Source: Bacillota bacterium (GTDB lineage: Bacteria; Bacillota; Dethiobacteria; DTU022; UBA8154). Taken from it: a stretch of 64,000 nucleotides of DNA. Below are positions 1 through 64,000 of the stretch, one piece after another. The number at the start of each line of letters is the position of its first letter. The stretch's first letter is position 1. The position numbers and the translations under genes were made by a program. Location of the stretch: positions 581 to 64,580 of the forward strand of contig JAAZMP010000037.1 of assembly GCA_012798755.1 (NCBI GenBank), read 5' to 3'. The notes below the pieces were generated by a model, which had not been told where the DNA came from, searched no databases, and was given only the letters and a program-made list of their open reading frames with translations.

Positions 1-422
1 AAAGACGGACGGCCAAAGCCATTTACAAAACCTTACTGGAGATGGATTACCAGGGATCTAGTAGAACAGTTCGTAATTATGTGCGTAATATCAGGCAAGA
101 GATAAAGAGAAATGCCAACGAACAAGCAGTACGCCTTGAACAATACCCGGGGGAAGCACAGGTTGATTTTGGTGAATTTAAAGCCATTAATGGCACACAG
201 TTAAAAACATATCATGAGTTGGTATTATCATTCCCCCACAGCAATGGACAAGTATGTCAGGTACTACCCTCGGAAAACGCAGTGTGTTTCTTTCACGGAT
301 TACAAAAGTTATTCCGGCTAATTGGTGGAGTTCCCAAAACAATCAGATTTGAAGGAATAGGAAAACCAGGACATATATACACAGTTGCTCATGGTGATTC
401 GGGGAAACAAAAAGAATATTAG
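1..422 (+). mobile_element. IS21-family transposase IstA fragment. The 5' end lies outside the window and the 3' end is truncated or frameshifted after about 140 codons.
   Basis: The frame continues upstream of the M at 42 (..KAIYKTLLEMDYQGSS..). The string RTVRNYVRNIRQEI...YPGEAQVDFGEF...SFPHSNG...FFHGLQKLFRLIGGVPKTIRFE matches the IstA HTH/linker/start of the DDE core. The expected continuation (DNLKTAV...) is replaced by a short unrelated tail and a stop at 422. Confidence 0.7.
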
Positions 423-786
423 TGGGGTAATTTCTTTAAACAACAATGACTTTTTAATGCATGTTCAAGATTTGCAGGGGATTGGTATGACTCCGCAATT
501 GACTTTAGCAGCCTTTATTGCCCTTTGTTCTGGAGCATTAAAAAAACCTGTATTAAGTCAACTGGCGGTATTAGGTTCAATGAGCATAGGGGGAACCATT
601 AATAAGGTGGAGGAATTGGCATCTACACTTCAAGTTTGTTTTGATGCAGGGGCGAAGAAAGTTCTCCTGCCTATGGCTTCTGCTGTTGAAATTAATACAG
701 TTCCACCGGAATTATTTGCTAAATTTCAAATATCATTTTACCAAAGTCCGGAAGATGCTGTATTTAAAGCATTGGGAGTTGAATAA
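385..786 (+). pseudogene. Remnant of a Lon-like (S16) protease C-terminal domain, BrxL/Lon_C-like, truncated at its 5' end where the IS21 fragment sits
   Basis: LAAFIALCSGALKKPVLSQLAVLGSMSIGGTINKVEELASTLQVCFDAGAKKVLLPMASAVEINTVPPELF aligns to the Lon proteolytic-domain C-terminus (AGIAMCTALVS...[37 protein letters not shown]). No N-terminal ATPase or catalytic Ser region is present. The first ~30 codons of the ORF are probably non-coding read-through. Confidence 0.5.
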
Positions 787-939
787 AACCTATGCAAAAA
801 AGTATAAATATTTAGGGAAAACAACGCCACAACATATCAACATTCCAACATCCCCATATTGATGTATTGCAATATAGCGCTGATTGTGGTATAGTTATAT
901 TTGCGGGCGTGTTTTAGTTTATAAGAAAGGGGATAAAAA

Positions 940-1218
940 GTGATTATTGAGCTTAGCCCTGAAGCAAAAGAGTATATTTTGAAAAAGAAGGCGGATGCCG
1001 TAACTGTAAGTATGGTCATGAGCGGAGGTTGAGGCGGTTTTACTTTTAAGCCTGCCGTGAATGCAGGCGAACCACGGAATAAGGATGAATATGAAACATC
1101 TTTTTTTGACGATATAAAAATATACATTTCGCGTTCTGTGAACGCTAATCGGGTGTCGATTTTTTATAGGCCAGGATTTTTTGGCATCTTTGGTGACCTT
1201 GGTGTAGCTTTTTCTTAA
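940..1218 (+). CDS. HesB/IscA-like selenoprotein, 92 aa, GTG start, in-frame UGA (Sec) at 1030-1032
   Basis: Manual translation from GTG 940 (RBS AAGGGG 926-931) gives VIIELSPEAKEYILKKKADAVTVSMVMSGG-U-GGFTFKPAVNAGEP...IKIYISRSVNANRVSIFYRPGFFGIFGDLGVAFS*. The U falls exactly where IscA/HesB have the conserved Cys of the GGC(S)G motif. A SECIS-like hairpin follows. The ORF track misses it because of the TGA. Confidence 0.7.
1050..1068 (+). promoter_or_regulatory. Putative bacterial SECIS hairpin (GCCUGC-cgugaau-GCAGGC) starting 18 nt 3' of the UGA
   Basis: A perfect 6-bp stem with a 7-nt loop lies immediately downstream of the in-frame TGA at 1030-1032, inside the coding frame. Confidence 0.5.
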
Positions 1219-1257
1219 ATAAGCTATCCCTCAAATTCCATTTTCCATGACAGATTC

Positions 1258-1293
1258 AGCCAAAGGAATAGTATGTTTCTTTGGCTATTTTAT
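1258..1293 (+). terminator. Intrinsic terminator after the selenoprotein gene
   Basis: AGCCAAAG-13 nt loop-CTTTGGCT followed by ATTTTAT. Confidence 0.5.
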
Positions 1294-1411
1294 ATATAAC
1301 TGTAAACACAAGGTAAATAAAAACAATGCCCTTTAATGCTTAAAATTTAGCCGAAATGAAGGAAAGAGAGGTAATTTGGACTTTGAGCAATTAAACGGGT
1401 AATCTTGGGTG

Positions 1412-1440
1412 TTGTCAAATACCCAAAAGTTTATTATAAT
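1412..1440 (+). promoter_or_regulatory. Sigma-A-type promoter (TTGTCA-17 nt-TATAAT) for the PcrB-like gene
   Basis: -35 at 1412-1417, 17-nt spacer, TATAAT at 1435-1440, about 45 nt upstream of ATG 1486. Confidence 0.55.
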
Positions 1441-1485
1441 AAGTTTAGATAGAAAAATGCTATTAGAAATCGGAGAAGGTTTATC

Positions 1486-2220
1486 ATGAGTGTAGCCCAA
1501 TATTTGAATGAAAAACTAAAAAGAGGTACTGTTCATATTACCCTCGTTGACCCCATGAAGCAATCTCCGGAAGCAGCTGGTCGGTTGGCTCTTACGGCAC
1601 AAGAGGTTGGCAGCGATCTTATTCTGATTGCCGGGTTAAATGGTCTTTCTCAGGGGCACCTTTTGAAAACAACAAGAGCTATTAAAGAAAAGATCTCTAT
1701 ACCCTTAGTTTACACACCTGCTGGAGGAGAAGCACTGTGTTTTTCCTTTGATGCTCTCTTTTTCAGCAGTCTTCTCAATGCTAAAAATCCTAACTATGTC
1801 TGCGGCGGCCAGGCGCATGCAGCTATTATTTTAAAGAGGATGGAGGTAGAAACCATTCCTGTAGGCTATGTAATGGTTGAACCGGGCATAAAGATGGGGT
1901 CTCCCGCGGATGTTGATCTCATTTCCCGGGATAACTATTGGCTGGCCACCAGTTATGCAGTTGCTGCAGAACTTTTTGGGATGGGGTTTGTATACTTTGA
2001 ATCGGGGATAAATGCGGCCCAGCCTATTCCCGCCGGCATGATTCGAGCAATTAAAAAAGAACTTTCCGTTCCCTTAATTGTCGGTGGCGGTATCCGTACC
2101 GCTGTTGACGCCCGCCGCGTAAGGCAAGCCGGTGCCGATATGGTGGTAACGGGAACGATTATTAAAAACGCCGGTTATCGTGAAAGGTTGCGTTCCATCC
2201 TAAGCGCACTGAAAGATTAG
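1486..2220 (+). CDS. pcrB: Prenylglyceryl-phosphate synthase of the PcrB/GGGPS family (heptaprenyl- or geranylgeranylglyceryl phosphate synthase)
   Basis: 244 aa. The motifs TLVDPMKQ, LIAGLNGLS, VYFESG, VGGGIR and MVVTGT parallel B. subtilis PcrB (FKLDPNK, IIGGSDGVT, FYLEYSG, YGGGIK, VIVVGN). RBS GGAGAAGG upstream. Confidence 0.75.
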   Translation: MSVAQYLNEKLKRGTVHITLVDPMKQSPEAAGRLALTAQEVGSDLILIAGLNGLSQGHLLKTTRAIKEKISIPLVYTPAGGEALCFSFDALFFSSLLNAKNPNYVCGGQAHAAIILKRMEVETIPVGYVMVEPGIKMGSPADVDLISRDNYWLATSYAVAAELFGMGFVYFESGINAAQPIPAGMIRAIKKELSVPLIVGGGIRTAVDARRVRQAGADMVVTGTIIKNAGYRERLRSILSALKD

Positions 2221-2396
2221 AACAGGCAAAAGTAGCCTGCTTCGCTTTTTTAAAAAGAGGCAGGTTATTTATTTTTGTCGTTTTCGCCAAACTTTGGGCA
2301 GCTTTTACGGTTTTTTTGAAAGGAATTAGGCTCCCCAACGTCGAATCTAACCTATACTTGTACTTGTTACTATTATCTGGGGGAAGGGGATAATTT

Positions 2397-2918
2397 ATGC
2401 GGAAAACATTATTGCTTATATTGACAGTGATTTTACTACTTTCCGTAGGCTGCATAAAGGAAGAACAAGAAGTTATGGCGGGCCTGCGGCCGGATAAGTT
2501 CTGGGAGGGGAGTTGGATAATCGAAGAAAGGGAAAGCCGGCTGGAATATACAGACGCTGATGTTACAATGGAAGCTTCTTGTTTAGTAAAGTATTCCGGC
2601 GAAAAACCTGCTGAAGACGTGAGAATCATCATCAAAAGCCCTCTTACTCAAAAACTGATTGCTGACGATTTGGCGAAGGAGTTTGGCACTGTCCAGCCTG
2701 CCGAAGGGGTTGAATACCGTTTAAGCCACAAATGTACCTCCTGGAAGGAAAAAGTGTCCCCGGGAATGCATGGGGGCCAACTTGTTGAGGATTTTTCCCT
2801 AAATTCGTTTGTAGAGATAACCTGGAAGTATGGTGAAGATGAGTACAGCGTAGCTTTTTATGATTGGGGAAGTGTACATCCCTATACCATCAAACCAAAT
2901 GAAACTGTTTTGCCGTAA
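2397..2918 (+). CDS. Lipoprotein of unknown function
   Basis: Signal peptide with lipobox LLSVGC; RBS GGGGGAAGGGG upstream. Confidence 0.6.
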   Translation: MRKTLLLILTVILLLSVGCIKEEQEVMAGLRPDKFWEGSWIIEERESRLEYTDADVTMEASCLVKYSGEKPAEDVRIIIKSPLTQKLIADDLAKEFGTVQPAEGVEYRLSHKCTSWKEKVSPGMHGGQLVEDFSLNSFVEITWKYGEDEYSVAFYDWGSVHPYTIKPNETVLP

Positions 2919-3016
2919 ATATACAACAAAAATATACAACAAAAATTACCACCCTGCTGTGTACATCCTGCTGTGTGCATTGCGCTGGGCGTCATACTTT
3001 TGCCTGAATCCAGACA

Positions 3017-4768
3017 TCATTTAGTTGCAGAAAGGTCCCTAAGTAGTTCTGATATTGAACTTTTTAAAGCATCCATTTCCTGGATTGCTTTTTCTTTACT
3101 GGTGCTTTTTACACCAAAATAAAATTTTATCTTTGGTTCTGTTCCTGAAGGGCGTATACAAAACCAAGAATCTTCTTCCAATAGATATTTAAGCGAATTG
3201 CTTGTAGGCAGTCCTGTGGCTGTCTTTCTTTTTGCAATGGTGTCAATGCTCTCTCCGGTAAGATAATCTATAATGTGTGTTACGCGTTTGTCGCCGATTT
3301 GATTCAGCGCAGATTTCCGGAAAAATTCAACGGTTTTTTTTGCTTGCCCCGGATCTTGGTTGTCCAAGTCAATGTTGACAAGTTCTTCCATAAAATAGCC
3401 ATATTTTTTGTACAGGTTGTCCAAGGCCTGGATTAAACTTATACCTTTGGATTTATAATAAGCAGCCATTTCTACCGTTAACTGGCTGGCCTGAATGGCA
3501 TCTTTGTCCCTGACAAAATCATCGATCAGAAAGCCGCAGCTTTCTTCATAACCGAAAAGAAAGGTTTTTTGTCCCGAGTCCACAAGTTCTTTAATTTTTT
3601 CCCCGATATATTTAAAACCGGTGAGTGTTTCCAAGGTTGTTATTCCGTATGAAGAGGCAATCGATCTGCCCATTTCCGAGGTTACCACTGTTTTAATAAC
3701 GATGCCGTTTATAGGCAGGCGCTGCTGTTTTTGGCGGCGGGATAATATGTATTCCAGCAATAAACAGCCAAGCTGATTTCCCGTGAGAGGAATAAAACGG
3801 CCGTTTTCATCTTTAATCGCTGCACCTAAACGATCGGCATCAAGATCTGTAGCCAGGATAAGATCGGCGGATTTTTCTACGGCAAGCTTGACAGCAAGTT
3901 CAAAGGTATCCCATTCTTCCGGATTGGGATGTTTTATCGTGCTAAAATTAGGATCAGCTTTGGCCTGTGAGGACACTATAAAAAGGTTTTTTAGTCCTGC
4001 TGCTTGAAGGGCCTGTGGAATAATATTTTTTCCGGTGCCATAAAGAGGTGTGTAGACTACCTTTAGATGTGGGTAATGCTTACCGTGGTTGTTGTCCAGG
4101 CGGATCTTCGAAAGGTGTTCCAGGTATTTTGAAAATATATTTTCTCCGATTGAAACTAACATACCCTGTTGAGTGGCATCTTTTAAACCGGCGGTTTTTA
4201 CGAGCAGTTCATTTTTTACTGTAGCAATTTCTGCCGTAATAGAATTTGCCAGCGCATCCGTTATCTGCCCGCCATCAGACCAGTAAACCTTGTAACCATT
4301 GTCTTGGGCAGGGTTATGGCTGGCAGTGATTACTATTCCGGCGATGGCGTTTAGTTCCCTGACAGCAAAGGAAAGTAGCGGGGTAGCCGCCGGTTCAGAA
4401 AATAGGTATACTTTAATATCCCACCTAAGCAATACAGAGGCAGCCTCCCGTGCAAATCGATCTGAATTTTTTCTTGTATCGTAAGCTATTACTACACGGG
4501 GGGCATCGCTGGACATGTTTTTTGGGGATGTGTATTTTTGGATAAAGCGAGCCAGGCCTTCAGTGACTTTGCGTATTATGTAGATGTTCAGCCTGGACGA
4601 TCCAGCCCCCATTCGCCCCCTGATGCCTCCTGTTCCAAATGTCAATTCCCTGGAGAAACGCGCGGCAATTTCTTTTTTTTGGTCGGATATCTGTAATAAT
4701 TCTTCCCTGATTTCTTTGTCCAGGCCGGGAAATTCCAGCCATTTTTTGTACCTATCCCGGTAGTCCAT
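3017..4768 (-). CDS. pgcA: Alpha-D-phosphohexomutase (phosphoglucomutase/phosphomannomutase, PgcA-type)
   Basis: 583 aa; active-site TASHNP plus GTGGIRG. Confidence 0.85.
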   Translation of the reverse strand: MDYRDRYKKWLEFPGLDKEIREELLQISDQKKEIAARFSRELTFGTGGIRGRMGAGSSRLNIYIIRKVTEGLARFIQKYTSPKNMSSDAPRVVIAYDTRKNSDRFAREAASVLLRWDIKVYLFSEPAATPLLSFAVRELNAIAGIVITASHNPAQDNGYKVYWSDGGQITDALANSITAEIATVKNELLVKTAGLKDATQQGMLVSIGENIFSKYLEHLSKIRLDNNHGKHYPHLKVVYTPLYGTGKNIIPQALQAAGLKNLFIVSSQAKADPNFSTIKHPNPEEWDTFELAVKLAVEKSADLILATDLDADRLGAAIKDENGRFIPLTGNQLGCLLLEYILSRRQKQQRLPINGIVIKTVVTSEMGRSIASSYGITTLETLTGFKYIGEKIKELVDSGQKTFLFGYEESCGFLIDDFVRDKDAIQASQLTVEMAAYYKSKGISLIQALDNLYKKYGYFMEELVNIDLDNQDPGQAKKTVEFFRKSALNQIGDKRVTHIIDYLTGESIDTIAKRKTATGLPTSNSLKYLLEEDSWFCIRPSGTEPKIKFYFGVKSTSKEKAIQEMDALKSSISELLRDLSATK

Positions 4769-4799
4769 TTTTTCCTCCTTAATGGGTTCGGAAATTATT

Positions 4800-5873
4800 T
4801 TATAAGTACTTTTCCATTCCTTCAGCTTTTAATTGGTTGACCAGTTTTTTAATATCCTGTGCCTGATCCATGGAACAAACAAGTACAATGCCGTTGGTTT
4901 GAACAATGGCCAAATTTGACACCCCCACAGTGGCAATTAAAGCCTCTTGCCCATAAACAAGGCAATCTTTGGTGTCTACGCTTAGATGTTTCCCCTTGCT
5001 GACATTGTGGTTTTTGTCCCTGGGGGAATGTTCGGCCAGTGCAGCCCAGCTGCCGAGGTCGTCCCAGCCAAAATCCCCCTGCACGAGGAGGGTTTTGGGT
5101 TCTTTTTCCATAACACCGTAGTCGATAGAGATCTCGGGAACTTTTGGAAACAACTTTGCCAGTGCTTCAGTTTCTTTTTCGGTTCCCAGATATTGATCTA
5201 TCTCTTGTAAATGTTTATAAAGAAGGGGGAGATGTTTTTTGATTTTTTTTAAGATAAAACGCGCTTTCCAAGCAAAAATCCCGCTGTTCCAAAGAAAAAG
5301 GCCGGAGTCCAAGAACTCCCGGGCTTTTTGGTTGTCAGGTTTTTCCACAAAACGTTGCACCCGATAGACCATGGGATCTTTGGCTAAAGCGGGTTCTGCT
5401 TTTTCAATGTAGCCATAGCCTGTTTCCGGGCGTGTAGGGGTAATACCGATGGTTACCAAAACATCTTCATTTGATGCCAGTTCCATGGCTCTGCCAATAC
5501 AGGAAAGAAAAGCTTTTTCGTTTATAACCAAATGATCGGCAGGAAGAACAAGCATAACCGGATCGGGATCTTTTTTTAAGAGATATAACGCTGCCAGCCC
5601 TATGCATGGTGCAGTGTTGCGGCCCAGCGGTTCAACAACAATATTGTTTCGGGGCAATTCAGAAAGGTGCTCTTGTACAAGCGGAAGGAAAGCCTTTCCC
5701 GTAACGACCAGAATCTTTTCCGGGGAAAAAAATCCATTAAGGCGATCAAATGTCTGCTGGATCAACGATCGTTCCCCAATCAGGTTTAGGAATTGTTTGG
5801 GAAAATCATTCCTGCTCCAGGGCCAAAATCGTTCACCTTTGCCGCCAGCCATAATAACAGCATAGTTTCCCAC
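4800..5873 (-). CDS. manC: Mannose-1-phosphate guanylyltransferase (GDP-mannose pyrophosphorylase)
   Basis: The N-terminus AVIMAGGKGERFWP and following sequence match the NTP-transferase family of ManC/CpsB. Confidence 0.85.
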   Translation of the reverse strand: MGNYAVIMAGGKGERFWPWSRNDFPKQFLNLIGERSLIQQTFDRLNGFFSPEKILVVTGKAFLPLVQEHLSELPRNNIVVEPLGRNTAPCIGLAALYLLKKDPDPVMLVLPADHLVINEKAFLSCIGRAMELASNEDVLVTIGITPTRPETGYGYIEKAEPALAKDPMVYRVQRFVEKPDNQKAREFLDSGLFLWNSGIFAWKARFILKKIKKHLPLLYKHLQEIDQYLGTEKETEALAKLFPKVPEISIDYGVMEKEPKTLLVQGDFGWDDLGSWAALAEHSPRDKNHNVSKGKHLSVDTKDCLVYGQEALIATVGVSNLAIVQTNGIVLVCSMDQAQDIKKLVNQLKAEGMEKYL

Positions 5874-5910
5874 AGATTGCCCTCCTTTTCTTTTTGTTTG
5901 TTATCCACTG

Positions 5911-6273
5911 CTACGTTCTCCCGTAGCTGTCTTCCAGGCGTACAATATCATCTTCTTCCAGGTAACTGCCAAATTGAACTTCGATAAAAACGAAGGGATC
6001 CTTTTCCTCATTGGCGGCCCGGTGTGCGGCTTCGATGGGGATATCTACTGCTTTTCCCGGGGTTAAATTGATTTTTTTGCCATCTAAGGTGACAACCCCT
6101 TTCCCTTGCACAGCTATCCAATGTTCAGAACGCCGGAAATGTTTTTGGTAGCTTAGTTTTTGTCCCGGGTGTACAATTATTCTTTTCACTTTATAGCCTT
6201 TCCCTTCCAACAGGACCTCCCAGCGGCCCCAGGGTGTATCAACCTTTTGTAATATTTCAGGCTTTTGTGGCAA
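5911..6273 (-). CDS. Cupin-fold protein resembling the C-terminal mannose-6-phosphate-isomerase domain of bifunctional ManC, encoded separately
   Basis: 120 aa; the cupin HxH...E...H pattern is present (HPGQKLSYQKHFRRSEHWIAVQGKG). It sits immediately downstream of manC in the same operon. Confidence 0.6.
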   Translation of the reverse strand: MPQKPEILQKVDTPWGRWEVLLEGKGYKVKRIIVHPGQKLSYQKHFRRSEHWIAVQGKGVVTLDGKKINLTPGKAVDIPIEAAHRAANEEKDPFVFIEVQFGSYLEEDDIVRLEDSYGRT

Positions 6274-6289
6274 TCCATTTCACGCTCCT

Positions 6290-8578
6290 TTAATCCTGCT
6301 CTGTCTTCAAGGCAAAATTGAAACGATCATGCATTTCCCAACGGTAAAGAGTTAGCAATGCTATAAGAAATGCTATTGTAGATTCCGCTCCTTTATTTTT
6401 GTTGACACCTTGCTTGTCCAGTCCGTCCGCGCAGGCACCCGTATGAGAAGAATAGAGGGCTTCACCAAACCGGTTTCTGCCCAGAAACCATTGAAAAGCA
6501 GCGTAACCCAGATCCAGGTATTTTTCTTTTCCAGAGAGGGTAAATGCCAGGACGTAGCCTTCTACAAGAGAACCGGCATCAATCGGTTGTTGGCTGTAAA
6601 CAGCCTTTTTCTTTCCTTTGTGGAACCAGCCTTCGTTTCCCACCAGATCGAAATAACCGTCCTTAAAAAGCACAGAAGTAAGGAAATCTAGACTTTCTAG
6701 CGCAATTTCCAGATATTCCTTTTTTTTAAAATGACGATAGGCCAGCAAAAGGGCTTGGGGAAGCCGGGCATTATCATAGGTAAGAAACGGTTCAAACCAG
6801 GGCCATTCTGCAGAGGAGTGTCTGCGGAAAAAATCTACCAGTTTTTCTGCAATCAAATTCAAATGTTTTCTTGCTTTTTTATTACCGGGTAGCCGCTGCA
6901 AATAGGCATCAATGCCCAAAACGCTGTAAGCCATGGATCTGCTGTATGTAAGCCTGTCCAAAAAAGGCAAACTCTGATCGAAAATTTCCCGGGCCAGTAA
7001 ATCTTGCCCTTCGCTTTGGTACAATCCTGTTGCTGCACCCAAACCCCAAAGAGAACGGCCAAATGTATCTTCGCTTATTTCTTTGTCTTCAAACTGTAAC
7101 TGGTAGTTCATTATGTTGGCGAACCAACCGTTTTCTTGGCGGGCGTATGCAATAAAAGCGAGGTATTTTTCGATTAATGGCATAACGGAACCGGTACGAA
7201 AAAGATTATGATAGGCACAGCAGGCTGCCAAAGCGCGGGCGGCATCATCAGTGGAATATCCATGCCAACGGGAATGTACACCGTAGCGGGTATGCTGCAT
7301 TATGCCAGTATCATCAGTTAGTGATTCCAGAAATTGCAAATTAGCAATGGGCAAAGTATGTAGGTAACCGCTTTTTTTTAAGGAGTAGCCTTTCGATGAA
7401 ACTTCATCAAGTGTGTTTTCAAAGAGTTCGGTATATTTATCAGCCACTATATTCCAGGACATCTTTTTCCCTAAAGCAAAAGCATGGGAGGCTATAGAAC
7501 GTCTTTTATCTTCATTTTCCAGTAGTTCTAAAAGGGATTTACTTAAACCCAACGAGTCTTTAAAGTTTATCAATTTTCCCCGTCCACCGGAAAGAGCCTC
7601 TTTGGCATGGTGATAGGGGGTGGAAACAATTGCCTTGCCTCTCCCCAAGGCCTGGCTTAGGACACCGCTGGTAATTTGCTCTTCAGAATGGTAAGGGCAG
7701 ACAACGATGTCGGCTGCGCCGAGGTATGTTCCCAGGGTGGGATCATCTACAAATTCATTAACGAAAAGAACATTTTTTTCAAGGTGGAGGTCTTCTACAG
7801 TTTTTGTAAGCATTTCACGATATTTTTCCCCGTGTTGTTTTTTAACTACCGGGTGTGTCATACCCAAAATAATATACAACACATCCGGAAACTTTTTAAC
7901 TACCGGTGGCAAAGCCTCCAGCATTATTTCCAAGCCTTTGTTGGGGCTTACGAAGCCAAAAGTTAAGATGATTTGCCGGTTAATAAGGTTTAGCTTGTGT
8001 TTATAAAAAACGGGATCAATAAAAGGCGTATCCGGTACACCGTGGTAAATAAGGCGCACCTTCTGTTCAGGAATTCTATAAGTGTTTTTGAGTATAGTTA
8101 AAGCCAGTCTGTTCATCACAACCAGGCTCCGGGAAAAAGCGGCAATTTCTACAAAAACTTTATGCTGGCCGGGGGTGGGCTTGGTTAGAACTGTATGTAA
8201 TGTTGTTACTACCGGTTTACGGAGATGCCCCAAAAGTTCCACAATATAACTGCCATCGGGGCCTCCAAACAGCCCAAATTCATGCTGCAGAGAAACCAGA
8301 TCTATATTATGTGAATTGATCAGATCAGCCGCCTTTCGATAATCGATCAATTTTTCCTGCCCGATCTGGAAAAGTACCTCCGGTGGGTAGTTGTATCCTT
8401 CTTCTGTATCATTTAAGGCTATAAAAACTCCGGCGTTTTGTCCCAGCTTAGATTCCAACGCCTCATTTAAATTATTTGTAAAAGTGGCAATTCCGCAACG
8501 GCGGGGTAGGCAGCTACTTATATACGCTACACGTAATCGTTTTTTTACTGACAAAAAGCTATTATTATGGTTAAACAA
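6290..8578 (-). CDS. GT4 glycosyltransferase fused to a C-terminal ~350-aa (alpha/alpha)6-barrel glycoside-hydrolase-like domain
   Basis: 762 aa. Residues ~1-400 show the GT-B/GT4 C-terminal signature (LYIILGMTHP...VCPYHSEEQITSGVLSQALGRGKAIVSTP). Residues ~410-760 are W/Y-rich, with RSLWGLGAATGLY and AARALAACCAYH typical of six-hairpin glycosidases (GH63/GH15-like). The exact family is uncertain. Confidence 0.65.
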   Translation of the reverse strand: MFNHNNSFLSVKKRLRVAYISSCLPRRCGIATFTNNLNEALESKLGQNAGVFIALNDTEEGYNYPPEVLFQIGQEKLIDYRKAADLINSHNIDLVSLQHEFGLFGGPDGSYIVELLGHLRKPVVTTLHTVLTKPTPGQHKVFVEIAAFSRSLVVMNRLALTILKNTYRIPEQKVRLIYHGVPDTPFIDPVFYKHKLNLINRQIILTFGFVSPNKGLEIMLEALPPVVKKFPDVLYIILGMTHPVVKKQHGEKYREMLTKTVEDLHLEKNVLFVNEFVDDPTLGTYLGAADIVVCPYHSEEQITSGVLSQALGRGKAIVSTPYHHAKEALSGGRGKLINFKDSLGLSKSLLELLENEDKRRSIASHAFALGKKMSWNIVADKYTELFENTLDEVSSKGYSLKKSGYLHTLPIANLQFLESLTDDTGIMQHTRYGVHSRWHGYSTDDAARALAACCAYHNLFRTGSVMPLIEKYLAFIAYARQENGWFANIMNYQLQFEDKEISEDTFGRSLWGLGAATGLYQSEGQDLLAREIFDQSLPFLDRLTYSRSMAYSVLGIDAYLQRLPGNKKARKHLNLIAEKLVDFFRRHSSAEWPWFEPFLTYDNARLPQALLLAYRHFKKKEYLEIALESLDFLTSVLFKDGYFDLVGNEGWFHKGKKKAVYSQQPIDAGSLVEGYVLAFTLSGKEKYLDLGYAAFQWFLGRNRFGEALYSSHTGACADGLDKQGVNKNKGAESTIAFLIALLTLYRWEMHDRFNFALKTEQD

Positions 8579-8974
8579 GCTTGTGTTTTCCTCCTTTTTC
8601 CAAAATTTTTGCGGTATTTAAATCATTGTTAAACAGCTATTTTGCTGCAAAGTAGGAAGTTCAAACAAGACAATTTGTGAATTCTCCGGTTTTCCCGGAA
8701 GTATTATGCTCGACGTATATGGCTATTGGTTCCGGAAGGGATAAGGAAATAAAGGGATAGCTGAAGTAGGCGTAAATTTATTGCAGTTAAATTTTGTCTC
8801 CTCTGATTATTATAACACGCTTTCCGTGAAAATCAAAATCTTTATATAATACAGCCTGTAAAATTGATAACGGGGTTTTTTGACTCTTGGGCCAGTTTAT
8901 TGTATATTTAAGCGAAGAAGAATATTTTTGAAAGCAGTAAATAAAATTTTATTATAATTATTTGGAGGTCTACA

Positions 8975-11900
8975 ATGTTTGAATTGGAAAAATCTTATAA
9001 GCAAAATATGGCCCCGGTCTTATCCGATGCCAATATGGTTGGTAAGGCCGATCTGGCCCTGGGTATTCCTTTCTTGTACGATACGGAAAAAAAAGAACAG
9101 ATGCTTAAAGCTGTGCAAACAGGGCTGTCTACATTTTTCCCCAATTTAAAGGCAGTGATCATCTGTTTTACGGCGGATAAAAATTATTATTCCCAAGATA
9201 ATGAAATTGGCAAAAAAAATGTTACGGAATTGCAGGAGAATATTATTAGCTTTACATATACTAATGAAGGGCTGATTAAAAAAGGCTGGGCACTAAGGGG
9301 AATTATGGAACTGGCATCGGCTTTGGATGCCGATCTTGTCGTCTTAGAACCTGCCCTTTTTGCAACCGAAGGAGGTTCTATCGGCCTAACTCCAGACTGG
9401 ATCCGGCTACTTTACCAACCTGTTATGGAAGGGCATGCTGATTTGGTACTGCCCCGTTTCAAGTCTCCGCTTTTAGAAAACAGCATTGCAGACCATTTTG
9501 TTTTCCCCCTTTTGGGGGCGCTTTATAATCTGGAACTGCGGGCCTGTTTGGGAGCCGGCCTTTCTTTTAAACGTAGCCTTTTGCCAAGGTACGTAGACGA
9601 CGCCGGGAAATGGCCCAGGGAAGCATTTGAATTTGGTATAGATGTATGCCTTTTGGTTAATGCTTTAGAACAAGGGGCCGAGGTTGCTGAAGTTTATTTA
9701 GGGCAAAAGCCTGTTACACCTTTACCCGTTGATTTACAGTATATGTTTGTCCAGACCGTCCAAGTTCTTTTCAATGCCATTGGAAAAAAACCGTCCCAGC
9801 AGTCCTGGAGAATAAAGCCGGCGGCACTGCGTTCTTCTTTGATTTTTGGTTCCCGGGAAAGCAATTACCTGTCATCCCCCATGCCAAAATATCAGAGCCT
9901 TATTGTTAACTTCCGGCGGGGACTCGTACGTTTTAACAGGGCAATATGGTCCCGAATATTTCCCGAAGAGATCACGGCCCAGTTCCAGGAGCTGGCCGAT
10001 CTTCCCAGGGAAGAATTTAATTTTCCCTCAATTCTTTGGGCGCAAGTGGTATACGACTCCTTGTTGGCTTACAACTTTATGCCCAATCTTAGTAAAGAAG
10101 ACATTGCTGCTGGTTTATGGCCCCTTTTTGAAGGCCGGCTGGCGGGATTCTTAAACGAAATTTCCATTGAAGATGCTTACGGTTTGCCGGATCCTACCCC
10201 TCAAGAAAATTTATGGTCTGCAATTGCCCGAGAGCAGGTTGATGACCAAATGGACACATTTATAGCCAGAAAACGCTACTTTATGGAAAGATGGTTTCAC
10301 CGTCGGGAGGCACTCCAGCCTTTTCTGCCGGAGATTGCTTACTGGGAATATATCCCAGGCATTCCCATTATTTTACCATTGAACATAGAAACTCCCGAAG
10401 GAAAAACTGAACATGTGTCTGCTATCTATGAGCGGCTTCTCATGGAATATAAGGAGCAATTTGAACGGTTTATTTTTGATAATCTTGGTCTTACTGCTAA
10501 AGACGGTTCTTTTAAAATTGCCTATGCCCTGCGTGAACTTTTGCAGCGGCTTGAAGAAAACCTGGACAAATTGCTTTTGCCGGGCGATATCCATACTCCT
10601 GATGGAATGCAAGCTTTCGTAGAGCAACTTACCAAACTTTTGCCTTCGGTACAAAGTTTTTCGTTGAAAAGTGAAGTGGCGGAGGTCTTATTAAGGGAGT
10701 ACCCGCCACGCAACCTTATTACAATCCGTGGTTGCCAGGATATAGATGAGCTCTTCCAAAAACATGATCCGCTTGAAGCGCTGGCCCTGGCAAATTGGTC
10801 GGAGGAAACCAGATATATCACCCTTATCAATGAAACGCTCAGGAAGACTTTACAACCGCATCATTTTGAAGTTTCCTCCATTAAACCCGTTATTGTGGAC
10901 TACAGAGATTTCCCTGCTCTGGCCAATATCAAGGAAGCCCCGGTACTCAACCACTTATCCAGTCGGATAGTGATCGGCAACCTCCGACGGGGCAGCGGTG
11001 GCGAATTTCCCAAAATCAGACTCTTTACCACCGTTCTTAAAAGTGTTATTGATGCTAAGCAATTTGGCTTGATCTGGGAATCTTTTGCCCGTAATCGCAA
11101 AGAATTTGCAGCCATGGTTATGAATTCTATTGAACATCACTGGGGTGAGGCTGCTTTTTCGGCTCACAGCATTTTTGAAAACAGGCAGCACCGGCTTCTC
11201 AGGGATACACTTAAAAAGATTGCTTTGCGCTGCAAAAGCTCTGAAAAAAAAGATATAGCCGACGCTGGAGAACTTTTAGAAACGATTTTGGAAGGTTACC
11301 ACTTAGGTTTAACTTTGCCTGACGGACATTTCATAACGGCTTCCCCTTGGACCTGGGCCAGTTACAGTTTCAAAGGAGGAAAAGATTTTCCTACGCCTCT
11401 TTCCGCGATGATTGAGCGACGTTGGTTTGACAGTGAGCTTTTTTATCGTTGTTGTGAAAAAATAGCAGTAACCCGTGAGGATATTTTTCTTAAAATCACA
11501 GAACTTATGGGCCAAGGGCGTGAGATTGATGATCTAGCCGTATTATATCTTGGTGCCCCTAAACGTGCTAAAGAAATAATTTTGGAACAAAAAATTGATA
11601 AAGATCCGCTGCCTGCAGGGGAGCTTAAAAGATCCGCTTTTAACCCCTTGCTTGTTCCCATTGAAAAGCATGACTGGGAATCAAAGTATGTTCTTAACTG
11701 CGGAACTATCAGGGTAAACGGCCTGGTGTACATTTTTTATCGGGCAGTAGGTGAAGATGGTATCTCACGGCTGGGGCTTGCTACCAGCAGGGATGGTTTG
11801 CATGTGGATGAACGGCTTCCCGAACCTGCCTTTAGCCCCGGGCCTGAAAGCGAAAAAATGGGTTGTGAAGATCCCCGTTTGATCATGATCGAAGGCAGGA

Positions 11901-12574
11901 TCTATATGCTGTATACGGCCTTCGACGGCACTACCCCCCAGATTGCTTTAGCTTCCATCACACCGGATGATCTGGTTAACTATCGTTGGCAGCATTGGCA
12001 CCGGCATGGCCTCGTTTTTCCCAACTTCCCAAATAAGGATGCCATCTTCTTTCCGGAGCGTTTTAACGGCAAATTAGTTATGTATCACCGCATTAATCCA
12101 AACATTTGGTTGGCATCTGCAGATAGTTTTGACACACCCTGGCCCAGAGAAAATCACCACATCGTTATGGGCATTCGTTCCGGTATGATGTGGGATGCCG
12201 TCAAAATCGGAGCCGGCGCGCAACCTTTAAAAACAAAATATGGCTGGCTGCTTATCTATCATGGTGTGGATTACTGTCTTACTTACCGGCTTGGCATTTT
12301 TTTAACCTCATTAGACGATCCGGCAGAGATTTTGTACCGCTCGCCCAATTCTATTTTGGAACCGGAAACGTCCTACGAAATAGGAGTTTTTGGCCAATGC
12401 TGGGTTCCCAACGTTGTCTTCACCTGTGGTGCATTGCCTGCTGTTGAAAAGGAGATACTGGATGATGACGATGAGATCCTTGTTTATTATGGGGGAGCAG
12501 ATACCGTCATCGGTGTAGCAAGTGCAACCTTGGGCGAATTGATCCCTGCCAAGGTCCGTCAAAAGCTGAAATAA
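8975..12574 (+). CDS. 1199-aa multidomain protein: N-terminal GpgS-like GT-A glycosyltransferase (GT81-like), a central ~500-aa helical region, and a C-terminal GH130 mannoside-phosphorylase domain
   Basis: N-terminus: ALDADLVVLEP...WIRLLYQPVM...LVLPRFKSP...FPLLGALYNLELRACLGAGLSFKRSLLPRY...FEFGIDVCLL parallels glucosyl-3-phosphoglycerate synthase (DSDLINP..WLVGPLL..LVKSFYRRP..RPLLAALRPEL..QPLSGEYAASRELL..YGVEIGLL). C-terminus: NCGTIRVNGLVYIFYRAVGEDGISRLGLATSRDG..., MGCEDPRLIMIEGRIYMLYTAFDG..IALASI, FPERFNGKLVMYHR, WDAVKIGAGAQPLKTKYGWLLIYHGVD and ILVYYGGADTVIGVA are classic GH130 blocks. Confidence 0.7.
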   Translation: MFELEKSYKQNMAPVLSDANMVGKADLALGIPFLYDTEKKEQMLKAVQTGLSTFFPNLKAVIICFTADKNYYSQDNEIGKKNVTELQENIISFTYTNEGLIKKGWALRGIMELASALDADLVVLEPALFATEGGSIGLTPDWIRLLYQPVMEGHADLVLPRFKSPLLENSIADHFVFPLLGALYNLELRACLGAGLSFKRSLLPRYVDDAGKWPREAFEFGIDVCLLVNALEQGAEVAEVYLGQKPVTPLPVDLQYMFVQTVQVLFNAIGKKPSQQSWRIKPAALRSSLIFGSRESNYLSSPMPKYQSLIVNFRRGLVRFNRAIWSRIFPEEITAQFQELADLPREEFNFPSILWAQVVYDSLLAYNFMPNLSKEDIAAGLWPLFEGRLAGFLNEISIEDAYGLPDPTPQENLWSAIAREQVDDQMDTFIARKRYFMERWFHRREALQPFLPEIAYWEYIPGIPIILPLNIETPEGKTEHVSAIYERLLMEYKEQFERFIFDNLGLTAKDGSFKIAYALRELLQRLEENLDKLLLPGDIHTPDGMQAFVEQLTKLLPSVQSFSLKSEVAEVLLREYPPRNLITIRGCQDIDELFQKHDPLEALALANWSEETRYITLINETLRKTLQPHHFEVSSIKPVIVDYRDFPALANIKEAPVLNHLSSRIVIGNLRRGSGGEFPKIRLFTTVLKSVIDAKQFGLIWESFARNRKEFAAMVMNSIEHHWGEAAFSAHSIFENRQHRLLRDTLKKIALRCKSSEKKDIADAGELLETILEGYHLGLTLPDGHFITASPWTWASYSFKGGKDFPTPLSAMIERRWFDSELFYRCCEKIAVTREDIFLKITELMGQGREIDDLAVLYLGAPKRAKEIILEQKIDKDPLPAGELKRSAFNPLLVPIEKHDWESKYVLNCGTIRVNGLVYIFYRAVGEDGISRLGLATSRDGLHVDERLPEPAFSPGPESEKMGCEDPRLIMIEGRIYMLYTAFDGTTPQIALASITPDDLVNYRWQHWHRHGLVFPNFPNKDAIFFPERFNGKLVMYHRINPNIWLASADSFDTPWPRENHHIVMGIRSGMMWDAVKIGAGAQPLKTKYGWLLIYHGVDYCLTYRLGIFLTSLDDPAEILYRSPNSILEPETSYEIGVFGQCWVPNVVFTCGALPAVEKEILDDDDEILVYYGGADTVIGVASATLGELIPAKVRQKLK

Positions 12575-12822
12575 AACGCTGTCAGACAAACTTGTTCATG
12601 AGGTTTGTTCACAGGGCTGAAACCGGGGTAATGTTTTGCCCGGCATTTAAAAACATTATATTGTTACCGGAACTTTCTCCTTTATGTTTATAATGCCCCG
12701 GTGTCTCCGGTTGGCTTATACGCAGCCGGGAGATCATACTTGTACAGTTTCCCTTTCCTTAGGATAAATGTATCATACTCGAATACTCCGGCATAAAATG
12801 AAACAAAAAAGGAGGGGAAACG

Positions 12823-13917
12823 TTGGTGGAAAAGAAAGTAAAATTGCGCCGGTTTTTTCCCGGTTCCAACTCGGCCTATGGGTTTTGTTCTTTTTTTAAT
12901 CAGATTGCCGATCCCAAAACCAGCAGAACCTATATTATTAAAGGCGGGCCCGGTTCCGGTAAATCCACTTTCATGAACAAAATTGGTAAGGAAATGCAAA
13001 AACAAGGGCTTGCTGTGGAATATCACCATTGTGCTACTGATCATGTTTCCTTAGACGGTCTTGTTGTCCCGGATCTTAAGATTGCCTTTATAGACGGTAA
13101 TTCCCCCCATGTTGTAGATCCGTGCTATCCGGGGGCAACGGGTGAAATAATCCATTTTGGACAGTTTTGGGATGAAGCCGGCATAAGGAAAAACAAATCT
13201 TCTGTAATCAGGCTTAATGCTGAAGCGAAAAGATTGTTTAATCAGTCCTACAAAGTTCTGGCTGCTGCCAGAATGTATCTGCAGGCCCTGGAAAACTATG
13301 AAAATATAGAGGGTGTTTTAGATCAAGGATCTTGGAATGATCTTGCCCTGCAACTAATGGAAGAAATATTGTTCACCAAAAACCCCAAAGGATTGCCTGG
13401 GAAAACCAGAAGGCTCTTTGTCTCAGCCATTTCTCCTGCGGGAACTATAAATTTTTTGGCTTCCCTTGTTGCAGGCTTAGATAAAGTTTATATTCTGCAA
13501 GGCGATAATGGAGCAGCCAAGGATAAACTACTGAAAAGAATGGCAGATGCAGCTTGTATGAGCGGTTTTAACATAGAAGCTTACCATTGTGCTTTTGATC
13601 CTCATAGGATAGATCATTTAATTATTCCTGAACTAAGCACAGCTATAATTAACAGCAAAGAACCCCATTGTTTTTCTATTCCCGGTGCAGGGCAGGAAAT
13701 AAACACGGCGGTATTTACCAAGCTTTCACCATCACTACAAGAAGAAAAACAATTACTTCACAAAAAATTCCAAGCTATTTTAAGTCAAGCCATATTTTTC
13801 CTGGCTAAAGCAAAATCCAGACGTGATGAACTGGAAAAACTTTACATACCCAATATTGATTTTGCCGGAATCGATCAACTGCGGGAAAAAACGGTAGAAC
13901 GCATTTTGGATTCCTAA
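12823..13917 (+). CDS. Tandem P-loop NTPase/kinase-like protein (canonical Walker A GGPGSGKST; second domain degenerate)
   Basis: 364 aa. There is an internal duplication: RTYIIKGGPGSGKSTFMNKIGKEMQKQGLAVEYHHCATDHVSLDGLVVPDLKIAFIDGNSPHVVDP versus RRLFVSAISPAGTINFLASLVAGLDKVYILQGDN...IEAYHCAFDPHRIDHLIIPELSTAIINSKEPHCFSIP. Start is TTG/GTG after AAGGAGGGG. Confidence 0.6.
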   Translation: MVEKKVKLRRFFPGSNSAYGFCSFFNQIADPKTSRTYIIKGGPGSGKSTFMNKIGKEMQKQGLAVEYHHCATDHVSLDGLVVPDLKIAFIDGNSPHVVDPCYPGATGEIIHFGQFWDEAGIRKNKSSVIRLNAEAKRLFNQSYKVLAAARMYLQALENYENIEGVLDQGSWNDLALQLMEEILFTKNPKGLPGKTRRLFVSAISPAGTINFLASLVAGLDKVYILQGDNGAAKDKLLKRMADAACMSGFNIEAYHCAFDPHRIDHLIIPELSTAIINSKEPHCFSIPGAGQEINTAVFTKLSPSLQEEKQLLHKKFQAILSQAIFFLAKAKSRRDELEKLYIPNIDFAGIDQLREKTVERILDS

Positions 13918-14089
13918 GCAGCAAACATTTTAAATCATAGTTTTTGCAACTGCTGACATGAAAACACCGGCCAGTAAAAGAACCACTATTTAAAAGAATG
14001 CCCTGGCAATTCGCCCGGCATTTTTTTATTATTTTTCAATCGCGTATTTTAAAACCTGTTTTGCTTGCAGAGCAAATAGGGCAAATGTA

Positions 14090-14118
14090 TTGACATTTCC
14101 GACTTGGGTTTATATAAT
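14090..14118 (+). promoter_or_regulatory. Consensus sigma-A promoter (TTGACA-17-TATAAT)
   Basis: TTGACA 14090-14095, 17-nt spacer, TATAAT 14113-14118. It is followed by a ~385-nt leader before the symporter gene. Confidence 0.55.
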
Positions 14119-14298
14119 TAATAGTATAGAAGGTGGGAATGTAACATAAGTTGCCACTATTATGGCAGAGGCGGGGGGTGGTTTAATTGTAACTGGGGTA
14201 ATATTTTGAAATCGGTTTACAGTCTGGCGGAGGATTTAAAGGATACCGGTTCTTTTACAAGTGGGCACATAAGAATATCGTGAAGGGAGATTGTAGCC

Positions 14299-14391
14299 AT
14301 GGTATCAATATTAAGCGGTTTTTTATGGTTAGTGCTTTTGGTTGGAGTAGCGACCTTGTTATGTTATATTTTCAGGGTCAAGGATGTTTGA
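14299..14391 (+). CDS. Candidate 30-aa hydrophobic micropeptide upstream of the symporter (MVSILSGFLWLVLLVGVATLLCYIFRVKDV)
   Basis: ATG preceded by AAGGGAG at a 7-nt spacing; a single predicted TM helix; sits within the leader of the SSS transporter gene. Confidence 0.3.
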   Translation: MVSILSGFLWLVLLVGVATLLCYIFRVKDV

Positions 14392-14503
14392 TGTTCCAAA
14401 ACGGTTATAATGCTTTTTGATAAAAAATTTATTATTATTATCTGCAATTGTTCGAATCATAATTGGTAAGATATTTTATTTTCGATATGATATCAAGGAG
14501 GAA

Positions 14504-15988
14504 ATGAGAGTGCCTTTAAAGCTTGATGTCCTAATTGGAAGTATTGTTTTTGTGATAGTTCTATCAGTTATTTCGGGTATTTTGGTTTTAAGAAGAGGAA
14601 GAGGCGTCAGTGGTGACAGTTATTTGTACGGTGATAAAAAAATAGGCCCATGGTATGCCGGGGTTACCCTGGGTTTATCCAGTATCGGAGCGCTTCACTG
14701 CACCGGTTTTATGGAATCCGGTGCCACCCTGGGAATAGTTACGATGTGGTTTGCTGTTGGTACAGGGATCATGTTTGCTGTAGTGGGCGGTTTTTTTGGG
14801 CCTATTTACCGAAAGCTGGGCTTAAACACAATACCGCAAATCTTTGCAAATATTTTTGATCTTAAAACCAGAGTTATGTCTTCTATAATAGCTCTGGTCT
14901 TTTGTTTTTCCCTGCTATCTTTGGAAACTCAGGGCGGGGCTATAATTATTACAGCTATAACAGGTATAGACCTTCGGGTTGCTTTATTTATATTCATGAT
15001 TTGTGCTTTAGTCTACATGTTGATCTCCGGGATGTGGCAGATAGCTTATGTAAATATTATTAATGCTATCGTTATGTATGCTGCTGTTATAATTGCTTTT
15101 ATTATTGTAACCTTAAAACTTCCTGCCGGATGGAGCGGCGTTGACGCTTTTTATATTGGACAGGGCCTGGGCAATGTTTTAGAGTTTTGGCCCTCCGATG
15201 TTAATGTCCTTTTGGGTTTTGCCATTGCCTTTGGCTTTGCCGTTACTTTTACTGATTCAACTGACCAGGGAACAATACAATATGCTCTTACTGCTGCTGA
15301 TGCAAAAACGGCCAGTAAGGCAGGTTTTATTGCTGTGTTGGTTAACTCTCCCTTTGCAATCTTTACGGTAGCTTTTGGCTTGGCCTCTTTTTCGATTGCT
15401 GAATTTTCCGCTTTCGGCCCCAAAATGTCTGGTCCTGCCATGTTGCTGTCATATCTACCTACCTTCCTTGTTGTTTTTGTCCTAGGTAGTTTTCTACTGG
15501 TCGTTTTTTCTACTTTTGCACGTTGTACAATGGCTATCAGCCAGATCATCATTAACGATGTCTATTTATTACTTACCAAAGCGGATGATTCACAAAAACA
15601 AAGAACAGTGCCCTGGCTAAGCAGGATTTTGATCATTGTTGCCGGTGTGGGTTCGGTAATTCCGGCTTATTTCCTGCCACATATTTTATTGGCAGGCATA
15701 TTCGTCTTCACGCTGGGAATACCGCTGTTTATTATGATGGTTTCCGGCCTGTTTTGGAAACGAAATTCTGATGCTGCTTTCATTACAATGGTAGTGGGAA
15801 TCATAGTAACCTTTGTCTGGGAGTATTCAGGCTTGGCTACTTTATTGGGAACACCGGGATGGTTTAATTCCGTTTATATGACCCTGTTTGTTTCTGTAAT
15901 ACTGGGCGTAGGACTTACTGCTCTGTTACCCGGAAAACCGGGGCTTTTAAGGAAAAAACGGGTTGATGCAGTTACCGAAAGCGTGTAA
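14504..15988 (+). CDS. Sodium:solute symporter (SSS/SSF family) transporter
   Basis: Multi-TM protein with SSS-type N-terminus (YGDKKIGPWYAGVTLGLSSIGALHCTGFMESGATLG). Starts ATG 14504 or GTG 14510, after AAGGAGG. Confidence 0.85.
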   Translation: MRVPLKLDVLIGSIVFVIVLSVISGILVLRRGRGVSGDSYLYGDKKIGPWYAGVTLGLSSIGALHCTGFMESGATLGIVTMWFAVGTGIMFAVVGGFFGPIYRKLGLNTIPQIFANIFDLKTRVMSSIIALVFCFSLLSLETQGGAIIITAITGIDLRVALFIFMICALVYMLISGMWQIAYVNIINAIVMYAAVIIAFIIVTLKLPAGWSGVDAFYIGQGLGNVLEFWPSDVNVLLGFAIAFGFAVTFTDSTDQGTIQYALTAADAKTASKAGFIAVLVNSPFAIFTVAFGLASFSIAEFSAFGPKMSGPAMLLSYLPTFLVVFVLGSFLLVVFSTFARCTMAISQIIINDVYLLLTKADDSQKQRTVPWLSRILIIVAGVGSVIPAYFLPHILLAGIFVFTLGIPLFIMMVSGLFWKRNSDAAFITMVVGIIVTFVWEYSGLATLLGTPGWFNSVYMTLFVSVILGVGLTALLPGKPGLLRKKRVDAVTESV

Positions 15989-16057
15989 TGTGCATTGATC
16001 AGGATAACGAAAACGGCCCGTTAGTGAAAAATTGTGGTTAGGAGAGGTATAACGCGA

Positions 16058-16822
16058 ATGAGACTGCAAGATAAGGTTGTTATTGTTACCGGTGCAGCGC
16101 GGGGTATCGGCCAGGCTTTTGCGCTGGGCCTTGCTAAAGAGGGTGCCAAGGTTGTCGCTGCCGACATGTTGGAAGTAACGGATACGATGGATAAAGTAAA
16201 GGCCGAAGGCGGAACAATTATAGGGATAAATGTAGATGTTTCGCATGCGGGCAGCACCCGTGATATGGCTTCGGAAACAATGAAGGAATTTGGAAACATT
16301 GATGTTATCGTGAATAACGCAGCTATATGGGGAGGGCTTAAATTCAAACCCATGGATCTAATTTCAGAGGAAGAATGGGATGCGGTTTTTGCAGTTAATG
16401 TAAAAGGTGTCTGGCAGTGTTGCAAAGCCGTAGTTCCCTATATGAAAGAACAAGGTAAAGGTTCAATAATCAATATTTCTTCTGCCTCTATTTTCCAGGG
16501 TATCCCACTGCTGGGCCATTATGTAGCTTCAAAGGGTGCCATATGGGCCTATACACGTTCTCTTTCCCGGGAAATAGGGGAATTTGGAATTCGGGTTAAT
16601 TCAATTTCCCCGGGTTATACGATGACACAGGCTTCCAAGAATCTTTCCGATGATCAGGAGCAGCTGGATTATATTTACAACCTTAACATAGATCAACGTA
16701 TCATTAAACGGGCTATGTATTCTGAGGATCTCATTGGTGCTCTTTTATTTTTGGCTTCAGACGACAGTGCTTTTATTACCGGGCAAAATATCAATGTTGA
16801 TGGTGGTTCGTACCATTATTAA
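16058..16822 (+). CDS. SDR-family NAD(P)-dependent oxidoreductase
   Basis: TGAARGIGQA glycine motif; YxxxK (YVASK) catalytic dyad. Confidence 0.85.
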   Translation: MRLQDKVVIVTGAARGIGQAFALGLAKEGAKVVAADMLEVTDTMDKVKAEGGTIIGINVDVSHAGSTRDMASETMKEFGNIDVIVNNAAIWGGLKFKPMDLISEEEWDAVFAVNVKGVWQCCKAVVPYMKEQGKGSIINISSASIFQGIPLLGHYVASKGAIWAYTRSLSREIGEFGIRVNSISPGYTMTQASKNLSDDQEQLDYIYNLNIDQRIIKRAMYSEDLIGALLFLASDDSAFITGQNINVDGGSYHY

Positions 16823-16851
16823 TTATTGATATTCCTTTATATGCTGTTTGC

Positions 16852-16911
16852 ACATGGCCACCCGTTCAACTGTCTGCCCTAGGCCAGGTGGATTGAACGG
16901 GTGTGCCATGT
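16852..16911. repeat. Imperfect 18/19-bp inverted repeat (ACATGGCCACCCGTTCAA ... TTGAACGGGTGTGCCATGT) flanking a 23-nt spacer
   Basis: Read directly from the sequence. It lies 30 nt downstream of the SDR stop with no U-tract, so it is not a canonical intrinsic terminator. Confidence 0.5.
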
Positions 16912-17205
16912 TTACAGGCTAAGGCAGTAGGTGGATAAACCTGTGTGCGGGATAGGCAGCCCTGCTAACCATGCCGATGTTGCGCAGAGGCTAATAATTT
17001 TGGATTTTAAATTTCGAAGTGCTGCTGGCATAAAGTTCGAAATATGTCAAATACGGGAGTAATATAAGGGAAAGGCAGCAAATAGTCTTTACTAGTCCCT
17101 CCTTCGCTGTTCGACTTTTTCGAAAAATTTCGTTAAAGTTAGGTTGGTAATCTGCAAAACAAATGTTGATCATAAAATTAACAGCGGGGAGGAATTCAGG
17201 TTTTT

Positions 17206-18975
17206 ATGCGTAGAATTATCTTGTTTGGTTTTTCCTCGGCAGTTTCCAAATTATGTTCGAAAAAAGTGCTCCTTTTGTTACTGTTATCTGTTTTGCCTAT
17301 TTATTTAGTGGGATGTGCTGCTTATTCCTTAGAAAAAGGAACCGACATTGTTCCTATAAGCCAACATGATGAAAAGTTGCTACTATCTGACGGAAAAGAA
17401 GGAACGGATAACTCCTTGGAAAAAGAACTTGCGGAAAAATTGGCCCAAGAGGAAAAGGAACGCCAGGCCCGCGAGGAAAGAAAAAAACAAGAAGAGCTGC
17501 GCAAAAAAGAACTTGGCGCCTTTTATGTTCCTTTACCTCCTTTGGAACAGGATCGGGTTTCACCTGTTAAAGCCAGAGGTATTTATTTGACGGGCAACAC
17601 TGTGGGGCATTCCCGCTACCGGGACTTATTGGATGTAGTGGAATCGACGGAATTAAATGCAGTGGTTATTGATGTTAAAAACGATCATGGTTTAGTCACC
17701 TACAATACCAATATCGAAATCGTAAAGCAAGTAGGCGCCAGCCGCGATATCCCCATAAAAGATCTTAAAACGGTTTTGGACGAACTGCATAGTAAAAATA
17801 TCTATTCCATTGCCCGGGTGGTCGTCTTCAAAGACCCCTATCTTGCCGAGCAAAAACCGGAATGGTCCATCCAGAAAAAAGGAGGCGGGCTTTGGAGGGA
17901 TCGTAACAAGGTTGCCTGGGTCAATCCCTATGATCGAAATGTTTGGGACTATAACATTGCTGTTGCCAGGGAAGTGGCTTGCTTGGGTTTTCAAGAGATC
18001 CAGTTTGATTATATCAGGTTTCCTGAAAATGCCCATATCGTAGATAAAGAGGCTTATTTCCCCGGGAAAGATGTCTCTAAAGAAATGATTGTTGGCGAAT
18101 TTTTGGCTTATGCCAGGGAACAATTAAAGGAATACAACACCTATCTTTCCGCTGACGTTTTTGGTGTTATTGCTACCTCCTGGGGCGATACTGATCGCAT
18201 CGGTCAAACTTGGGAAGAAATGTCACCACATGCCGATTACATCTGCCCTATGGTTTATCCCAGCCACTATGGGCGCGGTTATTTTGGGTTTTCCGTTCCG
18301 GATGCTCACCCGGGTAAAACAGTGGAGTATGCCCTAAGCGATGCTTTGAAACGCAATGCCACCCTTTCCTGCCCGGCTATTATTCGTCCCTGGTTGCAGA
18401 GCTTTACGGCCTCTTGGATAGGCGGAGGCATAAACTATGGTCCGTCTGAAATACGCCAGCAGATTGAAACAGCGCAAAGGCTGGGTGTTGACGAATTTCT
18501 ACTTTGGAATGCCAACAACCGCTACCAGCGGGAGTCGTTGTTGCCGGCAGAAGATCCGGATCCGGCACTGGAACAATATTTTAAGGCTGTTTCTGCAGGC
18601 CTGGATTCTTTAGGAAGAACCCCTGAACAGGCTGTAGAAATTTTTTTAGAGGCTGTACGCACTCGGGATTGGCAGGAGGCGTTTGCCCTGCAGATTACTG
18701 ATTTTACTATGGATCATCATGATTATCCGGAATGGAAAAAAAGCTGGACAGCACGACCTGTTCATTATGATATAAAACCTTTGAACCCTCCTGCAGGAGG
18801 AAATGTGGGCCCATTTTATGTCAGTTTAAGTGTACATTTAACAATAGGTGGCGATGAACATAAACTGCCCAACGAAAACTGGGAAGTCAGAAAAGAGAAC
18901 TTGCTTTGGAGGGTCAAGCCTTCTGCAGAATTTGTAGAACTAATGACCCTTAGCCCAGATCCTGAAAACAGTTAA
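17206..18975 (+). CDS. Lipoprotein with a coiled-coil KE-rich linker and a putative glycoside-hydrolase-like TIM-barrel domain (GHL/DUF4015, YngK-like)
   Basis: Lipobox LVGC; E/K-rich segment; ARGIYLTGNTVG...NAVVIDVKNDHG...WVNPYD...QFDYIRFPEN resembles the GHL10/DUF4015 family. Confidence 0.6.
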   Translation: MRRIILFGFSSAVSKLCSKKVLLLLLLSVLPIYLVGCAAYSLEKGTDIVPISQHDEKLLLSDGKEGTDNSLEKELAEKLAQEEKERQAREERKKQEELRKKELGAFYVPLPPLEQDRVSPVKARGIYLTGNTVGHSRYRDLLDVVESTELNAVVIDVKNDHGLVTYNTNIEIVKQVGASRDIPIKDLKTVLDELHSKNIYSIARVVVFKDPYLAEQKPEWSIQKKGGGLWRDRNKVAWVNPYDRNVWDYNIAVAREVACLGFQEIQFDYIRFPENAHIVDKEAYFPGKDVSKEMIVGEFLAYAREQLKEYNTYLSADVFGVIATSWGDTDRIGQTWEEMSPHADYICPMVYPSHYGRGYFGFSVPDAHPGKTVEYALSDALKRNATLSCPAIIRPWLQSFTASWIGGGINYGPSEIRQQIETAQRLGVDEFLLWNANNRYQRESLLPAEDPDPALEQYFKAVSAGLDSLGRTPEQAVEIFLEAVRTRDWQEAFALQITDFTMDHHDYPEWKKSWTARPVHYDIKPLNPPAGGNVGPFYVSLSVHLTIGGDEHKLPNENWEVRKENLLWRVKPSAEFVELMTLSPDPENS

Positions 18976-19282
18976 TTTACATGCAGAATTACAAATAAGG
19001 TTTTATATTTTTTTCCAGTGCCTGCTGTAATCATTATCTTTATGCTTATTAAAGAATACCAATATAGTCAGAATTCTTGGTATGTTAGCACCACCTTTTT
19101 ACCTTATTTTACTGGTTTGGTGTCATTTTAGGGCGGATTGGTATGGTCGTTGAACATAAATTATAAAATTCAGCCTTAATATCATGGTTTAATTAAAACA
19201 AAAAAACCTGCATCTAATCCCATTATAATTTCGATCGTGCAAAGCCGCATCACACAAAAATTACTACATGGGGTGAAAAAAA

Positions 19283-20059
19283 GTGAAACTGCAAGGAAAA
19301 GTAGCACTCATTACCGGTGGAGCTACTGGTATAGGTGCTGCCACCGTGAGGCGGTTTGTTAAAAATGGGGCAAAGGTTTGCATTGTCGGCCGGCGCGAAG
19401 AATATCTTGATAAAATAATTGAAACCTTACCTTCGGGGACAGCGGTAAAATGCCCGGGGGATGTTTCCAGTCCCGAAGATATTAAACGGATGGTAGAAAC
19501 AGTGATAAAGTTCGGCGGGAGGCTCGATATTCTTGTCAATAATGCGGCTTATTCTGTTTTGGGGGGGGTTACGGATATAGATCTTGATGATTGGCATAGA
19601 TCTATTGATGTGAATGTGACCGGTCCGTTTTTGCTTATGAGAGCCGCAATACCACATATGATCAAAGGCGGCGGAGGATCTATTGTAAACATTTCTTCCT
19701 TGGCCGGTGTACGCAGCATACCAAGCGGATCAGCATATTGTACCACAAAGTCTGCTCTTGTTGCGCTTACACAGCAGGTTGCATTGGACTATGGGGCCCA
19801 CAAAATACGGTGCAACGCAGTCTGCCCCGGACTAAGCAAGACACCCATGGCTGATAACGCTTATGGCAATGTGGATGATCTTCCGGAAAGTGTTTTTGAT
19901 AACATTCCTTTGCACAGGGCCTCAGATCCGGATGAAATCGCAAGCATCTGTGAATATCTAGCCAGTGATGATTCATCTTATATGACAGGCTCCGTTCTTC
20001 TGATAGACGGTGGTACACATGTTGTTGATGCTTTTGCGGCGGGACTGGAAATTAAATAG
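19283..20059 (+). CDS. SDR-family oxidoreductase
   Basis: GTG start; TGGATGIGAA glycine motif; YCTTK catalytic dyad. Confidence 0.85.
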   Translation: MKLQGKVALITGGATGIGAATVRRFVKNGAKVCIVGRREEYLDKIIETLPSGTAVKCPGDVSSPEDIKRMVETVIKFGGRLDILVNNAAYSVLGGVTDIDLDDWHRSIDVNVTGPFLLMRAAIPHMIKGGGGSIVNISSLAGVRSIPSGSAYCTTKSALVALTQQVALDYGAHKIRCNAVCPGLSKTPMADNAYGNVDDLPESVFDNIPLHRASDPDEIASICEYLASDDSSYMTGSVLLIDGGTHVVDAFAAGLEIK

Positions 20060-20131
20060 TAAACAAAAAGGCTTTGCGGTTAAAACAAGGCTTGCTGTCT
20101 TGCTGATTTTGTGCGAATAGTTGGGCTGCTA

Positions 20132-20743
20132 CTATCCCTTAATGATTTCATTTCGGAAACCCTGTAATATTTCCCTATATTCTGCCAGTAATTGCTCTAT
20201 TGCATCATTCCATTGGGCAAGGTGTTTTATATTAAAACCTGCCAGGGCACTTCCTCCGATTCCTTCCTTGTTCAGTTTCTTAAGCATTGCTGTTCCGATA
20301 TTTTCTTGCAGCTCAGCTTTTCTTTCTTTGGTTTTAAGGGTGTATTGGCGGTGAAGTTTTTCTGCTTCTATACAGGCTTGCCTAGTTTTTTCATCATCCT
20401 TTAAAAAAGTTACGGCTTGCAAAACAAGCGGGGTATTAGCCAGATCCATTTTGCTTGTTATTTCTTTCAGGAAAGCGTATAAGGCGGGGTCACGGCTTTC
20501 TTCAGGATAACGCATAATGCTTTCTTTGATAGCTTCTTTTTTTGTTTCTCCTTGCAAAAAAGACTTTCCCAGTACTCTGGCGGCTTTAAGATACTTTTGT
20601 AATTCTGCCTCCCGGAGTTCTTTTTTATTACCTTTATCCAGCTTTTCCGACTTTTCCATAGCAATTTCCAGAGCAGATTTCATTTTTTCCACGGTATTGT
20701 CCCCTTTCAAATTCATGATATAATATGCCATAGCAAAGTTCAA
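20132..20743 (-). CDS. Hypothetical protein, K/E-rich and helical; the true start is probably internal (about 20690)
   Basis: Long ORF with no recognisable motifs. Its N-terminal 15-20 codons would overlap the promoter/RBS of the divergent MBL gene. Confidence 0.4.
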   Translation of the reverse strand: MNFAMAYYIMNLKGDNTVEKMKSALEIAMEKSEKLDKGNKKELREAELQKYLKAARVLGKSFLQGETKKEAIKESIMRYPEESRDPALYAFLKEITSKMDLANTPLVLQAVTFLKDDEKTRQACIEAEKLHRQYTLKTKERKAELQENIGTAMLKKLNKEGIGGSALAGFNIKHLAQWNDAIEQLLAEYREILQGFRNEIIKG

Positions 20744-20756
20744 AGGAGGAACACAG

Positions 20757-21443
20757 ATGCAACTTACGGAAAGAGTATTTTTTTACCCTTGGCGCGGCCG
20801 GGGCAATAATTGCAATTCCATTCTTTACGCCGGAGAAAAAGTAGCTTTGATCGATCCCGGTCATATTCGAACCGAGCTCGGGGAAAACTGTCAGGAGATG
20901 TTATTTCGGCAAATTGAACAAGACGGTTTTACCCTGGAAAATATTGATTTAATTCTTTGTACGCACGGTCACCCGGATCATTGTGAAGCGGCAGCGGCTA
21001 TTCAGGAAAAAAAGCCAATCAAAGTTGCCATGCACAAAGATGACGAGTCTCATACGGAACAGATGGCTCGCTTATTAGAACAAATGGTGGGCACCAGGCC
21101 AGCCATTCCCCGTGTAGATCTTTTTTTGCAAGAAGGAGAACTGGAATTAGGACCAGAGGGGGAAGACAAGATCCAGGTTCTACATACTCCGGGACATTCA
21201 CCCGGTTCTGTAAGTTTCTATTTCCCGAGGGACAAAGCGCTGGTTACCGGGGATGCCGTTTTTTACGGGAGTATAGGCAGAACCGATTTCCCCGGCGGCA
21301 GCCTGGAAACTTTAGGTGAAAGTGTGCGCAAGCTTTCTGCCATCAAGGATGTTGAATGGTTGCTACCGGGACATATGCAGCCTATTAAAGGACAGGATGC
21401 TATTGCAGAAAATTACAAGCTGATTACCCGTATGTTTTTTTAA
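20757..21443 (+). CDS. MBL-fold metallo-hydrolase
   Basis: HxHxDH motif (CTHGHPDHC); RBS AAAGGAGG. Confidence 0.8.
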   Translation: MQLTERVFFYPWRGRGNNCNSILYAGEKVALIDPGHIRTELGENCQEMLFRQIEQDGFTLENIDLILCTHGHPDHCEAAAAIQEKKPIKVAMHKDDESHTEQMARLLEQMVGTRPAIPRVDLFLQEGELELGPEGEDKIQVLHTPGHSPGSVSFYFPRDKALVTGDAVFYGSIGRTDFPGGSLETLGESVRKLSAIKDVEWLLPGHMQPIKGQDAIAENYKLITRMFF

Positions 21444-21560
21444 GTTGTTCCTTAAGTGAAAGTTCGACATAAGATGGAAAAATCCTGCACCGGAAAAGTG
21501 TACAAAAAGATTGTTTTACAGAAGCCGATATTTATTTTGAAAGAAATTTACTTTAAACAC

Positions 21561-21600
21561 AACCCCGGAGTTCAAATTTCCGGGGTTGATGTTGTTTTTG
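21561..21600. terminator. Hairpin plus T-rich tract between the convergent MBL and htpX genes (possibly bidirectional terminator)
   Basis: AACCCCGGA-9 nt-TCCGGGGTT followed by GATGTTGTTTTTGGTTTT. Confidence 0.5.
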
Positions 21601-21624
21601 GTTTTGTTACAAATATCTGTTTAT

Positions 21625-22524
21625 TTACATTTCCCGCAGCCTTTGGATCCTTTTTTCTATAGGCGGGTGAGTGGCAAAAAGAAGGGAGGCGGTTGTTCTG
21701 CTCATTGCCGGATTAACAATATACAGTCCCTGCAGGGCTTGTTTATCCAGAGGCCCCTCTTTGATCTGTTGCCCGGATATTTTTTCCAACGCACTGGCCA
21801 ATCCTTCGGGGTATCCGGTTAGTTCTGCTGCTCCGGCATCGGCCAAATATTCTCTTTCTCTGGAAATAGCAAATTGAAGGATCCTGGCAAAAAGTGGTGC
21901 CAGAAGGGCTAAAATTAAAACTATGATCATTATTAGGGCCTGCCCGCCCGAGTTCCTTTTCCCTCCGGATCTGCGTCCTCCGAACCACATGCTTCTCCTG
22001 ACGGCTTCACTTACAAAAACGATTGTTCCTGCCAGCACGATAGCCATGGTGGCAATGAGAATATCATAATTGCGGACGTGAGACAGCTCATGGGCGATAA
22101 CGCCTTCAAGTTCCAGGCGGTTAAGTTTGTTCAACAGCCCTCTGGTTACGGCAATAATTGCCTTTTCCGGGTTTCTACCGGCGGCGAAAGCATTGGGGAT
22201 ATCTGTTTCAATAATATAAACCGGGGGTGTAGGGATGCCCGCGGCAATGCTAAGACCCTCCACTGTATGGTAAAGATAGGGTTCTTCTTCCTTGCTGACG
22301 GGATGTGCACCGGCCATGGAGGTAACAACGTTTCCCCCGGCATAATAACTAATCAGCAATATAAGCAAAGCAATAACAGCGGCAGCTATGATACCAAAAT
22401 ACGGATCTCCCATATACAAACCCAGGACATATCCGACCCCCAGAAAAAGCAGGGCAAAAAAGAAAAAAAGGAAAAAAGTACGCCTGCGGTTGGCCTTAAT
22501 ATGCCCATAGACAGGCATAAGCAT
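21625..22524 (-). CDS. htpX: M48-family zinc metalloprotease, HtpX-like
   Basis: HELSHV zinc-binding motif, N-terminal TM helices, Gly-rich loop. Confidence 0.85.
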   Translation of the reverse strand: MLMPVYGHIKANRRRTFFLFFFFALLFLGVGYVLGLYMGDPYFGIIAAAVIALLILLISYYAGGNVVTSMAGAHPVSKEEEPYLYHTVEGLSIAAGIPTPPVYIIETDIPNAFAAGRNPEKAIIAVTRGLLNKLNRLELEGVIAHELSHVRNYDILIATMAIVLAGTIVFVSEAVRRSMWFGGRRSGGKRNSGGQALIMIIVLILALLAPLFARILQFAISREREYLADAGAAELTGYPEGLASALEKISGQQIKEGPLDKQALQGLYIVNPAMSRTTASLLFATHPPIEKRIQRLREM

Positions 22525-22607
22525 TTTATCACTCCCATTTTAAAAAACTGTACTACATGTTCAAGCCAATATCTAAACAGAAACATTTTTTTAATATTTC
22601 GGTTTCG

Positions 22608-23168
22608 TTAAAACTCGACTTTTACCACCCTTCTTGCTGCCTCCTCCTCCACTCTGAAATAGTCCCTGGAAATAAATTTAAAAAGACCGGCCAGAATACT
22701 GGTTGGGAAGCGTTGGATGGCGGTGTTAAAGGCCATCACCGTGCGGTTGTAATGCTGCCGGGCGTAAGCAATTTTACTTTCTATGCCGGCGAGTTCTTCT
22801 TGCAGTAGTTTAAAGTTTTCATTGGCCTTCAATTCCGGGTAGTTTTCGGCCACTGCAAACAAGGTTTTTAGAGCCCCTCCGAGCATGTTTTCTGCTTCTG
22901 CATTTTCCTGAACGCTCGAGGCGTTCATCCAGGCAGAGCGTGCTTTGGTTATATTTTCCAGCACTTCCCTTTCATGTCTAACGTAACCTTTTACTGTATT
23001 GACAAGGTTAGGGACGAGATCGTAGCGTTTTTGCAACAAGGTGTCGATATTATGCCAGGAATTATCGACAACGTTACGTTTTGCAACCAGGCTATTATAT
23101 CCAACTATAACATAGAGAACGAGGATAACGACAACGGCTAGGATAATATATAAGGGTTGCATTATCAT
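22608..23168 (-). CDS. lemA: LemA-family membrane protein
   Basis: N-terminal TM followed by YNSLVAKRNVVDNSWHNIDTLLQKRYDLVPNLV, the LemA signature. Upstream of htpX in the same operon. Confidence 0.85.
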   Translation of the reverse strand: MIMQPLYIILAVVVILVLYVIVGYNSLVAKRNVVDNSWHNIDTLLQKRYDLVPNLVNTVKGYVRHEREVLENITKARSAWMNASSVQENAEAENMLGGALKTLFAVAENYPELKANENFKLLQEELAGIESKIAYARQHYNRTVMAFNTAIQRFPTSILAGLFKFISRDYFRVEEEAARRVVKVEF

Positions 23169-23297
23169 AAGCCTCCTTAGACCAAATGGTGTATGTACTA
23201 TCTATATTATTCTCTTTGCTGGAATTATATCCTGCAGAAATTCCGGCAAACTATTATTTTTAAGAATTACTATAGATTCGAAAGCATTATGCAAGCA

Positions 23298-23326
23298 TTG
23301 ACATAACGGTTTTTTTGATTTATAAT
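23298..23326 (+). promoter_or_regulatory. Consensus sigma-A promoter (TTGACA-17-TATAAT) for the methyltransferase gene
   Basis: TTGACA 23298-23303, TATAAT 23321-23326. Confidence 0.55.
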
Positions 23327-23452
23327 GTCGTTGTTTTGCGCGAGATAAAATTATGTTTCCGGTATGCATAATAAAACATACCGTTTTGTCAATGTTAAAA
23401 ATGCAGGTGTGGTCCAATAACTTATAACATGGCGTGCAAAGGAGATGATCGG

Positions 23453-24028
23453 ATGGAGGTCCCGGCAAAAGTTTACCAATCCCTGGCTCAGCAAATTATT
23501 GATGATTATGGAATAGTTGAAGGCAGATGCCTGGATGTTGGCACAGGCCGGGGAATGATGGGTTTGGAACTGGGAAAAAGAAGTAGCTTGCAACTTTACC
23601 TGTTGGATGTCGATGGCACTGTGCTTTCGCAAGCAGAAAAAAACTGCAGGTTGCAAATGTTGGCTGATCGTACAGTAGTGATCAAAGCGGCTGTGGAGGA
23701 ACTGCCTTTTATTGATAACTACTTCGATCTGGTTGTCAGTCGCGGCTCTGTTTTTTTTTGGGACGACATTTCGCTTGGGTTGAAAGAGATATTCCGGGTA
23801 CTAAAATCAGCAGGGGTAGCTTTCGTGGGAGGGGGTACCAGCCGGTATATGACGGAAAACGAAAGGGAAGAATTTTTTCGTTGGGCCAGGCCCTTACATC
23901 GGAAATATCGTAAGGATTGGGATAAAATCAGTTCCGTAGATAATTTGCAAGATCAGTTGTTGCAGGCCGGCATTAAAGGCTATCAAATTCACACCGGTTT
24001 TGGTACCTGGATTGAGATCCAAAAGTAG
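23453..24028 (+). CDS. Class I SAM-dependent methyltransferase
   Basis: LDVGTGRGMMGLEL motif I; start at MEVPAKV after AAAGGAG. Confidence 0.75.
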   Translation: MEVPAKVYQSLAQQIIDDYGIVEGRCLDVGTGRGMMGLELGKRSSLQLYLLDVDGTVLSQAEKNCRLQMLADRTVVIKAAVEELPFIDNYFDLVVSRGSVFFWDDISLGLKEIFRVLKSAGVAFVGGGTSRYMTENEREEFFRWARPLHRKYRKDWDKISSVDNLQDQLLQAGIKGYQIHTGFGTWIEIQK

Positions 24029-24228
24029 AAGTTAATGTGAACATAAAAGTTCAATGACTGATCTTTATCATGTTTTTAGCAGTTTTAGGCAATGTTCATT
24101 TTTTTTAATGCTATACTTTTTATCACCATTTCTCCAACATTGCTTCATTGCATGCAATTTCTAAAAATGGTGTTAATACAATGGGTTCAAGACATCATAA
24201 ATTATTTTCAACGAAATGAGGCTGCAGG

Positions 24229-25113
24229 TTGTTATCTAAAATTGTTATACGGAGGGGATGGCAGGGAATTATCATTATCATATTTTTTCTGATTGTAGCC
24301 TTTGGAGCGGAATACCTTGCACCCTATGGAAGGTATGAACAGGTTGGCCCTTCTTTTCAACCGCCTTCACCATCAAACATTTTCGGTATTGATGACTGCG
24401 GATATGATATTTTAAGTCAAGTGATCTGGGCAAGCCGTAATAGTTTGATGGTAGGTATAGTAACAGGTGTGCTGGCCGTGTCGGGGGGCCTTATTTGGGG
24501 GGTAACTGCCGGTTATCATGGTGGTTTTATCGATCTTTTGTTGATGCGCCTTTGTGATATCATGCTTGGTTTGCCCCAGATGCCGTTTATGATTTTAATA
24601 GCAGTATACATCGGTGCGAGCCTAGGAAACATCATCATAATGCTTGCTGTATTCATGATGCCCCGCCTTGCCAGGGTGATCAGAGGCCAGGTTATCAGCT
24701 TGAAGGAAAATGCTTACATCAAGGCATCCCAAATGTTCGGTGCAAAAACAAAATATTTGATTCGGAGACACTATATCCCCGAACTTTTCCCGCTTATTTG
24801 CTCAGGGATAATTAACTTGGTAGGCAGGGCCATTTTAGCAGAATCAGGACTGGCTTTTCTTGGATTGGGGGATCCAACGGCAAAGAGTTGGGGTATGATC
24901 ATTCATTATGCTTTAAAATATCCCAAGACTTACCTTACAGCTGCTTGGACTTGGTGGGTTTTACCGCCCGTTATCTGTATTGTCTTGCTCAATTTGGCTT
25001 TTGTGATGCTTGGATATGGTTTGGAGGAATCTTTTGATCCACGTCTCCGTGGGAAAAACGGTGTAAAAAAGGATCCACAAAACAAAAAAACAAGGAGGAA
25101 AAGAAAAACAATC
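24229..25113 (+). CDS. ABC transporter permease (OppC/DppC/NikC-like). Its frame has no stop and runs directly into the downstream binding-protein gene
   Basis: The BPD-transporter core and C-terminal ...EESFDPRLRGK are typical of OppC. The frame stays open through an A-rich 22-codon spacer into ATG 25114. Confidence 0.7.
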
Positions 25114-26754
25114 ATGAAAGAGTTAAAAAAGATTATAATAGCATTTCTTTTATTGGCAGTCATTTTTAGCCTGGCAGCATGTGATGCAGAAAAAGTTGTA
25201 GAAGAAACAGCAGCTGAAGAAACAACAATTGATGAAACATTGGATGATGAAAAAGAAATAATCATTCGTTTGCCCGGAGGTGATTGGGGATTTCCTGATC
25301 CGTTTGTCCACCAACCCAGGGACTGGGGAGGAGTTTATACAAATTTCATATTTGATAGCCTTGTTGAAGATGATGAAACGGGAACAATTCCCTGGTTGGC
25401 TACGCGATGGGACATTCTTGACGATGGCAAAAAATATGTTTTTGAACTCAGACCAAATGTTACATGGCATGACGGGGCCGAATTTACAGCCGATGATGTT
25501 GTCTTCACCTTCAATTACTACCGGGAAAAAGAAAATTTTATTTACGATCTGTCAGATGTTGAAAGGGTAATAAAAACTGGCGATTACAGTGTGGAATTCG
25601 AAATAAAAGAGCCTTCTGTTGTCATCATGGATAAAGTGTTTAAAAGAACGCCTATAATTCCAGAGCACATCTGGAAAAATGTTGATGATCCTAAAAAATT
25701 ACATACCGACAGCCCTGATGAGGCGGTAATTGGAACCGGTCCTTACACCCTTGCGGATTATCAAAAGGAACATGGTACCTATCATTTTAAGGCATATGAT
25801 GATTTCTGGGGTGGAGTTCCACGGGTTAGTGAGATAATGACTATTCCTACACAGGAAAGCGTCTTGTCCTTGCTTAATGGGGAGGTTGCCATCACGATGG
25901 TATCGCCCCAGGAGATCGACATGTTTAAGGATAAGCCGGAGTTCGTAATTGAAGAGGTTAAACCGTATCATCATAAATGGCTTTGCTTTAACCTGAATGA
26001 TCCTATACTTGCGGACATCAAATTCAGACAAGCTATGGCCCATGCCATTGACCGGCAGGAACTGCTTGATCGTATGTTTTCGGGAGTAGGAAATATAGAA
26101 GGACAGGGAGGAATTCCCAAGGTTCATCCTTTATACAATCCCGGGATTAAAAACTATGATTACAGCCCGGAGAAATCAAATCAAATATTAGATGAGCTGG
26201 GGTATAAAGATGTTGATAACGATGGCATAAGGGAAGATAAAAATGGCAATCCCTTGAAATTTACCATTTTAGTGATGGAAGCTAATGCACGGGGTGCTGA
26301 ACTTGTTAAAGTGCAGTTACAAAAGGTGGGCATCGATGTCGAAATTAAAACCAATGACAGAAATACAATAGATGACATGACCAGGGCAGGTAAATTTCAA
26401 ATTGTCTATCAGATGGGAGGGTATGGCGGACTTTCCGGGGATCCTGATTTTTTAGCGCGGAATTTTACGCCGGGGGCCAGCGGTTTTAGTTTTTTCAGTG
26501 CTTATGGATATGACAACCCCCGGATAAATGAACTTGCCGCCAAGCAAAGAACAGAGTTTGACCCTAAGGCGCGGGAAAAAATGATTTTTGAAATACAGGA
26601 AATTGTTTCTGAAGAGATTCCATTGTATTATCTCTATGCCCAGGGCGGTTACTATGTTTATAATAAAGAAATTTATGACGGATGGTTTTACACTCTTGGT
26701 GGTACGCACCTTGATCGTTCCAAGCTGGAATACTGCCGTGGCGGGCTAAAATGA
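25114..26754 (+). CDS. ABC transporter substrate-binding lipoprotein, SBP family 5 (peptide/nickel/opine type)
   Basis: Own RBS CAAGGAGGA; lipoprotein signal LLLAVIFSLAACD; family-5 blocks (WHDGAEFTADDVVFTF...). Confidence 0.8.
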   Translation: MKELKKIIIAFLLLAVIFSLAACDAEKVVEETAAEETTIDETLDDEKEIIIRLPGGDWGFPDPFVHQPRDWGGVYTNFIFDSLVEDDETGTIPWLATRWDILDDGKKYVFELRPNVTWHDGAEFTADDVVFTFNYYREKENFIYDLSDVERVIKTGDYSVEFEIKEPSVVIMDKVFKRTPIIPEHIWKNVDDPKKLHTDSPDEAVIGTGPYTLADYQKEHGTYHFKAYDDFWGGVPRVSEIMTIPTQESVLSLLNGEVAITMVSPQEIDMFKDKPEFVIEEVKPYHHKWLCFNLNDPILADIKFRQAMAHAIDRQELLDRMFSGVGNIEGQGGIPKVHPLYNPGIKNYDYSPEKSNQILDELGYKDVDNDGIREDKNGNPLKFTILVMEANARGAELVKVQLQKVGIDVEIKTNDRNTIDDMTRAGKFQIVYQMGGYGGLSGDPDFLARNFTPGASGFSFFSAYGYDNPRINELAAKQRTEFDPKAREKMIFEIQEIVSEEIPLYYLYAQGGYYVYNKEIYDGWFYTLGGTHLDRSKLEYCRGGLK

Positions 26755-26787
26755 ATAAGCGTTTTTTCTAAAATATAAGGGCTTATT

Positions 26788-27777
26788 ATGTACTGGATAA
26801 AAAAACTTGGGGAATATGGGGTCGTTCTTTTAATTATTATCAGCATTAATTTTTTGATACCCAGGCTGATGCCGGGCGACCCTTTTTATTTTCTTGATAT
26901 GGATGATGAAATGTCCTACAGCGATGTCCTTTTAACCGAAGAAACCAGGGAAAGGCTGATGCATTATTATGGCTTGGATAAGCCCCTCGTTGTTCAGTAT
27001 TGGCATTACGTGAAAAATCTTTTTAGGGGCGAAATGGGTATAAGCATCCGGCACAACATGAAGGTTAGTAAATTAATTTTGCAAAGCCTTCCCTGGACCC
27101 TTCTTTTAATGGGCGTGGGATTTTTTTTGGCTACTGTGCTGGGGATATCATTAGGTGCCTTTTCAGCTTGGAAACGCGGGTCCAAAGCAGATCGGATTTT
27201 AATGTTTTCCATGGTGGCCTTAAGTAGAATCCCTATTTTTATCATGGCTGTTTTTATGTTAATTTTTCTTGCAGCTAAGCTGCGCTTCTTCCCACTGGGT
27301 GGGGCATTCACTCCTTATATGGAATATCCGGGTACTTTGCAAAAATTTTTGGATATAGCTAAACATCTGTTTTTGCCGGCTGTGACTTTGGCTGTAGGTG
27401 ATATTGCCTATCCTTATCTTTTGACACGAAATACGATGATAAGCGTAATAAAAAAGGACTATATTTGGGCGGCACGGGCGAGGGGCCTTAGGGAAAAACT
27501 AATACGTTTTCGTTATGCACTAAGGAACGCCTTGATTCCTGTTATGACAGCCCGCTTTATGCGTTTAGGGCAGCTGATTGGCGGCAGTGTGTTTGTTGAA
27601 AATACTTTTGCTTACCCCGGGCTGGGGAAACTGTTGTTTGATTCGGTACGCTTGCACGATTATCCCGTATTGAATGCCATCCTTCTTTTTATGTCGCTTA
27701 GCGTGATATCTGCAAATATACTTGCAGATCGGTTTATTTATTATCTGGATAAACGGGTGGAACACCATGCCAAATAA
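26788..27777 (+). CDS. ABC transporter permease (OppB/DppB/NikB-like)
   Basis: The N-terminus and six TM segments are typical of DppB-type permeases. Confidence 0.85.
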   Translation: MYWIKKLGEYGVVLLIIISINFLIPRLMPGDPFYFLDMDDEMSYSDVLLTEETRERLMHYYGLDKPLVVQYWHYVKNLFRGEMGISIRHNMKVSKLILQSLPWTLLLMGVGFFLATVLGISLGAFSAWKRGSKADRILMFSMVALSRIPIFIMAVFMLIFLAAKLRFFPLGGAFTPYMEYPGTLQKFLDIAKHLFLPAVTLAVGDIAYPYLLTRNTMISVIKKDYIWAARARGLREKLIRFRYALRNALIPVMTARFMRLGQLIGGSVFVENTFAYPGLGKLLFDSVRLHDYPVLNAILLFMSLSVISANILADRFIYYLDKRVEHHAK

Positions 27778-29482
27778 TGCTTCTCAACCTTACCTAAAAA
27801 TTAGCAAATTGAATATAACATATAAAAGTGAAAACCATTTAGTAAGAGCGGTAAAAGATTTATCGTTGGAATTAAAAAGCGGCGAGATATTGGGCCTGGC
27901 CGGTGAATCGGGTTCAGGCAAAACCAGCATCTGCAAATCGCTTTTGGGAGTATGTCCCGCACATTTGAGCGGAAAAATTGTTTATAACGGTAAAAATTTA
28001 CTTGAAAACAAAAAACACGAATGGAAAAAAATCCGCTGGAACAAAATTTCCTACTGTTTCCCAAATTCCAGGGAGATTCTTAACCCTTCCTATTCGGTAC
28101 TGGAACAAATGATTGAACCAATGCTGGAAAGCGGTTTTCGGCGGAAAAGGGCTATTGAGCATGCCCGGGATTTATTGTTTAAGTGCAAACTACCCATCGA
28201 AAAACACGATTCCTATCCGGTTCATCTAAGCGGCGGCGAATTGCAGCGTGTTATGATAGCCCTAACACTGGTAAATGATCCGGAAATGGTGATTTTTGAT
28301 GAACCGACAAGCGGGATTGACATCAGAAACAGGAATGAAATTGTTGAGCTTTTAAAGGAAATTCTTAAAAATAAAACGTGTATCATTGTAACACATGATC
28401 TTTTACTTTTGAGAAAATTGGCTGACAAAATCGGTATTTTATATAAAGGCGTTCTTGTGGAGTTGGCTCCTGCACATTTATTTTTCAGAAACCAACACCA
28501 TCCCTACAGCCGGGCCCTCTATAATTCATTTACTAGCTTGGAGACATCCCGTGAGATGTCAAGAATCAGGGACAGGCGGAATAACTTGTCACATAGTACC
28601 GTAAACGGTTGTGTTTTTGCTGATCGTTGCACCCAGGCGATAGAAAAATGCTTCAAGGATATGCCACGGCTTTTATCTTATTATAGTGATAGGCAGATTG
28701 CCTGCCATCGCAAAGGTGTGGTAAGCCTTATAAGGACAACGAATCTTAGCAAGATCTATAGGAAAAGCGGAAGCCTTTGGGGTCCCAAAATACAGGTATT
28801 GAAAGATGTCAATGTCAATGTTGAAGCCGGCGAAGTCGTAGCGCTTGTTGGCGAATCAGGTGCCGGCAAGACCACCCTGGGACAAATAATATGCGGATTG
28901 ATTGATCCCGAAGATGGTGAAATGAATATTGATGAAACTGTACATAGAAACGATGTACAGTATATTTTTCAGGATCCTGAAGAATCTTTATCCCCCCGCT
29001 ATACAGTTTTAGAGGCAATCCGCGAACCTCTGGATATTAAAAATAAGTTTGATTTGAACACCAAAAATGAAATGGCACGAAAAATGCTGGCTAATGTTGG
29101 GTTGTATACCAATGCAGCTTTTTGCGACAGATTTTGTTCACAACTTAGTTCCGGGGAAGCCCAACGGCTGTGTATTGGAAGGGCCTTGATAACATCACCC
29201 CGGGTGCTTGTTGCGGATGAACCTGTTTCAAGACTTGATCCAAGTGAGCAGGTAAGGGTTTTGAAGCTTTTATTGGAATTGCAGACAGATTTTGGCATAG
29301 GGCTATTTTTTATCACCCATAATTTGTATCTGGCACGGAAAATAAGTCGTCGCATCTATGTTATTCATCAAGGCAGGATTATTGAAGAAGGCTTTACGGA
29401 AACTGTACTTGACCAACCCCGTCACCCCCTTACCCGCAATATGGTGAACCTGGCTTTCAGCAAAAAGGCGGAAGTTTACTGA
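27767..29482 (+). CDS. Fused tandem ABC ATPase (OppD-like + OppF-like domains)
   Basis: Two Walker A motifs (GESGSGKTS, GESGAGKTT), two signature motifs (LSGGELQRV, LSSGEAQRL), two Walker B motifs. The start overlaps the permease stop by 11 nt. Confidence 0.85.
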   Translation: MPNNASQPYLKISKLNITYKSENHLVRAVKDLSLELKSGEILGLAGESGSGKTSICKSLLGVCPAHLSGKIVYNGKNLLENKKHEWKKIRWNKISYCFPNSREILNPSYSVLEQMIEPMLESGFRRKRAIEHARDLLFKCKLPIEKHDSYPVHLSGGELQRVMIALTLVNDPEMVIFDEPTSGIDIRNRNEIVELLKEILKNKTCIIVTHDLLLLRKLADKIGILYKGVLVELAPAHLFFRNQHHPYSRALYNSFTSLETSREMSRIRDRRNNLSHSTVNGCVFADRCTQAIEKCFKDMPRLLSYYSDRQIACHRKGVVSLIRTTNLSKIYRKSGSLWGPKIQVLKDVNVNVEAGEVVALVGESGAGKTTLGQIICGLIDPEDGEMNIDETVHRNDVQYIFQDPEESLSPRYTVLEAIREPLDIKNKFDLNTKNEMARKMLANVGLYTNAAFCDRFCSQLSSGEAQRLCIGRALITSPRVLVADEPVSRLDPSEQVRVLKLLLELQTDFGIGLFFITHNLYLARKISRRIYVIHQGRIIEEGFTETVLDQPRHPLTRNMVNLAFSKKAEVY

Positions 29483-29495
29483 AAGGAAGATCGAC

Positions 29496-30368
29496 TTGAT
29501 TAAAAAAGAGCTCCATGAACATTTGGTGGAATTAACTGACAACAATTTAAGAGTAAAACAGATAGTCATAAATCCCGGTTTTACCGGAGTAGTGTTGGAC
29601 AGTGGAGATATGGGGATTGCTATGAATGTCCGTAGCGGACATAATGTAACGGAAAAGATTAACGATTACTTGCAGGGAAAAACTGACGTTAAAGCTTTAA
29701 CCGCAGCCGAAGGCATTTTAAAAAACATAGATATTTTTAACGATTCCCCTGAAGAAAAGCATCTTATACGTTCAGTGCTTGTAGCTCTTTATAACGCTCT
29801 TTCCAGGCCTTTTATGGATAAGGAACATTTAAGCAGTATTGGATGCAAAATCAAGCATGGTACTTCAAATACGCAAGAATCCTCTTCTGCAGGTGTAAAG
29901 GCGGGAGAAACTTTAACAATTGTTGGTTTTGGTGGTATGGTGCGTTCCCTGTCCCAAATTGCAAAGAGGACCTATGTAACGGAACTTAAACCGGAATTTT
30001 TTAGAGCAACTTCAATTTCCAGCGAGGGAATTGTTCGGGGGTCTGGCAGCTACACCCTGGTTTCCGCTGCTGAGGGGGAAAAATATTTTAAAAAAGCAGA
30101 TACGATTTACGTAACGGGGTGTACGTTGGTAACAGATACAATGGATGAAATACTTAGACAATGCCGGGGTAAAAAGATAATTGTATATGGCGCAACAGCA
30201 AGCTTTTTGCCGCAACCGCTGTTGGAAAGGGATGTTAATACTATACAAACGACTATAGTAAGGGATGCGGATCTTATGGCGGAACTTTTATTGAATTGCG
30301 CAGGGGCCGTCGAACGCTTTTTTCCAATGGCCTGCGAAAACGTTTTGATTGTGAAAGATACTGAATAA
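29496..30368 (+). CDS. DUF4213/DUF364 'putative heavy-metal chelation' Rossmann-like protein
   Basis: N-terminus QIVINPGFTGVVLDSGDMGIAMNV plus the C-terminal Rossmann-like TIVGFGGM...IYVTGCTLV...IVYGATASF pattern. Last gene of the ABC operon. Confidence 0.65.
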   Translation: MIKKELHEHLVELTDNNLRVKQIVINPGFTGVVLDSGDMGIAMNVRSGHNVTEKINDYLQGKTDVKALTAAEGILKNIDIFNDSPEEKHLIRSVLVALYNALSRPFMDKEHLSSIGCKIKHGTSNTQESSSAGVKAGETLTIVGFGGMVRSLSQIAKRTYVTELKPEFFRATSISSEGIVRGSGSYTLVSAAEGEKYFKKADTIYVTGCTLVTDTMDEILRQCRGKKIIVYGATASFLPQPLLERDVNTIQTTIVRDADLMAELLLNCAGAVERFFPMACENVLIVKDTE

Positions 30369-30459
30369 CCCTGTCCAACATGGAAAAATTATCCCAGGTG
30401 TTTTATAATGAGAATAAACGGCATATTTTCTTGTTTTTATATGAAGGTGATAAACTGTA

Positions 30460-30981
30460 ATGTTGGAAGTAGAATACAAATTGCAAAACGGCCTGGTTGG
30501 AATTATTTCGGATACACACGTGCCAACACGAGCTTCTTCGTTGCCGCCGAAGGTTTTTAAATTCTTTGAAAAAGCGGATCTAATTCTTCATGCCGGAGAT
30601 CTGGAGGAAGAAAACGTTTTAAGAGAACTTAAGTTGCTGGCCCCTGTGGTCGCAGTGGCAGGCAACATGGATCCGTATGAACTTAAGATCAAGCTCGGCA
30701 CCAGCAAAATTATCCATTTAGGCAAGGTTTCTTTGGGGCTAAACCATGGAGATGGTCTCCCCCGGGGAAGGCCGGATTTGGTTCTTTCCCGATTTCGGGG
30801 TTTCAATATCCAGGCGCTTATTTTTGGGCATAGCCATGTGCCTCTTATAGAACAAAGTGAAAATGTTTTATTTATCAACCCTGGATCTCCTGCGGATCCG
30901 CGCCGGGGCAGCAAGCCTTCCTGTGCACGTCTTTGGCTTGAAGGACGGGACTTGCAGGGTGAGATATTGGAACTAGCCTAG
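30460..30981 (+). CDS. YfcE/MJ0936-type metallophosphoesterase
   Basis: GIISDTHVP, HAGDL, GNMD and FGHSH phosphoesterase motifs. Confidence 0.8.
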   Translation: MLEVEYKLQNGLVGIISDTHVPTRASSLPPKVFKFFEKADLILHAGDLEEENVLRELKLLAPVVAVAGNMDPYELKIKLGTSKIIHLGKVSLGLNHGDGLPRGRPDLVLSRFRGFNIQALIFGHSHVPLIEQSENVLFINPGSPADPRRGSKPSCARLWLEGRDLQGEILELA

Positions 30982-31278
30982 AATTAACAAAAACAAAATT
31001 CCATGAATTGGACATAAGTTTTGAAAGTACCGTATCCCAAATGCTAGAACTCCGGTATGTTGTTTTTGTCATAAAAAACCTTTCTTATGCAGGTGTATGT
31101 AGGAATTTATCCTTATTATGTAGAATAAATCTCTAGACACCTTTTAGGCCTTCTTTATTTAAATAATCCTACTACTAAACAAGAAGTTCATAATAATAAG
31201 AGCTACAGTAAAAAATAGTGGCAACAGCTTATTTGCTTGCAAGAAAATAAGGTGATCTTTTCACGGAGGAGTTTTTAA

Positions 31279-32106
31279 ATGAGTAGTATTGTAATTGCAG
31301 GTATTTCTCCCCATCCGCCCTTGATCATTCCCGGAGTTGGTGGTAGGGAAATAAACGAGGTTCGCCGGACGGTTGATGCTTTAACGGAACTTTCTGCAGA
31401 AGTTGCCGCTGCCCATCCTCAAACCGTGATATTTATAACCCCACATGGCCCTATGCATAGGGAAGCCATCGCCGTTTTGGCAGATGAGGATCTCAAAGGT
31501 GATTTTGGCAACTTTCGTGCTCCCGAGGTCAGGCTTTCGGCCAAAAATGATTTGAAGCTCTTACAGGCCTTAATGGAGGAAAGTAACAAAGAAAGGTTCA
31601 AGCTGTCTCTGCAAAAAAGGAAAAAACCTTCGCTGTTTCGTGACGAAATGCAGCTGGATCATGGTACGACCGTTCCCCTTTACTACTTGCAGAAGGCCGG
31701 TACTGCTGAAAAGATTATGGTGCTAACTTTTGCCATGCTGTCTTACAATGATCTTTTTAGATTTGGGCAGGTGTTGCAAAAAGCTATCGAAACCACTGGC
31801 CGCAGGGTTGCTCTCATAGCGAGCGCGGACCTATCACACCGCCTCAAACCAGGGGCACCTGCAGGTTACGACCCTCGGGGGGAAGAATTTGATCAAAAAC
31901 TGGTTCAACATTTGCATGATTATGATGTAGAAAAAATATTATCCATGGACAGGAAACTTATTGCCGCTGCGGGAGAATGTGGCTTGCGCTCCATTGTCAT
32001 TCTTTTGGGCGGTCTTTCCGGTCTAAACGTGGCACCGGAGGTTTTATCCTACGAGGGACCCTTTGGTGTTGGCTATCTTGTGGCTACAGTCAAAATATTC
32101 GAATGA
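31279..32106 (+). CDS. AmmeMemoRadiSam system protein B (Memo/LigB-like)
   Basis: 275 aa with LigB/Memo-like PHGPMH and SADLSHR motifs. First gene of a B-A-radical-SAM triad. Confidence 0.65.
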   Translation: MSSIVIAGISPHPPLIIPGVGGREINEVRRTVDALTELSAEVAAAHPQTVIFITPHGPMHREAIAVLADEDLKGDFGNFRAPEVRLSAKNDLKLLQALMEESNKERFKLSLQKRKKPSLFRDEMQLDHGTTVPLYYLQKAGTAEKIMVLTFAMLSYNDLFRFGQVLQKAIETTGRRVALIASADLSHRLKPGAPAGYDPRGEEFDQKLVQHLHDYDVEKILSMDRKLIAAAGECGLRSIVILLGGLSGLNVAPEVLSYEGPFGVGYLVATVKIFE

Positions 32107-32639
32107 TATGGAGGAAGAATTATTTGGTTAAAACAGGAAGTATTTTTACAGAGATCGCCCGTCAATCCCTGGAAAACCATCTTCGGGGGAAACCGAAGCT
32201 TTTTTCCCGGAGCCTTCCCGCCAAACTCAAGCAGCCGGGAGCAGCTTTTGTTACCCTAAAAAAACAAGGCGATCTAAGAGGCTGTATCGGCACGATTTTT
32301 CCTACTAAAAAGACTTTGGCGGAAGAAATTGCCGCCAATGCTATCAGCGCCGGGTTGCACGATTCCCGTTTCCCTCCGGTTTCCAAAAACGAACTGGGGG
32401 ATTTGACTTACAGCGTTGATATCCTGACCAAACCGGAAAAAACAGAAGATTTATCTCAGTTGGATCCCCGGCGCTATGGAGTGATCGTCCGGCACGGCAG
32501 CAAAAGCGGTTTGCTGCTGCCGGATTTGGAAGGAATTGATACAGTGGAAGAACAATTGGAAATAGCTAAGCAAAAAGCAGGGATACGGCACGATGAAGAC
32601 GTGGAAATCTACCGTTTTAAGGTGGAACGTTATTATTAA
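32103..32639 (+). CDS. AmmeMemoRadiSam system protein A (AMMECR1 domain)
   Basis: AMMECR1 hallmarks (GAAFVTLKK.GDLRGCIGT, RYGVIV..G..SGLLLP). ATG 32103 overlaps the upstream stop (ATGA). Confidence 0.75.
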   Translation: MIWRKNYLVKTGSIFTEIARQSLENHLRGKPKLFSRSLPAKLKQPGAAFVTLKKQGDLRGCIGTIFPTKKTLAEEIAANAISAGLHDSRFPPVSKNELGDLTYSVDILTKPEKTEDLSQLDPRRYGVIVRHGSKSGLLLPDLEGIDTVEEQLEIAKQKAGIRHDEDVEIYRFKVERYY

Positions 32640-32656
32640 AACTGACGTGGGGGAAT

Positions 32657-33682
32657 ATGGAAAATATGAAAGAGGCACGCTACTATACCCGAAATAATTC
32701 CAAAATATCCTGTGAGCTTTGTCCCCAGGGATGTCTGCTTTCAGAGGGCCAAACGGGTATTTGTGGTGTCCGCAAGGTTGAAAAAGGGAAGCTTGTAACT
32801 TTAAATTATGCTTTGTGTGCTGCCATGAATATAGATCCCATCGAAAAAAAACCTCTTTACCATTTTTACCCCGGCTGGGAAATTCTTTCCGTTGGAACGA
32901 TTGGGTGCAACCTGCATTGTTCTTTTTGCCAGAACTGGTCCTTGGCCCGAGGCGATCGTTCCCCAACGATAGAAAAAACTACCCCGGGGGAGTTTTTGGA
33001 TATTCTCCAAGAGCGCCCCTTACGGCAACAATTGGGTATCGCCTATACCTATAATGAACCTACGATTTGGTACGAATTTGTCCTGGAAACCGCGCAGCTT
33101 ATGGCTGAAAATGGTTATAAAAACGTTCTTGTATCTAATGGGCTTATCAACAAACAACCCTTGCAGGAACTTTTGCCCTATATCCAGGCCATGAATATCG
33201 ATGTCAAGTCCTTTAGCGAAGAATTTTACCGGCAACATTGCAAGGGGCGGGGTCTTAAAGAGGTTAAACGTACCGTAGAGCAGGCACATTCGCGCTGCCA
33301 TGTGGAGCTTACCTATCTTATCGTTACTACATTAAACGACAGCCGTGAAGAAATAGAGGATTTTGTCAATTGGGTAGCCTCCGTGGATAAAGAGATCCCC
33401 GTCCATTTTAGTCGCTATTTTCCCAGCTATCGCCTGAAGATACCCCCTACACCGCCGGAAACGATACGGCAAGCCTGGGAAACCGCTAAAGAAAAGCTTT
33501 CTTATGTTTATGTCGGTAATGTCATGGATCCCAAAAGGAGTGCCACGTACTGCCCCTTTTGCAACCGGCTTTTGATCGATCGTAGTGGATATCGCGTTAA
33601 AAACGAGGGGTTAAAGGGTAAAAAATGCAAAACATGCGGTAATACTATAAGGTTGACGGGGCATATTTATGGAGAAGGATGA
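32657..33682 (+). CDS. AmmeMemoRadiSam system radical SAM enzyme
   Basis: CNLHCSFC (CxxxCxxC) radical-SAM cluster motif; extra N-terminal and C-terminal Cys pairs; third gene of the triad. Confidence 0.8.
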   Translation: MENMKEARYYTRNNSKISCELCPQGCLLSEGQTGICGVRKVEKGKLVTLNYALCAAMNIDPIEKKPLYHFYPGWEILSVGTIGCNLHCSFCQNWSLARGDRSPTIEKTTPGEFLDILQERPLRQQLGIAYTYNEPTIWYEFVLETAQLMAENGYKNVLVSNGLINKQPLQELLPYIQAMNIDVKSFSEEFYRQHCKGRGLKEVKRTVEQAHSRCHVELTYLIVTTLNDSREEIEDFVNWVASVDKEIPVHFSRYFPSYRLKIPPTPPETIRQAWETAKEKLSYVYVGNVMDPKRSATYCPFCNRLLIDRSGYRVKNEGLKGKKCKTCGNTIRLTGHIYGEG

Positions 33683-33741
33683 TGGTTGCGATAGGGAAAA
33701 CCTAAATCCAAGCTTTTTTACTCCATAATCGGAAAGAGGTT

Positions 33742-35091
33742 TTGAACATAGAAGCTATCTTGGAATGGTTTCACAATGTGGCCATTGTACTTCCTTTAAC
33801 CTTTATTATTTTAGTTGTCGGTGTATTCCTAACTTCTAAATTGCGATTGCTGCAGCTTAAACAATTCGCCTATATTCTTTATCACACTTTGGGCAGTCTG
33901 CTGCGAAGAGAGAAAATAACTAAACCTTCCAGCGGCGAAATCACTCCTTTCCAGGCTTTAACAACAGCTCTGGCTGCTACTGTGGGAACGGGAAATATTG
34001 CCGGCGTGGCGACTGCTATCACCCTAGGAGGGCCGGGGGCAGTTTTCTGGATGTGGGTTTCCGCTTTTTTTGGTATGGCTACCAAATACAGCGAAATAGT
34101 TCTTGCCGTGCACTATCGCACCAAAGTGGAGGGTAGTGTCGTTGGAGGACCGATGTATTTCCTGCAAAAAGGACTGCGCATGCCCTTTTTAGCCTCCCTT
34201 TTCGCTCTTTTTGGTGCATTGGCCGCCTTTGGTATTGGGAACATGGTGCAGGCTAATTCCGTGGCCGATGCTGTCAAAACAACCTTCGGGTTTCCCGTTC
34301 ACCTTACAGGTTTGTTCATGGCTCTGTTTGGGGCTCTAATCATTTTGGGAGGCATTAAACGCATTGCCCGGGTGACTACCTCTGTTGTGCCGTTTATGGC
34401 ATTTTTTTATGTAATCGGAGGTCTTATTATTCTGGTCTTTTTTTACCGCCAAATTCCCCTTGCTTTGGGTCAGATTTTAAGCGGGGCTTTTGGAATCCAG
34501 GCAGCGGCAGGCGGTTTTGCCGGTGCCTCGCTCACCCGCGCTTGGCGGTTTGGTATTTCCCGGGGAATATTTACAAATGAAGCCGGGTTGGGAAGTGCGT
34601 CTATTGCTCACGCCGTGGCAAGGACCCCCCATCCCGTCAGGCAGGGTTTTTGGGGAGTGATAGAGGTTTTTATTGACACCCATGTCATTTGCACCATGAC
34701 AGCTTTAATTTTATTAGTAACGGGTGCCTGGCAGACAGGTGTTGACGGTGCTTCCATGACGGTGGAGGCCTTTAGTCGCGGACTTCCAGGAACAGGGCAG
34801 TATATAGTGGCCATTGGTTTGATTTTTTTTGCGTTTTCTACGATCTTAAGCTGGGCTTATTATGGAGAGAAATGCGCAGAGTACCTTTTGGGCAGACGGT
34901 CTGTACATTTTTACCGTTCCCTCTGGGTAGTTTTTATTTTTATTGGTTCTCTGGGCGGCCTGCGAACTCTGTGGTCACTCTCTGACGTTCTAAACGGGCT
35001 GATGGCTTTTCCCAATCTTGTAGGCCTTCTGGGTTTGAGTAATGTAATCGCCACGCTTACCCGGGAATATTTTGCCGGCGGCCTGAAATAG
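33742..35091 (+). CDS. Alanine/glycine:cation symporter (AGCS family)
   Basis: TPFQALTTALAATVGTGNIAGVATAI, the AGCS signature. TTG start. Confidence 0.85.
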   Translation: MNIEAILEWFHNVAIVLPLTFIILVVGVFLTSKLRLLQLKQFAYILYHTLGSLLRREKITKPSSGEITPFQALTTALAATVGTGNIAGVATAITLGGPGAVFWMWVSAFFGMATKYSEIVLAVHYRTKVEGSVVGGPMYFLQKGLRMPFLASLFALFGALAAFGIGNMVQANSVADAVKTTFGFPVHLTGLFMALFGALIILGGIKRIARVTTSVVPFMAFFYVIGGLIILVFFYRQIPLALGQILSGAFGIQAAAGGFAGASLTRAWRFGISRGIFTNEAGLGSASIAHAVARTPHPVRQGFWGVIEVFIDTHVICTMTALILLVTGAWQTGVDGASMTVEAFSRGLPGTGQYIVAIGLIFFAFSTILSWAYYGEKCAEYLLGRRSVHFYRSLWVVFIFIGSLGGLRTLWSLSDVLNGLMAFPNLVGLLGLSNVIATLTREYFAGGLK

Positions 35092-35182
35092 CAATATTCA
35101 GGATGATAAAAAGGAATTGACTCATTAAGGTAGAATAAAAACTTAAATGGGCCATTATTTGTGAGGGGTTGAAAATTTTAAA

Positions 35183-36040
35183 GTGTGGGAACAGATTACT
35201 GCCGGTATTACACAATTAAACGTAAGCTGGCGGGATATCATTGATATCGCCATTGTAACTTATATCTTATATCGCCTTATTCTCCTAATCAGAGGTACCA
35301 GGGCAGAACAGCTTGTGAAGGGCCTGATTATTTTACTACTCGCCTGGATTGCCAGCGGTCTGCTGGGTTTACGGACAATAAACTGGCTTTTACAGGGATT
35401 GATGACCGTGGGACTTATCGCGGTGCCCATTATATTCCAGCCTGAACTTAGAAAAGCGCTGGAACACTTAGGCCGTGGCAAACTATTTCAAAGCGGTCTT
35501 TATGAGGAGAGCGGTTTTTATGAGTTGTTGGAGGAACTTCTTAAAGCGATACCCGTTCTTGTTAAGAAAAGAATAGGTGCTTTGATCGTTTTAGAAAGAG
35601 AAACAGGCCTAAAGGACATCATTGAAACGGGTATCAAAATTAACGGGGTTGTTACAGCCGAACTTTTAATCAACATTTTTATGCCCCGTAGCCCGTTGCA
35701 CGATGGGGCCGCTATTATCAGGGGAAATGTTATCGCGGCAGCCGGCTGCTTCCTGCCTTTAACAGAAAATCCCAATCTTAGTAAGGAATTGGGGACAAGA
35801 CATAGGGCAGGAATGGGTATAACGGAAATATCTGATGCGCTGGTTATTATCATCTCTGAAGAGACGGGAGTTATCTCACTTGCACATAATGGTAAACTTA
35901 CGCGCTATCTTGACGAGAAAACCTTACGCAGCACGCTTTTAAATTTTTTTTCCACACCGGATATCGGGGAAAAGAAAAAAATGACAATCTCAAACTTTTT
36001 TTCTTGGAGGCTTGGCGAACAAGATGAAGATAAACTTTAA
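35183..36040 (+). CDS. cdaA: Diadenylate cyclase CdaA
   Basis: Three N-terminal TM helices plus a DAC domain (DGAAII, RHRAAIGISE-type GTRHRAGMGITE). Confidence 0.9.
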   Translation: MWEQITAGITQLNVSWRDIIDIAIVTYILYRLILLIRGTRAEQLVKGLIILLLAWIASGLLGLRTINWLLQGLMTVGLIAVPIIFQPELRKALEHLGRGKLFQSGLYEESGFYELLEELLKAIPVLVKKRIGALIVLERETGLKDIIETGIKINGVVTAELLINIFMPRSPLHDGAAIIRGNVIAAAGCFLPLTENPNLSKELGTRHRAGMGITEISDALVIIISEETGVISLAHNGKLTRYLDEKTLRSTLLNFFSTPDIGEKKKMTISNFFSWRLGEQDEDKL

Positions 36041-36950
36041 ACTGTTCTCGGAAAATCCCAACCTACTAAGGATCTTGGCTTTTTTGCTGGCTTTGATACT
36101 TTGGTTTTTTGTTGCCGGGGACAGGCAGGATCTTGGATCAGAGGTACGCCAAACTATCGGAAATATACCCTTGTCTTATCGAAACCTGGGTCAGGATTTG
36201 GAGGTCGCCGGGGAGGAAGAAAGCGTAACCCTATCCCTGCAAGGTACACCACGGGCTTTCGATGGGTTAACACCCGTGGACCTGGAGGCATATATTGATC
36301 TAAGCGGGAAACGGGAAGGACGTTATGATCTGCGTATCAACGCTACTGCCCCGAAAGGTCTCAGTATTGTGGGTATTGAACCTGCCAAATCCAAGGTTGT
36401 CCTGGAAGATTTAATTACCAGGCAAATTTCAGTAGAAGATAATTTGCAGGGAGAACCGGGTGGCGGTTTAGTTGTTCAGGAGGTAGAGTTTGCTCCCAAG
36501 GAGGTTTTTATTCGGGGCCCGCGGCGTAAAATTGATCTTGTCAGCAAGGTCATTTTTTACCTTGACATCAGTGGTGCAGAAAGCACCATAACCGGCAGTG
36601 CCCTGCTTTATGCCCTGGATGACAAAGAAAATCTTATCGAAAATATAACTGTCACTCCTGATACCGCTGAAGTGCGGGTAACCTTTACCCTACCCCGGAA
36701 AGATTTGCCGGTTGAAGTTATTTTTGACAGTGATGGCAGGGTTGTAGAAATGGTGAAAGTAGAGCCTTCGACAGTGACAGTGACCGGCCCCAGCCAATTG
36801 TTGGAAAACCTTACCGGTATTTTGACAGAAGAAATCAATTTAAAAAATAAGGGGGATATTTTTACTGTAGAAGTCCCATTAATTGTTCCCGAAAATGTTA
36901 CTTGTAAAAACAAACATGTAACGGTGCAGGTTTTCTTGGCAGGAGAATAG
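36024..36950 (+). CDS. cdaR: CdaA regulator CdaR (YbbR-domain protein)
   Basis: N-terminal TM plus repeated YbbR-like domains; overlaps the cdaA stop. Confidence 0.8.
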   Translation: MKINFKLFSENPNLLRILAFLLALILWFFVAGDRQDLGSEVRQTIGNIPLSYRNLGQDLEVAGEEESVTLSLQGTPRAFDGLTPVDLEAYIDLSGKREGRYDLRINATAPKGLSIVGIEPAKSKVVLEDLITRQISVEDNLQGEPGGGLVVQEVEFAPKEVFIRGPRRKIDLVSKVIFYLDISGAESTITGSALLYALDDKENLIENITVTPDTAEVRVTFTLPRKDLPVEVIFDSDGRVVEMVKVEPSTVTVTGPSQLLENLTGILTEEINLKNKGDIFTVEVPLIVPENVTCKNKHVTVQVFLAGE

Positions 36951-37082
36951 AAGGAACCGATTGCAGGTATCATTCGTTATATTACTGGGAATGTAATGAT
37001 GATATCTGAAAAAATCTATAGTGCAGATCTATGATTTCTGATAATAAAATTCCAAACAAATTGGACAACAACAGGTGAGCTT

Positions 37083-38432
37083 ATGAAAAAATTATTTGGA
37101 ACCGATGGGATTCGCGGTATTGCTAACACTGAATTGACACCGGAACTATCCTTTAAAATGGGCCGTATTGTAGCCTCCTTGCTGGGTAACGCGGATGCCT
37201 CCTTAAATCCTTTTTTTCTGGTAGGCAGAGATCCCCGGCTTTCCGGGACCATGCTGGAGGGGGCACTTGTGTCCGGGATTAACTCTGCAGGAATGGATGT
37301 GCGTTTGTTAGGAATAGTGCCTACACCGGCTGTAGCTTATTTGACAGCCAAACTTGAAGCGGCAGGCGGTGCGATGATCTCTGCTTCCCACAATCCCGTA
37401 GAGGATAACGGCATTAAATTTTTTAACGGGCAAGGATTCAAGCTTGATCCGGAACTGGAAACAGAAATGGAAAAACTGTATTTCGCCAAAGAAGATAAAC
37501 TGGCACGTCCCGTTGGCAAAAACATTGGGCGTACTTATCATTGCGGAGAGGCATTGCAATATTACTTGTCTTTTCTAAAAAACCTGTTTCCTGAACCGGC
37601 AGGGATTAAAATTGTTATAGATTGTGCCCATGGCGCACTCTGCGAAATAGCGCCAAAATTTTACGAAGAACTCGGGGCGGAAGTTGTTTCTATAAACAGT
37701 AGCCCTGATGGAGAATTAATTAATGTTAATTGCGGTTCAACCAACCCAGCTATGCTGAAAAAAACTGTACTGGAAGAAAAAGCGGATTTGGGATTGGCCT
37801 TTGATGGCGATGGCGATCGTCTTATCGCCGTTGATGAACAGGGACAAACAGTAGACGGGGATGTCATTATGGCTGTTTGCGCTGCGTATCTGAAAGAAAA
37901 GGGCCGGCTCAGAAGCAGCAAGCTCGTTGCCACTGTTATGAGTAATGGCGGCCTGGAAATAGTCGGTGACAGGCATGGTTTTTCGGTTCTACGTACAAAA
38001 GTAGGAGATCGTTACGTCTTGGAAAAGATGCAGCGTGGTCACTATTCCCTAGGTGGCGAACAGTCGGGGCATATTATTTTTTCTGATGTGCTGGCTACAG
38101 GCGACGGTCTTTTGACCTCCCTGCAACTTTTAAAGGTGATGCTGCTAAAAGGCGAACCTCTTTCCGAATTGGCGGCAATCATGCCCCGTTTTCCCCAATT
38201 ATTGATTAACTGCCGTGTCAAAAACAAGGATGCCTGGGAAAATAATCAACGCATTGTTGAAGCTGTAAAGGAAGCGGAAAAAAGATTAACCGGGGGCAGG
38301 GTATTAGTGAGGGCCTCCGGCACTGAACCTCTTATCAGGATTATGCTGGAAGGAAAGGATGCTTCCTTACTTAAGACTGTTTCCAGGGAGCTGGCGGAGA
38401 TCGTTAATCTGGAAATGGGCATCCCGGAATAA
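37083..38432 (+). CDS. glmM: Phosphoglucosamine mutase
   Basis: MKKLFGTDGIRG; active-site SASHNP. Confidence 0.9.
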   Translation: MKKLFGTDGIRGIANTELTPELSFKMGRIVASLLGNADASLNPFFLVGRDPRLSGTMLEGALVSGINSAGMDVRLLGIVPTPAVAYLTAKLEAAGGAMISASHNPVEDNGIKFFNGQGFKLDPELETEMEKLYFAKEDKLARPVGKNIGRTYHCGEALQYYLSFLKNLFPEPAGIKIVIDCAHGALCEIAPKFYEELGAEVVSINSSPDGELINVNCGSTNPAMLKKTVLEEKADLGLAFDGDGDRLIAVDEQGQTVDGDVIMAVCAAYLKEKGRLRSSKLVATVMSNGGLEIVGDRHGFSVLRTKVGDRYVLEKMQRGHYSLGGEQSGHIIFSDVLATGDGLLTSLQLLKVMLLKGEPLSELAAIMPRFPQLLINCRVKNKDAWENNQRIVEAVKEAEKRLTGGRVLVRASGTEPLIRIMLEGKDASLLKTVSRELAEIVNLEMGIPE

Positions 38433-38503
38433 ATGCCGAAATTAAATGGTTTAAGGTCTAGCGGCAAATAAGTTATGAAAATTGTATAAACGGAGGATGG
38501 AAT

Positions 38504-40336
38504 ATGTCTGGAATTGTTGGTTACATAGGGAAAATGCAGGCTTATCCATTCCTTATTGAAGGTTTGTATAAACTTGAATATAGGGGTTACGACTCTGCCG
38601 GGGTGGCTGTGCAGTGTCCGGATGGGCTGAAAATAATAAAAACAAAAGGAGAAATATCCAACCTGGAAGAAAAAGTTGGGAAAAACTTGCTGGCCGGAAA
38701 CGCTGGGTTTGGGCATCTCCGGTGGGCAACACATGGGAAGCCCTCCGAAATCAACGCCCATCCTCACAGAGCCTGCTCTGATGATTTTGCTCTTGTTCAC
38801 AATGGTATCATCGAAAACTACCTTCAACTTCGCCAATGGTTGGAAAGCGAGGGGCATCGGTTTATTTCCGAAACCGATACCGAGGTGCTGGCGCATCTAA
38901 TTGAACATTACTACCGCGGAGATCTATTGGAAAGCGTACAGGAGGCCATAAAAAAAGTTACCGGGTCTTTTGCCCTTGTTGCTGGTGTCCGGGGAGAAAA
39001 AGACAGGTTGATCTGCGCCCGCAAGGATGCGCCCCTGATGATCGGTTTGGGAGAAAACGAAAACTATATCAGTTCCGATTTTGCGGCTCTTTTGCCCCAT
39101 ACCCGCAAAATTCACATTCTGGAGGACATGGAAACAGCCCTTATAACAGCTTCTGCTGTAAAAATATTTAATTCGGATTGTACCGTGTTGCAGAAAAAGG
39201 CCCAGCAAATTAATTGGGATGTCACCTCCGCAGAAAAAAGCGGTTACGAGCATTTCATGCTTAAAGAGATCATGGAACAACCACAAGCTTTGCGTGATAC
39301 AATGCGTGGCCGGCTATTAGATGGCGGCAAAAAAATTGATCTTAGCAGTGAATTAAATTTTACCACACAAGAAATAAAGGATTTCGCCAAGGTATTCATC
39401 GTTGCTTGCGGTACAGCTTACCATGCCGGGTTGGTGGGCAAATATCTTATGGAAAAAATCCTGCGTTTGCCGGTTGAGGTCGATGTTGCTTCGGAGTTTC
39501 GTTACCGGGATCCTTTGCTGTGTGAAAACACACTTGTCATTGTTATCAGCCAATCCGGGGAAACAGCCGATACCCTGGCAGCACTAAGGTTGGCCCGGGA
39601 AAGAGGCCATAAGATACTGGCGATCACCAATGTTGTAGGCAGTTCTGTGGCACGGGAGGCCGGCAGGGTGTTATTTACTTATGCCGGACCGGAGATTGCT
39701 GTTGCCTCCACCAAGGCCTATCTTACTCAACTGCTTGCACTTTATATGCTCACCTATTACTTCGCCCAAGAGAGAAATTTATTGGAACAAAAGCAGTTGG
39801 AAAAGGCCGGAGAAAGCCTTTTTAATCTCCCGGCACAGGTAGAAACAATTTTGGACCGGGAAAAGGAGATCCCCAAGATGGCAGACTATCTAAGCCGTTG
39901 GGAAAATGCTTACTTCATTGGCCGCAACATGGATTTTGCTGTAGCCCTGGAAGGAGCATTGAAGCTAAAGGAAATCTCCTACATCCATGCCGAGGCCTAT
40001 GCTGCCGGCGAACTGAAACATGGCACCTTAGCTTTGGTTGTCGAAGGGATACCTGTTATGGCTTTGGCTACCCAAAACGCTGTTTTAGATAAATCCCTGA
40101 GTAATATCAAGGAAATCAAAGCCCGGGGAGGTTACGTGCACTGTTTTGCCCAGGAAGGTAGTGAGGCCCTACAAAACGAAGTAGACAGCATTTTTTACCT
40201 GCCTCCAGCGGAAGATGTTTTCTTGCCTGTTTTAGCTGTGATCCCTTTGCAGCTTCTCGCCTATTATACTGCTGTAGCCCGTGGTTGTCCCATAGATAAT
40301 CCCCGCAATCTGACCAAAAGTATTACCGTGGAATAA
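38504..40336 (+). CDS. glmS: Glutamine--fructose-6-phosphate aminotransferase homolog. The N-terminus is MSGIVGY instead of the canonical MCGIVGY
   Basis: Full-length GlmS with both SIS domains. Codon 2 is TCT (Ser) where the Ntn glutaminase nucleophile Cys is otherwise invariant. Confidence 0.9.
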   Translation: MSGIVGYIGKMQAYPFLIEGLYKLEYRGYDSAGVAVQCPDGLKIIKTKGEISNLEEKVGKNLLAGNAGFGHLRWATHGKPSEINAHPHRACSDDFALVHNGIIENYLQLRQWLESEGHRFISETDTEVLAHLIEHYYRGDLLESVQEAIKKVTGSFALVAGVRGEKDRLICARKDAPLMIGLGENENYISSDFAALLPHTRKIHILEDMETALITASAVKIFNSDCTVLQKKAQQINWDVTSAEKSGYEHFMLKEIMEQPQALRDTMRGRLLDGGKKIDLSSELNFTTQEIKDFAKVFIVACGTAYHAGLVGKYLMEKILRLPVEVDVASEFRYRDPLLCENTLVIVISQSGETADTLAALRLARERGHKILAITNVVGSSVAREAGRVLFTYAGPEIAVASTKAYLTQLLALYMLTYYFAQERNLLEQKQLEKAGESLFNLPAQVETILDREKEIPKMADYLSRWENAYFIGRNMDFAVALEGALKLKEISYIHAEAYAAGELKHGTLALVVEGIPVMALATQNAVLDKSLSNIKEIKARGGYVHCFAQEGSEALQNEVDSIFYLPPAEDVFLPVLAVIPLQLLAYYTAVARGCPIDNPRNLTKSITVE

Positions 40337-40414
40337 AATTTTTGAAGATGCGCTTTTAGACCATGAAGGCGCTTTTATTGAGGCCCAATTTCAATTAATT
40401 CCAAGGGTGATGGT

Positions 40415-41293
40415 ATGAATTCAAGGCAAAAAGTATTGGCAACTCTGCAGGGCTCAGTGCTCGATCCTCCGGCCAAAGGGGAAATCTGGGTTTTTCCTAG
40501 GGTGCTGGAAAGCCAGGGGTTTCCAAATAACTATATGGGATTGTGCAAATTTGCTCTAAAAATTGGTTTTGATTTTTGCTTTTTCAGCTGCGGAGGGCCT
40601 CAACCCCTGGCATGCGAAAAAAATATTTTAGAAAATGCAGTTAAACTGGCTAAAACAGAAAATCTGGCCTGCGGCGCTGTAGTAGATGGACCCTGGCAAA
40701 GGAAGGTACAAAAGGAAGGTCTTTGGCCTTCTTTAAAGGAAATATCATTGGATCCTTCAACTTTTGAAAAAAAGATTAATGCCGAAGCAATCTTTGTGGA
40801 GAAGGAACTATCAGCTTGGATAGAGGCAGGTGCCGATCTTATACTGTTAACCGACGACCTTGCCTATACCAAGGGCCCCTATTTTTCTCCCCAACTTTTT
40901 CAGCAAGTACTGCTACCGTTGTATAAGGGTTTTTTGCAATCATCCGCACAGGGTAAAGTTCCCCTTGGCTTTCATGCGGATGGAGATGTCAGCTTAATCA
41001 TGCCTTTTCTTGTTAGCAGTGGTTTTAAGTTTTTTTCTTTGGAGCCAGAGGCAATCGATCTATTGGATGTATGGCAAAAATATGGCAAAAAGACAACGAT
41101 TGTTTCCGGTATTTATGCTGCCTGGCTTACCGACAGCCGCCTGGTTGTCAAAGAACCCCGCCGCCAAGAAAAGTTGGCCGATCATATTAATAAAGGCAGC
41201 CTTATTCTGGCCTCCGCCTGCGGTTTGTATGAACCTTCCTCTGTGGAACTGTTAAGCAGGCTCTATACTCTTTCTTGTAATGTTTCCTCATAA
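40415..41293 (+). CDS. URO-D/MtaA-family corrinoid methyltransferase-like protein (short, 292 aa)
   Basis: The C-terminal half follows the URO-D TIM-barrel pattern (DDLAYTKGPYFSPQLFQQVLLPLYKGF...GFHADGDVS...). Confidence 0.6.
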   Translation: MNSRQKVLATLQGSVLDPPAKGEIWVFPRVLESQGFPNNYMGLCKFALKIGFDFCFFSCGGPQPLACEKNILENAVKLAKTENLACGAVVDGPWQRKVQKEGLWPSLKEISLDPSTFEKKINAEAIFVEKELSAWIEAGADLILLTDDLAYTKGPYFSPQLFQQVLLPLYKGFLQSSAQGKVPLGFHADGDVSLIMPFLVSSGFKFFSLEPEAIDLLDVWQKYGKKTTIVSGIYAAWLTDSRLVVKEPRRQEKLADHINKGSLILASACGLYEPSSVELLSRLYTLSCNVSS

Positions 41294-41456
41294 ACACTGC
41301 TTTGCTGTTTTCAGCTGATTTGTCAACACCAAGAAATGCCGGTTCACACTGGAGTTCCTGGTGTTTTTATTTTGAGGTTGACTTTTATAAAAGGAGGATA
41401 TAGAATATAATTAGTTTAGATGTATATACATCTGTTTGTAAGGTGGCAAATTAACA

Positions 41457-42248
41457 ATGGCAGATTTAGAAAAAGATTTAAAAAAAATAAGTAAGTCCTC
41501 TGTTATCCCCGTTTATTATCAACTGGCCAGGATTTTAGAAAAAAGAATTCGTTTAGGTAAACTAAAACCCGGCGAATCTTTACCATCGGAAAATAAAATT
41601 GCATCGATTTGCGGTATCAGCAGAATGACCGTCAGAAGGGCTATTGCGGAGCTGGTTGATTTAAGGCTGCTTTCTCCGCAAAAAGGAAAGGGTACTTTTG
41701 TTACTGAGCATGAATTTGCTCATACAGTATTTGAATTCTACGATTTTTTTAAAGAGATGCGCAGAAAAGGAAAAGAACCCAGCTCCAAACTGGTTAATGT
41801 TAGAATAATTAAAGCTGATAAGACGATAGCAAAAAAACTTGATATCCCTATTGATACAAAAACATTATCTATTAAATTAATTCTTGCTGCAGATGGCTAC
41901 CCCATGGTTTATGAAGAAAAATACATCGTTTACACCAAACAAAATCCCATAATTGAATCTGAATTAAGGGATCCCTCCCTACCCAGTCTTGTTTCTTCAC
42001 ATTTACATAAGTTGCCGGTAACCAGTCGCAGAATTCTACAGGTTACCATCATCAATGAAGAAGAAGCTATTTTATTGAACACTAAACCTCATTCACCTGC
42101 ATTTCTGGTGGAGCAAATTTTATATGACAAGGATAACACACCAATTGGCTGGGGCAAATCAATTTATCGCGGGGATAGTTATAAACTTGTAAGCTATGAC
42201 GGACTAAATCCCGGCCGGGAAAAAGGGGGCATTATAGATTATGAGTGA
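41457..42248 (+). CDS. GntR/HutC-family transcriptional regulator (wHTH + UTRA)
   Basis: SENKIASICGISRMTVRRAIAELV is the GntR HTH; the C-terminal UTRA-like domain follows. Confidence 0.85.
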   Translation: MADLEKDLKKISKSSVIPVYYQLARILEKRIRLGKLKPGESLPSENKIASICGISRMTVRRAIAELVDLRLLSPQKGKGTFVTEHEFAHTVFEFYDFFKEMRRKGKEPSSKLVNVRIIKADKTIAKKLDIPIDTKTLSIKLILAADGYPMVYEEKYIVYTKQNPIIESELRDPSLPSLVSSHLHKLPVTSRRILQVTIINEEEAILLNTKPHSPAFLVEQILYDKDNTPIGWGKSIYRGDSYKLVSYDGLNPGREKGGIIDYE

Positions 42249-42864
42249 TTTGATCGAAATGATTGTCAACCTTGATGAACAAAAAACAATCAATTGTATA
42301 AAAAAAAGATTAAATAACGGCGAAAGCGCCATGCAAATTTTTGAGGAATGTATGAAAGGTATTGAAAAGGTTGGCCAAAAATATAGTGAGGGATTCTATT
42401 TTTTATCCGATCTGATCATGGCCGGGGAAATTTTTAGGGCCATAACGGAGATACTGGAACCGCTTTTACCGGAGGGTGACAATGCTGTCAGCAATGATCT
42501 TAAGGTAGTGATCGGTACGGTAAAAGGGGATATCCATGATCTTGGCAAAAATCTGATTGCCTATTACTTAAAATCCAAGGGATTTAAAGTATATGACCTG
42601 GGAGTGGATGTCCCTCCGGAAAAGTTTATAAATACTCTTAAGGAGACAGGCGCCTCTATTTTAGGGATATGCACTTTGCTGACCAGTTGTTTTAACAATA
42701 TAAAAAAAATTGTAGGGCTTTTAGACGAAGCGGGATTGAGAAATGATATTACCGTGATAATCGGAGGTTACCCGGTGGATGAAACAGTCAAAAATTATGT
42801 TGGTGCAGATTATTTCAGCAATAATGCAAGGAGCGCTTTTGATTTGTTTAAACATTTAAGCTAA
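42241..42864 (+). CDS. Corrinoid (B12-binding) protein of a methyltransferase system
   Basis: N-terminal cap domain plus DxHxxG (GDIHDLGKN) and Rossmann B12-binding domain. Confidence 0.85.
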   Translation: MSDLIEMIVNLDEQKTINCIKKRLNNGESAMQIFEECMKGIEKVGQKYSEGFYFLSDLIMAGEIFRAITEILEPLLPEGDNAVSNDLKVVIGTVKGDIHDLGKNLIAYYLKSKGFKVYDLGVDVPPEKFINTLKETGASILGICTLLTSCFNNIKKIVGLLDEAGLRNDITVIIGGYPVDETVKNYVGADYFSNNARSAFDLFKHLS

Positions 42865-42925
42865 CCGGTTATTTTTTTTAAAACAACATGTCTATACATC
42901 TGCACCTATAAACAGGAGGTGATCT

Positions 42926-43006
42926 ATGGAAAGTAAAAAATTTGATTTAAGCTGCTTTACTAATCAATTATCAATCAGAAAGGATGAAAAGCATGTACGG
43001 TTTTGA
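42926..43006 (+). CDS. Candidate 26-aa upstream ORF (MESKKFDLSCFTNQLSIRKDEKHVRF) overlapping the transporter start
   Basis: Perfect SD (AGGAGGTGATC) 5 nt before its ATG. Its stop overlaps the first codons of the BenE-like gene. Confidence 0.25.
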   Translation: MESKKFDLSCFTNQLSIRKDEKHVRF

Positions 43007-44213
43007 AAAGGGGCCCGGTTTTAAAAACGGCTTAAACAGTTTGGCCAAGGATCTTAACTCCAACGCCATAACTGCGGGCATTGTTGCTGCTATTTTCGGC
43101 CTGAGTGCAGGGGTGGTCCATATTGGAGCGGGGCAGGCTGCCGGAATGACATCAAGCCAGATCATTGCCTGGGTTGTCAGCCTGTTTATGATAAACGGGT
43201 TAGGGGGAATAATAATACCTCTTTACTACAAGCAGCCCATTTCTGTTGCCAATAGTTTGCCTGGGGCTATATTGTTTGCTTCCCTTATACCTGTTTTTTC
43301 GTTGCAGGAAGTCCTGGGGGCGGCCTTGGTGTCAGGGGTTATAGTTTTACTGCTGGGGATTACAGGAACAATCAAAAAGGTAATGCAGTTTTTGCCGGTG
43401 CCTATCGTTTTAGGGATGACAGGAGGGGTCCTTCTAAAATTCGGTTTAGATATGGTCAGTGCCATCTCTAATGCCGCTCTGCCTGTTTTATTAATGATTG
43501 CAGCTTATTTGCTGGTTAGTAATTATAGTAAAAAGTTCCCCGGAGTACTAGCTGCGATTATTGTGGGCATAGTGGTGATGTTATTTCAGGGTGTGGATAT
43601 GTCGGGCATTGGTGTTGTCGTGGACTACCCCCGTTTTGTGGCACCGGCTTTTTCCTGGGCTTCCATCATTAGTTTTAGTATACCCTTTGCCATAATGGTT
43701 GTGGGTGCAGAAAATGCGCAAGCCATTGGCGTCATGATGGGGCAGGGCTATAAAGTTCCTATAAACGGAATGACAATCGCAAGCGGTATCGGCGGCATTG
43801 TTTCCCCTTTGTTTGGTTTGCATAATACGAATATTGCCGGGCCAATGACCGCAATCTGTGCCTCCGAAGATGCCGGGGAAAAGGACAAAAGATGGGTTAG
43901 CGCCCTTATCGTTGGTATTATATGGGTCATTGCAGCGCCTTTCTATGGTACCGTGGTTGAATTTTTGCAAGTTGTTCCCGGATTCTTTATTTCTGTAATT
44001 GTTGGACTGGCGCTTATTAAAGTGCTGGTAAGTTGTATTGGCAGCTCTATTGGGGCGGCCACTCACACAATTGGTGCTTTATTTGCCTTCTTGATTGGGG
44101 CCTCAGGAGTGGCATTTTTTAACCTGGGATCTCCTTTCTGGGCATTGGTGGGGGGGTTGGTGGTTTCCTTAATCCTGGAAAGAGAACAGTTTGAATTTGC
44201 AGCTGATTCTTAG
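42993..44213 (+). CDS. BenE-family (benzoate-type) membrane transporter
   Basis: KQPISVANSLPGAILFASL parallels the BenE MPISIAWSTPGAALL block; 11-12 TM segments. Confidence 0.6.
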   Translation: MYGFEKGPGFKNGLNSLAKDLNSNAITAGIVAAIFGLSAGVVHIGAGQAAGMTSSQIIAWVVSLFMINGLGGIIIPLYYKQPISVANSLPGAILFASLIPVFSLQEVLGAALVSGVIVLLLGITGTIKKVMQFLPVPIVLGMTGGVLLKFGLDMVSAISNAALPVLLMIAAYLLVSNYSKKFPGVLAAIIVGIVVMLFQGVDMSGIGVVVDYPRFVAPAFSWASIISFSIPFAIMVVGAENAQAIGVMMGQGYKVPINGMTIASGIGGIVSPLFGLHNTNIAGPMTAICASEDAGEKDKRWVSALIVGIIWVIAAPFYGTVVEFLQVVPGFFISVIVGLALIKVLVSCIGSSIGAATHTIGALFAFLIGASGVAFFNLGSPFWALVGGLVVSLILEREQFEFAADS

Positions 44214-44283
44214 AAGCAAAGGATGGATATTGCCGGGTATTTTTTAGAGCATACTGTTATTTCAATACTTGAAAGGAGCATGC

Positions 44284-45666
44284 ATGATGAATCAGGAGGA
44301 AAAGCAAAAACTTTACGAAGAAAGGTTGGCCCGCTATCAGGCAGCCATATCTCTTGAACCGGTCGATCGGATGCCTGTCGGGGCGACAGCTGCAAATTAT
44401 TTTGCAGAAGTATATGCCGGATACAGCAATCAAGAGATCGTATATGACGATGAAAAATGGATCGATGCCCAGGTCCAATTCTACAATGATTTTCCTGAAG
44501 TGGATGTCTTGCGAGCAGGGAAAATATGGGCGCCTTTGTATGATGCCCTGGGATGTAATTTATACAGGATTCCCGGCCGGGATCTGCCGCCGGGCGGTCA
44601 ATTTCAATATGTTGAAATGGAACGTATGAAAACAGACGAATATGACTTATTGATTAACAGTCCGGTCGAATTTTTTATGGAACGTTACCTTCCAAGGACT
44701 TTTAGTGAATTTAAAGAACGTGGGTCAACGCGCAGTTATATAGCATTTTTAAAGGGCGGCCTGGGTTTTATGATGAGAAGTGCCATCAATAAAAAAATCA
44801 GCGAAACCCTGCAAAAAAAATGCGGTATACCTCAGCCTATCTGTGGCGCCTTGTTGACCCCTTTTGATTTTTTGGCCGACGGATTAAGGGGTCTTAAAGG
44901 TATCATGCTTGATCTTTACCGTAAGCCGGATAAAGTGCTTGAGGCTTGCGATTCATTGGTTGATCAAATGGTCAGAGGCGCACTTGCCGGCGCGGATCCA
45001 CAGTGCCGTATCCCTATCTTTCTTCCTCTGCATCGGGGCAACACCCCATTTCTTTCACCAAAACAATTTGAGATATTTTACTGGCCCAGCTTGAAAAAAA
45101 CATTGGAAAAACTGATTGCAGCCGGATATCAGGTTCGTGCTTACCTGGAAGGCGATTGGAGCCACAATTGGCACCATTTCCGTGAACTTCCCAAAGGTTC
45201 TGTGGTGTGTGACATAGACACACAAGGAGATATTTATAAGGCTTGGGAGGATCTTGGCGGGTGGCAGTGCATTGTTGGCGGAATGCCCGATACCACTTTA
45301 ATACTGGGTTCCCCGGAAGATGTTAAGGCAAGGGTCAAGGAATTATGTGAAAACATTGGTAAAGACGGGGGTTTTATGATTACGGGCGGCTGTTCTTTTC
45401 CCTATGATACCAAGCCGGAAAACTTTAGGGCTTACGTAGATGCTGTCCTCGAATACGGTCGTTACAACGACTCCGTAAAAATGGAGGTAAAAACCAGCAC
45501 CCCGTCAACGGAACAGATATTTGATTCTAAACCAGCGGTTATTACCCCCTGGGAAACAAAAGCTGAGGAACTGGGCGATATAATGGGGGATGAGGAGCTA
45601 ATCAAACAATCTTGGGAAATGCTTGAGCACCTGGCTTACAATTGGCTCTGGGCCTGGACCTGGTAA
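44284..45666 (+). CDS. URO-D-like substrate:corrinoid methyltransferase (long form, ~460 aa), candidate MT-I
   Basis: The C-terminal 200 aa match the URO-D/MtaA pattern (FLSPKQFEIFYWPSLKKTLEKL..., GNTPF, ILGSPEDVKARVKEL, GGFMITGGCSFPYDTKPENFRAYVDAVLEYG). Confidence 0.6.
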   Translation: MMNQEEKQKLYEERLARYQAAISLEPVDRMPVGATAANYFAEVYAGYSNQEIVYDDEKWIDAQVQFYNDFPEVDVLRAGKIWAPLYDALGCNLYRIPGRDLPPGGQFQYVEMERMKTDEYDLLINSPVEFFMERYLPRTFSEFKERGSTRSYIAFLKGGLGFMMRSAINKKISETLQKKCGIPQPICGALLTPFDFLADGLRGLKGIMLDLYRKPDKVLEACDSLVDQMVRGALAGADPQCRIPIFLPLHRGNTPFLSPKQFEIFYWPSLKKTLEKLIAAGYQVRAYLEGDWSHNWHHFRELPKGSVVCDIDTQGDIYKAWEDLGGWQCIVGGMPDTTLILGSPEDVKARVKELCENIGKDGGFMITGGCSFPYDTKPENFRAYVDAVLEYGRYNDSVKMEVKTSTPSTEQIFDSKPAVITPWETKAEELGDIMGDEELIKQSWEMLEHLAYNWLWAWTW

Positions 45667-45703
45667 AAGATCTAACAGTATTTAAGAAGGGAGAAAATTA
45701 ACT

Positions 45704-46345
45704 ATGGGCAAATTATCTGAACTGGCGCAAGCTCTTATGGAACTAAATGAATTTAAGTTTTTAGAACTGGTGGATGAGAAGTTAAAGAAAAAAGAAGATC
45801 CTTTAGAAATAATCAAAGAGTGCAATGCCGGAATGGTTGAAGTAGGCAATCTTTTTTCGGAAAACAAGTATTTTATCAGTGAACTAATGTTTTCAGCAGA
45901 GCTGTTCAAAGAAGCGATGAAAAAGTTGGAGCCGTTTCTTGGTAACAGCAAAACAAAGGAGCAATCCGGTGAAATTGTGATCATAGGAACGGTAGAAGGG
46001 GACATCCATGATATTGGTAAAAACATTGCTGCTAACCTCATAGAAGGCAGCGGTTATAGGGTTATCGATTTGGGTGTTGATGTACCTGCAGAAAAGTTTG
46101 TGGAGGAATTGAAGAAAACCGGTGCAAAGGTTTTAGGCTTGAGTGCCATGTTAAACTTTGTATTTCCGGAAATGAAAAATGTCGTAGATTCGATCGCTGA
46201 AGCAGGCTTGAGGGAACAGGTAAAAATTATCATTGGTGGAGCACCGTGTAACGAGCAGGTCAGAAAATTTTGTGGAGCGGACTATTATGCAAAAGATGCT
46301 TCCGCCGGTGTTACAATTTGTCAGGAAATATACAGCAGTGAATAA
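45704..46345 (+). CDS. Corrinoid (B12-binding) protein, second copy
   Basis: GDIHDIGKN DxHxxG motif; paralogous to 42241-42864. Confidence 0.85.
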   Translation: MGKLSELAQALMELNEFKFLELVDEKLKKKEDPLEIIKECNAGMVEVGNLFSENKYFISELMFSAELFKEAMKKLEPFLGNSKTKEQSGEIVIIGTVEGDIHDIGKNIAANLIEGSGYRVIDLGVDVPAEKFVEELKKTGAKVLGLSAMLNFVFPEMKNVVDSIAEAGLREQVKIIIGGAPCNEQVRKFCGADYYAKDASAGVTICQEIYSSE

Positions 46346-46457
46346 GGACTGGTCTAGCGAATAGTGAAGTCGTGGAATGCTTTATATTATTAACTAAAAG
46401 CCAATCATTGTTAACGTGATTGGCTCCTTTCTTACCATAAAACCGGGGGTATGAACT

Positions 46458-47336
46458 ATGGCAGAAACAAAGGTATCCGGGAAAACAAAGGAAATCATTA
46501 TCAGCAGCGAAAAACCTACAGTTTTGATTGGCGAACGTATTAATCCTACGGGAAGGAAAAAACTTTCGGCAGAATTACAAAAGGGTAATCTAGACATAAT
46601 TGAAAAAGAAGCGCTGGAACAAGTTAGCGCCGGTGCCGACATCATAGATGTAAACGTAGGTGCCACAGGGGTGGATGAGGTTGTCCTGTTGCCGGAAGCA
46701 ATAAGCCGCCTTATGGAAAAAATTGACGTGCCTCTTTGTTTGGACAGCAGTAATCCCAAAGCGTTGGCAAAAGCCCTGGAAATTTACCAAGGTAAGGCAC
46801 TAGTGAATTCTGTTAAAGGTGAAGAGAGCTCACTAAAGACTATTTTGCCTTTAATAAAGGAGTATAATGCCGCTGTTATTGCTTTGCCTGTTGATGAAGC
46901 AGGCATACCTTTTACAGTTGAAAAGCGCTTGGAAATTTCCGCTAAAATATTAAATGCAGCAGAGTTGTTAGGTATTTCCAAAGAAAACATTATTATAGAT
47001 TGCCTGGCACTGACACTGGGGACAAACGATCAAGCCGGGAAAATTGTTTTAGCAACCATAGAAAATATAAAAGAAAAATTGGATGTAAACATAACAGTTG
47101 GGGCAAGCAACATTTCATTTGGATTGCCTGATAGGAATCTGATTAACAATGTGTTTTTGGCCGCTGCAATTTCTAAAGGTCTTACCTGCCCGATAGTCGA
47201 TGTTGCCGCGGTTATTCAGTCAGTGCTTGCCATTGATTTGGTGCTCGGCAAAGATAGGTTTGCCTTGCGTTATGTTAAAAATTATCGCCGGAAAAAAGCT
47301 GAAGGCGGAGGGGGCTGCATTAAGAGTTTAACATAA
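46458..47336 (+). CDS. Pterin-binding methyltransferase (methylcorrinoid:tetrahydrofolate methyltransferase, MT-II; MtrH/AcsE-like)
   Basis: DHPS-like pterin-binding barrel blocks (IGERINPTG, IIDVN, LCLDSSNPKALA, VNSV). Confidence 0.8.
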   Translation: MAETKVSGKTKEIIISSEKPTVLIGERINPTGRKKLSAELQKGNLDIIEKEALEQVSAGADIIDVNVGATGVDEVVLLPEAISRLMEKIDVPLCLDSSNPKALAKALEIYQGKALVNSVKGEESSLKTILPLIKEYNAAVIALPVDEAGIPFTVEKRLEISAKILNAAELLGISKENIIIDCLALTLGTNDQAGKIVLATIENIKEKLDVNITVGASNISFGLPDRNLINNVFLAAAISKGLTCPIVDVAAVIQSVLAIDLVLGKDRFALRYVKNYRRKKAEGGGGCIKSLT

Positions 47337-47486
47337 ATGGTGTTTTTTTGCAGGCGCTTTCGGAATATGTTGAATCGGGCAGCCTAACCGGATTTCAAGA
47401 TCGCTTTTCCCGCACTTGTTTTTTTAAATTTGTATACACATTATTTCAATCTCATAAATATAATACCCTAAAAGGGGGTTGTAAAA

Positions 47487-49268
47487 ATGAGTATACAAAA
47501 TGATATAGATGCTGCTTTACCGGGGGGAGTTGTCAATATTGTCCCGGGAACCTACAACGAACAGCTGATTATAGATAAACCGTTAACTTTATCCGGGCCG
47601 GTTCCATCAGCCGGCGAAGCCATTGTTGATGCTGCCGGCCTGTTAGCGGGAGAGCCGACCATTCATATCCTTTCCAGCGATGTGATCGTGGAAAACCTTA
47701 CAGTGCAAAATGGTCCCGGGGAGGGGATTCGGGCCGGAAGCATTGCTTTTCCCGGTTTAACAAATATCACTATCCGAAATAATATCATCAAAGACCATGA
47801 CAATGCCGGTATCTTGACAGTAAATGATGCCTCTATGCTAATTGAGGACAATACTGTTGTTGATAACGGAAAAGCAGTGGGGTTCCAACGGGTAGGTGTT
47901 TTTTTGTATCCCCATGGCGAAACCCAAGTTTTACGGAATATCATAAAGAATAATTATGGGGATGGTATATTTGCCCGGGAAAGTAGCTCCGGGTTGCTAA
48001 TCGAAGAAAATATAATTGAAAATCATAATTTCAGTGGTATTACCTTAGCCTGGGATGAAATAAACGTAACTATACGCAATAACGAAATATCTGCTTGTGG
48101 CCAGGGAATTAATGACGAACAGGGAGGAATCGTAATTATCCAATCCATGGCCGAAATTATTACCGGAAACACTATCCAAAATTGTAACCCTTTTGGCATC
48201 CACTGGGGGTGGACACCATCTTTTGGGCCCGCGCCTGCTCAGATTTTGATTTCCGGAAACACGATTGTTAATTCCGTTCTGGATGGCATATTTCTTTTTT
48301 CACAAGGGCCGGGTGGTTTTATTTCCCCGGATCCCTTTCCTTTAGAACCGGATATTTTGGGTAATCAATTGATGAATAATGGTAGGGTCGGTATTAATGT
48401 AAGCAATTTTTATTACTATTCTCCGGGCAATGCCAACCCCAAAATTCACTTTAACAGCATAACAGGAAATGTCGAATTCGGTGTTTTTAATGGTACCACG
48501 GAGGAAGTTGATGCTACAAATAACTGGTGGGGTAGTTCCAGCGGGCCGTTTCATCCGGCATTAAACCCGCAAGGAACAGGAGATCCCGTGAGCAACAATG
48601 TACTGTTTTCTCCTTGGAAAACCGTTCCTCCTTTGCAAGAAATGGACTGTTTGGTAATGGAAAAAATATTTGATCAGTGTTTCCAGGAAAACATCATAGT
48701 AAGAAGTTTTGCAATCCCTGTAAGCTCCGCCGGGTCCTGCGGGAACATAGATTTAACCCGTGTAGATCGCGTAGAATGTGCAATCATTGCTGCAAAATGC
48801 AAGGTGGCCGATGTCGGCCCTCCTGCAAATAACAATTTGCGCATTGTTACTGTAAGATATGAATTAGACATGCAAATCAGCCTAATTGCGGAAAGGGTTG
48901 GCCCGCCTGAGGTGCTATGTTCTTTTGAAACAACGGTAGAGGATTTCTATAGCCAAGTGCAGCTGTATATTCCCCCTCCGGGTGTTCATTTTGGTCCCGC
49001 GGGAGGTCCGTTTCTTTTTTGTGAAATTGTTAGTTCAAGCTGTTTCTGCAGTCCGGAAACCCTTCTTCCCGGTGAACCGATCACAAATGTCTTTTGTACA
49101 GCTAAAATATGCACGATTGTGGAGGCCACTGCTTTTGTAAAAGTACTTGTTCCGCACCTGGGCATCTGTACTTTCGGGCCTTGTGAGACCGTTCCCCAGC
49201 AAAAGGAAATCGCATGTCCACCGATTGGCGAACTTTTTCCCCCTCAAAATGATCCAAATGATCCCTAA
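47487..49268 (+). CDS. Right-handed parallel beta-helix repeat protein (NosD/pectate-lyase-like) with a Cys-rich C-terminal region; no signal peptide
   Basis: Many ~22-aa PbH1-like repeats (NITIRNNIIKDH, IEDNTVVDN, IRNNEISAC, ISGNTIVNS). The C-terminal 200 aa contain more than 14 Cys. Confidence 0.7.
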   Translation: MSIQNDIDAALPGGVVNIVPGTYNEQLIIDKPLTLSGPVPSAGEAIVDAAGLLAGEPTIHILSSDVIVENLTVQNGPGEGIRAGSIAFPGLTNITIRNNIIKDHDNAGILTVNDASMLIEDNTVVDNGKAVGFQRVGVFLYPHGETQVLRNIIKNNYGDGIFARESSSGLLIEENIIENHNFSGITLAWDEINVTIRNNEISACGQGINDEQGGIVIIQSMAEIITGNTIQNCNPFGIHWGWTPSFGPAPAQILISGNTIVNSVLDGIFLFSQGPGGFISPDPFPLEPDILGNQLMNNGRVGINVSNFYYYSPGNANPKIHFNSITGNVEFGVFNGTTEEVDATNNWWGSSSGPFHPALNPQGTGDPVSNNVLFSPWKTVPPLQEMDCLVMEKIFDQCFQENIIVRSFAIPVSSAGSCGNIDLTRVDRVECAIIAAKCKVADVGPPANNNLRIVTVRYELDMQISLIAERVGPPEVLCSFETTVEDFYSQVQLYIPPPGVHFGPAGGPFLFCEIVSSSCFCSPETLLPGEPITNVFCTAKICTIVEATAFVKVLVPHLGICTFGPCETVPQQKEIACPPIGELFPPQNDPNDP

Positions 49269-49475
49269 AAGATTCCTGTAAGACATAACACATTGCTTTT
49301 GCCGATCGTTTAAAACACTTTTAGGGGGTTTGTGTTTGTTTCCCTTGGGAAATTATATTTTAGGTTTGCTTGCTTCTCCAAAAAATACATCTGACATGTT
49401 GCCTTTTCTGCATATATAATAGAAATGTAAGCATTGTTTTGCAAGTACTTCATTTAGAAAACCGGGGGAAGCGAT

Positions 49476-50855
49476 TTGAAAACTTTTGTTATGTTGATCC
49501 TTTGCTCTTTTTGGGCAGGTATTGCGATCAGCTATATACCGTTTTACCGCCAGTCAAATCATCGTATGCAGGCCGATTTTCTCAAAGGTGCGCTTGTGGC
49601 TTTGGCGGCGCTGTTGTTGGTGGGTACGCCGATGGCCCTGGTGGCAGCCGGTAGTGGGCTGCTGTTTGCAACCCGCTGCTTTCCTTTTCCACGGGATCGT
49701 GAAATAAAAATATACGGGATGGCGGCAGGCCTGCTTCTGTTTATGGTCCCGGATCTTTTTTTGCTGGCCTTATTGTGGTGCCTGATTTTAGGTCTTCTAC
49801 TGCGTGATTTTTCTGAACAGTACCTGGCTTCATTTTTTCTTATCCTCCCTTTATTGATGTTTTTGGCGGACAAAAGCGATGTCTATATCCTTTTTAGCGT
49901 AGCGCTTTTTGTCGTTGTCCTTATGGACAATTTTGTGCAATTGGAAACCGGAGCCCGTACATTCATGTTTTCAGGTAAGGCAGTTACGGGAACCTTAACG
50001 GGCAAAAATACCGCAAGACATGCTTTTGTAGCCAGTGAATTGAAAAACGGCAATTATGCCGGCATCAATTTTGAAACCCGCTCCGAAACGGGCATTTTAT
50101 CCCCAATTTGGTCCAGGCGCCTGCGCCGTTCAACTTATGTGCTGGTTATACTGTTATTGGTCTTTGCCTTCTTTTTAAACCGCTATGTTTATAAGGGCTT
50201 CGGCATGCAGGTGGAGCTATTTCGCAAAGGCCCACCGGATGCGGATGTTGTGGCCATAACCTTCGATGATGGCCCGGATCCTCGTTTTACCCCGGCTATC
50301 CTCAAGATTTTGCAAGAAGAAGATGTTAAAGCCACTTTTTTTATGGTGGGCAAACATGCCGAAAAATATCCGGATCTGGCGCGCCAGGTGGCAGCAGCCG
50401 GGCATGAAATCGGCAATCATACCTATGCCCATACAAACCTACTGCGTGCTCCTCGGTGGCGTATTGCGGCGGAAATTAAGCGTGGTGAAGAGGCTATCTA
50501 CGAGGCTACCGGCCTGCGTCCGTCCCTGTTTCGTCCCCCCCGGGGTCTTTATGAAGCCAAGTTAATGGAAGAAACAAAGGAAAGGGGTTATACAGTGGTC
50601 TTATGGTCACTGTCTTCCAATGACTGGCTGGAAATGCGCCCGGTAGATATTTCACGGACAATTTTGCAAAATATTACCCCCGGGGATATTCTCCTTTTTC
50701 ATGACAGCGGCGATATAATCCGCTCCGAAGGAGGAGAGCGTCTGCCTACGGTTCGTTCCCTGAAAACGGTTATCGCAGGCTTGAAAAAGCAAGGCTATGA
50801 TTTTGTTACTGTTACCGAACTGCTCATTCTTTCCGGGCTTAGCGGGGATCTGTAG
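49476..50855 (+). CDS. Membrane-anchored polysaccharide deacetylase (NodB homology domain)
   Basis: A ~230-aa polytopic N-terminal region, then TFDDGPDP, HEIGNHTYAH and LFRPP deacetylase motifs. TTG start. Confidence 0.8.
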   Translation: MKTFVMLILCSFWAGIAISYIPFYRQSNHRMQADFLKGALVALAALLLVGTPMALVAAGSGLLFATRCFPFPRDREIKIYGMAAGLLLFMVPDLFLLALLWCLILGLLLRDFSEQYLASFFLILPLLMFLADKSDVYILFSVALFVVVLMDNFVQLETGARTFMFSGKAVTGTLTGKNTARHAFVASELKNGNYAGINFETRSETGILSPIWSRRLRRSTYVLVILLLVFAFFLNRYVYKGFGMQVELFRKGPPDADVVAITFDDGPDPRFTPAILKILQEEDVKATFFMVGKHAEKYPDLARQVAAAGHEIGNHTYAHTNLLRAPRWRIAAEIKRGEEAIYEATGLRPSLFRPPRGLYEAKLMEETKERGYTVVLWSLSSNDWLEMRPVDISRTILQNITPGDILLFHDSGDIIRSEGGERLPTVRSLKTVIAGLKKQGYDFVTVTELLILSGLSGDL

Positions 50856-50910
50856 TTTAACATCCCAGCTAAAATTATGTTATAATGCACGGAAGGAGGG
50901 GTGATTATTT

Positions 50911-53070
50911 TTGGAGGATATGCCAATTATTAAGGGGTTAAACGAAGCCCAACTTGAAGCCGTAACCAATACCGAAGGCCCGCTTTTAATTATTGCCGGC
51001 GCCGGTTCGGGAAAAACAAGAGTTCTTACTCATAGAATTGCCTACTTGCTGGAAATAAAAAAGATCCCGCCCTGGCAGGTGCTGGCTATTACCTTTACGA
51101 ATAAGGCTGCCAACGAAATGAAAGAGCGGCTGCAAAATCTTGTTGGCCCTGCGGCAGATGACATGTGGGTCAGTACTTTTCACTCCGCTTGCGTACGTAT
51201 TTTGCGAAGCCACGCGGAAAAAATCGGCTTTAACAGCAATTTTGTCATATACGATATGGCAGATAAAGAAACCTTGATCAAACAATGTTTGCAATTGCAG
51301 GATCTGGATCCCAAACGGTTTTCTCCCAAAGCAATCGGGGCCGCCATCAGCAATGCCAAAAATGAATTAAAAGATGCCCGGAAATTTTCCAAGGAAGCAA
51401 ACAATTATTTTATGGATGTTGTTTCCGGCATTTATACAATGCTTGAAGAAAAAATGGCGGCAAATAACGCTTTTGATTTCGATGATCTTTTAATGAAGAC
51501 GGTGGAGCTGTTTCAATCAGATAAGGAAGTGCTCCGGTTTTATCAAAACAGATTTACCAATATTTTGGTTGACGAATACCAAGATACAAACCATGCCCAG
51601 TATATTTTGGTCAACCTTTTAGCGAAAAAACATCGCCATCTATGTGTGGTGGGCGATCCGGATCAGTCCATATATCGCTGGCGCGGAGCCGATATCAAAA
51701 ATATTTTGAATTTCGAAAGGGATTATCCGGAAGCAAAAGTGATAAAGCTGGAACAAAACTACCGTTCTACCGCCAGTATTTTGCATGCGGCCAATGCAGT
51801 TATTGAATACAATCCCGGGCGAAAGAAAAAGAATCTTTGGACGGACAACCCTTCCGGGGAAAAAGTTTGTTTGATTCATGCCGAAAACGAACGTGATGAG
51901 GCCGCGCGGATCATATCAGAAATTATTACCTTAAAGTCTTCCGGAAATATTCTTTACGGCGATATGGCCGTGTTATACAGAGCGCATGCTCAATCAAGGG
52001 CCTTGGAGGAAGAATTGGTCAGGAATAACATCAGCTATCAGATATTTGGTGGAACCAAATTCTACGACAGAAAAGAGATCAAGGATATTTTGGCTTATCT
52101 TAAAATTCTGGTAAATAAGGATGATGATATAGGTTTTGCACGCATCATCAACGTTCCTAAAAGAGGTATTGGTGCTGTAAGCCAGGCTAGGATTGAAAGT
52201 TTTGCACTGGAAAAGGGAATATCCCTTTATGATGTTTTACCTTATGTTCATGAAGTGCCCGGCCTTACGGGCAGGGCTCTGAAACAGTTACAGCGTTTTA
52301 GGGAACTGCTGGAAAAGTTCCAGGAAGAGCGGCTGGTTTCTTCCGTGACAGAGATAACTTCATCTGTTTTGCATGAGACCGGCTACCTGGATGCTTTGAT
52401 ACGGGATAATACTGTAGAGGCGGAAACAAGACGCGACAATCTAAGGGAATTTTTAAATGTTACCACAAGCTATGATCAAAATAACCCTGCGGGATCACTG
52501 GAAGACTTTTTGGCGGAAATTTCCCTGGTTACAGATATCGACAACTATGTTGATGAGGCGGACAAGTTGGTATTAATGACGCTTCATACGGCAAAAGGCT
52601 TGGAGTTTCCCGTGGTTTTTATTATGGGGATGGAGGAGGGAACCTTTCCCCATTTTCGTTCGTTAGAAAATGAATATGAAATGGAGGAAGAACGCAGGCT
52701 TTGCTATGTTGGCATGACCAGGGCAGAAAAAAAACTGTATCTGTCTTTGGCCGGAAGAAGACTTATTTATGGCATTACACATTCTAAGGTACCTTCGCGT
52801 TTTCTGGATGAAATCCCTAGGGAATACCTTGAATATATGGACCGTAAAAAAGAACCGGCGAAAGTTAATTATTTTACAAGCGGGCCTTTTCCACAGAAGC
52901 CCGTAAATACCTATAGGTTGGGTGACAAAGTATTCCATAAAAAATTTGGCGAAGGGGTAGTTATAGAAACCAAGCCCGATGATACTGAAATTAAGGTAGC
53001 TTTCCCCGGGCAGGGTATTAAAAATTTAGACATTTGTTTTGCCCCACTTAAGGTGTTACCGGAAGAATAA
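50911..53070 (+). CDS. pcrA: ATP-dependent DNA helicase PcrA (UvrD family)
   Basis: Walker A AGAGSGKTRVLTHRIAYL plus helicase motifs I-VI. Confidence 0.9.
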   Translation: MEDMPIIKGLNEAQLEAVTNTEGPLLIIAGAGSGKTRVLTHRIAYLLEIKKIPPWQVLAITFTNKAANEMKERLQNLVGPAADDMWVSTFHSACVRILRSHAEKIGFNSNFVIYDMADKETLIKQCLQLQDLDPKRFSPKAIGAAISNAKNELKDARKFSKEANNYFMDVVSGIYTMLEEKMAANNAFDFDDLLMKTVELFQSDKEVLRFYQNRFTNILVDEYQDTNHAQYILVNLLAKKHRHLCVVGDPDQSIYRWRGADIKNILNFERDYPEAKVIKLEQNYRSTASILHAANAVIEYNPGRKKKNLWTDNPSGEKVCLIHAENERDEAARIISEIITLKSSGNILYGDMAVLYRAHAQSRALEEELVRNNISYQIFGGTKFYDRKEIKDILAYLKILVNKDDDIGFARIINVPKRGIGAVSQARIESFALEKGISLYDVLPYVHEVPGLTGRALKQLQRFRELLEKFQEERLVSSVTEITSSVLHETGYLDALIRDNTVEAETRRDNLREFLNVTTSYDQNNPAGSLEDFLAEISLVTDIDNYVDEADKLVLMTLHTAKGLEFPVVFIMGMEEGTFPHFRSLENEYEMEEERRLCYVGMTRAEKKLYLSLAGRRLIYGITHSKVPSRFLDEIPREYLEYMDRKKEPAKVNYFTSGPFPQKPVNTYRLGDKVFHKKFGEGVVIETKPDDTEIKVAFPGQGIKNLDICFAPLKVLPEE

Positions 53071-53227
53071 GATTTTGGCTATACAGCAATATATTTATTG
53101 TATCAATTTGTCAAACTAACCAATTTTATTTAAAATAAGGGCTTTTTCAACGATTATTGCAGGAATTACCTTTTTAATGTCGAAATAAAATTATAAGGCA
53201 CATACAATGTAAAAGGGGCGATAAACG

Positions 53228-53464
53228 TTGAAGACCCGGAATGTACTCGGCAGCCGCATCAGAGCACTAAGAAGGTTGAAAAGAGTAACCCAGCAGCAGC
53301 TTGCGGATAAACTAGACCTTTCTGCCAGCCAGCTAAGCAATATAGAAAGAGGTGTAAAAGAGGCAAGGCCGGAACTTTTAGAAAAAATAGCCGCCATATT
53401 GGATATACCCAGAGAAGAGTTGTTTTTGATTTCTGAAAAGACTAGGGAATATTCCTTATTTTAG
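53228..53464 (+). CDS. XRE-family HTH transcriptional regulator
   Basis: VTQQQLADKLDLSASQLSNIERG is a Cro/C1-type HTH. TTG start. Confidence 0.8.
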   Translation: MKTRNVLGSRIRALRRLKRVTQQQLADKLDLSASQLSNIERGVKEARPELLEKIAAILDIPREELFLISEKTREYSLF

Positions 53465-53649
53465 GCACGGATGAACGTTCATTTATAATCGTTTAGACAT
53501 AAATGGAACCTTGGAAAATGATTTGCCATTCATGATTTTTCGCTAACATTACATTGAGGATGATGATCCGGAAAACCGGTGCACAGCCAAACTATGTGTT
53601 GTTAACCGGTAACAATTCCAATTAAAAACTTTTCTACTACGTACCCTGG

Positions 53650-53678
53650 ACTATCGGTGGGACTGCCGATAGTTTTTT
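53650..53678 (+). terminator. Intrinsic terminator (ACTATCGG-8 nt-CCGATAGT-TTTTTTATTT)
   Basis: 8-bp stem plus a U-tract, about 190 nt downstream of the XRE stop. Confidence 0.55.
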
Positions 53679-53774
53679 ATTTGCAAAAATAATTTGTTTT
53701 TTGGACGGTTTTTTGTTAAAATACACTTGTATACAATTTTGTGCACAGATCTTTGCCGGCGAAGGAGTGAAATT

Positions 53775-54308
53775 TTGGCAGAAAAACTGATCCGTATCGG
53801 CGAAAAAATCATCAGTTTGCGTAAAGTGCGGGAAAACATTCGTAAAATTTTAAAGCTGCGCTCAAACGGTTTGTCGCAACAAGAAGTTGCCAATGAGTTA
53901 AACCTTGATCGCACTTTTATTTCCCGTTTGGAAAGCATAGGAGAGGTGCGAAAAGGGAAAAAAATAGCTGTCTTTGGTTTTCCTTTGCAAAATAAAGAAG
54001 AGATAGCAAAAATTGCCCGGGCAAAGGGAGTGGATTATGTCTGGTTGATGAATGAAAAAGAAAGATGGCAGCTGGTGAAGGGGAAAAGCGCTTTAAGTTT
54101 TTTTAATGAAATAATGGAGCTTGTCAGTGCGCTGCAGGATTATGATATTGTTATCATCATCTCTTCGCCAAGGTGGCTGAAGGTTGCCAAAGCTTTGTTG
54201 ACCAATGAAATTATTTTTATAGAATTAGGCACTTCACCGATAACAGAGGATCGTATTTTGGATATTCAAGTCTTTGAAGACATTTTGAATACTGTTCTTT
54301 TAAAGTAA
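53775..54308 (+). CDS. HTH-containing protein with an uncharacterised C-terminal domain (first gene of a putative three-gene operon)
   Basis: TTG start after GAAGGAG; LSQQEVANELNLDRTFISRLE is an HTH; ~110-aa C-terminal domain of unknown family. Confidence 0.55.
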   Translation: MAEKLIRIGEKIISLRKVRENIRKILKLRSNGLSQQEVANELNLDRTFISRLESIGEVRKGKKIAVFGFPLQNKEEIAKIARAKGVDYVWLMNEKERWQLVKGKSALSFFNEIMELVSALQDYDIVIIISSPRWLKVAKALLTNEIIFIELGTSPITEDRILDIQVFEDILNTVLLK

Positions 54309-54342
54309 ATTACGCGTGCGGAAAAAAAGGGGGCTCTGGAAA

Positions 54343-55239
54343 ATGAAGCAAGTGGTAAGTATCAGTTTAGGTTCTTCAGAGAGAAATCATGCCGCAGAGG
54401 TTGAACTGCTGGGGCAATCTTTTTCGGTAAGACGGGTTGGTACCGATGGTGACTTAGGAAAAATGATTAGCTTTATCAGGGAAAATGATGGGAAGGTGGA
54501 TGCTTTTGGGCTGGGGGGCATAGATCTGTATATCCAGGCTGTTGATCGACGTTACACCCTGCGGGATGCCGAAAAAGTGGCGAATGCTGCCCGAATATCG
54601 CCTGTAGTGGATGGTTCGGGCTTGAAAAATACCTTGGAAAAGCGTGTTATAGAATATCTGGCCAGCGAAACGGATATTTTTTCAGAAAGAAAGAAAGCTC
54701 TTGTTGTATGCGCCATGGATCGTTTTGGTTTGGCTCAAAGCCTGGAAGCAGCTGGTTGCGATATGCGTTTCGGGGATCTGGTTTTTATTTTGAACCTGCC
54801 CATACCTTTAAGATCATTGCGCTCCTTGGCTATGGTTGCCCGTGTGGCCGTACCTATCATTCGTTTGCTGCCCTTTACAATGATATATCCTACCGGGGAA
54901 AAGCAGAAGTCCAACAAGCCGCGTTATCCCAAGTATTTTCTTGACGCAGATATTATTGCCGGTGATTTCCATTTTATAAAGCGCTATATGCCGCCGGAGT
55001 TGCCCGGTAAAATTATTATTACCAATACTGTAACCTTGGATGATCTGGAAATGTTGCGCCAAAAAGGAGTACACATGCTGATCACTACCACGCCGGAAAT
55101 TGAAGGGCGTTCTTTTGGAACGAATGTCATGGAAGCTTTGTTAGTGGCCTTAACCGGAAGCAAAAATGAATTGGGGCCGGAGGAATATCAACTTTTGCTG
55201 GAAGATTTGCGGTTCAAGCCGCGTATAGTAGAATTGTAG
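54343..55239 (+). CDS. Conserved hypothetical protein (~299 aa)
   Basis: ATG after AAAGGGGG. No recognisable catalytic motif. Co-oriented and tightly spaced with its flanking genes. Confidence 0.55.
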   Translation: MKQVVSISLGSSERNHAAEVELLGQSFSVRRVGTDGDLGKMISFIRENDGKVDAFGLGGIDLYIQAVDRRYTLRDAEKVANAARISPVVDGSGLKNTLEKRVIEYLASETDIFSERKKALVVCAMDRFGLAQSLEAAGCDMRFGDLVFILNLPIPLRSLRSLAMVARVAVPIIRLLPFTMIYPTGEKQKSNKPRYPKYFLDADIIAGDFHFIKRYMPPELPGKIIITNTVTLDDLEMLRQKGVHMLITTTPEIEGRSFGTNVMEALLVALTGSKNELGPEEYQLLLEDLRFKPRIVEL

Positions 55240-55293
55240 ACTAAAACTTGTACAAGGGGGGTAACGGTATATTTTTTATACCGGAAAAATCCT

Positions 55294-56385
55294 ATGAAGG
55301 AAATAGAATTTGCTTTTATTGTACACCCGCTTAATACCAGTGATATTTTACAGAAATTCAGATTTATGAAAAGTTTACCCGAATCCTGGGCAAAAATGAT
55401 TGTCCGGGCCTTTCCTCCGGCAATAATATCGCGAATTTCAGGTGTATCTTCCCCCTATGGCAACATAAATGGTTGTTTTGTCGGCGTTTTTCTTACTTCC
55501 CAGCAGATGCTGGAACTTCCCCTTAAGATTGCTCTGCATAAAATTATCGCAGCCGGCAAAAAAGCAGCCAGGGCCGGAGCAAAAATTGTAGGGTTGGGTG
55601 CGATGGCAGCTGTTATAGGGGATGCCGGAATAACGGTAGCACGCAACCTTGATATTGCTGTAACTACCGGAAACAGCTATACAGTTGCCACTGCCCTGGA
55701 AGGAACTAAAAAAGCAGCCCATCTTATGGATATAGATATCAGAAAAGCGGAGGTGGCTGTTCTTGGCGCTACGGGTTCGATTGGGGCCGTGTGTGCCCGC
55801 ATTTTGGCCCGGGAGGTAAACTTTCTTACAATGATAGCGCGCAATGTGCCACGACTGGAAAGGCTTGCCGAAGAAATCCTTGCGGAAACGGGCCTGGCTG
55901 TTAAAGTTACCTCTAATGTAAAAGAAGCTATAAAAAAAGCGGATATTATCATGGCTGTATCCGGTTCCGCGGAAAGCCTGATCGATCCGGAGGATCTCAA
56001 ACCGGGGGCCATAATATGCGACGTGGCCAGGCCCCGGGATGTTTCACTGGAAGTAGCTGAAAAAAGAGATGATGTATTGGTCATAGAAGGAGGTCTGGTC
56101 GAAATTCCCGGAGACGCAGCACTTAACCTTGGTTTTGGTTTTCCCCCTAAAACAGCCTATGCCTGTATGGCGGAAACGATGATTTTGGCTTTAGAAAAAA
56201 GGTATGAAAATTTTACACTGGGGCGAAAGTTGGATGTCATGCAAGTTGACGAAATCAACGCTATGGCAGCCAAACATGGATTTAAACTAAGCAGCCTTCG
56301 CAGTTTTGAACGTCCCTTAAACCCCGAAGCTATTGAAAAAATCAAAGAAAAAGCCCGTTTAAATAAGCAAAAACACAATTTCTAA
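55294..56385 (+). CDS. COG5322-family NAD(P)-binding oxidoreductase (cyanobacterial acyl-ACP-reductase-like / 'predicted amino-acid dehydrogenase')
   Basis: VAVLGATGSIGAVCARIL matches AAR VAVVGATGDIGSAVCRWL; TTGNSYTV matches TTGNTHTA; the C-terminal HGFK block is also shared. Confidence 0.65.
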   Translation: MKEIEFAFIVHPLNTSDILQKFRFMKSLPESWAKMIVRAFPPAIISRISGVSSPYGNINGCFVGVFLTSQQMLELPLKIALHKIIAAGKKAARAGAKIVGLGAMAAVIGDAGITVARNLDIAVTTGNSYTVATALEGTKKAAHLMDIDIRKAEVAVLGATGSIGAVCARILAREVNFLTMIARNVPRLERLAEEILAETGLAVKVTSNVKEAIKKADIIMAVSGSAESLIDPEDLKPGAIICDVARPRDVSLEVAEKRDDVLVIEGGLVEIPGDAALNLGFGFPPKTAYACMAETMILALEKRYENFTLGRKLDVMQVDEINAMAAKHGFKLSSLRSFERPLNPEAIEKIKEKARLNKQKHNF

Positions 56386-56460
56386 AATATTGTCTGAAAA
56401 ACCAAGAAAACAAGAGAAAAAGATTGTTTGAAGAACCGTGGGGAGAGTTGTATATATTAT

Positions 56461-56489
56461 TTGACAAATTATTAATAAATGTCTATAAT
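56461..56489 (+). promoter_or_regulatory. Perfect consensus sigma-A promoter (TTGACA-17-TATAAT) of the greA leader
   Basis: TTGACA 56461-56466, TATAAT 56484-56489; an AT-rich UP-like region lies upstream. Confidence 0.6.
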
Positions 56490-56565
56490 AAGTTAGTATT
56501 TAGTGGGCATGATCTTTAAAAAGGCATTTAATTAAGTGGTTTTCCGGTAGTGCGGTAAGCGGTAC

Positions 56566-56608
56566 CGCCTCTTATGGCATGCCCAAAAACCTGCCCGCTT
56601 TCTTTTTT
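56566..56608 (+). terminator. Putative leader terminator/attenuator (AAGCGG...CCGCTT stem followed by TCTTTTTT)
   Basis: Stem with an internal GGCATGCC palindrome followed by a U-run, ~110 nt from the predicted TSS and ~140 nt before the greA ATG. Confidence 0.4.
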
Positions 56609-56619
56609 GATCAGCCTGA

Positions 56620-56641
56620 AGTGTCAAGTCGACTTGACACT
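56620..56641. promoter_or_regulatory. Perfect 22-bp palindrome AGTGTCAAGTC|GACTTGACACT (operator-like, or a second hairpin followed by a T-rich tract)
   Basis: Exact dyad symmetry read from the sequence, centred on GTCGAC; followed by TTATTCTTACTT. Confidence 0.45.
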
Positions 56642-56750
56642 TATTCTTACTTACAGAGCGTCTCGTGGAATAATTCCATAAGGGCAAACATATAATTTCC
56701 TCTAAGATTTGTTTTCCTTATTTCACTAATTAATTAAAGGAGAGAGGTAA

Positions 56751-58711
<1,961 letters not shown>

Positions 58712-58727
58712 TGATTTCTTCCTGACA

Positions 58728-58760
58728 GCAGGGTAGATTTGTAAGCCTACCTGCCTTTTG
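58728..58760 (+). terminator. Terminator-like hairpin plus T-tract after lysS
   Basis: GCAGGGTAG-10 nt-CTACCTGCC followed by TTTTG. Confidence 0.45.
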
Positions 58761-59139
58761 CCAAGCTTTATTAAACCGCCGGGCCGCCAAGTATTAAGCG
58801 TTGCTGCCGGGGCGGTGAAGTATAGTTCGTCTTACAACATTCATACTGTTTAACAATTTCATTATAGGATCCTTCATTTTATCTTTTCAGAAACCAAACA
58901 GCCGGAATTTGGTAAATGCTAACCTTTTAAAAAGGCTATTCCCTGCATCGCGCAGGAGATTTACCATTTCCGGCTGTATTAATAATATCTGCTTTTTTGC
59001 AAAAATTATTCATATCATCAAAGGTTATTTATTAGTTGGCCTAATTAAGGAAACACTTAATATGAGCTGTATTTGTACAAAAAAGCTGCTCCATAATTTT
59101 GCTGTCTTGAAAAAACAAAAAGATTTGAAGAGGTGGACG

Positions 59140-60105
59140 ATGAGTTATAAATTGGGCATTGACCTAGGAGGAACAAAAATACTGATAGCCCTGGAAAAAG
59201 AAGGGGGAGGGATAATCAGCAGCGGCAAATTTCCCACCGGAGCAACAAGGGGTGTGGACAGTGTTCTGGACAACCTGGCAAGCCGCACAAGTGAGGTTCT
59301 TTCCCACGCTGGCGTTTCCCGGCATGAACTGGTAGGCCTGGGCATCTGTGTAGCGGGTTTTTATGATATTCGCACCAGGACAATAGTTAGTTCACCAAAC
59401 CTTCCGGGATGGGAGCAGTTCCCATTGGAACAGGAACTCAAAAAAAGATTTAAGGTGCCGGTTCTTGTGGAAAACGATGCTAATGCCGCTGCCTATGGTG
59501 AGTACCTCTACGGCGCGGGTAGAGGGAAAAAAAACATGGTGAATATAACTTTGGGAACGGGTATCGGCGGCGGAATCATAACGGAAGGCCATATTTACAG
59601 AGGTGGGGGCGGTTTCGCCGGTGAGGTAGGACATATCAATGTTCTACCCGGAGGGCCCCTTTGTGGCTGTGGACGGCGGGGTTGCTTGGAAAGTGTTTCA
59701 TCCGGATTGGCTATTGCCAGGGAAGGACGCCTTCTTTTGGAGTCCGGAGGCGGGGATCTTTTGCGAAAAATAACTGGAGAAAAAGGGCAGCTGACGGCAG
59801 GCCACGTATTTGAAGCGGCAAGAAACGGTGATGCGGGAGCTGCAAGAATTATTAGGGAGGCAGCTCGTTTTCTGGGGCTTGCTCTTTCTTTTGTTGTAAA
59901 TATTTTAAACCCCGAAGTTATTACAATGAGTGGGGGTATGGCTCAAGCTGGGGAACAACTTTTTGTTCCGGTACGCCACTATCTGAAGGAAGCGGCAATT
60001 CCGCCTTCCGGAGATATGGTATCTGTAGTTCCTGCTGTTTTAGGTGAAGAAGCAGGGGTTAGAGGGGTTCTCTCCCTATTAGAACAATATTTAAAGAAAC
60101 TGTAG
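59140..60105 (+). CDS. ROK-family glucokinase
   Basis: LGIDLGGTK ATP-binding motif plus the CxCGxxGCxE zinc motif (CGCGRRGCLE). The ORF-track N-terminal 77 codons lack an RBS; the real start is ATG 59140 after GAGGTGG. Confidence 0.8.
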   Translation: MSYKLGIDLGGTKILIALEKEGGGIISSGKFPTGATRGVDSVLDNLASRTSEVLSHAGVSRHELVGLGICVAGFYDIRTRTIVSSPNLPGWEQFPLEQELKKRFKVPVLVENDANAAAYGEYLYGAGRGKKNMVNITLGTGIGGGIITEGHIYRGGGGFAGEVGHINVLPGGPLCGCGRRGCLESVSSGLAIAREGRLLLESGGGDLLRKITGEKGQLTAGHVFEAARNGDAGAARIIREAARFLGLALSFVVNILNPEVITMSGGMAQAGEQLFVPVRHYLKEAAIPPSGDMVSVVPAVLGEEAGVRGVLSLLEQYLKKL

Positions 60106-60544
60106 ACCATGTTCCTTAATGCACAAAGTTACTGTTCAGTTTTGAAAAGCCCCCGATTTGTTCGGAGGCAGTACCGTTTTTACTTTGCCCTAATTTTTTA
60201 CAGTAACCTTTTCCGATAAGATTCGTTATACACTATGAAAAGGGAAATACCATTCCTACCAGGTAATTTCTGGATCTTTCAGATTTTTTCCAGGCAAGGC
60301 CATCAAAGGTATTATGTGGTTTTGCAGTGATGAGCAGGAGATAGGATGGCGGGAGTAGAATTGATTTATGACAAAATTCTAGGGTACGCCCCAAAACCCC
60401 TGAGGTTCTTGCGTCGTGAAGGAAGGGTGTGAGCCCAGCTCTTGCCATGCTACCTTTTTTGTCAAAGGGCATCCAGCTCCGGGGTAAAGGAGGGTGTGCT
60501 TTATTATGCAATAAAGTGCCTAGATCCTTTAAGGAGAGATCCAG

Positions 60545-61105
60545 TTGTCAATCGAAAAAAACGAGCAGGAGATAATCTCCAGGGCACAAGATAACCCCGG
60601 TTCTTTTGCTCCAATTTACGATCATTACTTTCCTAAAATATATAATTATATTTACCAGAGAGTCCAGAATACGCAGCTGACCGAAGATTTGGTATCGGAG
60701 ACTTTTTACAAAGCGCTGGCCAATATTAACCAATTTAAATGGCAGGGACGTTCTTTCGCCAGCTGGCTTTATACGATCGCCCGCAACCAAGTTATCGATC
60801 AATATCGCCGGAAAGAACCTTTGATATTGGATGAAAGTAAAAATGAATTGATGGCGCCTGAAACCAGTAATCCCGAAAACAAGGCTCTTGATAAGGTTAC
60901 CCAGGAAGAAATTTTTAAAACCATAAAAATGCTAACTCCGGATCAACAAGATGCCTTGCTGTTGCGTTTCCAAGAAGATTTAAAAATCAGGGAAATAGCT
61001 GAAGTTTTAGGAAAAAACGAAGGTGCTGTAAAGGCGCTTTTGTTCAGAGGATTAAAAAGTCTTCGTAAAAAATTGAAAGAAGGGGGTTACAATGAAGCGG
61101 TCTGA
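60545..61105 (+). CDS. ECF (sigma-70 family, group 4) sigma factor
   Basis: Region 2 (YIYQRV...DLVSETFYKA) and region 4 HTH. TTG start. Confidence 0.85.
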   Translation: MSIEKNEQEIISRAQDNPGSFAPIYDHYFPKIYNYIYQRVQNTQLTEDLVSETFYKALANINQFKWQGRSFASWLYTIARNQVIDQYRRKEPLILDESKNELMAPETSNPENKALDKVTQEEIFKTIKMLTPDQQDALLLRFQEDLKIREIAEVLGKNEGAVKALLFRGLKSLRKKLKEGGYNEAV

Positions 61106-62345
61106 ACAGGATAGAATCTTTGAAGGCTTCGGTTCTTCACAGGAAGAAGTGCAAGAACTTAAAAAAATTGCCTCCTTCATCAAAGACTTACCAAAGGCTC
61201 AACCCTCCTCAGTTTTTCGGGCTGGGCTCAGAGAGCGACTGGCGGATAAAGCCCACTCCAAGGTAAAAACTTTTTCCGGAAAAAACAAAGTTTTTCGCTT
61301 GGTTGACAAAGGGTATGAATATGGCCGGAGGATGCTTAAAGCCAGCCATTTGCTTGCAGCCGCTGCGGCCGTATTCCTGATCATTTCCCTGGCTGTATTT
61401 TACAGCCAAGGAAAGGCCGGTTTTGTTCCTCCTTATGTTATTTCCACGGAGAAAACACCGGGTACGGTAGTTTCTGAAGATCATGACCTTGATGGCATGG
61501 AAACAGAGAAGTATGCGCCCATCGCGGAGCAGGAACCTGAAATCAAGCCTTCGGAAGGGGAAAACAGTGACACCCCGGAGGCCGAAGAGACTGTTCCGGA
61601 TAATACAACAAATACAACAATACCGGAAGAAAATGATGCACCGGAAATTGACAAACCCGGTGAACCCAAGGTTGAAGAAGAACCAACCAAAGATGATCCC
61701 GAATTTGAAGCCTGGAAGAACCGGCAAAATTTTGTGTTGGCAAAAGGGTCGATTAACCTGCCGCCGGTGTATTACAATGCGGAACATGATGCTGCGGTGC
61801 CTGCGGATAACATAAGGTATTCGTGGAACCCCAGAAAAATTGTTGCTTTAACCAGTCCCGGCAAATCCGGGGAATTTGGAACGGAAGCCTGGGCTAAAGA
61901 AAACCTTTCCAACAATGGATTTGTCGTGAAAAAAGGAGATTACTTAAAGATCGATCTTCACGAAACGCCAAAGGGATTATTTGCAGAGGTATTTTACAAA
62001 CCGCTAAAAAGTGCTGACAGCGCACCGACTCTTGTTTTGCATTACCAGGATGAGGTTGGTATTCTTTCCTATTATTATGAGGAAAAAGGGGCAGTGGGAC
62101 AGCCTGGTTTCTATCCCATTCTGTCGCCAGCCGAAGCCTTTAAACAGGTAGGCAATCTTGAGTGGTACGCTCCTTCGCAAAGACTGGATTTTTCTTTTCA
62201 AGAAGTCAGTCTGGTTTACCATGATTTTTCCTTAAAGGAAAGCAACGGACAAAAAACGGTTAAATTGCCGTCATATCGTTTTTTAGGTAGAGAAACACTT
62301 GACAAAGGCGGAGAACTTATAATATGTCTTCCGGCTGTTAAGTAA
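61092..62345 (+). CDS. Putative membrane anti-sigma factor (single TM, acidic/Pro-rich linker, C-terminal extracytoplasmic domain)
   Basis: Overlaps the sigma gene stop (ATGA). TM LLAAAAAVFLIISLAVF at ~aa 95-112; low-complexity E/P/T-rich segment. Confidence 0.6.
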   Translation: MKRSEQDRIFEGFGSSQEEVQELKKIASFIKDLPKAQPSSVFRAGLRERLADKAHSKVKTFSGKNKVFRLVDKGYEYGRRMLKASHLLAAAAAVFLIISLAVFYSQGKAGFVPPYVISTEKTPGTVVSEDHDLDGMETEKYAPIAEQEPEIKPSEGENSDTPEAEETVPDNTTNTTIPEENDAPEIDKPGEPKVEEEPTKDDPEFEAWKNRQNFVLAKGSINLPPVYYNAEHDAAVPADNIRYSWNPRKIVALTSPGKSGEFGTEAWAKENLSNNGFVVKKGDYLKIDLHETPKGLFAEVFYKPLKSADSAPTLVLHYQDEVGILSYYYEEKGAVGQPGFYPILSPAEAFKQVGNLEWYAPSQRLDFSFQEVSLVYHDFSLKESNGQKTVKLPSYRFLGRETLDKGGELIICLPAVK

Positions 62346-62385
62346 TAATTAAAGTATAATTAAATAGTAAAAAGCCATATAAAAA

Positions 62386-62416
62386 CCTGCATATTAACTT
62401 AATATGCAGGTTTTTT
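62386..62416. terminator. Strong bidirectional intrinsic terminator (CCTGCATATTAA-C-TTAATATGCAGG + TTTTTT) between convergent genes
   Basis: Perfect 12-bp stem flanked by an A-tract 5' and a T-tract 3'. Confidence 0.85.
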
Positions 62417-62442
62417 ATATGTTGAAAACGTTACAGCTTTTG

Positions 62443-64000
62443 TCATGTTATGTTAGTCAATTTGTCTTTTTCCACAGGTATTGTTTCTTTGAAGTTTTGG
62501 AATAAACGATAGTCTAAATGTGGAAAAAGATTGTCGCTTGCCTCCAGATGACGCAGCCATGGTAGATCGATATTGTCTTCCCAGATCTGTTTTTCAAGTT
62601 TTAAAAATCGGGTTAAATGGCTTTTGATCCTTGACACTGCATAAAGATCCATAGTGCCGGATGTTATGATAAAAGGCCAGTCGCTGCTTTGGGCTAACAG
62701 CAGCTCCCTTGCGGCTTGGTTAAGGGCATCCTTTAACGTATTTTCGGCCCTGGGAAAATTGGTGGCCAAGCCAATCATTTTTTCTGCAGCCCGATGAAGG
62801 TGTCTGTACAGCCAATCGTTTTTTCCATTAAGCCAAACTTCGTGATAGCCTTTGTCTCCCCAACTGGAAGGGTTGGGTTCGGAAACCTGTAAAGGGTAAC
62901 CCCGGTCGAGGTATTTCCCGGGGGTAATCATTTCAATTCGTTTGTTTTTGGAAATTAAACGACAAAGATTATCTATCCACATAGGCCCCTCAAACCACCA
63001 ATGACCAAACAGTTCCGAATCGTAGGGTGCTACCACCAGCGGGGGGCGATCCATAATTTCTCCGTAATATTCTGCTTGTTTTTCCCGATTAAACATGAAA
63101 TTTGCGGCATGTTCGAAGGCTTTATCTGCAGCCCATTGTATATTATACGGTTCTTTGTGGTCGGTGGGGCCTGTAATGCGATAATATTTAAAACCTGTGT
63201 TGCTTCTCATTCCCATGGGATGCAGAAATTCTCCGATATAGTCCAGGTCTAGATCATATCCTATATCCCGATAAAATTCCCTATAGTTGTAATCCCCGGG
63301 ATAGCCTTCCTTGGAACTCCATACCTGATGCGATGTTTCGGGATCCCGGCCAAAGGCTGCCAAACCGGCCGGCGTAAGTATAGGGCTATAAACACCGTAT
63401 TTTGGACGGGGGGAAGCATAAAGGACTCCATGTGTGGCTGTGATAAAGTAGTAAAAACCTAACTCTTTTATGATATCTTCCAGCTTCGGATCATAGCCGC
63501 ATTCCGGAAGCCAGATTCCCTTTGGTGCTTGGCCAAAGATCATATTGTAATATTCCCAGCCGGCAGCAATTTGGGCATAAAGGGCCTCTTTCTGTACGCC
63601 TAACAGGGGTAAATAGCCGTGAGTTGCCGCTGAGGTTATCAGTTCGACTTTTCCGCTGTTTTGAAGATCCTTGAAAGCTTCAAGCAGCTGCCTTTGGTAT
63701 TTTTCGTTAAAAAAATAGGAGGCAAAATCCAGCCTTTCACGATATAAGCCAGCTAAAGGAGAAAAAACAGGATCGGATGCTATTCTTTCTTCCTCTTTAT
63801 GAGCCAGTTGCTGTAACCGGGCCAGGTATGCTGCGTAGCGTTCCTGCAAAAAGGGATCCGCCATCATAGCCATAAGGGTAGGCGAAAGGGAAACAGTAAT
63901 TGAATAATCGATGTTGTCCCTGTTTAAACCCTGAAAAACCCTAAGCAATGGTATATAGCATTCGGTTATCGCTTCGAAAAACCATTTTTCTTCGAGAGAT
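62443..64000 (-). CDS. GH57-family 1,4-alpha-glucan branching enzyme-like protein (partial; the N-terminus lies beyond the window end)
   Basis: The GH57/DUF1957 pattern (WLPECGY, ELFGHWWFEG) is present. The reading frame is open to position 64000. Confidence 0.8.
   Translation of the reverse strand, partial: SLEEKWFFEAITECYIPLLRVFQGLNRDNIDYSITVSLSPTLMAMMADPFLQERYAAYLARLQQLAHKEEERIASDPVFSPLAGLYRERLDFASYFFNEKYQRQLLEAFKDLQNSGKVELITSAATHGYLPLLGVQKEALYAQIAAGWEYYNMIFGQAPKGIWLPECGYDPKLEDIIKELGFYYFITATHGVLYASPRPKYGVYSPILTPAGLAAFGRDPETSHQVWSSKEGYPGDYNYREFYRDIGYDLDLDYIGEFLHPMGMRSNTGFKYYRITGPTDHKEPYNIQWAADKAFEHAANFMFNREKQAEYYGEIMDRPPLVVAPYDSELFGHWWFEGPMWIDNLCRLISKNKRIEMITPGKYLDRGYPLQVSEPNPSSWGDKGYHEVWLNGKNDWLYRHLHRAAEKMIGLATNFPRAENTLKDALNQAARELLLAQSSDWPFIITSGTMDLYAVSRIKSHLTRFLKLEKQIWEDNIDLPWLRHLEASDNLFPHLDYRLFQNFKETIPVEKDKLTNIT

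Follow-up and report, generated by a model that had tools for sequence, protein, structure and literature searches.

A CC/Se motif family selenoprotein gene with a predicted IscA/SufA-like fold in a Bacillota bacterium from biogas reactors

Introduction

Recoding of UGA by SelB and a SECIS element is the standard mode of selenocysteine (Sec) decoding in bacteria. Two described groups of small selenoproteins are relevant to the gene reported here. The CC/Se motif family has been tabulated as a predicted selenoprotein family (PMC13188914, Table 1; PMC9312934), and CxxU is given as its motif (PMC13188914, Table 1). A search of the literature for PF28096 and for the family name found the family in these review tables only (PMC13188914, PMC9312934), and no link between the family and the IscA/HesB fold was found in the literature searched. 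The HesB-like selenoproteins (TIGR01911/NF038090), for which UxGP is the motif given (PMC13188914, Table 1), are also small, have a HesB/IscA-type fold and carry Sec at around residue 30, within the hairpin that holds the first Cys of IscA. Two further groups are related by fold, namely IscA, SufA and ErpA (PDB 1r94, 1x0g, 2d2a) and DsrR (PDB 2k4z), which resembles IscA and belongs to the Dsr system of sulfur oxidation. DsrR is Sec-free, is encoded in a dsr operon and demonstrates that the fold occurs without cluster ligands.

Here we analyzed a gene at positions 940-1218 of a 64,000-nucleotide stretch of DNA (referred to as the window; positions 581 to 64,580 of contig JAAZMP010000037.1) from a Bacillota bacterium that has been recovered repeatedly from biogas and fermenter metagenomes. 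It is very probably a monocistronic gene for a CC/Se-family selenoprotein, with a UGA codon for Sec, a covarying stem-loop and a product of predicted IscA/SufA-like fold. Like other members of the CC/Se family, the predicted protein is about 90 amino acids long, passes the cutoff of the family HMM, carries Sec at the conserved Sec/Cys column around 30 residues from the N-terminus and contains the P-x-V-x-x-G-x-P segment after Sec. It differs from the motif quoted for the family, CxxU, in that the corresponding residues are SGGU and the protein is free of Cys. The Sec hairpin is placed as in the HesB-like selenoproteins, but the product scores below the cutoffs of their models, is devoid of UxGP and belongs to a separate sequence family. 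Identity to IscA, SufA and ErpA is 11-13%, and the product is approximately 15 residues shorter than these proteins and lacks their C-terminal Cys-Gly-Cys. Unlike dsrR, the gene stands alone.

A first-pass annotation, made from the sequence letters, had interpreted the region as a HesB/IscA-like selenoprotein gene encoding an A-type Fe-S carrier. The selenoprotein gene, the UGA codon for Sec, the SECIS element and the Cys-equivalent position of Sec were all borne out by the present analysis, whereas the label given to family and function was not.

Results

The gene and its signals

Translation of the region yielded a single 92-codon frame on the plus strand, extending from GTG 940 to TAA 1216-1218. 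As the first-pass annotation had described, its sole interruption is an in-frame TGA at 1030-1032 (codon 31). The features of the region are as follows.

867..895, plus strand: promoter-like site, TTGCAA-17 nt-TATAGT with TG upstream, approximately 45 nt 5' of the start codon (consensus scan)
925..933, plus strand: ribosome-binding site GAAAGGGGA, 7 nt upstream of GTG 940 (direct sequence reading)
940..1218, plus strand: predicted coding sequence of a CC/Se motif family selenoprotein, 92 residues, approximately 10.2 kDa, Sec at codon 31 (translation)
1030..1032, plus strand: in-frame TGA for selenocysteine (U31); 13 homologous loci have TGA at the aligned position and three have a Cys codon
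1034..1075, plus strand: predicted bacterial SECIS of two helices (minimum-free-energy folds, covariation, RNAalifold, covariance model)
1258..1296, plus strand: AGCCAAAGGAA...TTTCTTTGGCT, a terminator-like hairpin with a T-rich run on its 3' side, 40 nt past the stop codon (consensus scan)
837..1127, minus strand: overlapping open reading frame of 96 amino acids, judged not to be a gene

Homologues start with Met at the residue aligned to GTG 940. The promoter-like and terminator-like sites suggest, at the level of consensus matches, that the gene forms a monocistronic unit; promoter-like matches in the region are not above the shuffle count and hence are weak evidence for the site at 867-895. 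The product contains no Cys at all, and the residues around Sec read SGGU and then UGGF.

Mechanical listing of open reading frames cuts the gene in two, at 940-1032 (30 amino acids) and 1057-1218 (53 amino acids). The reading frame on the opposite strand (837-1127) was rejected as a gene: it has no match in Pfam, and homology and the conserved frame lie entirely on the plus strand, where homologues follow both halves of the gene. The first-pass annotation had likewise noted the split and regarded the minus-strand frame as an artefact. It had also described the gene as of a class that automated pipelines often overlook, and indeed the 700-nt interval that contains it was left blank in all four assemblies of the organism. 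The gene sequence is base-for-base identical across these four independent assemblies, which derive from different samples; the TGA is therefore not a sequencing error. The present analysis thus adds a selenoprotein gene that is uncalled in the four assemblies examined of this biogas-reactor organism, and the gene implies Sec decoding there.

A frame with one internal TGA is not in itself distinctive, as seven such frames of similar size are found in the 64-kb window. Neither the interrupted frame alone nor the hairpin alone is better than chance, so the case rests on relatives of the gene. A scan of the window for other genes split by TGA revealed only short upstream-extension artefacts and no second credible selenoprotein gene. 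An NCBIfam scan of every long open reading frame detected no selA, selB or selD in the window, nor did the window contain selC: ARAGORN found no tRNA and Rfam no RNA family. That the organism decodes Sec is assumed from the gene at 940-1218 itself.

Conservation of the UGA codon among relatives

An exhaustive HMMER search retrieved 21 relatives, and 23 full-length members were aligned. At the column of the TGA, 19 members show W derived from TGA, three show Cys and one (P0013, seen in the protein alignment only) shows Tyr. The W residues arose because TGA was translated with a Trp-reading code. The TGA was verified in the DNA at 13 loci, two of them near-identical to the window (L001 and L022, approximately 98% identity) and about ten divergent (27-50% identity). 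The divergent loci comprise a closer group with 42-50% identity (L012, L013, L014, L019, L020) and a more distant group with 27-39% identity (L021, L023, L002, L006, L009, L017). The first-pass annotation had taken the UGA for a Sec codon at a position held by Cys in homologues. In agreement with this, the codon recurs at the aligned position, and the Cys codons of three homologues fall on the UGA codon itself (TGC in L015, TGC in L024 and TGT in L025).

The Sec members of the family appear in public protein collections in two incorrect forms, either with W at the Sec site or as fragments of about 30 and about 53 amino acids deposited as separate entries (P0001, P0002-P0006, P0014-P0027; P0007, P0008, P0012, P0028-P0034). 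The family thus illustrates how selenoproteins are held in databases, split or with Trp in place of Sec. With Sec members stored in this way, a first word-indexed protein search returned one near-identical match only. A genome scan with the single protein as query found no relative, indicating that the genome collection lacks the species or has it masked; with a narrower alignment as query, three genome loci and two metagenome loci were recovered.

A covarying SECIS element follows the UGA codon

The predicted SECIS element consists of a lower helix (1034-1040 paired with 1069-1075; alignment columns 5-11 with 40-46) and an upper helix, in which GCCUGC (1050-1055) pairs with GCAGGC (1063-1068; columns 21-26 with 34-39). 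The internal loop has 9 nt on its 5' side (1041-1049), and the apical loop is CGUGAAU (1056-1062). The GCCUGC/GCAGGC hairpin, which the first-pass annotation had already put forward as a SECIS-like element, is contained in the minimum-free-energy fold. Its energy alone is unremarkable (z = -0.76; 45 of 200 shuffled sequences fold as well). Published criteria for bacterial SECIS elements are an apical loop of 3-9 nt, an upper stem of 4-16 bp, a G in loop position 1-2, a distance of 16-37 nt from UGA to loop and a minimum free energy of -7.5 kcal/mol or lower (PMC13188914). The hairpin has a loop of 7 nt, a stem of 6 bp, G at position 2, a spacing of 23 nt and an energy of -13.5 kcal/mol, and so lies within all of these limits. 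Together with the covariation described below, this places the element where the first-pass annotation had expected it.

Comparative analysis was carried out on a gap-free alignment of 12 distinct sequences, each covering 60 nt from the TGA. Across the alignment the apical loop reads CGUGNNU and closes the upper helix. Pairing was possible in 82% of cells, compared with 31-42% when the 3' partners were slid by 1-3 columns, and eight of the 13 pairs change on both sides among the 12 sequences. None of 500 column shuffles matched the observed pairing or covariation score. RNAalifold, unaided, returned the identical two helices. The upper stem of L014 is a clear example of compensation, as three double substitutions, from CCUGCC/GCAGG to CCCAUA/AUGGG, leave it intact. 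When a covariance model was built without the window sequence, positions 1030-1089 were the only strong site in the 64 kb, with a score of 60.6 bits that partly reflects coding homology; the runner-up in the window reached 14.9 bits.

Genes of the Cys form served as controls, three genes only. These retain only 6-9 pairs out of 13, as against 10-13 in the main Sec group, and form no such hairpin when folded. In the distant Sec members L006, L009 and L017 the register of the stem is shifted by one base and the loop is of 4 nt, starting with GU. Conservation of the helices is partly forced by the conserved residues Pro38, Gly43 and Pro45, and the GU of the loop is encoded by the codon of the invariant Val40. 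From the sequences compared, the SECIS at 1034-1075 is well supported, and the protein sequence of the family is shaped by the RNA structure at the upper stem. Residues 39 and 42 covary across the family (Ala/Ala, Ile/Met, Ser/Val, Phe/Met), matching the needs of the upper stem; this was read at window positions 1045-1068 (codons 36-43) and at the same codons in L014, L006 and L017.

Decoding would proceed as follows. The UGA at 1030-1032 stands at the conserved Sec/Cys position of the family and is followed by the stem-loop at 1034-1075, whose apical loop CGUGAAU starts 23 nt past the UGA. When the ribosome meets the UGA, a complex of SelB, GTP and Sec-tRNA(Sec) would bind the apical hairpin, and Sec would be inserted in place of termination.

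Assignment to the CC/Se motif family

For profile searches in NCBIfam, U31 of the product was replaced by Cys. The product matched NF041239, "CC/Se motif family (seleno)protein", with 64.7 bits (cutoff 40, E 6e-18), residues 1-74 aligning to model positions 1-75 of 91. Both halves matched this model separately and in collinear order, the N-terminal half with 23.9 bits (positions 1-29) and the C-terminal half with 28.5 bits (positions 32-75). The corresponding Pfam family, PF28096 (CC_Se_fam), is present in the precomputed annotation of relatives, including P0001, which is 96% identical to the product. Our own Pfam scan of the product gave no family; the Pfam release searched predates PF28096.

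Membership in the HesB-like selenoprotein or IscA families, as proposed by the first-pass annotation, was not upheld. TIGR01911 (HesB-like selenoprotein) gave no match in NCBIfam at E <= 10. Matches to NF038090 (IscA_HesB_Se; 15.3 bits, cutoff 85, E 0.018) and to TIGR00049 (12.5 bits, cutoff 58.8, E 0.13) were weak and collinear. A sequence-profile search of the PDB at E <= 10 returned no IscA or SufA chain and only chance matches to malate dehydrogenase. Judged by its sequence, the gene at 940-1218 thus encodes a member of the known, functionally uncharacterised CC/Se family and not of the HesB-like selenoprotein family.

The CxxU motif is absent from the product, where the residues are S-G-G-U. 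Of the 23 aligned members, only 11 have a Cys at position -3 relative to the Sec/Cys column; all three Cys forms lack it, and seven of the 19 aligned Sec forms are, like the product, devoid of any Cys. In the family as sampled, CxxU is not universal and appears dispensable; Sec/Cys itself is the only reactive residue conserved throughout the aligned members.

The predicted fold resembles IscA and SufA

The structure of the product was predicted with AlphaFold2 from the 23-sequence alignment (mean pLDDT 92.5, pTM 0.79). The predicted topology is β1-α1-β2-β3 followed by four further strands, with residue 31 in the Gly-rich turn that joins β2 (20-30) and β3 (33-42). The best 11 Foldseek matches were mostly of one kind, IscA/SufA-like, with TM scores of up to 0.68. 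We are confident that the protein, as modeled, has the IscA/SufA (HesB) fold. The first-pass annotation had placed Sec where HesB/IscA proteins keep their conserved cluster-ligating Cys. This placement agrees with the strong fold match and with a collinear hhalign alignment to IscA, SufA and ErpA in which U31 falls on Cys35, the first cluster-ligand Cys of IscA, at a probability of only 5.8% and with IscA, SufA and ErpA sequences that were entered by hand. From the model, HesB/IscA and the CC/Se family are probably distantly related, the latter carrying its reactive residue at the equivalent place.

Canonical A-type carriers use three Cys ligands, one in the β2-β3 turn and two in a C-terminal Cys-Gly-Cys. 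In the product only the first of these positions is filled, by Sec31. Since the C-terminal Cys-Gly-Cys is missing, canonical three-Cys ligation of a cluster is impossible. With neither the C-terminal Cys-x-Cys pair nor any other Cys, the product is taken, at low confidence, not to be a canonical A-type Fe-S carrier, and this label of the first-pass annotation, being unjustified, was dropped. The predicted fold and the defined reactive position are a gain for an uncharacterised selenoprotein family, as they narrow the experiments that are worthwhile. Beyond what is known of the family, the assignment of an IscA-like fold and the missing Cys of CxxU are modest extras, and a selenoprotein specialist would find nothing here surprising.

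Possible function and alternative readings

The lone exposed selenol of the product may act intermolecularly, either in selenenylsulfide or diselenide exchange or in binding a metal or chalcogen ligand, be it between the subunits of a dimer or together with a partner protein. We hold with low confidence, from the model, that such chemistry at the exposed hairpin takes place rather than canonical Fe-S carriage. It is conceivable, if rather doubtful, that the CC/Se family as a whole arose from the A-type Fe-S-carrier fold as a Sec-dependent branch in which the C-terminal ligands were lost. In members such as the present one, which contain no resolving Cys and no Cys elsewhere, the lone selenol at the hairpin equivalent to IscA Cys35 might then work between molecules. 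Two subunits could be bridged by Sec into a dimer that holds a metal or chalcogen, or selenium or sulfur could be relayed to a partner, by a mechanism that is undescribed for this fold. A true A-type Fe-S carrier of the HesB/IscA type, with Sec replacing the first cluster-ligating Cys, is improbable. Such a protein would be expected to have the IscA/SufA-like fold, and would fit the (weak) alignment of U31 to IscA Cys35, the weak collinear matches to NF038090 and TIGR00049 and the hypF-hypC-hypD-hypE metallocentre maturation genes that adjoin the Cys-form gene L024 (3001-6309). However, the scores of 15.3 and 12.5 bits remain far below the respective cutoffs of 85 and 58.8, TIGR01911 and Pfam yielded nothing and the PDB no IscA chain at E <= 10, the C-terminal Cys-Gly-Cys pair is missing from a protein without Cys, and UGGF stands in place of UxGP. 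In addition, the fold does not imply cluster binding, as DsrR possesses it without the ligands.

Two readings do away with Sec altogether. The TGA could be a nonsense mutation that has inactivated a member of the family, or it could separate two unrelated small reading frames. A pseudogene would be at home among the decayed neighbors of the gene (an IS21 fragment and a BrxL fragment), and it would also account for the gene being uncalled in every assembly and for the window containing no detected Sec machinery. Against this, the same TGA codon is found in about ten divergent loci (27-50% identity) with both halves conserved as protein, a covarying RNA structure lies 3' of the TGA, the ribosome-binding site and start codon are intact, and four assemblies are identical. 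A pseudogene is strongly disfavored and very improbable. Reading of UGA as Trp or Gly under an alternative genetic code is scarcely credible. The W at the Sec position of database entries such as P0001 could be taken in its favor, but TGA is an ordinary stop codon in the window, where it terminates eight of the 47 long open reading frames, and GlmS, LysS and PcrA are of full length under the standard code. Reassignment of TGA throughout the genome is therefore excluded. Moreover, each gene of the family contains one TGA, always at the column that holds Cys in other members.

Genomic neighborhood

No conserved partner gene was found near the homologues; their neighborhoods are unrelated, and each neighbor occurs in one or two lineages. 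In L002-L005 (8118-10159), a gene for a Pyr_redox_2-rhodanese protein resembling CoA-disulfide reductase is located 105 nt upstream on the same strand. A xanthine/uracil permease is encoded nearby in L006 and L017, which belong to divergent lineages. L019 and L020 each contain a convergent DUF1847 gene. These two loci, assigned to an uncultured Desulfovibrionaceae MAG (L019) and a Syntrophomonadaceae MAG (L020), have the order CC/Se gene, DUF1847, DctM and DctQ in common, which may reflect mis-binning or transfer.

Upstream of the gene in the window, an IS21 transposase fragment (42-422) overlaps a C-terminal fragment of BrxL (385-786). Related contigs (L026, 1-3758) contain fragments of BrxA and BrxC farther upstream, and the contigs of the four assemblies stop at, or at most 3 kb upstream of, the window start. 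The region at 42-786 has the appearance of a degraded BREX defence locus situated where the assembly breaks. Downstream, a gene of the PcrB/GGGP-synthase family is located at 1486-2220. Its product passes the equivalog cutoff of TIGR01769, 'phosphoglycerol geranylgeranyltransferase' (172.8 against 161.55). In Bacillota, a heptaprenylglyceryl phosphate synthase is expected for a PcrB-family gene.

Several other loci of the window were recorded in passing. A mannose-related cluster (3017-12574) comprises a phosphomannomutase-like gene, ManC, a GT4 glycosyltransferase of 762 amino acids and a protein of 1199 amino acids whose C-terminus resembles GH130 β-1,2-mannobiose phosphorylase. At 24229-26754, a reading frame of 841 amino acids unites two components in one polypeptide, an Opp/Nik-type ABC permease (residues 13-272) and a substrate-binding protein (371-816), which is an unusual arrangement. 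AmmeMemoRadiSam protein A and a radical SAM enzyme are encoded at 31279-33682, where the preceding reading frame probably specifies a Memo-like protein B. A corrinoid methyltransferase cluster at 41457-49268 contains several large reading frames without a strong family match, together with two MtbC/MtgC-like corrinoid proteins and a methyl-THF:corrinoid methyltransferase.

Follow-up and report, generated by a model that had tools for sequence, protein, structure and literature searches.

Several described systems resemble parts of the protein reported here. In the Thermoanaerobacter β-1,2-mannoside cluster, genes for a GT4 glycosyltransferase, ManC and GH130 occur together (PMC4264767), the same gene set as in our locus. 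The GH130_6 enzymes Teth514_1788 and Teth514_1789 (PDB 9fj8 and 7fip) are single-module proteins of ~300 aa, and those of the Teth514_1788 type are able to polymerize β-1,2-mannan from mannose-1-phosphate (Man-1-P) (PMC4264767, PMC12814180). The mannosylglucosylglycerate (MGG) pathway of Petrotoga and Rhodopirellula consists of GpgS (GT81), MggA (GT4) and the phosphatase MggB (PMC3736172); its mannose is α-linked, and no phosphorylase is needed. The cyclic β-1,2-glucan synthase (Cgs) joins GT84, cyclase and GH94 domains in one polypeptide.

The same modules as in our protein occur in one polypeptide in the GH130-GT81 proteins that the CAZy catalogue held by 2018 (Li et al. 2020, PMC7660257). 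These are catalogued only, with no activity, structure or biological role reported, and neither a central 410-aa domain nor a clade-specific degeneration of the glycosyltransferase is mentioned for them (PMC7660257). The entries are probably members, from complete genomes, of the family described below. A sequence-only reading of our locus had taken the fusion to be undescribed; because the combination was already catalogued in CAZy, that claim of novelty was overstated.

A four-module polypeptide and its family

The window analysed here is a 64,000-nt stretch of DNA from a Bacillota bacterium of the Dethiobacteria. Its giant gene has the following features, with residues numbered along the 1199-aa protein.

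8964-8968, plus strand: ribosome-binding site GGAGG, 6 nt 5' of ATG 8975, read in the sequence
8975-12574, plus strand: gene of the four-module protein, a complete ORF of 1199 aa, unbroken from ATG to stop
8975-9829, plus strand: module 1 (aa 1-285), GT-A fold domain, GT81/GpgS-like, catalytic motifs degenerate
9326-9334, plus strand: D118-A119-D120, sole DxD-like string of the N-terminal domain, at the start of model strand E120-123
9347-9355, plus strand: E125-P126-A127, the GT-A DxD position (GpgS D134-S-D136), metal-binding second Asp lost, from the hhalign register and family alignment
9872-10354, plus strand: module 2 (MidA, aa 300-460), helical domain
10355-11584, plus strand: module 3 (MidB, aa 461-870), conserved domain
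11627-12571, plus strand: module 4 (aa 885-1199), GH130, closest to β-1,2-mannoside phosphorylases of subfamily GH130_6
11867-11872, plus strand: E965-D966, the +1-subsite Glu and the catalytic Asp, by alignment to Uhgb_MS E136-D137

The alignment of homologues begins at the Met of ATG 8975. The layout described earlier, in which a single giant polypeptide runs from a GpgS-type GT-A domain through a long uncharacterized middle to a GH130 mannoside phosphorylase, stands in outline. The middle, however, is ~590 aa rather than the ~500 helical residues first proposed, and it divides into two: a helical domain, and then a domain of 410 aa that is mixed but mostly helical. We consider the protein probably soluble, and cytoplasmic, because its hydrophobic stretches all fall short of what a membrane span would show (maximum Kyte-Doolittle 19-residue mean, 1.37).

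There are 37 full-length homologues at 50-78% identity, and family loci number 161 among the GTDB species representatives. The carriers include Bacillota/Dethiobacteria, Sumerlaeota, Dehalococcoidia, Desulfobacterota, Tepidanaerobacter, Anoxynatronum and methanogen-related archaea. At least 60 species of bacteria and archaea (~65 loci) share the four-module order, which is kept in essentially all complete ORFs; an uninterrupted frame of 1190-1260 aa is found in more than 60 independent assemblies, isolate genomes (Anoxynatronum) included, and conservation runs across the module boundaries without a break. A sequencing or assembly frameshift joining two or three genes is therefore ruled out with near certainty; a missed frameshift was one of the dangers that the sequence-only reading had named for its fusion. 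The gene is split, into ORFs of 382 and 822 aa, in one related metagenome-assembled genome (L019, possibly a long-read assembly).

The protein is made of three units that are also found separately: a GpgS/MGS-type enzyme body (GT-A domain plus helical domain), MidB, and GH130. In stand-alone GpgS-like proteins of ~420 aa, too, MidA comes directly C-terminal to the GT-A domain. One sister architecture, NtGTA-MidA-MidB-TreT-like GT4, has a TreT-like GT4 in place of GH130, and another, GH130-GH130-MidB, is without any GT-A domain.

The modules compared with their relatives

Phosphorylases of the type matched by module 4 catalyse the reversible reaction β-1,2-mannoside + Pi <-> α-Man-1-P + acceptor. 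The GH130 module is the best-conserved part of the protein, with 58% identity between the two clades of the family, the near clade to which our protein belongs and a far clade. Its assignment was borne out: it matches Pfam PF04041 at E = 9e-51 (173 bits; cut-off 26), its best PDB matches are 9fj8, a 1,2-β-oligomannan phosphorylase (5.6e-59), and 7fip, a β-1,2-mannobiose phosphorylase (1.1e-53), and all the sequence blocks quoted for it were found (GCEDPR at 963-968, FPERFNGKLVMYHR at 1026-1039, WDAVKIG at 1073-1079 and YYGGADTVIGVA at 1171-1182). The likeness to Teth514_1788 and Teth514_1789 extends over ~300 aa and takes in the EDPR, PNKDA, HR, YHG.D and YYGGADT blocks, which are identical, the short L2 loop, the β-1,2 determinants and the basic phosphate ligands. 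The module differs in small insertions in the loop before PNKD, and in making up only the last quarter of a protein of 1199 aa.

The residue roles known for Uhgb_MS (PMC12814180) allow a closer comparison, a +1-subsite Glu equivalent to E965 being typical of β-1,2-specific GH130 enzymes. E965 and D966 are invariant in the 62 family members aligned; R923, K1021, H1038 and R1039 are likewise invariant in the family alignment, and K1077 is nearly so. In alignment these conserved residues fall on those that Uhgb_MS and Teth514_1788 use for β-1,2 specificity and phosphate (PMC12814180, PMC4599007). Judged by alignment, the module carries the catalytic Asp, the phosphate- and β-1,2-determining residues, and indeed every residue known to be necessary for reversible phosphorolysis. 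Its score with the NCBIfam β-1,2-mannobiose phosphorylase model, 247 bits, lies under the equivalog cut-off of 450, and the acceptor may therefore differ from mannose or mannobiose.

The N-terminal 285 aa gave a GT-A fold in fold searches, with MGS (GT78), GpgS (GT81) and the Rubrobacter MpgS (GT81) as the nearest solved structures and with collinear motifs; unlike GpgS, the domain is fused to ~900 further residues. Searches with this protein's own sequence in Pfam, NCBIfam, PDB sequences and hhalign gave no direct link to GpgS. The homology to GpgS, as traced by profiles, is indirect, by way of distant family members: the far-clade profile reaches GpgS at 95.5% in hhalign, compared with 0.3% for the near-clade profile, and stand-alone NtGTA+MidA proteins have glucosyl-3-phosphoglycerate synthase as their best NCBIfam match (5e-17), one of them also matching Pfam MGS_GT. 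The proposal of a GpgS-like N-terminus thus holds for fold and type, but not for the DxD it cited. That string, which can only be D118-A119-D120, was rejected as a catalytic motif, as it precedes the β-strand and position 118 varies among G, S, D, E and T across the family; the true position is E125-P126-A127.

When read with the residue roles of GpgS (PMC2581804), the ribose-binding Glu (E54) is replaced by D36, the metal-binding Asp (D136) by A127 and the metal-binding His (H258) by V247, and none of the three is kept in any of the 24 near-clade sequences. Position 127 is Asp in 37 of the 38 far-clade sequences, compared with 0 of 24 in the near clade. The His position is Lys or Arg in 19 of these 24, the position of the acceptor-carboxylate Thr is Gly or Ala in 22, and the PLSGE loop of GpgS has become CLGAG in our protein. 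Still in place is the Lys/Asp/Glu donor-sugar triad of retaining glycosyltransferases, here K103/E125/D223. The far clade retains YNE, GKG, ExD, YGID and LGxKxH, with the His in most members. Because of the losses, the GT-A domain here is probably not a canonical NDP-sugar transferase, and the channelled two-enzyme route through a normal GpgS, as first suggested, is unlikely in this protein; in the far clade, with its ExD and, in most members, its His, such a route would be plausible. Metal-independent GT-A enzymes exist, and the loss of the DxD and the His is no proof of inactivity. The module is under purifying selection, with a mean identity of 45% within the clade, and therefore serves some purpose.

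MidB gave no match in Pfam, NCBIfam or PDB folds, and these comparisons detected no relative of known function, no similarity to phosphatases and no structural resemblance to the cyclase of Cgs. Its invariant motifs include YWEYIPG, SGGxFP, FSAHSIFE and WxWASYSFKGGKGxPTPLS. The only hints to its function come from distant homologues, with just ~270 aa in common, that are fused or adjacent to sugar-1-phosphate nucleotidyltransferases.

Genomic neighbourhood

The genes around the giant gene are as follows.

3017-4768, minus strand: phosphomannomutase/phosphoglucomutase (PMM), Pfam PGM_PMM domains I-IV, syntenic in 18 loci
4800-5873, minus strand: mannose-1-phosphate guanylyltransferase (ManC), Pfam NTP_transferase and ManC_GMP_beta-helix, syntenic in 22 loci
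5911-6273, minus strand: mannose-6-phosphate isomerase (PMI), cupin type, Pfam PF01050, 2.8e-35
6290-8578, minus strand: divergent partner of 762 aa, PimA-like GT4 glycosyltransferase (aa ~1-395) with a C-terminal domain, from Pfam and PDB
8579-8974, no strand: AT-rich (33% GC) divergent intergenic region between the GT4 gene and the giant gene, by composition
12823-13917, plus strand: P-loop NTPase of the PRK06851 family, NCBIfam NF005320, 1.3e-83, under its cut-off

The conserved neighbour is a GT4-type gene, which adjoins the giant gene in 45 loci drawn from the two clades. The partner in the window matches Pfam Glycos_transf_1 and Glyco_transf_4, weakly C5-epim_C, and in the PDB PimA (2e-12) and YPO2471 (4e-8). 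Its C-terminal domain is possibly an (α/α)6 barrel, and a far-clade homologue of that domain has weak GH88 and GH127 matches, under their cut-offs. The promoter-like hexamers on both strands of the intergenic region are consensus matches only, not above shuffle expectation.

The PMI, PMM and ManC genes of the near clade make up the route Fru-6-P -> Man-6-P -> Man-1-P -> GDP-mannose; 18 loci show synteny for PMI, each of them near-clade or unclassified, and the mannose-activation genes are absent from the far-clade loci. In 9 near-clade loci the P-loop NTPase gene accompanies the giant gene, as a rule no more than ~400 nt downstream of it, and it may or may not be part of the same system. The genes flanking the giant gene showed no conserved sugar transporter or extracellular glycosidase, an SSF symporter being present in this window only and one ABC ATPase cluster near the gene in 9 loci. 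Among the conserved neighbours there is no recognizable MggB- or HAD-type phosphatase.

Possible roles of the locus

Extended to a three-step assembly line, the sequence-only reading would have the GT81-type domain form glucosyl- or mannosyl-3-phosphoglycerate, MidB remove the phosphate and GH130 attach a β-mannose taken from Man-1-P; both end domains would be active, and the product would be a mannosyl-glycosyl-glycerate solute. The order of reactions would then be the order of domains, and the homology to GpgS, the motifs retained in the far clade, the donor-sugar triad still present here and the swap of GH130 for another sugar-adding enzyme, the TreT-like GT4, all agree with it, as does the known MGG combination of GT81, GT4 and phosphatase (PMC3736172). 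We nevertheless consider it unlikely, given that the ribose-binding Glu and metal-binding Asp and His are missing from the whole near clade, that the acceptor-carboxylate Thr is mostly replaced there, that the near-clade profile barely registers GpgS, that MidB resembles no phosphatase, and that GH130-GH130-MidB proteins dispense with the GT-A domain.

The degenerate GT-A module and the high conservation of GH130 would suit a salvage pathway as proposed for Thermoanaerobacter, with imported β-1,2-manno-oligosaccharides converted to Man-1-P and, by ManC, to GDP-mannose for the GT4, and with the N-terminal and middle modules as appendages for substrate binding or oligomerization; GH130, ManC and GT4 also lie together in the characterized Teth514 cluster (PMC4264767). 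This, too, is improbable in our judgement: the locus lacks a conserved transporter or extracellular glycosidase, PMI and PMM form a de novo route to Man-1-P that salvage would not need, and ~880 extra residues under strict conservation, with many invariant polar ones in MidB, are hard to see as an appendage. A length-controlled, perhaps cyclic, β-1,2-mannan made in the manner of Cgs is very unlikely. In both proteins a GT-A domain comes first and a β-1,2-specific phosphorylase last, with a large, mostly helical middle between them, and Teth514_1788-type enzymes can polymerize β-1,2-mannan, but all the families differ, the GT-A domain here is a degenerate one of the retaining GT81 type rather than GT84, and our protein has no membrane segments. 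The likeness to Cgs is an analogy of layout only.

The protein probably builds or recycles an intracellular mannoside. The reading we prefer, and hold tentatively, is that the locus makes, and can phosphorolytically break down, an intracellular β-1,2-mannosylated glycoside; its identity, its acceptor and the direction in which the pathway runs are what we infer. A retaining transferase would install an α-linked primer sugar, here most likely the neighbouring GT4 with GDP-mannose, and in the far clade perhaps also the intact GT81-type domain, transferring to (phospho)glycerate. Mannose in β-1,2 linkage would then be added by the GH130 module, at the expense of Man-1-P, or removed by it with release of Man-1-P, and MidB might perform a further step, perhaps with a phosphorylated intermediate as its substrate. 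The GT-A module here would most likely bind sugar or acceptor, or regulate, rather than act as a metal-dependent transferase.

The candidate products are a mannosylated solute of the glycosyl-glycerate type and a short, primed β-1,2-mannan reserve. By analogy, the former fits the pairing of a GT81-like module with an adjacent GT4 gene of the GDP-mannose type, the two at times sharing an operon and both being cytoplasmic, which mirrors GpgS and MggA (PMC3736172), albeit with a β-1,2-mannoside phosphorylase covalently attached; it also fits the sister architectures in which a TreT-like GT4 replaces GH130.

The giant protein and its family

The giant protein, which carries an N-terminal GT-A domain (NtGTA), a helical domain (MidA), a 410-residue middle domain (MidB) and a C-terminal GH130 phosphorylase domain, is encoded by an uninterrupted gene with a GGAGG ribosome-binding site 6 nt 5' of its ATG:

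8975-12574, + strand: giant gene, one ATG-to-stop open reading frame of 1199 codons

A protein search returned 38 homologues at 50-77% identity, nearly all of them 1180-1240 aa in length, and their conservation runs unbroken through every region of the protein. Scanning one genome from each GTDB species located the middle region at 161 loci. The nearest of these are in Dethiobacter/Dethiobacteria, so that the window probably stems from this group; the others are in further Bacillota, Halanaerobiales, Sumerlaeota, Anoxynatronum isolates, Tepidanaerobacter, many Dehalococcoidia, Desulfobacterota, Omnitrophota and Methanomicrobia-type archaea. When segment HMMs were built for the four modules (NtGTA, 1-285; MidA, 300-460; MidB, 461-870; GH130, 885-1199), their order was identical in essentially all complete reading frames. 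The continuous conservation and the constant module order exclude an artefact of joined genes. The sequence-only reading had allowed that the central region could be a separate gene hidden by a missed frameshift; the single reading frame, the homologues of matching length and the conserved order speak against this. The protein has no hydrophobic segment of sufficient length to cross a membrane. In a family alignment of 62 sequences the homologues fall into two groups: a near clade of Bacillota and Sumerlaeota, whose identity to the window protein is 49% or more, and a far clade, at most 44% identical, with members from Dehalococcoidia, archaea, Desulfobacterota and Tepidanaerobacter.

Several individual loci are worth recording. 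The orthologue of one Dethiobacteria MAG (L019:7155-10743) is divided within MidA into overlapping reading frames of 382 and 822 aa, most likely by a frameshift error of that assembly and not in nature. One predicted protein of 3140 aa (P0170) has the four-module unit at aa ~268-1536 and, C-terminal to it, RidA/L-PSP and alanine-dehydrogenase/PNT domains; it may be a genuine mega-fusion or result from an error of gene calling or assembly. Contig JAUSPR010000152.1 (L004/L020), labelled as a Thermoplasmata archaeon, has a near-clade, Bacillota-like copy of the giant gene at 55% identity, followed by a 338-aa GT4 gene and a stand-alone GH130 gene of 313 aa; its "archaeal" placement reflects either mis-binning or recent transfer. 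At two other loci (L015 and L016) the giant gene is likewise trailed by stand-alone GH130 genes.

The GH130 and GT-A modules

The C-terminal module matches the Pfam GH130 profile PF04041 over aa 907-1190 with 173.1 bits against a cut-off of 26 (E=9e-51), and every GH130 block quoted in the sequence-only reading was found in it. Its nearest solved relative in the PDB is the 1,2-beta-oligomannan phosphorylase Teth514_1788 of Thermoanaerobacter (9fj8, 5.6e-59), followed by the beta-1,2-mannobiose phosphorylase Teth514_1789 (7fip, 1.1e-53); at about 40% identity to solved propellers, the module would be expected to fold into a beta-propeller with five blades. It was aligned to Uhgb_MS and the Teth514 enzymes, with residue roles taken from the literature (PMC12814180, PMC4599007). 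The catalytic Asp is D966, which aligns with D137 of Uhgb_MS and the EDPR block of the Teth514 enzymes and is invariant in all 62 sequences. Equally invariant are R923 and E965, the counterparts of the R47/E136 pair in the +1 subsite of Uhgb_MS, which are the determinants of beta-1,2-specific GH130 enzymes (PMC12814180). Phosphorylases of this family differ from hydrolases in keeping the basic phosphate-binding residues, which have not been exchanged for Glu (PMC4599007); at the phosphate-site positions the window protein has K1021, H1038, R1039, K1077 and H1096, which align with basic residues in 9fj8 and 7fip, both proven phosphorylases. The key residues are invariant or nearly so among the 62 family members. 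A short L2 loop is a further feature shared with subfamily GH130_6. Among the NCBIfam models, a phosphorylase model scores 247 bits and the BT3780 beta-1,2-mannosidase model 63 bits. The former is the equivalog for beta-1,2-mannobiose phosphorylase (NF052550), and since the score of 247.2 bits lies under its 450-bit cut-off, the domain is related to that enzyme and should not be given its name. Because the residues and model scores fit and yet the equivalog cut-off is missed, we predict that the module works as a beta-1,2-mannoside phosphorylase and belongs to a distinct subgroup.

The ancestry of the N-terminal module is more remote. Neither aa 1-310 nor aa 311-880 has a Pfam or NCBIfam match at E<=10, and family profiles of the full-length protein (A1) and of its N-terminal part (A2) gave no match to PDB sequences at E<=10 other than to GH130. 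The AlphaFold model of aa 1-300 has a GT-A fold (pLDDT 81.7, pTM 0.84), and a Foldseek search of the whole PDB with this model placed GpgS entries at ranks 1-4, 7 and 8. Direct profile comparison of the window protein and near clade with GpgS did not connect them (hhalign 0.3-0.5%); the comparison of A2 with mycobacterial GpgS gave 0.5% against a GpgS profile that is shallow (Neff 1.3), because the word-indexed search yielded mycobacterial sequences only. The far-clade domain, compared with the same mycobacterial GpgS, reaches 95.5% (E 1.5e-8, 218 columns) and retains the classical motifs IPFYNE, GKGW, LEADL, YGID and NLGIKIH, so that the link of the window protein to GpgS is transitive only and emerges with the distant clade. 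The search of a representative library also produced 32 clusters of stand-alone NtGTA+MidA proteins of about 420 aa, many of them with true DxD motifs (VDSDL, VDADL) and LGxKxH. For the three that were tested, the best NCBIfam match was glucosyl-3-phosphoglycerate synthase, at 2e-11 to 5e-17 and below cut-off (for NF010496, 5e-17 with a cut-off of 262 bits), and one of the stand-alone proteins matched Pfam MGS_GT. Taken with the Foldseek ranks, the far-clade and stand-alone evidence bears out the label "GpgS-like" of the sequence-only reading as a statement of homology. The first ~460 residues of the giant protein correspond to a complete stand-alone GpgS-type enzyme body.

Homology is one matter and residue state another. 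The roles of the GpgS residues were taken from the structure paper on the M. tuberculosis enzyme (PMC2581804) and mapped by the hhalign register onto 38 far-clade and 24 near-clade sequences.

Table. GpgS residues and their counterparts in the giant proteins
GpgS E54 (ribose binding): window protein D36; far clade E in 38/38; near clade E in 0/24
GpgS D136 (metal binding): window protein A127; far clade D in 37/38; near clade D in 0/24
GpgS H258, MGS H217 (metal binding): window protein V247; far clade H in 23/38; near clade 0/24
GpgS T187 (acceptor carboxylate): window protein A172; far clade mixed, S commonest; near clade G or A in 22/24
GpgS K114/D134/E232 (donor-sugar ion-pair network): window protein K103/E125/D223; kept in far and near clade, with D or N at 223 in the near clade

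The Asp-Lys-Glu ion-pair network of GT81 enzymes on the donor-sugar face is thus present as E125, K103 and D223. The DxD that the sequence-only reading had assigned to this domain is missing: the site reads E125-P126-A127, with the second, metal-binding Asp gone, and the metal-binding His is replaced by V247. The sole DxD-like string, "DAD" at 118-120, precedes the strand, and the first of its two Asp residues is not conserved. The module is still under constraint, with a mean identity of 45% inside the clade. From these residues, the likeliest role of the near-clade module would be binding or regulation, or else a non-canonical, metal-independent chemistry; a standard GpgS activity is unlikely.

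The middle domains, variant architectures and neighbouring genes

In the model of aa 286-885 (pLDDT 74.5, with MidB mostly at 85-95) MidA is helical; MidB is helical for the most part and also has small hairpins. The 410 residues of MidB are without a match among protein families or solved structures, and by hhalign they have no internal repeat and are unrelated to GH130, the N-terminal domain, MidA or the C-terminal domain of the neighbouring GT4 protein. Many Glu, Trp, Tyr, Lys and Gly positions of MidB are invariant in the family alignment, which suggests that the domain has a site for catalysis or for binding a ligand. A counterpart of its first ~270 aa is present in proteins of about 420 aa without family assignment, some of them fused to a sugar-1-phosphate nucleotidyltransferase (P0223, P0262). 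One distant relative, encoded in a polysaccharide cluster (L088/L089:8001-9203, P0258), directly follows such a nucleotidyltransferase, in the company of a 2-hydroxyacid dehydrogenase, a TagF-like glycerophosphotransferase and a 695-aa class-V aminotransferase. The setting hints at a pathway of activated C3 compounds or sugar phosphates. The few residues that MidB shares with the ~420-aa relatives (K565, PP577-578, E610, Y/W614, E/D693) give no mechanistic clue.

The modules are also found in other combinations. In three proteins (L043:3-6026 from an Omnitrophota MAG, P0165 and P0187) NtGTA-MidA-MidB is followed by a TreT-like GT4, identified by Pfam TreT_GT1 and Glycos_transf_1, instead of GH130. 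The swap of the C-terminal sugar-adding enzyme with retention of the rest fits a logic of "core plus second glycosylation". The L043 protein has in addition about 630 N-terminal residues with a weak methyltransferase-like match. Three others (L080:1753-4935 and L081:6063-9248 from Dehalococcoidales MAGs, and P0177) are GH130-GH130-MidB proteins of about 1060 aa without the GT-A domain; ahead of each lies a GH130-like reading frame of about 445 aa.

The giant gene and the 762-aa GT4 gene (6290-8578, - strand) diverge from a common AT-rich spacer of 396 bp. This partner is a PimA-like GT4 with a C-terminal domain that has weak matches only, to (alpha/alpha)6-barrel families, and it is followed by genes for mannose-6-P isomerase, ManC and phosphomannomutase. 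Relatives of as little as 51% identity share this block in synteny and differ in their outer flanks. Across both clades a GT4-type gene adjoins the giant gene in 45 loci, often abutting it and read in the same direction; only the near clade has the mannose-activation genes. Neighbourhood clustering in the far clade left GT4-type genes as the sole conserved partner, the clusters of histidine kinases, ABC ATPases and enoyl-CoA hydratases looking incidental. The idea that the adjacent GT4 replaces a dead GT-A domain in the near clade alone is weakened, since GT4 genes also lie beside many far-clade domains with intact ExD...H. The remaining neighbours considered in the window are:

1486-2220, + strand: PcrB-family (heptaprenylglyceryl-phosphate synthase-like) gene, upstream of the giant gene; also upstream at a related locus (L001)
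12823-13917, + strand: P-loop NTPase, 364 aa, from PRK06851, an uncharacterised family; 249 nt downstream of the giant gene
14417-15988, 16034-16822, 17206-18975 and 19283-20059, + strand: a sodium:solute symporter, two short-chain dehydrogenases and a DUF4015 putative glycoside hydrolase (E 7.6e-117), downstream

The PcrB-family gene is in keeping with an origin of the window in Bacillota/Dethiobacteria. The NTPase is also found close to the giant gene in 9 near-clade loci and may therefore belong to the system. The symporter was not found near the giant gene in related loci, and the genes at 14417-20059 may form an unrelated sugar-utilisation cluster. An Rfam scan of the whole window returned no RNA families, and a scan for promoters and terminators gave nothing above shuffle expectation.

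Comparison with known systems and interpretation

The prevailing view of GH130 phosphorylases is that they are catabolic enzymes and, almost without exception, consist of a single module. More than 99% of GH130 sequences are monomodular, and in November 2018 CAZy held six multimodular ones, described as "GH130-GT81 and GH130-GH130" (Li et al. 2020, PMC7660257); the GH130-GH130-MidB proteins are probably the latter entries. The sequence-only reading had held the fusion to be undescribed. The combination is in fact catalogued, as GH130-GT81; our full-text literature searches found no study of either multimodular type. As far as can be told, what is new here is how widely the family is distributed, its four-module anatomy, the unmatched central domain, the alternative C-terminal modules, the GT4 partnership, and the disappearance in one clade of the GT-A ligands for metal and nucleotide. 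Of the known systems, the characterised beta-1,2-mannoside cluster of Thermoanaerobacter comprises GH130, ManC and GT4 (PMC4264767), a trio also present in the window locus. The established pathway to mannosylglucosylglycerate consists of GT81, GT4 and a phosphatase (PMC3736172).

From the architecture, homologies and residue states shown here, we infer the likely substrate, product and direction of flux and a role for MidB. The best-supported reading is a cytoplasmic system which builds an intracellular glycoside and is able to dismantle it by phosphorolysis. A retaining transferase would supply an alpha-linked primer; in the window locus this is most likely the neighbouring GT4 with GDP-mannose, and in the far clade the intact GT81-type module may also prime, on (phospho)glycerate. 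The GH130 module would then add or remove beta-1,2-mannose with Man-1-P. Three other explanations compete with this one. One is the fully active three-step assembly line of the sequence-only reading, opposed by the near-clade loss of metal ligands and favoured by the far-clade retention of most of them. Another is pure salvage of exogenous beta-1,2-mannosides. The third, a polymer synthase like Cgs, is opposed by the giant protein itself, which has neither a central (alpha/alpha)6 cyclisation domain nor a membrane anchor.

A bolder proposal, to which we give a rather low probability, is that MidB is a new enzyme fold whose substrate is a phosphorylated intermediate, with the activity of, say, a glycosyl-3-phosphoglycerate phosphatase or a sugar/hydroxy-acid phosphotransferase, and that the giant protein is an assembly line in one polypeptide. 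Primer glycosylation would then be followed by processing and by a second glycosylation through GH130 or the TreT-like GT4. The product might be a new class of beta-mannosylated glyceric-acid glycosides, or a bacterial and archaeal counterpart of the mannogen of Leishmania, and the GT81 module of the Bacillota/Sumerlaeota clade would have been converted into a non-catalytic binding or regulatory domain.

With the loss of GT-A metal and nucleotide ligands in one clade, nature provides a clear-cut case of a glycosyltransferase domain that has changed its role inside a fusion. A GH130 enzyme welded to a GpgS-type body and an unmatched 410-aa domain occurs in several bacterial phyla and in methanogen-related archaea, its carriers being species representatives that include subsurface, alkaline and anaerobic-digester lineages. 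This points to an unrecognised intracellular mannoside, which would serve as solute or reserve, as well as to one or more uncharacterised domains; and since Anoxynatronum sibiricum, A. buryatiense and Tepidanaerobacter acetatoxydans are among the cultured carriers, the question of the mannoside is directly testable by experiment.

What the first reader, a model, noticed from the sequence alone, without database searches (positions are those of the whole stretch)
38504..38512. glmS encodes Ser in place of the invariant N-terminal catalytic Cys (MSGIVGY instead of MCGIVGY)
Class II glutamine amidotransferases use Cys1, exposed after Met removal, as the glutaminase nucleophile. Here codon 2 is TCT, one transversion from TGT, in an otherwise canonical full-length GlmS. 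This is the last gene of the conserved cdaA-cdaR-glmM-glmS operon. Three explanations are possible: a sequencing error; an ammonia-dependent or regulatory GlmS variant; or a natural Ser-nucleophile variant. A Cys1 substitution should abolish glutamine-dependent GlcN6P synthesis, so the cell would need a second glmS. There is no room for a glmS ribozyme, since the 5' gap is only 71 nt.
Basis: partly seen in the sequence, partly recalled or inferred. Interest (0 to 1): 0.65.

Follow-up and report, generated by a model that had tools for sequence, protein, structure and literature searches.

The report
Natural serine-for-cysteine GlmS variant, recurrent
The cell-wall precursor enzyme GlmS in this biogas-reactor bacterium really does carry serine instead of its textbook "invariant" catalytic cysteine, and the same swap has arisen and been kept repeatedly in other bacteria, so it is a working natural variant rather than an error.

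Summary
Codon 2 of glmS (38504-40336, +) is TCT (Ser), preceded by a strong Shine-Dalgarno site, with no alternative upstream start. It is not a base-call error. The identical protein lies on 6 contigs, and syntenic orthologues in about 12 independent assemblies of related Dethiobacteria also carry TCT-Ser. A neighbouring lineage gained Ser independently, using codon AGC. Both lineages also acquired T72L/I, K599N and A604T, at sites that are almost never changed in about 280 Cys-type GlmS. A604T corresponds to E. coli Ala602, an ammonia-channel/C-tail residue. All other glutaminase and isomerase catalytic residues are intact. dN/dS in the glutaminase domain (0.04-0.09) equals that in the isomerase domain and in Cys-type orthologues. 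Ser1 GlmS also occurs elsewhere: in all 120 closest Terriglobia (Acidobacteriota) clusters, and in several lineages where the glutamine site has decayed. No second glmS, nagB or glmS ribozyme lies in the window. My preferred mechanism is that Ser1 acts as the N-terminal nucleophile of a still glutamine-binding housekeeping enzyme (about 0.45). The main rival is a glutaminase-dead, ammonia-using synthase suited to ammonia-rich digesters (about 0.3). Enzyme assays are needed to decide.

The parts
38504..40336 (+). glmS coding sequence (610 aa plus stop). It has an N-terminal class II (Ntn) glutaminase domain of about residues 2-240 and two SIS isomerase subdomains of about residues 245-610.
   Evidence: TIGR01135 794 bits; NF001484 802 bits; E. 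coli GlmS structures, E=1e-157. The AF2 model has mean pLDDT 86.
38507..38509 (+). Codon 2, TCT = Ser, at the position of the catalytic Cys1 (E. coli mature numbering).
   Evidence: It aligns to Cys1 of 4amv and to the Ala of the 3ooj chain, which begins AGIVGA. TCT is conserved in all main-clade orthologues.
38492..38496 (+). GGAGG Shine-Dalgarno sequence, 7 nt upstream of the ATG. It fixes the start codon.
   Evidence: Sequence. GGAGG is conserved upstream of all orthologues. An in-frame stop lies upstream.
38717..38719 (+). Codon 72, CTC = Leu, replacing the near-invariant Thr72 that immediately precedes Arg73-Trp74 of the Q-loop.
   Evidence: Thr is found in 105 of 108 Cys-type relatives, Leu in the whole clade, and Ile in the independent Ser lineage P0040.
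40298..40300 (+). Codon 599, AAT = Asn. It is Lys in 108 of 108 related Cys-type GlmS and corresponds to E. coli Gln597, at the start of the C-terminal lid.
40313..40315 (+). Codon 604, ACC = Thr, replacing Ala. It corresponds to E. coli Ala602, next to the Schiff-base residue Lys603. This C-tail residue contacts the Trp74 gate of the ammonia channel.
   Evidence: The structural role is taken from PMC7948480 and PMC9272926.
40350..40380 (+). Terminator-like GC hairpin plus T-run, 14 nt after the glmS stop. It makes glmS the last gene of the operon.
37083..38432 (+). glmM (phosphoglucosamine mutase), the next enzyme of the pathway, 71 nt upstream of glmS. No terminator-like site lies between them.
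   Evidence: (TIGR01455, 541 bits).
35183..36950 (+). cdaA (diadenylate cyclase, 35183-36040) and a ybbR/cdaR-like gene (36012-36950), the upstream genes of the operon.
   Evidence: TIGR00159, 256 bits. Pfam YbbR is recorded on the identical gene in L091 and L092.

Best explanation
This is the organism's housekeeping glucosamine-6-phosphate synthase, and the N-terminal nucleophile Cys1 has been replaced by Ser as a fixed, selectively maintained state.

Shown:
- The substitution is real and heritable across species.
- The gene is the syntenic orthologue of Cys-type glmS.
- Every other glutamine-binding, oxyanion-hole, channel-gate and isomerase residue is retained.
- Both domains are under equally strong purifying selection.
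- The swap arose at least twice in neighbouring lineages, each time with the same companion substitutions in the Q-loop and C-terminal lid.

Inferred, my preferred mechanism:
- Met1 is removed, because Ser is a good methionine-aminopeptidase P1' residue.
- The exposed Ser1 hydroxyl, activated by its own alpha-amino group as in Ser/Thr Ntn hydrolases, attacks the glutamine amide and forms a gamma-glutamyl oxy-ester.
- NH3 then passes through the Trp74/C-tail channel, retuned by L72 and T604, to fructose-6-P bound at Lys605/Glu490/His506.
- The enzyme is probably slower than a Cys enzyme, which a slow-growing anaerobe can tolerate.
- It would be insensitive to thiol oxidation and to Cys-alkylating glutamine analogues.
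For: Reality and fixation:
- The identical protein is on 6 contigs.
- TCT-Ser is present in orthologues from JGI 3300053716, GCA_050948785.1, GCA_046128275.1, ERZ925076, ERZ27280802 and several Logan runs. All read members of the relevant 90% clusters are also Ser.

Orthology:
- The same AmmeMemoRadiSam-agcS-cdaA-ybbR-glmM-glmS synteny is seen in Ser species and in the Cys species P0007.

Constraint:
- NG86 dN/dS in the glutaminase domain is 0.04-0.09 for Ser-Ser pairs, 0.055 for the Cys-Cys pair, and 0.045-0.11 for the isomerase domain. The unsaturated pair P0010-P0011 gives 0.052 in both domains.
- In 18 Ser sequences of the two lineages, R73, W74, T76, H77, H86, N98, G99 and D123 (E. coli numbering) and SQSGET, E488, H504 and K603 are unchanged. 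In the same domain, 50% of columns vary among the 6 Ser lineages.
- The GATase/SIS divergence ratio of the window protein is normal, z=+0.8 against 134 Cys representatives.

Independent origin:
- P0040/P0164 use AGC and group with Cys proteins at 99.5-100% bootstrap.
- They share T72I, D208N, K599N and A604T with the main clade, with no sign of recombination of those segments.

Ser1 with a pristine glutamine site elsewhere:
- All 120 best Terriglobia clusters have it, with Ser codons drifting synonymously (TCA/TCG/TCC) and glutaminase motifs conserved in 120 of 120.
- Metagenome group A, L108 and P0369 show the same pattern.

Chemical precedent (established knowledge):
- Ntn hydrolases use Ser (penicillin G acylase) or Thr (proteasome).
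- Gamma-glutamyltranspeptidase, a Thr enzyme, acts on gamma-glutamyl amides.
Against: - No enzymology exists for any Ser1 GlmS.
- In E. coli GlmS, changing or deleting Cys1 (C2A, deltaC2) abolishes complementation (PMC11822699).
- From my own knowledge, C1S mutants of other class II amidotransferases lose glutamine-dependent activity but keep NH3-dependent activity.
- The companion change A604T is otherwise seen only in Ser1 lineages. Four of those (L106, L109, P0329, P0340) have lost Asn98 and/or Thr76/His77/His86 and show accelerated glutaminase-domain evolution. P0340 nevertheless still sits in a cdaA-ybbR-glmM-glmS operon. This suggests that Ser1+Thr602 may mark loss of glutaminase function rather than retention.
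- Two clade members (P0004, P0010) show mildly raised glutaminase-domain divergence, z about +2.
- The habitat is an ammonia-rich biogas reactor.
Confidence: 0.45

Rival explanations
1. The enzyme is a glutaminase-dead, ammonia-dependent GlcN6P synthase. C1S abolished glutamine hydrolysis. Free NH3, abundant in anaerobic digesters, reaches fructose-6-P through an entry or channel remodelled by T72L and A602T. The N-domain is kept because closure of its Q-loop and C-tail is needed to build the synthase site, possibly with glutamine acting only as an allosteric key.
For: - Both Dethiobacteria Ser lineages come from biogas-fermenter or digester metagenomes, according to the record names.
- The convergent substitutions lie at the Q-loop and the C-tail/ammonia-channel gate, not next to residue 1. 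The role of that region is described in PMC7948480.
- Thr602 occurs in 22 Ser sequences from at least 6 lineages, but in only 2 of 286 Cys sequences.
- Older Ser1+Thr602 lineages have a decayed glutamine site but an intact isomerase site. One of them (P0340) is still in the cdaA-ybbR-glmM-glmS operon.
- The Cys members P0007 and P0009 already carry L72, N599 and T604, which fits channel changes coming before loss of the nucleophile.
- There is a precedent: ammonia-specific carbamoyl-phosphate synthetase I has Ser in place of the glutaminase Cys (own knowledge; Saeed-Kothe & Powers-Lee 2003 is listed in PMC10526850).
- NagB or ammonia routes can replace GlmS in E. coli (PMC11822699).
Against: - Glutamine-specific residues (Thr76, His77, His86, Asn98) are invariant in all 18 Ser sequences, even though synonymous divergence between lineages is above 1.
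- There is no detectable relaxation of the glutaminase domain in the window protein.
- From my own knowledge (Badet and co-workers), E. coli GlmS is unusual among amidotransferases in not using exogenous ammonia.
- Cys-type orthologues live in the same sample (ERZ27280802), so the habitat alone does not force the change.
- Ser1 lineages in soil Terriglobia keep a pristine glutamine site.
Confidence: 0.3
2. The Ser1 protein is not the main source of GlcN6P. A second Cys1 glmS, a NagB/GlmD deaminase running in reverse, or amino-sugar salvage supplies it. The Ser1 protein has a regulatory, sensor or altered catalytic role, for example as a glutamine- or GlcN6P-binding partner of the c-di-AMP/GlmM module or as a deaminase.
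For: - Only 64 kb of the genome, plus +/-10 kb around orthologues, could be inspected.
- GlmS-like proteins with degraded sites exist (L106, P0329, P0362).
- Overexpressed NagB suppresses loss of glmS in E. coli (PMC11822699).
- The operon partners CdaA and GlmM are known to interact in Firmicutes (own knowledge).
Against: - The protein occupies exactly the orthologous biosynthetic slot held by Cys1 GlmS in sister species.
- Every catalytic residue of the isomerase/synthase site is intact.
- Purifying selection is as strong as in Cys orthologues.
- No second GATase/SIS protein or NagB is found in the window or in the flanks of orthologues.
Confidence: 0.12
3. The Ser codon is a sequencing, assembly or annotation artefact: a G-to-C miscall at 38508, or a wrong start codon.
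For: It is a single transversion away from TGT. One related contig (P0008, LSQX01233041.1) is chimeric or recombinant in its 3' third.
Against: - The same codon appears in at least 12 independent assemblies from several sequencing projects and in species that differ by 16-20% in protein sequence.
- A second lineage uses AGC.
- Companion substitutions are co-inherited with the Ser.
- The Shine-Dalgarno site is strong and the upstream frame is closed.
Confidence: 0.01

Closest known systems
Canonical bacterial GlmS (glutamine--fructose-6-phosphate aminotransferase, EC 2.6.1.16; E. coli structures 1JXA, 2J6H, 4AMV)
   Same: Length and two-domain architecture are the same, with about 45% identity over the full length. 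All glutamine-binding, oxyanion, channel-gate (Trp74) and isomerase residues are present: Lys485, Glu488, His504, Lys603 and Ser347-Thr352. The gene is also in an operon with glmM.
   Different: The nucleophile is Ser, not Cys. Thr72 is Leu, Ala602 is Thr and the residue before the C-tail proline is Asn. No glmS ribozyme is present, unlike many Bacillota.
E. coli GlmS Cys1 mutants (C1A crystal form 3OOJ; C2A and deltaC2 complementation tests)
   Same: The position is the same. The 3OOJ chain starts AGIVGA and aligns residue for residue with SGIVGY of the window protein.
   Different: The laboratory mutants are inactive and fail to complement delta-glmS delta-nagB (PMC11822699). The natural Ser form is fixed and conserved in an essential-pathway operon.
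Ser/Thr N-terminal-nucleophile hydrolases (penicillin G acylase with Ser; gamma-glutamyltranspeptidase and the proteasome with Thr)
   Same: They belong to the same Ntn superfamily and share its catalytic logic: the N-terminal residue's side chain is the nucleophile and its own alpha-amine is the base. GGT acts on gamma-glutamyl amides.
   Different: They are different families, usually activated by autoproteolysis rather than Met removal, and they are not coupled to an ammonia channel. No class II amidotransferase with Ser has been described in the literature I could search.
Ammonia-specific carbamoyl-phosphate synthetase I (vertebrate CPS I)
   Same: It is an amidotransferase homologue in which the glutaminase Cys is naturally replaced by Ser. 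The domain is retained and the enzyme uses free NH3.
   Different: It has a class I (triad) glutaminase domain, not an Ntn domain. Its glutamine site is further degraded, whereas the window protein's site is intact.
Ser1 GlmS-like proteins of Terriglobia (Acidobacteriota), found here
   Same: They have Ser1 with fully conserved glutamine-site motifs, maintained across a large clade.
   Different: They are at most 50% identical to the window protein. They keep Thr72 and Ala602, and the isomerase base Glu488 is Lys in 118 of 118, so they may not be functionally equivalent.

Membership tests
GlmS (NCBIfam TIGR01135 / NF001484; EC 2.6.1.16) | End-to-end match to the equivalog profile above the curated cutoff | tested here: met
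   TIGR01135 scores 794 bits against a cutoff of 418. NF001484 scores 802 bits against 381, covering residues 1-610.
GlmS (NCBIfam TIGR01135 / NF001484; EC 2.6.1.16) | N-terminal catalytic Cys1, exposed by Met removal, as the glutaminase nucleophile | tested here: not met
   Codon 2 is TCT = Ser. It aligns to Cys1 of 4amv and 1jxa.
GlmS (NCBIfam TIGR01135 / NF001484; EC 2.6.1.16) | Glutamine-binding and oxyanion residues Arg26, Arg73, Trp74, Thr76, His77, His86, Asn98, Gly99 and Asp123 | tested here: met
   All are present in the window protein. They are invariant in 18 Ser sequences, except for a conservative R26K in 6 of them.
GlmS (NCBIfam TIGR01135 / NF001484; EC 2.6.1.16) | Isomerase/synthase residues Ser347-Gln348-Ser349-Thr352, Lys485, Glu488, His504, Lys603 and C-tail Thr606 | tested here: met
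   (key-residue table).
GlmS (NCBIfam TIGR01135 / NF001484; EC 2.6.1.16) | Biosynthetic genomic context, adjacent to glmM and orthologous to Cys-type glmS | tested here: met
GlmS (NCBIfam TIGR01135 / NF001484; EC 2.6.1.16) | Glutamine-dependent GlcN6P synthesis | not testable with these tools
   This needs an enzyme assay or genetic complementation.
Ser-type Ntn hydrolase mechanism | Ntn (alpha-beta-beta-alpha) glutaminase fold with the nucleophile as residue 1 of the mature chain | tested here: inconclusive
   Residues 3-234 are homologous to the solved glutaminase domain 1xff (E=2e-54), and the AF2 model is confident over the N-domain. Removal of Met1 before Ser is inferred from methionine-aminopeptidase specificity, not observed.
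Ser-type Ntn hydrolase mechanism | Covalent acyl-O-Ser intermediate | not testable with these tools
   This needs mass spectrometry or crystallography.
Ammonia-dependent amidotransferase homologue with a dead glutaminase domain (CPS I-like) | Catalytic Cys replaced | tested here: met
Ammonia-dependent amidotransferase homologue with a dead glutaminase domain (CPS I-like) | Relaxed or degraded glutamine-binding site | tested here: not met
   The window clade has an intact site, dN/dS of 0.04-0.09 and z=+0.8. By contrast, L106, L109, P0329 and P0340 do show degradation.
glmS-ribozyme-regulated glmS | glmS ribozyme (Rfam RF00234) in the 5' leader | tested here: not met
   No Rfam family reaches its gathering score in the window or in four orthologous loci. 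The leader is only 71 nt.
SIS-only GlcN6P deaminases (NagB-II / GlmD) | SIS domains without an N-terminal amidotransferase domain | tested here: not met
   The full GATase domain is present. NagB-II and GlmD profiles score far below their cutoffs: 146 against 430, and 80 against 580.

The most novel reading that the evidence does not exclude
Ser1 GlmS would be the first natural serine-nucleophile class II (Ntn) glutamine amidotransferase. It would be a recurrent, adaptive alternative to the "invariant" Cys1, having evolved independently in Dethiobacteria (twice), Terriglobia and other lineages. It would trade catalytic speed for robustness, for example intrinsic resistance to thiol oxidation and to Cys-alkylating glutamine-analogue antibiotics such as anticapsin/bacilysin, DON and azaserine. 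The T72L/A602T lid changes would be the tuning that makes it work in Dethiobacteria.
Probability: 0.35. Interest if true: 0.85.

Novelty: new variant of a known kind. Interest (0 to 1): 0.72.

Why it matters
The N-terminal Cys is treated as a defining, invariant feature of class II amidotransferases. It is also the covalent target of every glutamine-analogue GlmS inhibitor (PMC9272926). A naturally fixed Ser1 enzyme sitting in the housekeeping slot has several consequences.

- Either an Ntn amidotransferase can run on a serine nucleophile, or GlmS can work as an ammonia-dependent synthase. Both contradict the textbook description of this enzyme.
- The convergent companion changes (Thr72, Ala602, residue 599) are ready-made, testable predictions about how the nucleophile, the Q-loop and the ammonia channel are coupled.
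- Some bacteria would be predicted to be intrinsically insensitive to Cys1-directed antibiotics.
- Annotation rules that require or assume Cys at position 2 would mis-describe a whole class of proteins, including apparently all Terriglobia GlmS-like proteins.

Tried and rejected
1. Sequencing error. Rejected on the basis of many assemblies, several species, and a second origin with a different codon.
2. An alternative upstream start giving Cys. Rejected because of an in-frame stop and a strong Shine-Dalgarno site.
3. A glmS ribozyme or other leader RNA. None was found in the window or in four orthologous loci.
4. A second glmS, a nagB or another Ntn amidotransferase in the window. None was found by tblastn or by Pfam scans of 40 ORFs. 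Whole-genome absence could not be tested: the single genome-contig scan returned mostly distant GlmS, and the window's own genome is not in that collection.
5. The idea that P0042, also labelled Dethiobacteria, might be a second copy in the same MAG as P0004. Its accession numbers point to a different assembly.
6. Recombination as the source of the shared C-tail changes in P0040. Rejected: the P0040 tail is closer to its Cys relatives. That test instead exposed P0008 as a chimera or recombinant, so the tree was recomputed without it.
7. Reversion from Ser to Cys in P0007/P0009. This is only 66-73% supported, so it is left open against two independent gains.
8. Measuring 3D distances from Ser2 to residues 72, 208, 599 and 604. 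The AF2 model was built, but coordinates are not exposed to scripts and the C-tail has pLDDT below 50. Structural roles were therefore taken from the literature.
9. Literature on natural Ser1 or C1S GlmS. Nothing was found in the searchable library.
10. Using Terriglobia as clean proof that Ser1 is catalytic. This is weakened by their universal Glu488-to-Lys change.
Full report
**Observation**

Window 38504-40336 (+) encodes a 610-aa protein that starts MSGIVGY. Codon 2 (38507-38509) is TCT. A GGAGG Shine-Dalgarno site lies 7 nt upstream of the ATG. The upstream frame is closed by a stop, so no other start could provide a Cys.

The protein is a full-length GlmS. NCBIfam TIGR01135 scores 794 bits against a cutoff of 418. 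E. coli GlmS structures match end to end at E=1e-157. Ser2 sits exactly on Cys1 of the wild-type chain and on the N-terminal Ala of the 3OOJ chain.

Upstream lie agcS, cdaA, a ybbR/cdaR-like gene and glmM. The glmM-glmS gap is 71 nt. No Rfam family is detected anywhere in the window. A terminator-like hairpin follows glmS at 40350-40372.

**Not an error**

The exact protein is recorded on 6 contigs, and a one-residue variant (L584I) is in a further assembly. Ten of the 120 nearest 90%-identity clusters start MSG.

Orthologues that are 80-84% identical carry ATG TCT GGA. They come from JGI, NCBI (a MAG named Dethiobacteria bacterium), ENA biogas-fermenter assemblies and Logan runs. They show the same AmmeMemoRadiSam-agcS-cdaA-ybbR-glmM-glmS synteny. 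All members that were read from the relevant clusters are Ser.

A syntenic orthologue in a sister species (P0007, and also P0009) has TGT/TGC-Cys. It occurs in the same sample as a Ser species.

**A second, independent origin with the same companions**

P0040 and P0164 are 65% identical to the window protein and come from biogas fermenters. They encode Ser with AGC rather than TCT. They group with three Cys proteins at 99.5-100% bootstrap.

Relative to about 280 Cys-type sequences, both Ser lineages share four changes at otherwise near-invariant columns:
- Thr72 to Leu or Ile, immediately before Arg73-Trp74 of the Q-loop.
- Asp208 to Asn. The window protein itself keeps Asp.
- Lys599 to Asn.
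- Ala604 to Thr.

Ala604 corresponds to E. coli Ala602, next to the Schiff-base residue Lys603. In human GFAT2 the equivalent Leu/Ala pair contacts the Trp74-equivalent gate. The hydrophobic Trp74/C-tail channel is what prevents ammonia leakage (PMC7948480; PMC9272926).

Sliding-window comparison shows that the P0040 tail was not imported from the main clade. Codon usage in the tail also differs between lineages.

The same test showed that P0008 is chimeric or recombinant: its last 120 aa or so match P0040, at 97% nucleotide identity. After removing it, the main clade keeps 100% support. The placement of the Cys pair P0007/P0009 inside the clade has only 66-73% support. One gain plus one reversion, or two gains, are therefore equally possible. 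The Cys pair also carries L72, N599 and T604.

**Is the glutaminase domain decaying?**

It is not. NG86 dN/dS for Ser-Ser pairs is 0.04-0.09 in the glutaminase domain and 0.045-0.11 in the isomerase domain. The Cys-Cys pair gives 0.055 and 0.040. The best unsaturated Ser pair gives 0.052 in both domains.

All 18 Ser sequences keep the Q-loop RWATHG, NAHP(H/Q), HNGIIEN (Asn98-Gly99), SETD(T/S)E (Asp123), SQSGET, Glu488, His504 and the C-tail Lys and Thr. In contrast, 50% of glutaminase-domain columns vary among the Ser lineages.

The window protein's ratio of glutaminase-domain to isomerase-domain divergence is ordinary, at z=+0.8 against 134 Cys representatives. Two clade members and a Cys member are mildly raised, at z=+1.5 to +2.2.

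**Ser1 elsewhere**

An exact-pattern scan of JGI metagenomes for MSGIVGYIG with a TCN Ser codon found 20 loci from several unrelated GlmS lineages.

A profile of three of these lineages (groups A and B, and L108) retrieved 120 clusters named Terriglobia, Acidobacteriia or Acidobacteria, and all of them have Ser at position 2: 119 start MSGI[IV]GY and one is called with a Leu start, LSGIIGY. In these, Ser codons drift synonymously, the glutaminase motifs are conserved in 120 of 120, and dN/dS is the same in both domains. One example lies near dnaN-gyrB-gyrA. However, all of them also have Lys in place of the isomerase base Glu488, so I do not treat them as straightforward proof of function.

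Among the 150 best representatives of 50%-identity clusters, 3 have Ser and 1 has Gly.

The Ser lineages fall into two groups:
- Ser1 with Ala602 and a pristine glutamine site: Terriglobia, L108, group A and P0369.
- Ser1 with Thr602: the window clade, P0040, L106, L109, P0329 and P0340.

Within the second group, the last four have lost Asn98 and/or Thr76, His77 or His86, and they show accelerated glutaminase-domain evolution (z=+1.8 to +3.7). Their isomerase site is intact. P0340 still sits in a cdaA-ybbR-glmM-glmS operon.

**Interpretation**

The following is shown. This is a real, heritable and selectively maintained Ser1 variant of the housekeeping GlmS. It is accompanied by convergent lid and channel substitutions, and its glutamine site is still under constraint.

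The mechanism is inferred.

I favour Ser1 acting as the Ntn nucleophile of a still glutamine-using enzyme (about 0.45). Three points support this:
- Glutamine-specific residues are conserved across saturated synonymous divergence.
- Ser and Thr nucleophiles are normal in the Ntn superfamily.
- Slow-growing anaerobes could tolerate a slower enzyme.

Possible benefits are resistance to oxidation and to the Cys1-alkylating natural inhibitors anticapsin, FMDP-type compounds and DON (PMC9272926).

The main rival (about 0.3) is an ammonia-dependent synthase. The points in its favour are:
- the habitat is ammonia-rich;
- the convergent changes sit at the ammonia channel rather than at residue 1;
- Thr602 is tightly associated with Ser1 lineages that later lose the glutamine site;
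- laboratory Cys1 mutants are inactive (PMC11822699).

A redundant or regulatory role, with GlcN6P supplied from another source, gets about 0.12, because the rest of the genome could not be searched. Artefact gets about 0.01.

**Comparison with what is known**

The protein meets every tested defining feature of GlmS except the nucleophile. It works like GlmS but departs from the family definition at its single glutaminase catalytic residue.

I found no description of a natural Ser1 GlmS, or of any Ser-type class II amidotransferase, in the searchable literature. That library is incomplete, so prior knowledge elsewhere cannot be excluded.

I classify this as a new variant of a known kind. It is of high interest to enzymologists because either mechanism contradicts the textbook behaviour of this enzyme.

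Noticed in passing
L097, L100, L110, L116 (10001-11890); proteins P0177-P0296: All 120 best Terriglobia/Acidobacteria GlmS-like clusters combine Ser1 with Lys in place of the isomerase catalytic base Glu488 (motif K[LM]KK[LV]SY, 118 of 118 scored) and with Thr in place of Ser347. The glutamine site is fully conserved. Whether this is their only GlmS, and how isomerisation works without Glu488, is unexplained.
   Followed up: partly
L118 (8001-9824, P0340); L106 (681-2504); L109 (2558-4396, - strand); P0329: These GlmS homologues have Ser1 and Thr602, a degraded glutamine site (T76A/S, H77S/R/N, H86R/Y, N98S/K) and an intact isomerase site. P0340 still sits in a cdaA-ybbR-glmM-glmS operon. They are candidates for glutamine-independent GlcN6P synthases.
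   Followed up: partly
L093 (149-1984; LSQX01233041.1, protein P0008): The first 480 aa or so belong to the window's clade. The last 120 aa or so are 100% identical in protein, and 97% in DNA, to the P0040 lineage. This is either a chimeric metagenome contig or a natural recombinant, and it distorts trees if included.
   Followed up: yes
protein P0362 (a 50%-identity cluster representative): A GlmS-like protein starting MMGGIIGY, with Gly at the nucleophile position and an altered C-tail (PRNLAKIVSEE). It is another non-Cys variant.
   Followed up: no
window 40415-47336 (+): Directly downstream of glmS lies a corrinoid-dependent methyltransferase cluster: two URO-D/MtaA-like methyltransferases, a GntR/UTRA regulator, two B12-binding proteins, a BenE-family transporter and a pterin-binding (methyl-THF) methyltransferase. 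This looks like a methyl-group (O-demethylase or methylamine-type) utilisation system. It is conserved in L091 and L092.
   Followed up: no
window 31279-33682 (+): A complete AmmeMemoRadiSam trio (LigB/Memo-like, AMMECR1 and a radical SAM enzyme, TIGR04337) lies immediately upstream of agcS-cdaA. It is syntenic in all related Dethiobacteria loci.
   Followed up: no
window 8975-12574 (+) and 24229-26754 (+): One long ORF of 1199 aa has a Pfam match (GH130 mannoside phosphorylase) only in its C-terminal 290 residues or so. An 841-aa ORF combines an ABC permease domain with an SBP_bac_5 solute-binding domain, which is either a fusion or a mis-joined ORF.
   Followed up: no
L001/L002 9800-10000 compared with window 38433-38503: The glmM-glmS spacer is 201 nt in the P0004 species but 71 nt in the window and 19 nt in the Cys species P0007. 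No Rfam family matches the longer spacer.
   Followed up: partly

Follow-up and report, generated by a model that had tools for sequence, protein, structure and literature searches.

A three-component corrinoid methyltransferase cluster whose second corrinoid protein gene accompanies that of a GntR regulator

The seven co-oriented genes at positions 40415-47336 on the + strand of the 64-kb window (the whole stretch of DNA that was analysed) encode, in order, a short URO-D-fold protein (sUROD), a GntR-UTRA regulator, a corrinoid protein (CP1), a BenE-family permease, a long URO-D-fold methyltransferase (MT-I), a second corrinoid protein (CP2) and a pterin-binding methyltransferase (MT-II). With moderate confidence, we propose that they form an inducible, cobalamin-dependent pathway that imports a methylated carboxylic acid, in all probability a methoxylated aromatic one, and demethylates it, with CP1 as the partner of the regulator. 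The proposal builds on features that our analyses demonstrate: which genes are present, the families to which they belong, their conserved synteny, the operator motifs and the co-variation of GntR with CP1. The host is an uncultured anaerobic Firmicute. Upstream, the cluster is bounded by a terminator-like hairpin with a T-run, 3' of glmS (40350..40372, + strand). The same gene set is seen again around MT-I orthologues in many genomes, and the triad of MT-I, CP and MT-II is kept in that order across 83 loci (Bacillota, Desulfobacterota, Chloroflexota, Actinomycetota and others). Because the set recurs, and because the operator-type palindromes of the window all fall within the cluster, we consider that the arrangement is not due to chance.

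MT-I (44287..45666, + strand; 459 aa; Pfam URO-D, 89.5 bits) is a URO-D-fold substrate:corrinoid methyltransferase of the CdmB/O-demethylase branch. Its open reading frame (44269-45666) opens with a TTG at 44269, but a database copy at 100% identity is 459 aa long, so the ATG at 44287 is most likely the start. Among solved structures, MT-I has a single close relative, CdmB; the E value is 2e-41, improving to 3e-55 with a profile, and identity is about 28% across 314 residues. MtaA was left unmatched by MT-I in the same comparison. Since CdmB has been placed in a clade with the O-demethylases MtvB, OdmB, VdmB and MtoB (PMC13222342), the match assigns MT-I by sequence to the CdmB/MtvB-type branch. 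CP2 (45704..46345, + strand; 213 aa; Pfam B12-binding_2 and B12-binding) carries the methyl group between MT-I and MT-II; its gene lies 3' of MT-I in about 60 loci, its DxHxxG motif is D100-I-H102-D-I-G105, and its best PDB match is 4jgi (E 4.5e-46). It is separated from MT-II by a hairpin with a 9-bp stem, AGCCAATCA...TGATTGGCT, and no T-run (46399..46425, + strand). MT-II (46458..47336, + strand; 292 aa; Pfam Pterin_bind, 112.6 bits) is a pterin-binding methyl-corrinoid:tetrahydrofolate methyltransferase that exceeds the cut-off of NCBIfam PRK07535 (271.6 against 259); its matches to 4o0q/4o1e are about as strong as those to MetH and MeTr. We take 4jgi, 4o0q and 4o1e to be parts of the Desulfitobacterium hafniense O-demethylase; 4o1e and 4o1f have served as the CH3-H4F/H4F-bound MT-II reference (PMC13222342). 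We conclude that MT-I, CP2 and MT-II are a genuine three-component corrinoid methyltransferase. A sequence-only reading of this DNA had described seven co-oriented genes at these coordinates, the DxHxxG motif in both corrinoid proteins and the MT-I/CP/MT-II architecture; all seven frames and both motifs are present, and the architecture is upheld by the matches to CdmB (MT-I), 4jgi (the CPs) and 4o0q/4o1e (MT-II).

The natural three-component comparators are the O-demethylases (Moorella thermoacetica MtvABC, Acetobacterium dehalogenans Odm/Vdm, D. hafniense Dhaf_4610-4612 and archaeal MtoABCD), with which the cluster shares a URO-D-fold MT-I, a small His-on corrinoid protein, a pterin-binding MT-II and the flow of methyl from substrate through Co(I) to folate; CP and MT-II are most similar to the structures from D. 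hafniense. O-demethylation is the function of those named systems, and what we see here is a likeness in sequence. Unlike them, the present MT-I belongs to a subfamily of about 455-463 aa without a characterised member and carries a Trp-rich C-terminal extension (some 60 aa, absent from CdmB), the operon includes a dedicated anion importer, a GntR repressor has a second CP coupled to it, and an MtaA-like accessory protein of 292 aa is encoded. The O-demethylase systems also include a RACo-type activase, whereas no RACo homologue occurs anywhere in the 64-kb window, as the sequence-only reading had also noted. The nearest characterised MT-I homologue belongs to the chloromethane dehalogenase/methyltransferase CdmBCA of A. 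dehalogenans, which follows the same MT-I/CP/MT-II logic (PDB 9rui; PMC13222342). However, the MT-I identity of about 28% is well under the at least 40% that its authors set for CdmB-like proteins (PMC13222342), the MT-I family continues into its extension where CdmB ends, and its near-invariant Cys369 aligns with a Pro in CdmB, which is zinc-free. The anion transporter and regulator found here would moreover be needless for a gas.

The permease (42984..44213, + strand; Pfam BenE, 242 bits) is 409 aa long from the ATG at 42984, or 406 aa from position 42993, where gene callers start it, and scores 198.1 against TIGR00843, just under the cut-off of 203.4. To our knowledge, specificity has been established for very few members of the BenE family. 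Across the 83 loci the importer adjoining the MT-I orthologue varies but is always of an organic-anion type (BenE, MFS, TRAP, DASS or Liv-ABC), and CoA ligases recur nearby (PaaK-like in 14 loci, FadD-like in 12), all of them under equivalog cut-offs. From these two observations, we infer that the substrate is likely to be a methylated carboxylic acid, of which a methoxylated aromatic acid is the most probable member. The methoxybenzoate suggested by the sequence-only reading is thus plausible in that importers and ligases favour a carboxylate methyl donor; against it, the nearest characterised relative, about 28% identical, is itself no O-demethylase: it acts on chloromethane and leaves methoxy-aromatics untouched (PMC13222342).

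The same three-component pathway could instead serve some other carboxylate bearing a methyl group or a halogen, for instance an arylacetate derivative or an aliphatic acid with a methylthio or methoxy group, and the name BenE would then mislead. CdmB shows that non-ether substrates occur in this MT-I branch, the transporter family differs among orthologues, the ligases are not clearly benzoate-CoA ligases, and the annotations of the MT-I family are generic. Yet the carriers include Sporomusa, Desulfofundulus thermobenzoicus, Desulfomonile and Desulfosporosinus, genera with methoxybenzoate demethylation; both of the two closest MT-I orthologues are accompanied by BenE, and IclR regulators recur near the orthologues. 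The MFS neighbours, close to the anion:cation-symporter and aromatic-acid:H+-symporter families, also match the aromatic-acid:H+ symporter, PcaK and MhpT models, although the D-galactonate (anion:cation symporter) model gives the stronger match. On balance we find such a substrate unlikely, if a serious contender, and retain the methoxylated aromatic acid.

The regulator (41457..42248, + strand; 263 aa) combines a winged HTH with a UTRA domain (Pfam GntR, 63.5 bits; UTRA, 90.6 bits) and belongs to the HutC subfamily, its best NCBIfam matches being HutC-type. In front of gntR lie the promoter-like sites TTGACT-17-TAGAAT and TTTATA-16-TATAAT (41378..41411, + strand), and just 3' of the -10 box, 24 nt ahead of the ATG, is the predicted operator O1 (41418..41433), a perfect 16-bp palindrome, AGATGTATATACATCT, with the core GTaTAtAC. 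The predicted operator O2b, ACATGTCTATACATCT (42886..42901), with two mismatches relative to O1, occupies the CP1-benE intergenic region, and an operator-like site, O2a, TGTTTAAACA (42845..42854), lies within the 3' end of CP1. A further operator-like site, O3, TGTATACACA (47431..47440), 95 nt 3' of MT-II, shares bases with the -35 box of the promoter-like site assigned to the following gene (a beta-helix protein, 47487-49268). The HutC-type 10-nt palindrome TGTnTAnACA (TGTNTANACA) occurs four times in the 64 kb, each time within the cluster, against 0.76 expected, and seven other loci, those of Natranaerofaba, Desulfosporosinus, Sporomusa and Desulfofundulus among them, have similar palindromes 5' of gntR, MT-I or benE. 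Binding of GntR to these sites is predicted from the GntR operator consensus, which reportedly goes back to Rigali et al. in 2002. The winged HTH and UTRA domains, the promoter-overlapping palindromic GT-n-TA-n-AC operators and the predicted autoregulation resemble those of HutC, NagR, PhnF and TreR; unlike these, the present regulator appears always to be paired with a co-transcribed corrinoid protein gene.

In the pathway that we propose, BenE would import the anion, MT-I would move its methyl group onto the Co(I) of CP2, and MT-II would hand the methyl of CH3-Co(III)-CP2 to tetrahydrofolate, the corrinoid being kept reduced by a RACo-type activase encoded elsewhere. GntR would repress through the TGTnTAnACA palindromes that lie at the gntR promoter (O1) and before benE (O2), giving two regulated units, gntR-CP1 and benE-MT-I-CP2-MT-II.

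CP1 (42241..42864, + strand; 207 aa; Pfam B12-binding_2 and B12-binding) overlaps the gntR stop with its start by 8 nt. It retains every cobalamin-binding residue, including the DxHxxG motif (D97-I-H99-D-L-G102), and has the same best match, the catalytic CP 4jgi, as CP2. In 34/34 orthologous loci a CP gene lies directly 3' of gntR, and in 11 of them the pair is encoded on the other strand from MT-I; the order is the same in 5/5 loci whose MT-I belongs to other subfamilies (390-449 aa). The pair is missing within 10 kb in 43 of the 83 loci. Between distance matrices, r is 0.93 for GntR and CP1, a value obtainable from co-inheritance of adjacent genes without physical interaction, 0.63 for CP1 and MT-I, 0.51 for CP1 and CP2, and 0.59 for CP2 and MT-I. 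By these comparisons CP1 is tied to the regulator and not to any MT-I. CP1 might nevertheless be an extra, interchangeable methyl carrier (for dosage, or a historical leftover), its place beside gntR reflecting operon ancestry without regulatory meaning. Its intact cobalamin-binding motifs and catalytic best match agree with this, as do two loci (L039 and L061) with one CP each, 3' of GntR and apparently the sole one, and the inflation of the mirror-tree correlation by co-inheritance of neighbours. We think it doubtful: CP1 stays next to gntR even where the pair is inverted with respect to the catabolic genes or where MT-I comes from another subfamily, CP2, just as adjacent to MT-I, correlates with it at 0.59 only, and CP1 evolves at the pace of the regulator (mean distances 0.57 and 0.61) whereas CP2 is constrained like MT-I (0.40 and 0.37). 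Precedent for CP1 working with GntR comes from the AerR-CrtJ antirepressor and CarH/LitR, in which a stand-alone or fused B12-binding cofactor controls a DNA-binding repressor through its cofactor state and whose cap and Rossmann B12-binding architecture CP1 shares. Unlike those systems, the partner here is a HutC-type GntR-UTRA protein, there is no light-sensing context and CP1 resembles a methyl carrier; the interaction is hypothetical.

sUROD (40415..41293, + strand; 292 aa) matches Pfam URO-D in its C-terminal half only (42.6 bits), in a family that is complete at 285-300 aa. The best PDB fold match of its AF2 model (pLDDT 93.8) is MtaA (4ay7; TMq 0.76), a CoM methyltransferase that is also its only solved sequence relative (E 7e-11); with MT-I it shares 21% identity over just 124 residues (hhalign probability 1%). 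The invariant H187-x-D189...C269 aligns with the H-x-C...C motif of MtaA, presumably its zinc/thiol-activating ligands. These comparisons make sUROD MtaA-like and not an MT-I paralogue, so that one of the two URO-D-like proteins does group with the CoM-type methyltransferases, a grouping that the sequence-only reading had held to be incompatible with its proposal; MT-I does not match MtaA. Its gene is a separate transcription unit, with its own terminator-like hairpin followed by TTTTATTTT (41346..41364, + strand), and the motif scan of the 64-kb window found no operator motif upstream of it. In other genomes it usually adjoins RACo (11 loci) and is found together with the GntR-CP pair; close homologues (47% identity) occur in MttB-type clusters with a different regulator. 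The Mlp proteins of bacterial type 1 mlp clusters are encoded with a CP and a RACo (PMC10418091), and so is sUROD, whose RACo neighbour is seen in other genomes; those clusters lack MT-II (PMC10418091), whereas sUROD occurs in tetrahydrofolate-linked ones.

As an MtaA-like MT2 enzyme, sUROD might move methyl between CP1 and a thiol or selenol, independently of regulation, as a methyl sink or in S-methyl metabolism or detoxification. The relationship to MtaA and the aligned motif would fit, and methyl-sulfur or methyl-selenide compounds have been suggested as the substrates of bacterial MtaA-like clusters (PMC10418091). We judge this quite improbable: compared with the methylcobamide:CoM methyltransferases MtaA and MtbA (MT2), sUROD is some 50 residues shorter, has Asp for the first Cys as second ligand, with the third residue, Cys, often Ser in RACo-linked relatives, and scores about 40 bits against NCBIfam cut-offs of 244-400; the constant position of CP1 3' of gntR would also go unexplained. 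The parallel, substrate-specific pairs of the sequence-only reading (sUROD with CP1 and MT-I with CP2, for example for two methoxybenzoates, feeding one MT-II) may be set aside as very unlikely, for although two URO-D-fold proteins and two intact corrinoid proteins do face a single MT-II, one locus (L063) has a short URO-D-like gene directly followed by a CP gene, and the short proteins are diverse enough (24-47% identity) to track substrates, sUROD is related to MT-I by fold only, is organised unlike the inducible units, has RACo and not a CP as its usual neighbour and has close homologues in MttB-type clusters, and CP1 lies 3' of GntR in 39/39 loci examined, even where the pair diverges from the catabolic genes.

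We therefore return to the proposal in which CP1 would be a dedicated partner of the regulator and sUROD a member of an accessory family normally accompanying RACo, neither being part of a second catalytic pair. GntR, CP1, sUROD and RACo would, we infer, form a regulatory or maintenance sub-system around a corrinoid protein; such a sub-system might, for example, signal to the repressor whether CP1 is methylated or what state its cofactor is in. B12-dependent demethylation with the methyl passed to folate is a known type of pathway; a corrinoid protein coupled to the regulator in this way is previously undescribed, and CP1 does not have the appearance of an additional enzyme set.

On balance we favour the view that the seven genes at 40415-47336 would specify a regulated, corrinoid-dependent pathway for demethylation of an imported carboxylate. 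ORF reading confirmed seven co-oriented frames, in the order sUROD, gntR, CP1, benE, MT-I, CP2 and MT-II, and the domains claimed for them from sequence agree exactly with the Pfam results. Of the two URO-D-fold proteins, the short one (sUROD, 292 aa) matches only the C-terminal half of the Pfam URO-D model, and the long one (MT-I) most likely starts at ATG 44287, giving 459 aa, since a database copy with 100% identity has that length. The corrinoid proteins CP1 (after gntR) and CP2 (after MT-I) each have a B12-binding_2 and a B12-binding domain and carry DxHxxG. Upstream of the cluster are cdaA, cdaR (YbbR), glmM and glmS; downstream are genes for a beta-helix protein and a polysaccharide deacetylase, and pcrA. 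The glmM-glmS gap is only 71 nt (38433-38503), Rfam gives no glmS ribozyme match at E<=0.1 within 34-52 kb, and in the source organism glmS is apparently transcribed together with cdaA-cdaR-glmM. A related GntR-CP-MT-II-MT-I-CP-MFS-RACo cluster of Desulfosporosinus orientis (L110, 16446 onward; RACo is the reductive activase) adjoins pcrA, as in the window (50911-53070), and the insertion site beside pcrA may be conserved between the two.

The MT-I/CP/MT-II architecture proposed in the sequence-only reading holds for MT-I, CP2 and MT-II, as their matches to CdmB, 4jgi, 4o0q/4o1e and PRK07535 indicate. The sole close solved relative of MT-I is CdmB (E 2e-41; as profile, E 3e-55); UroD gives hardly any match, MtaA none at E<=10, and the AF2 model (pLDDT 80) has a UroD-type barrel. 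CdmB is the chloromethane:corrinoid methyltransferase of Acetobacterium dehalogenans, does not itself use methoxy-aromatics, and has been grouped, inside the UroD superfamily, in one branch with MtvB, OdmB, VdmB and MtoB, which demethylate phenyl methyl ethers (PMC13222342). Through the CdmB match and this published clade, MT-I would sit in the MtvB/OdmB/VdmB/MtoB/CdmB branch and not in the CoM-type MT2 branch. The cluster does not appear to be a Cdm chloromethane dehalogenase system, since MT-I is ~28% identical to CdmB, against the at least 40% used by the authors of PMC13222342, and cdmBCA has no importer, whereas the window cluster includes BenE, an importer, and GntR, a regulator. Both CP1 and CP2 are small corrinoid proteins with a cap, a Rossmann domain and the DxHxxG, SxL and GG motifs, CP1 having C-x-L where S-x-L is expected. 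The best PDB match of each is 4jgi, which we take to be the corrinoid protein of a Desulfitobacterium O-demethylase. MT-II matches Pfam Pterin_bind (112.6 bits) and passes NCBIfam PRK07535 (271.6 against a cut-off of 259); in the PDB it finds 4o0q at E 6.5e-37, and 4o0q/4o1e, presumably the MT-II of the same O-demethylase, are about level with MetH and MeTr. The MT-I-CP2-MT-II core belongs, as a new member, to an already known class of system.

MT-I itself is part of a large, tightly conserved subfamily without a characterised member. The species-representative genome collection has relatives of MT-I in 518 stretches; identities of 57-64% span Natranaerofaba, Desulfofundulus, Pelotomaculum, Sporomusa and Desulfosporosinus as well as Desulfomonilaceae, Syntrophobacteraceae, Chloroflexota and Actinomycetota. 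The sole annotation of named relatives is "uroporphyrinogen decarboxylase family"; a search for characterised members found no papers under locus tags or accessions, the source names are generic, and those carrier genera that were looked for are absent from the supplements of PMC13222342. A Trp-rich C-terminal extension of ~60 residues is typical of the subfamily and missing from CdmB; in MT-I (residues about 400-459; 45484-45666) it contains the conserved ...PWEMLExMAYNWLWxWxW. Residues 436-456 form a long terminal helix in the prediction, and the extension might serve as a lid or in docking of the CP. The invariant or near-invariant acidic and cysteine residues of MT-I are E288, D290, E300, C328, C354 and C369. 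C369 aligns to C269 of sUROD (a conserved cysteine, aligned in turn with a conserved MtaA cysteine) and to a proline in CdmB, which is zinc-free. In its spacing, E300-x27-C328-x40-C369 is like what we take to be the zinc motif of OdmB, and E288/D290 or E300/C328, plus C369, presumably resemble motifs of MtaA and OdmB. Such weak alignments cannot carry a zinc-site assignment; MT-I may be zinc-dependent. Natranaerofaba carboxydovora (L004, 438-13442) encodes, within 10 kb, two MT-I paralogues of 453 and 463 aa; GntR-CP1, CP2 and MT-II accompany one of them, and BenE and RACo the other. The two groups share four operator-like palindromes between them, and the arrangement resembles the window cluster split in two.

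The substrate was approached through the annotated context of 83 orthologous MT-I loci, in which MT-I, CP and MT-II, in that order, form the constant core. The gene before MT-I usually encodes an importer of variable family (BenE, MFS, DASS, TRAP or Liv-type ABC), with BenE in the window and in the closest orthologue of the window locus, in Natranaerofaba, and with MFS importers whose closest families are the anion:cation and aromatic-acid:H+ symporters. CoA ligases are recurrent (PaaK-like in 14 loci, FadD-like in 12), and IclR regulators are found in 7 of the 83. The varied anion importers, the CoA ligases and the IclR regulators point to a methylated carboxylic acid as substrate, the demethylated product of which would be activated to a CoA thioester. 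The BenE of the window scores 242 bits with Pfam BenE (cut-off 27) and 198.1 with TIGR00843 (cut-off 203.4). A methoxylated aromatic acid fits best and is the leading candidate; several MT-I carrier genera are, we believe, known methoxybenzoate demethylators. Judged from the importers and CoA ligases near orthologues, phenyl methyl ether cleavage is a candidate activity of the window cluster, although CdmB shows that the MT-I branch extends beyond ethers. Family membership and synteny suggest that the methyl group would pass from BenE to MT-I, CP2 and MT-II and end as methyl-tetrahydrofolate. The absence of a RACE activator from the window was borne out, no RACo homologue being found across the 64 kb; as RACo is present in 25 of the 83 orthologous loci, it is presumably encoded elsewhere in the source genome.

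While the corrinoid demethylation pathway of the sequence-only reading stands for MT-I, CP2 and MT-II, its second, parallel MT-I/CP pair, made up of sUROD and CP1, is not supported: sUROD is MtaA-like and 21% identical to MT-I, and CP1 is tied to gntR. That sUROD is a truncated pseudogene is ruled out by the uniform length of its family (285-300 aa throughout), 33 invariant columns, a confident model (pLDDT 93.8) and 65 representative clusters at E<=1e-30. A recent duplication of MT-I is likewise ruled out, as the 21% identity extends across just 124 residues and the hhalign probability is 1%. The Foldseek rank 1 match of sUROD is MtaA (4ay7, TMq 0.76), and its family profile finds MtaA alone in the PDB (E 7e-11). 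A CoM-type grouping, which had been set against an O-demethylase role for the URO-D-like proteins, therefore applies to sUROD, nearest to MtaA, but not to MT-I. H187-x-D189...C269 of sUROD aligns to H-x-C...C of MtaA, which we take to be its zinc ligands; the cysteine is often serine in distant relatives. By sequence and fold sUROD is nearest to the MT2 enzymes, yet it differs from the MtaA/MtbA type in zinc site (H-x-D...C against H-x-C...C) and in length (292 against ~340 aa), and its NCBIfam scores of 40 bits fall below the MT2 cut-offs of 244-400. In 11 loci of other genomes sUROD, or a distant relative of about 310 aa, adjoins RACo. Close homologues (47% identity) lie beside an FCD-type GntR gene in L007, L008 and L093, where the pair is divergent from a cluster of MttB, two CPs, a 361-aa URO-D protein and an ABC transporter; the theme of extra CP, GntR and short URO-D thus also occurs in quaternary-amine-type methyltransferase clusters. 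A metagenome scan for sUROD contexts gave only 16 loci, mostly short, which contributed no more than one additional MttB-type cluster.

The regulator combines an N-terminal winged HTH GntR domain (63.5 bits) with a C-terminal UTRA domain (90.6 bits), the make-up of the HutC subfamily. Promoter-like hexamers (41378-41411) precede gntR, and 3' of them, 24 nt before the gene, lies O1, a perfect 16-bp palindrome, AGATGTATATACATCT (41418-41433), of which a copy with 2 mismatches lies between CP1 and benE. The four matches to TGTNTANACA in the 64 kb (41421, 42845, 42889 and 47431; 0.76 expected) are all inside the cluster. The predicted operators (O1, perfect, plus O2a/O2b and O3) are palindromes of the form GT-n-TA-n-AC, and the core GTnTAnAC agrees with the HutC-subfamily consensus that Rigali and colleagues are said to have described in 2002. 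Seven further loci, among them those of Natranaerofaba, Desulfosporosinus, Sporomusa and Desulfofundulus, have like palindromes 5' of gntR, MT-I or benE. Given the motif, where it lies and how it is conserved, we infer that GntR would repress at O1 and O2. Terminator-like hairpins follow glmS and the sUROD gene and, with the promoter-like hexamers and operator placement, they suggest three likely transcription units: sUROD, which lacks an operator; gntR-CP1, under autoregulation; and a regulated benE-MT-I-CP2-MT-II unit. An Rfam scan of 34000-52000 gave no match at E<=0.1, which speaks against control of the cluster by a riboswitch for B12 or by another RNA element. Shortly after O2b is a 26-codon ORF (MESKKFDLSCFTNQLSIRKDEKHVRF, 42926-43006) whose Shine-Dalgarno sequence, AGGAGGTG, is strong and whose frame, different from that of benE, runs over the benE start; the ORF could be a leader peptide or chance. 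O3 (TGTATACACA, 47431-47440) overlaps the -35 of a promoter-like site of the beta-helix/NosD-like gene at 47487-49268, whose 593-aa product has a Cys-rich C-terminus and an N-terminus that by eye is unlike a signal peptide; the gene may be in the same regulon, or O3 may be used for DNA looping. The CP2-MT-II gap holds a hairpin (46399-46425) that has a perfect stem of 9 bp, lacks a T-run and may act in mRNA processing or stability.

A CP gene lies directly 3' of the GntR gene in all 34 orthologous loci that have GntR (gap typically -8 to +75 nt), and in 11 of these the pair is on the strand opposite MT-I. Formimonas, Geosporobacter, Carboxydothermus, Selenihalanaerobacter and Desulfosporosinus orientis have GntR homologues of ~50% identity that a CP also follows; after it come an MT-I of a different subfamily (390-449 aa, 31-41% identity) and another CP. 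A neighbour-joining tree placed 31 of the 32 GntR-linked CPs outside the clade that the MT-I-linked ones form. Pairwise distance-matrix correlations over 26 loci are highest for GntR and CP1 (r=0.93; partial 0.90 given MT-I) and lower for CP1 and MT-I (0.63), CP2 and MT-I (0.59) and CP1 and CP2 (0.51), with GntR and CP1 evolving faster than CP2 and MT-I. GntR-CP, RACo and sUROD also co-occur among loci. Adjacency, correlations and co-occurrence therefore give a general template, GntR-CP1 / MT-I(variable)-CP2-MT-II / RACo-sUROD / importer(variable), from which the window lacks RACo only. Desulfofundulus-type loci have a conserved ~233-aa protein, with no Pfam or NCBIfam match, between MT-II and gntR (L005, 13011-13712; also L015, L018, L024, L036 and L038), and in L108 and L109 genes for DUF1638 proteins border the equivalent clusters; both kinds of protein are absent from the window.

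B12-binding proteins can act as cofactors of DNA-binding regulators, as in AerR-CrtJ and CarH; for CP1 a like role would be suggested by its genomic coupling to GntR and its co-variation with it. We tentatively suggest a possible, if rather doubtful, role for GntR and CP1, assisted by sUROD and RACo, as a corrinoid-protein-based sensor read by a HutC-type repressor. The coupling data would make CP1 the cofactor of the repressor and have sUROD and RACo set or reset its state. Methyl transfer from the substrate via the cognate MT-I would set the state of CP1 (apo or holo, or Co(I)/Co(II) or CH3-Co(III)), sUROD/RACo would reset it, and the repressor would read it, such that a methylotrophic operon would be induced by its own chemical flux and not by ligand binding alone. 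However, CP1 keeps all catalytic-type motifs and has a catalytic CP as its best match, the GntR-linked CP stands alone in L039 and L061, half of the loci have no GntR-CP pair within 10 kb, and mere adjacency inflates co-variation. If the sensor role is true, the module would be portable and would serve many MT-I subfamilies, and the short-URO-D/GntR(FCD) pair of the MttB clusters would act likewise. We found no description of a GntR-corrinoid-protein partnership in the literature; a genome report on Eubacterium limosum says only that GntR and B12-binding genes accompany MttB genes.

The regulator-coupled CP and the MtaA-like accessory protein make the whole system an undescribed variant, and one that yields a testable hypothesis on the control of such operons. 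The repressor, operator and importer could become an inducible switch or biosensor for anaerobes, and the new MT-I/CP pairs merit attention as biocatalysts of methylation and demethylation. Regulation of corrinoid methyltransferase operons is largely unexplored (PMC13222342); the strict gntR-CP coupling and the conserved predicted operator provide a concrete handle on it, and the coupling hints that a corrinoid protein may here serve in a new way, as cofactor of a regulator. Seen as substrate:corrinoid methyltransferases with organic-anion import and CoA activation, the 518 MT-I relatives, with lignin-derived methoxy-aromatics as likely substrates, would change how anaerobic methylated-acid turnover is read in the genomes of sulfate reducers, syntrophs and acetogens.
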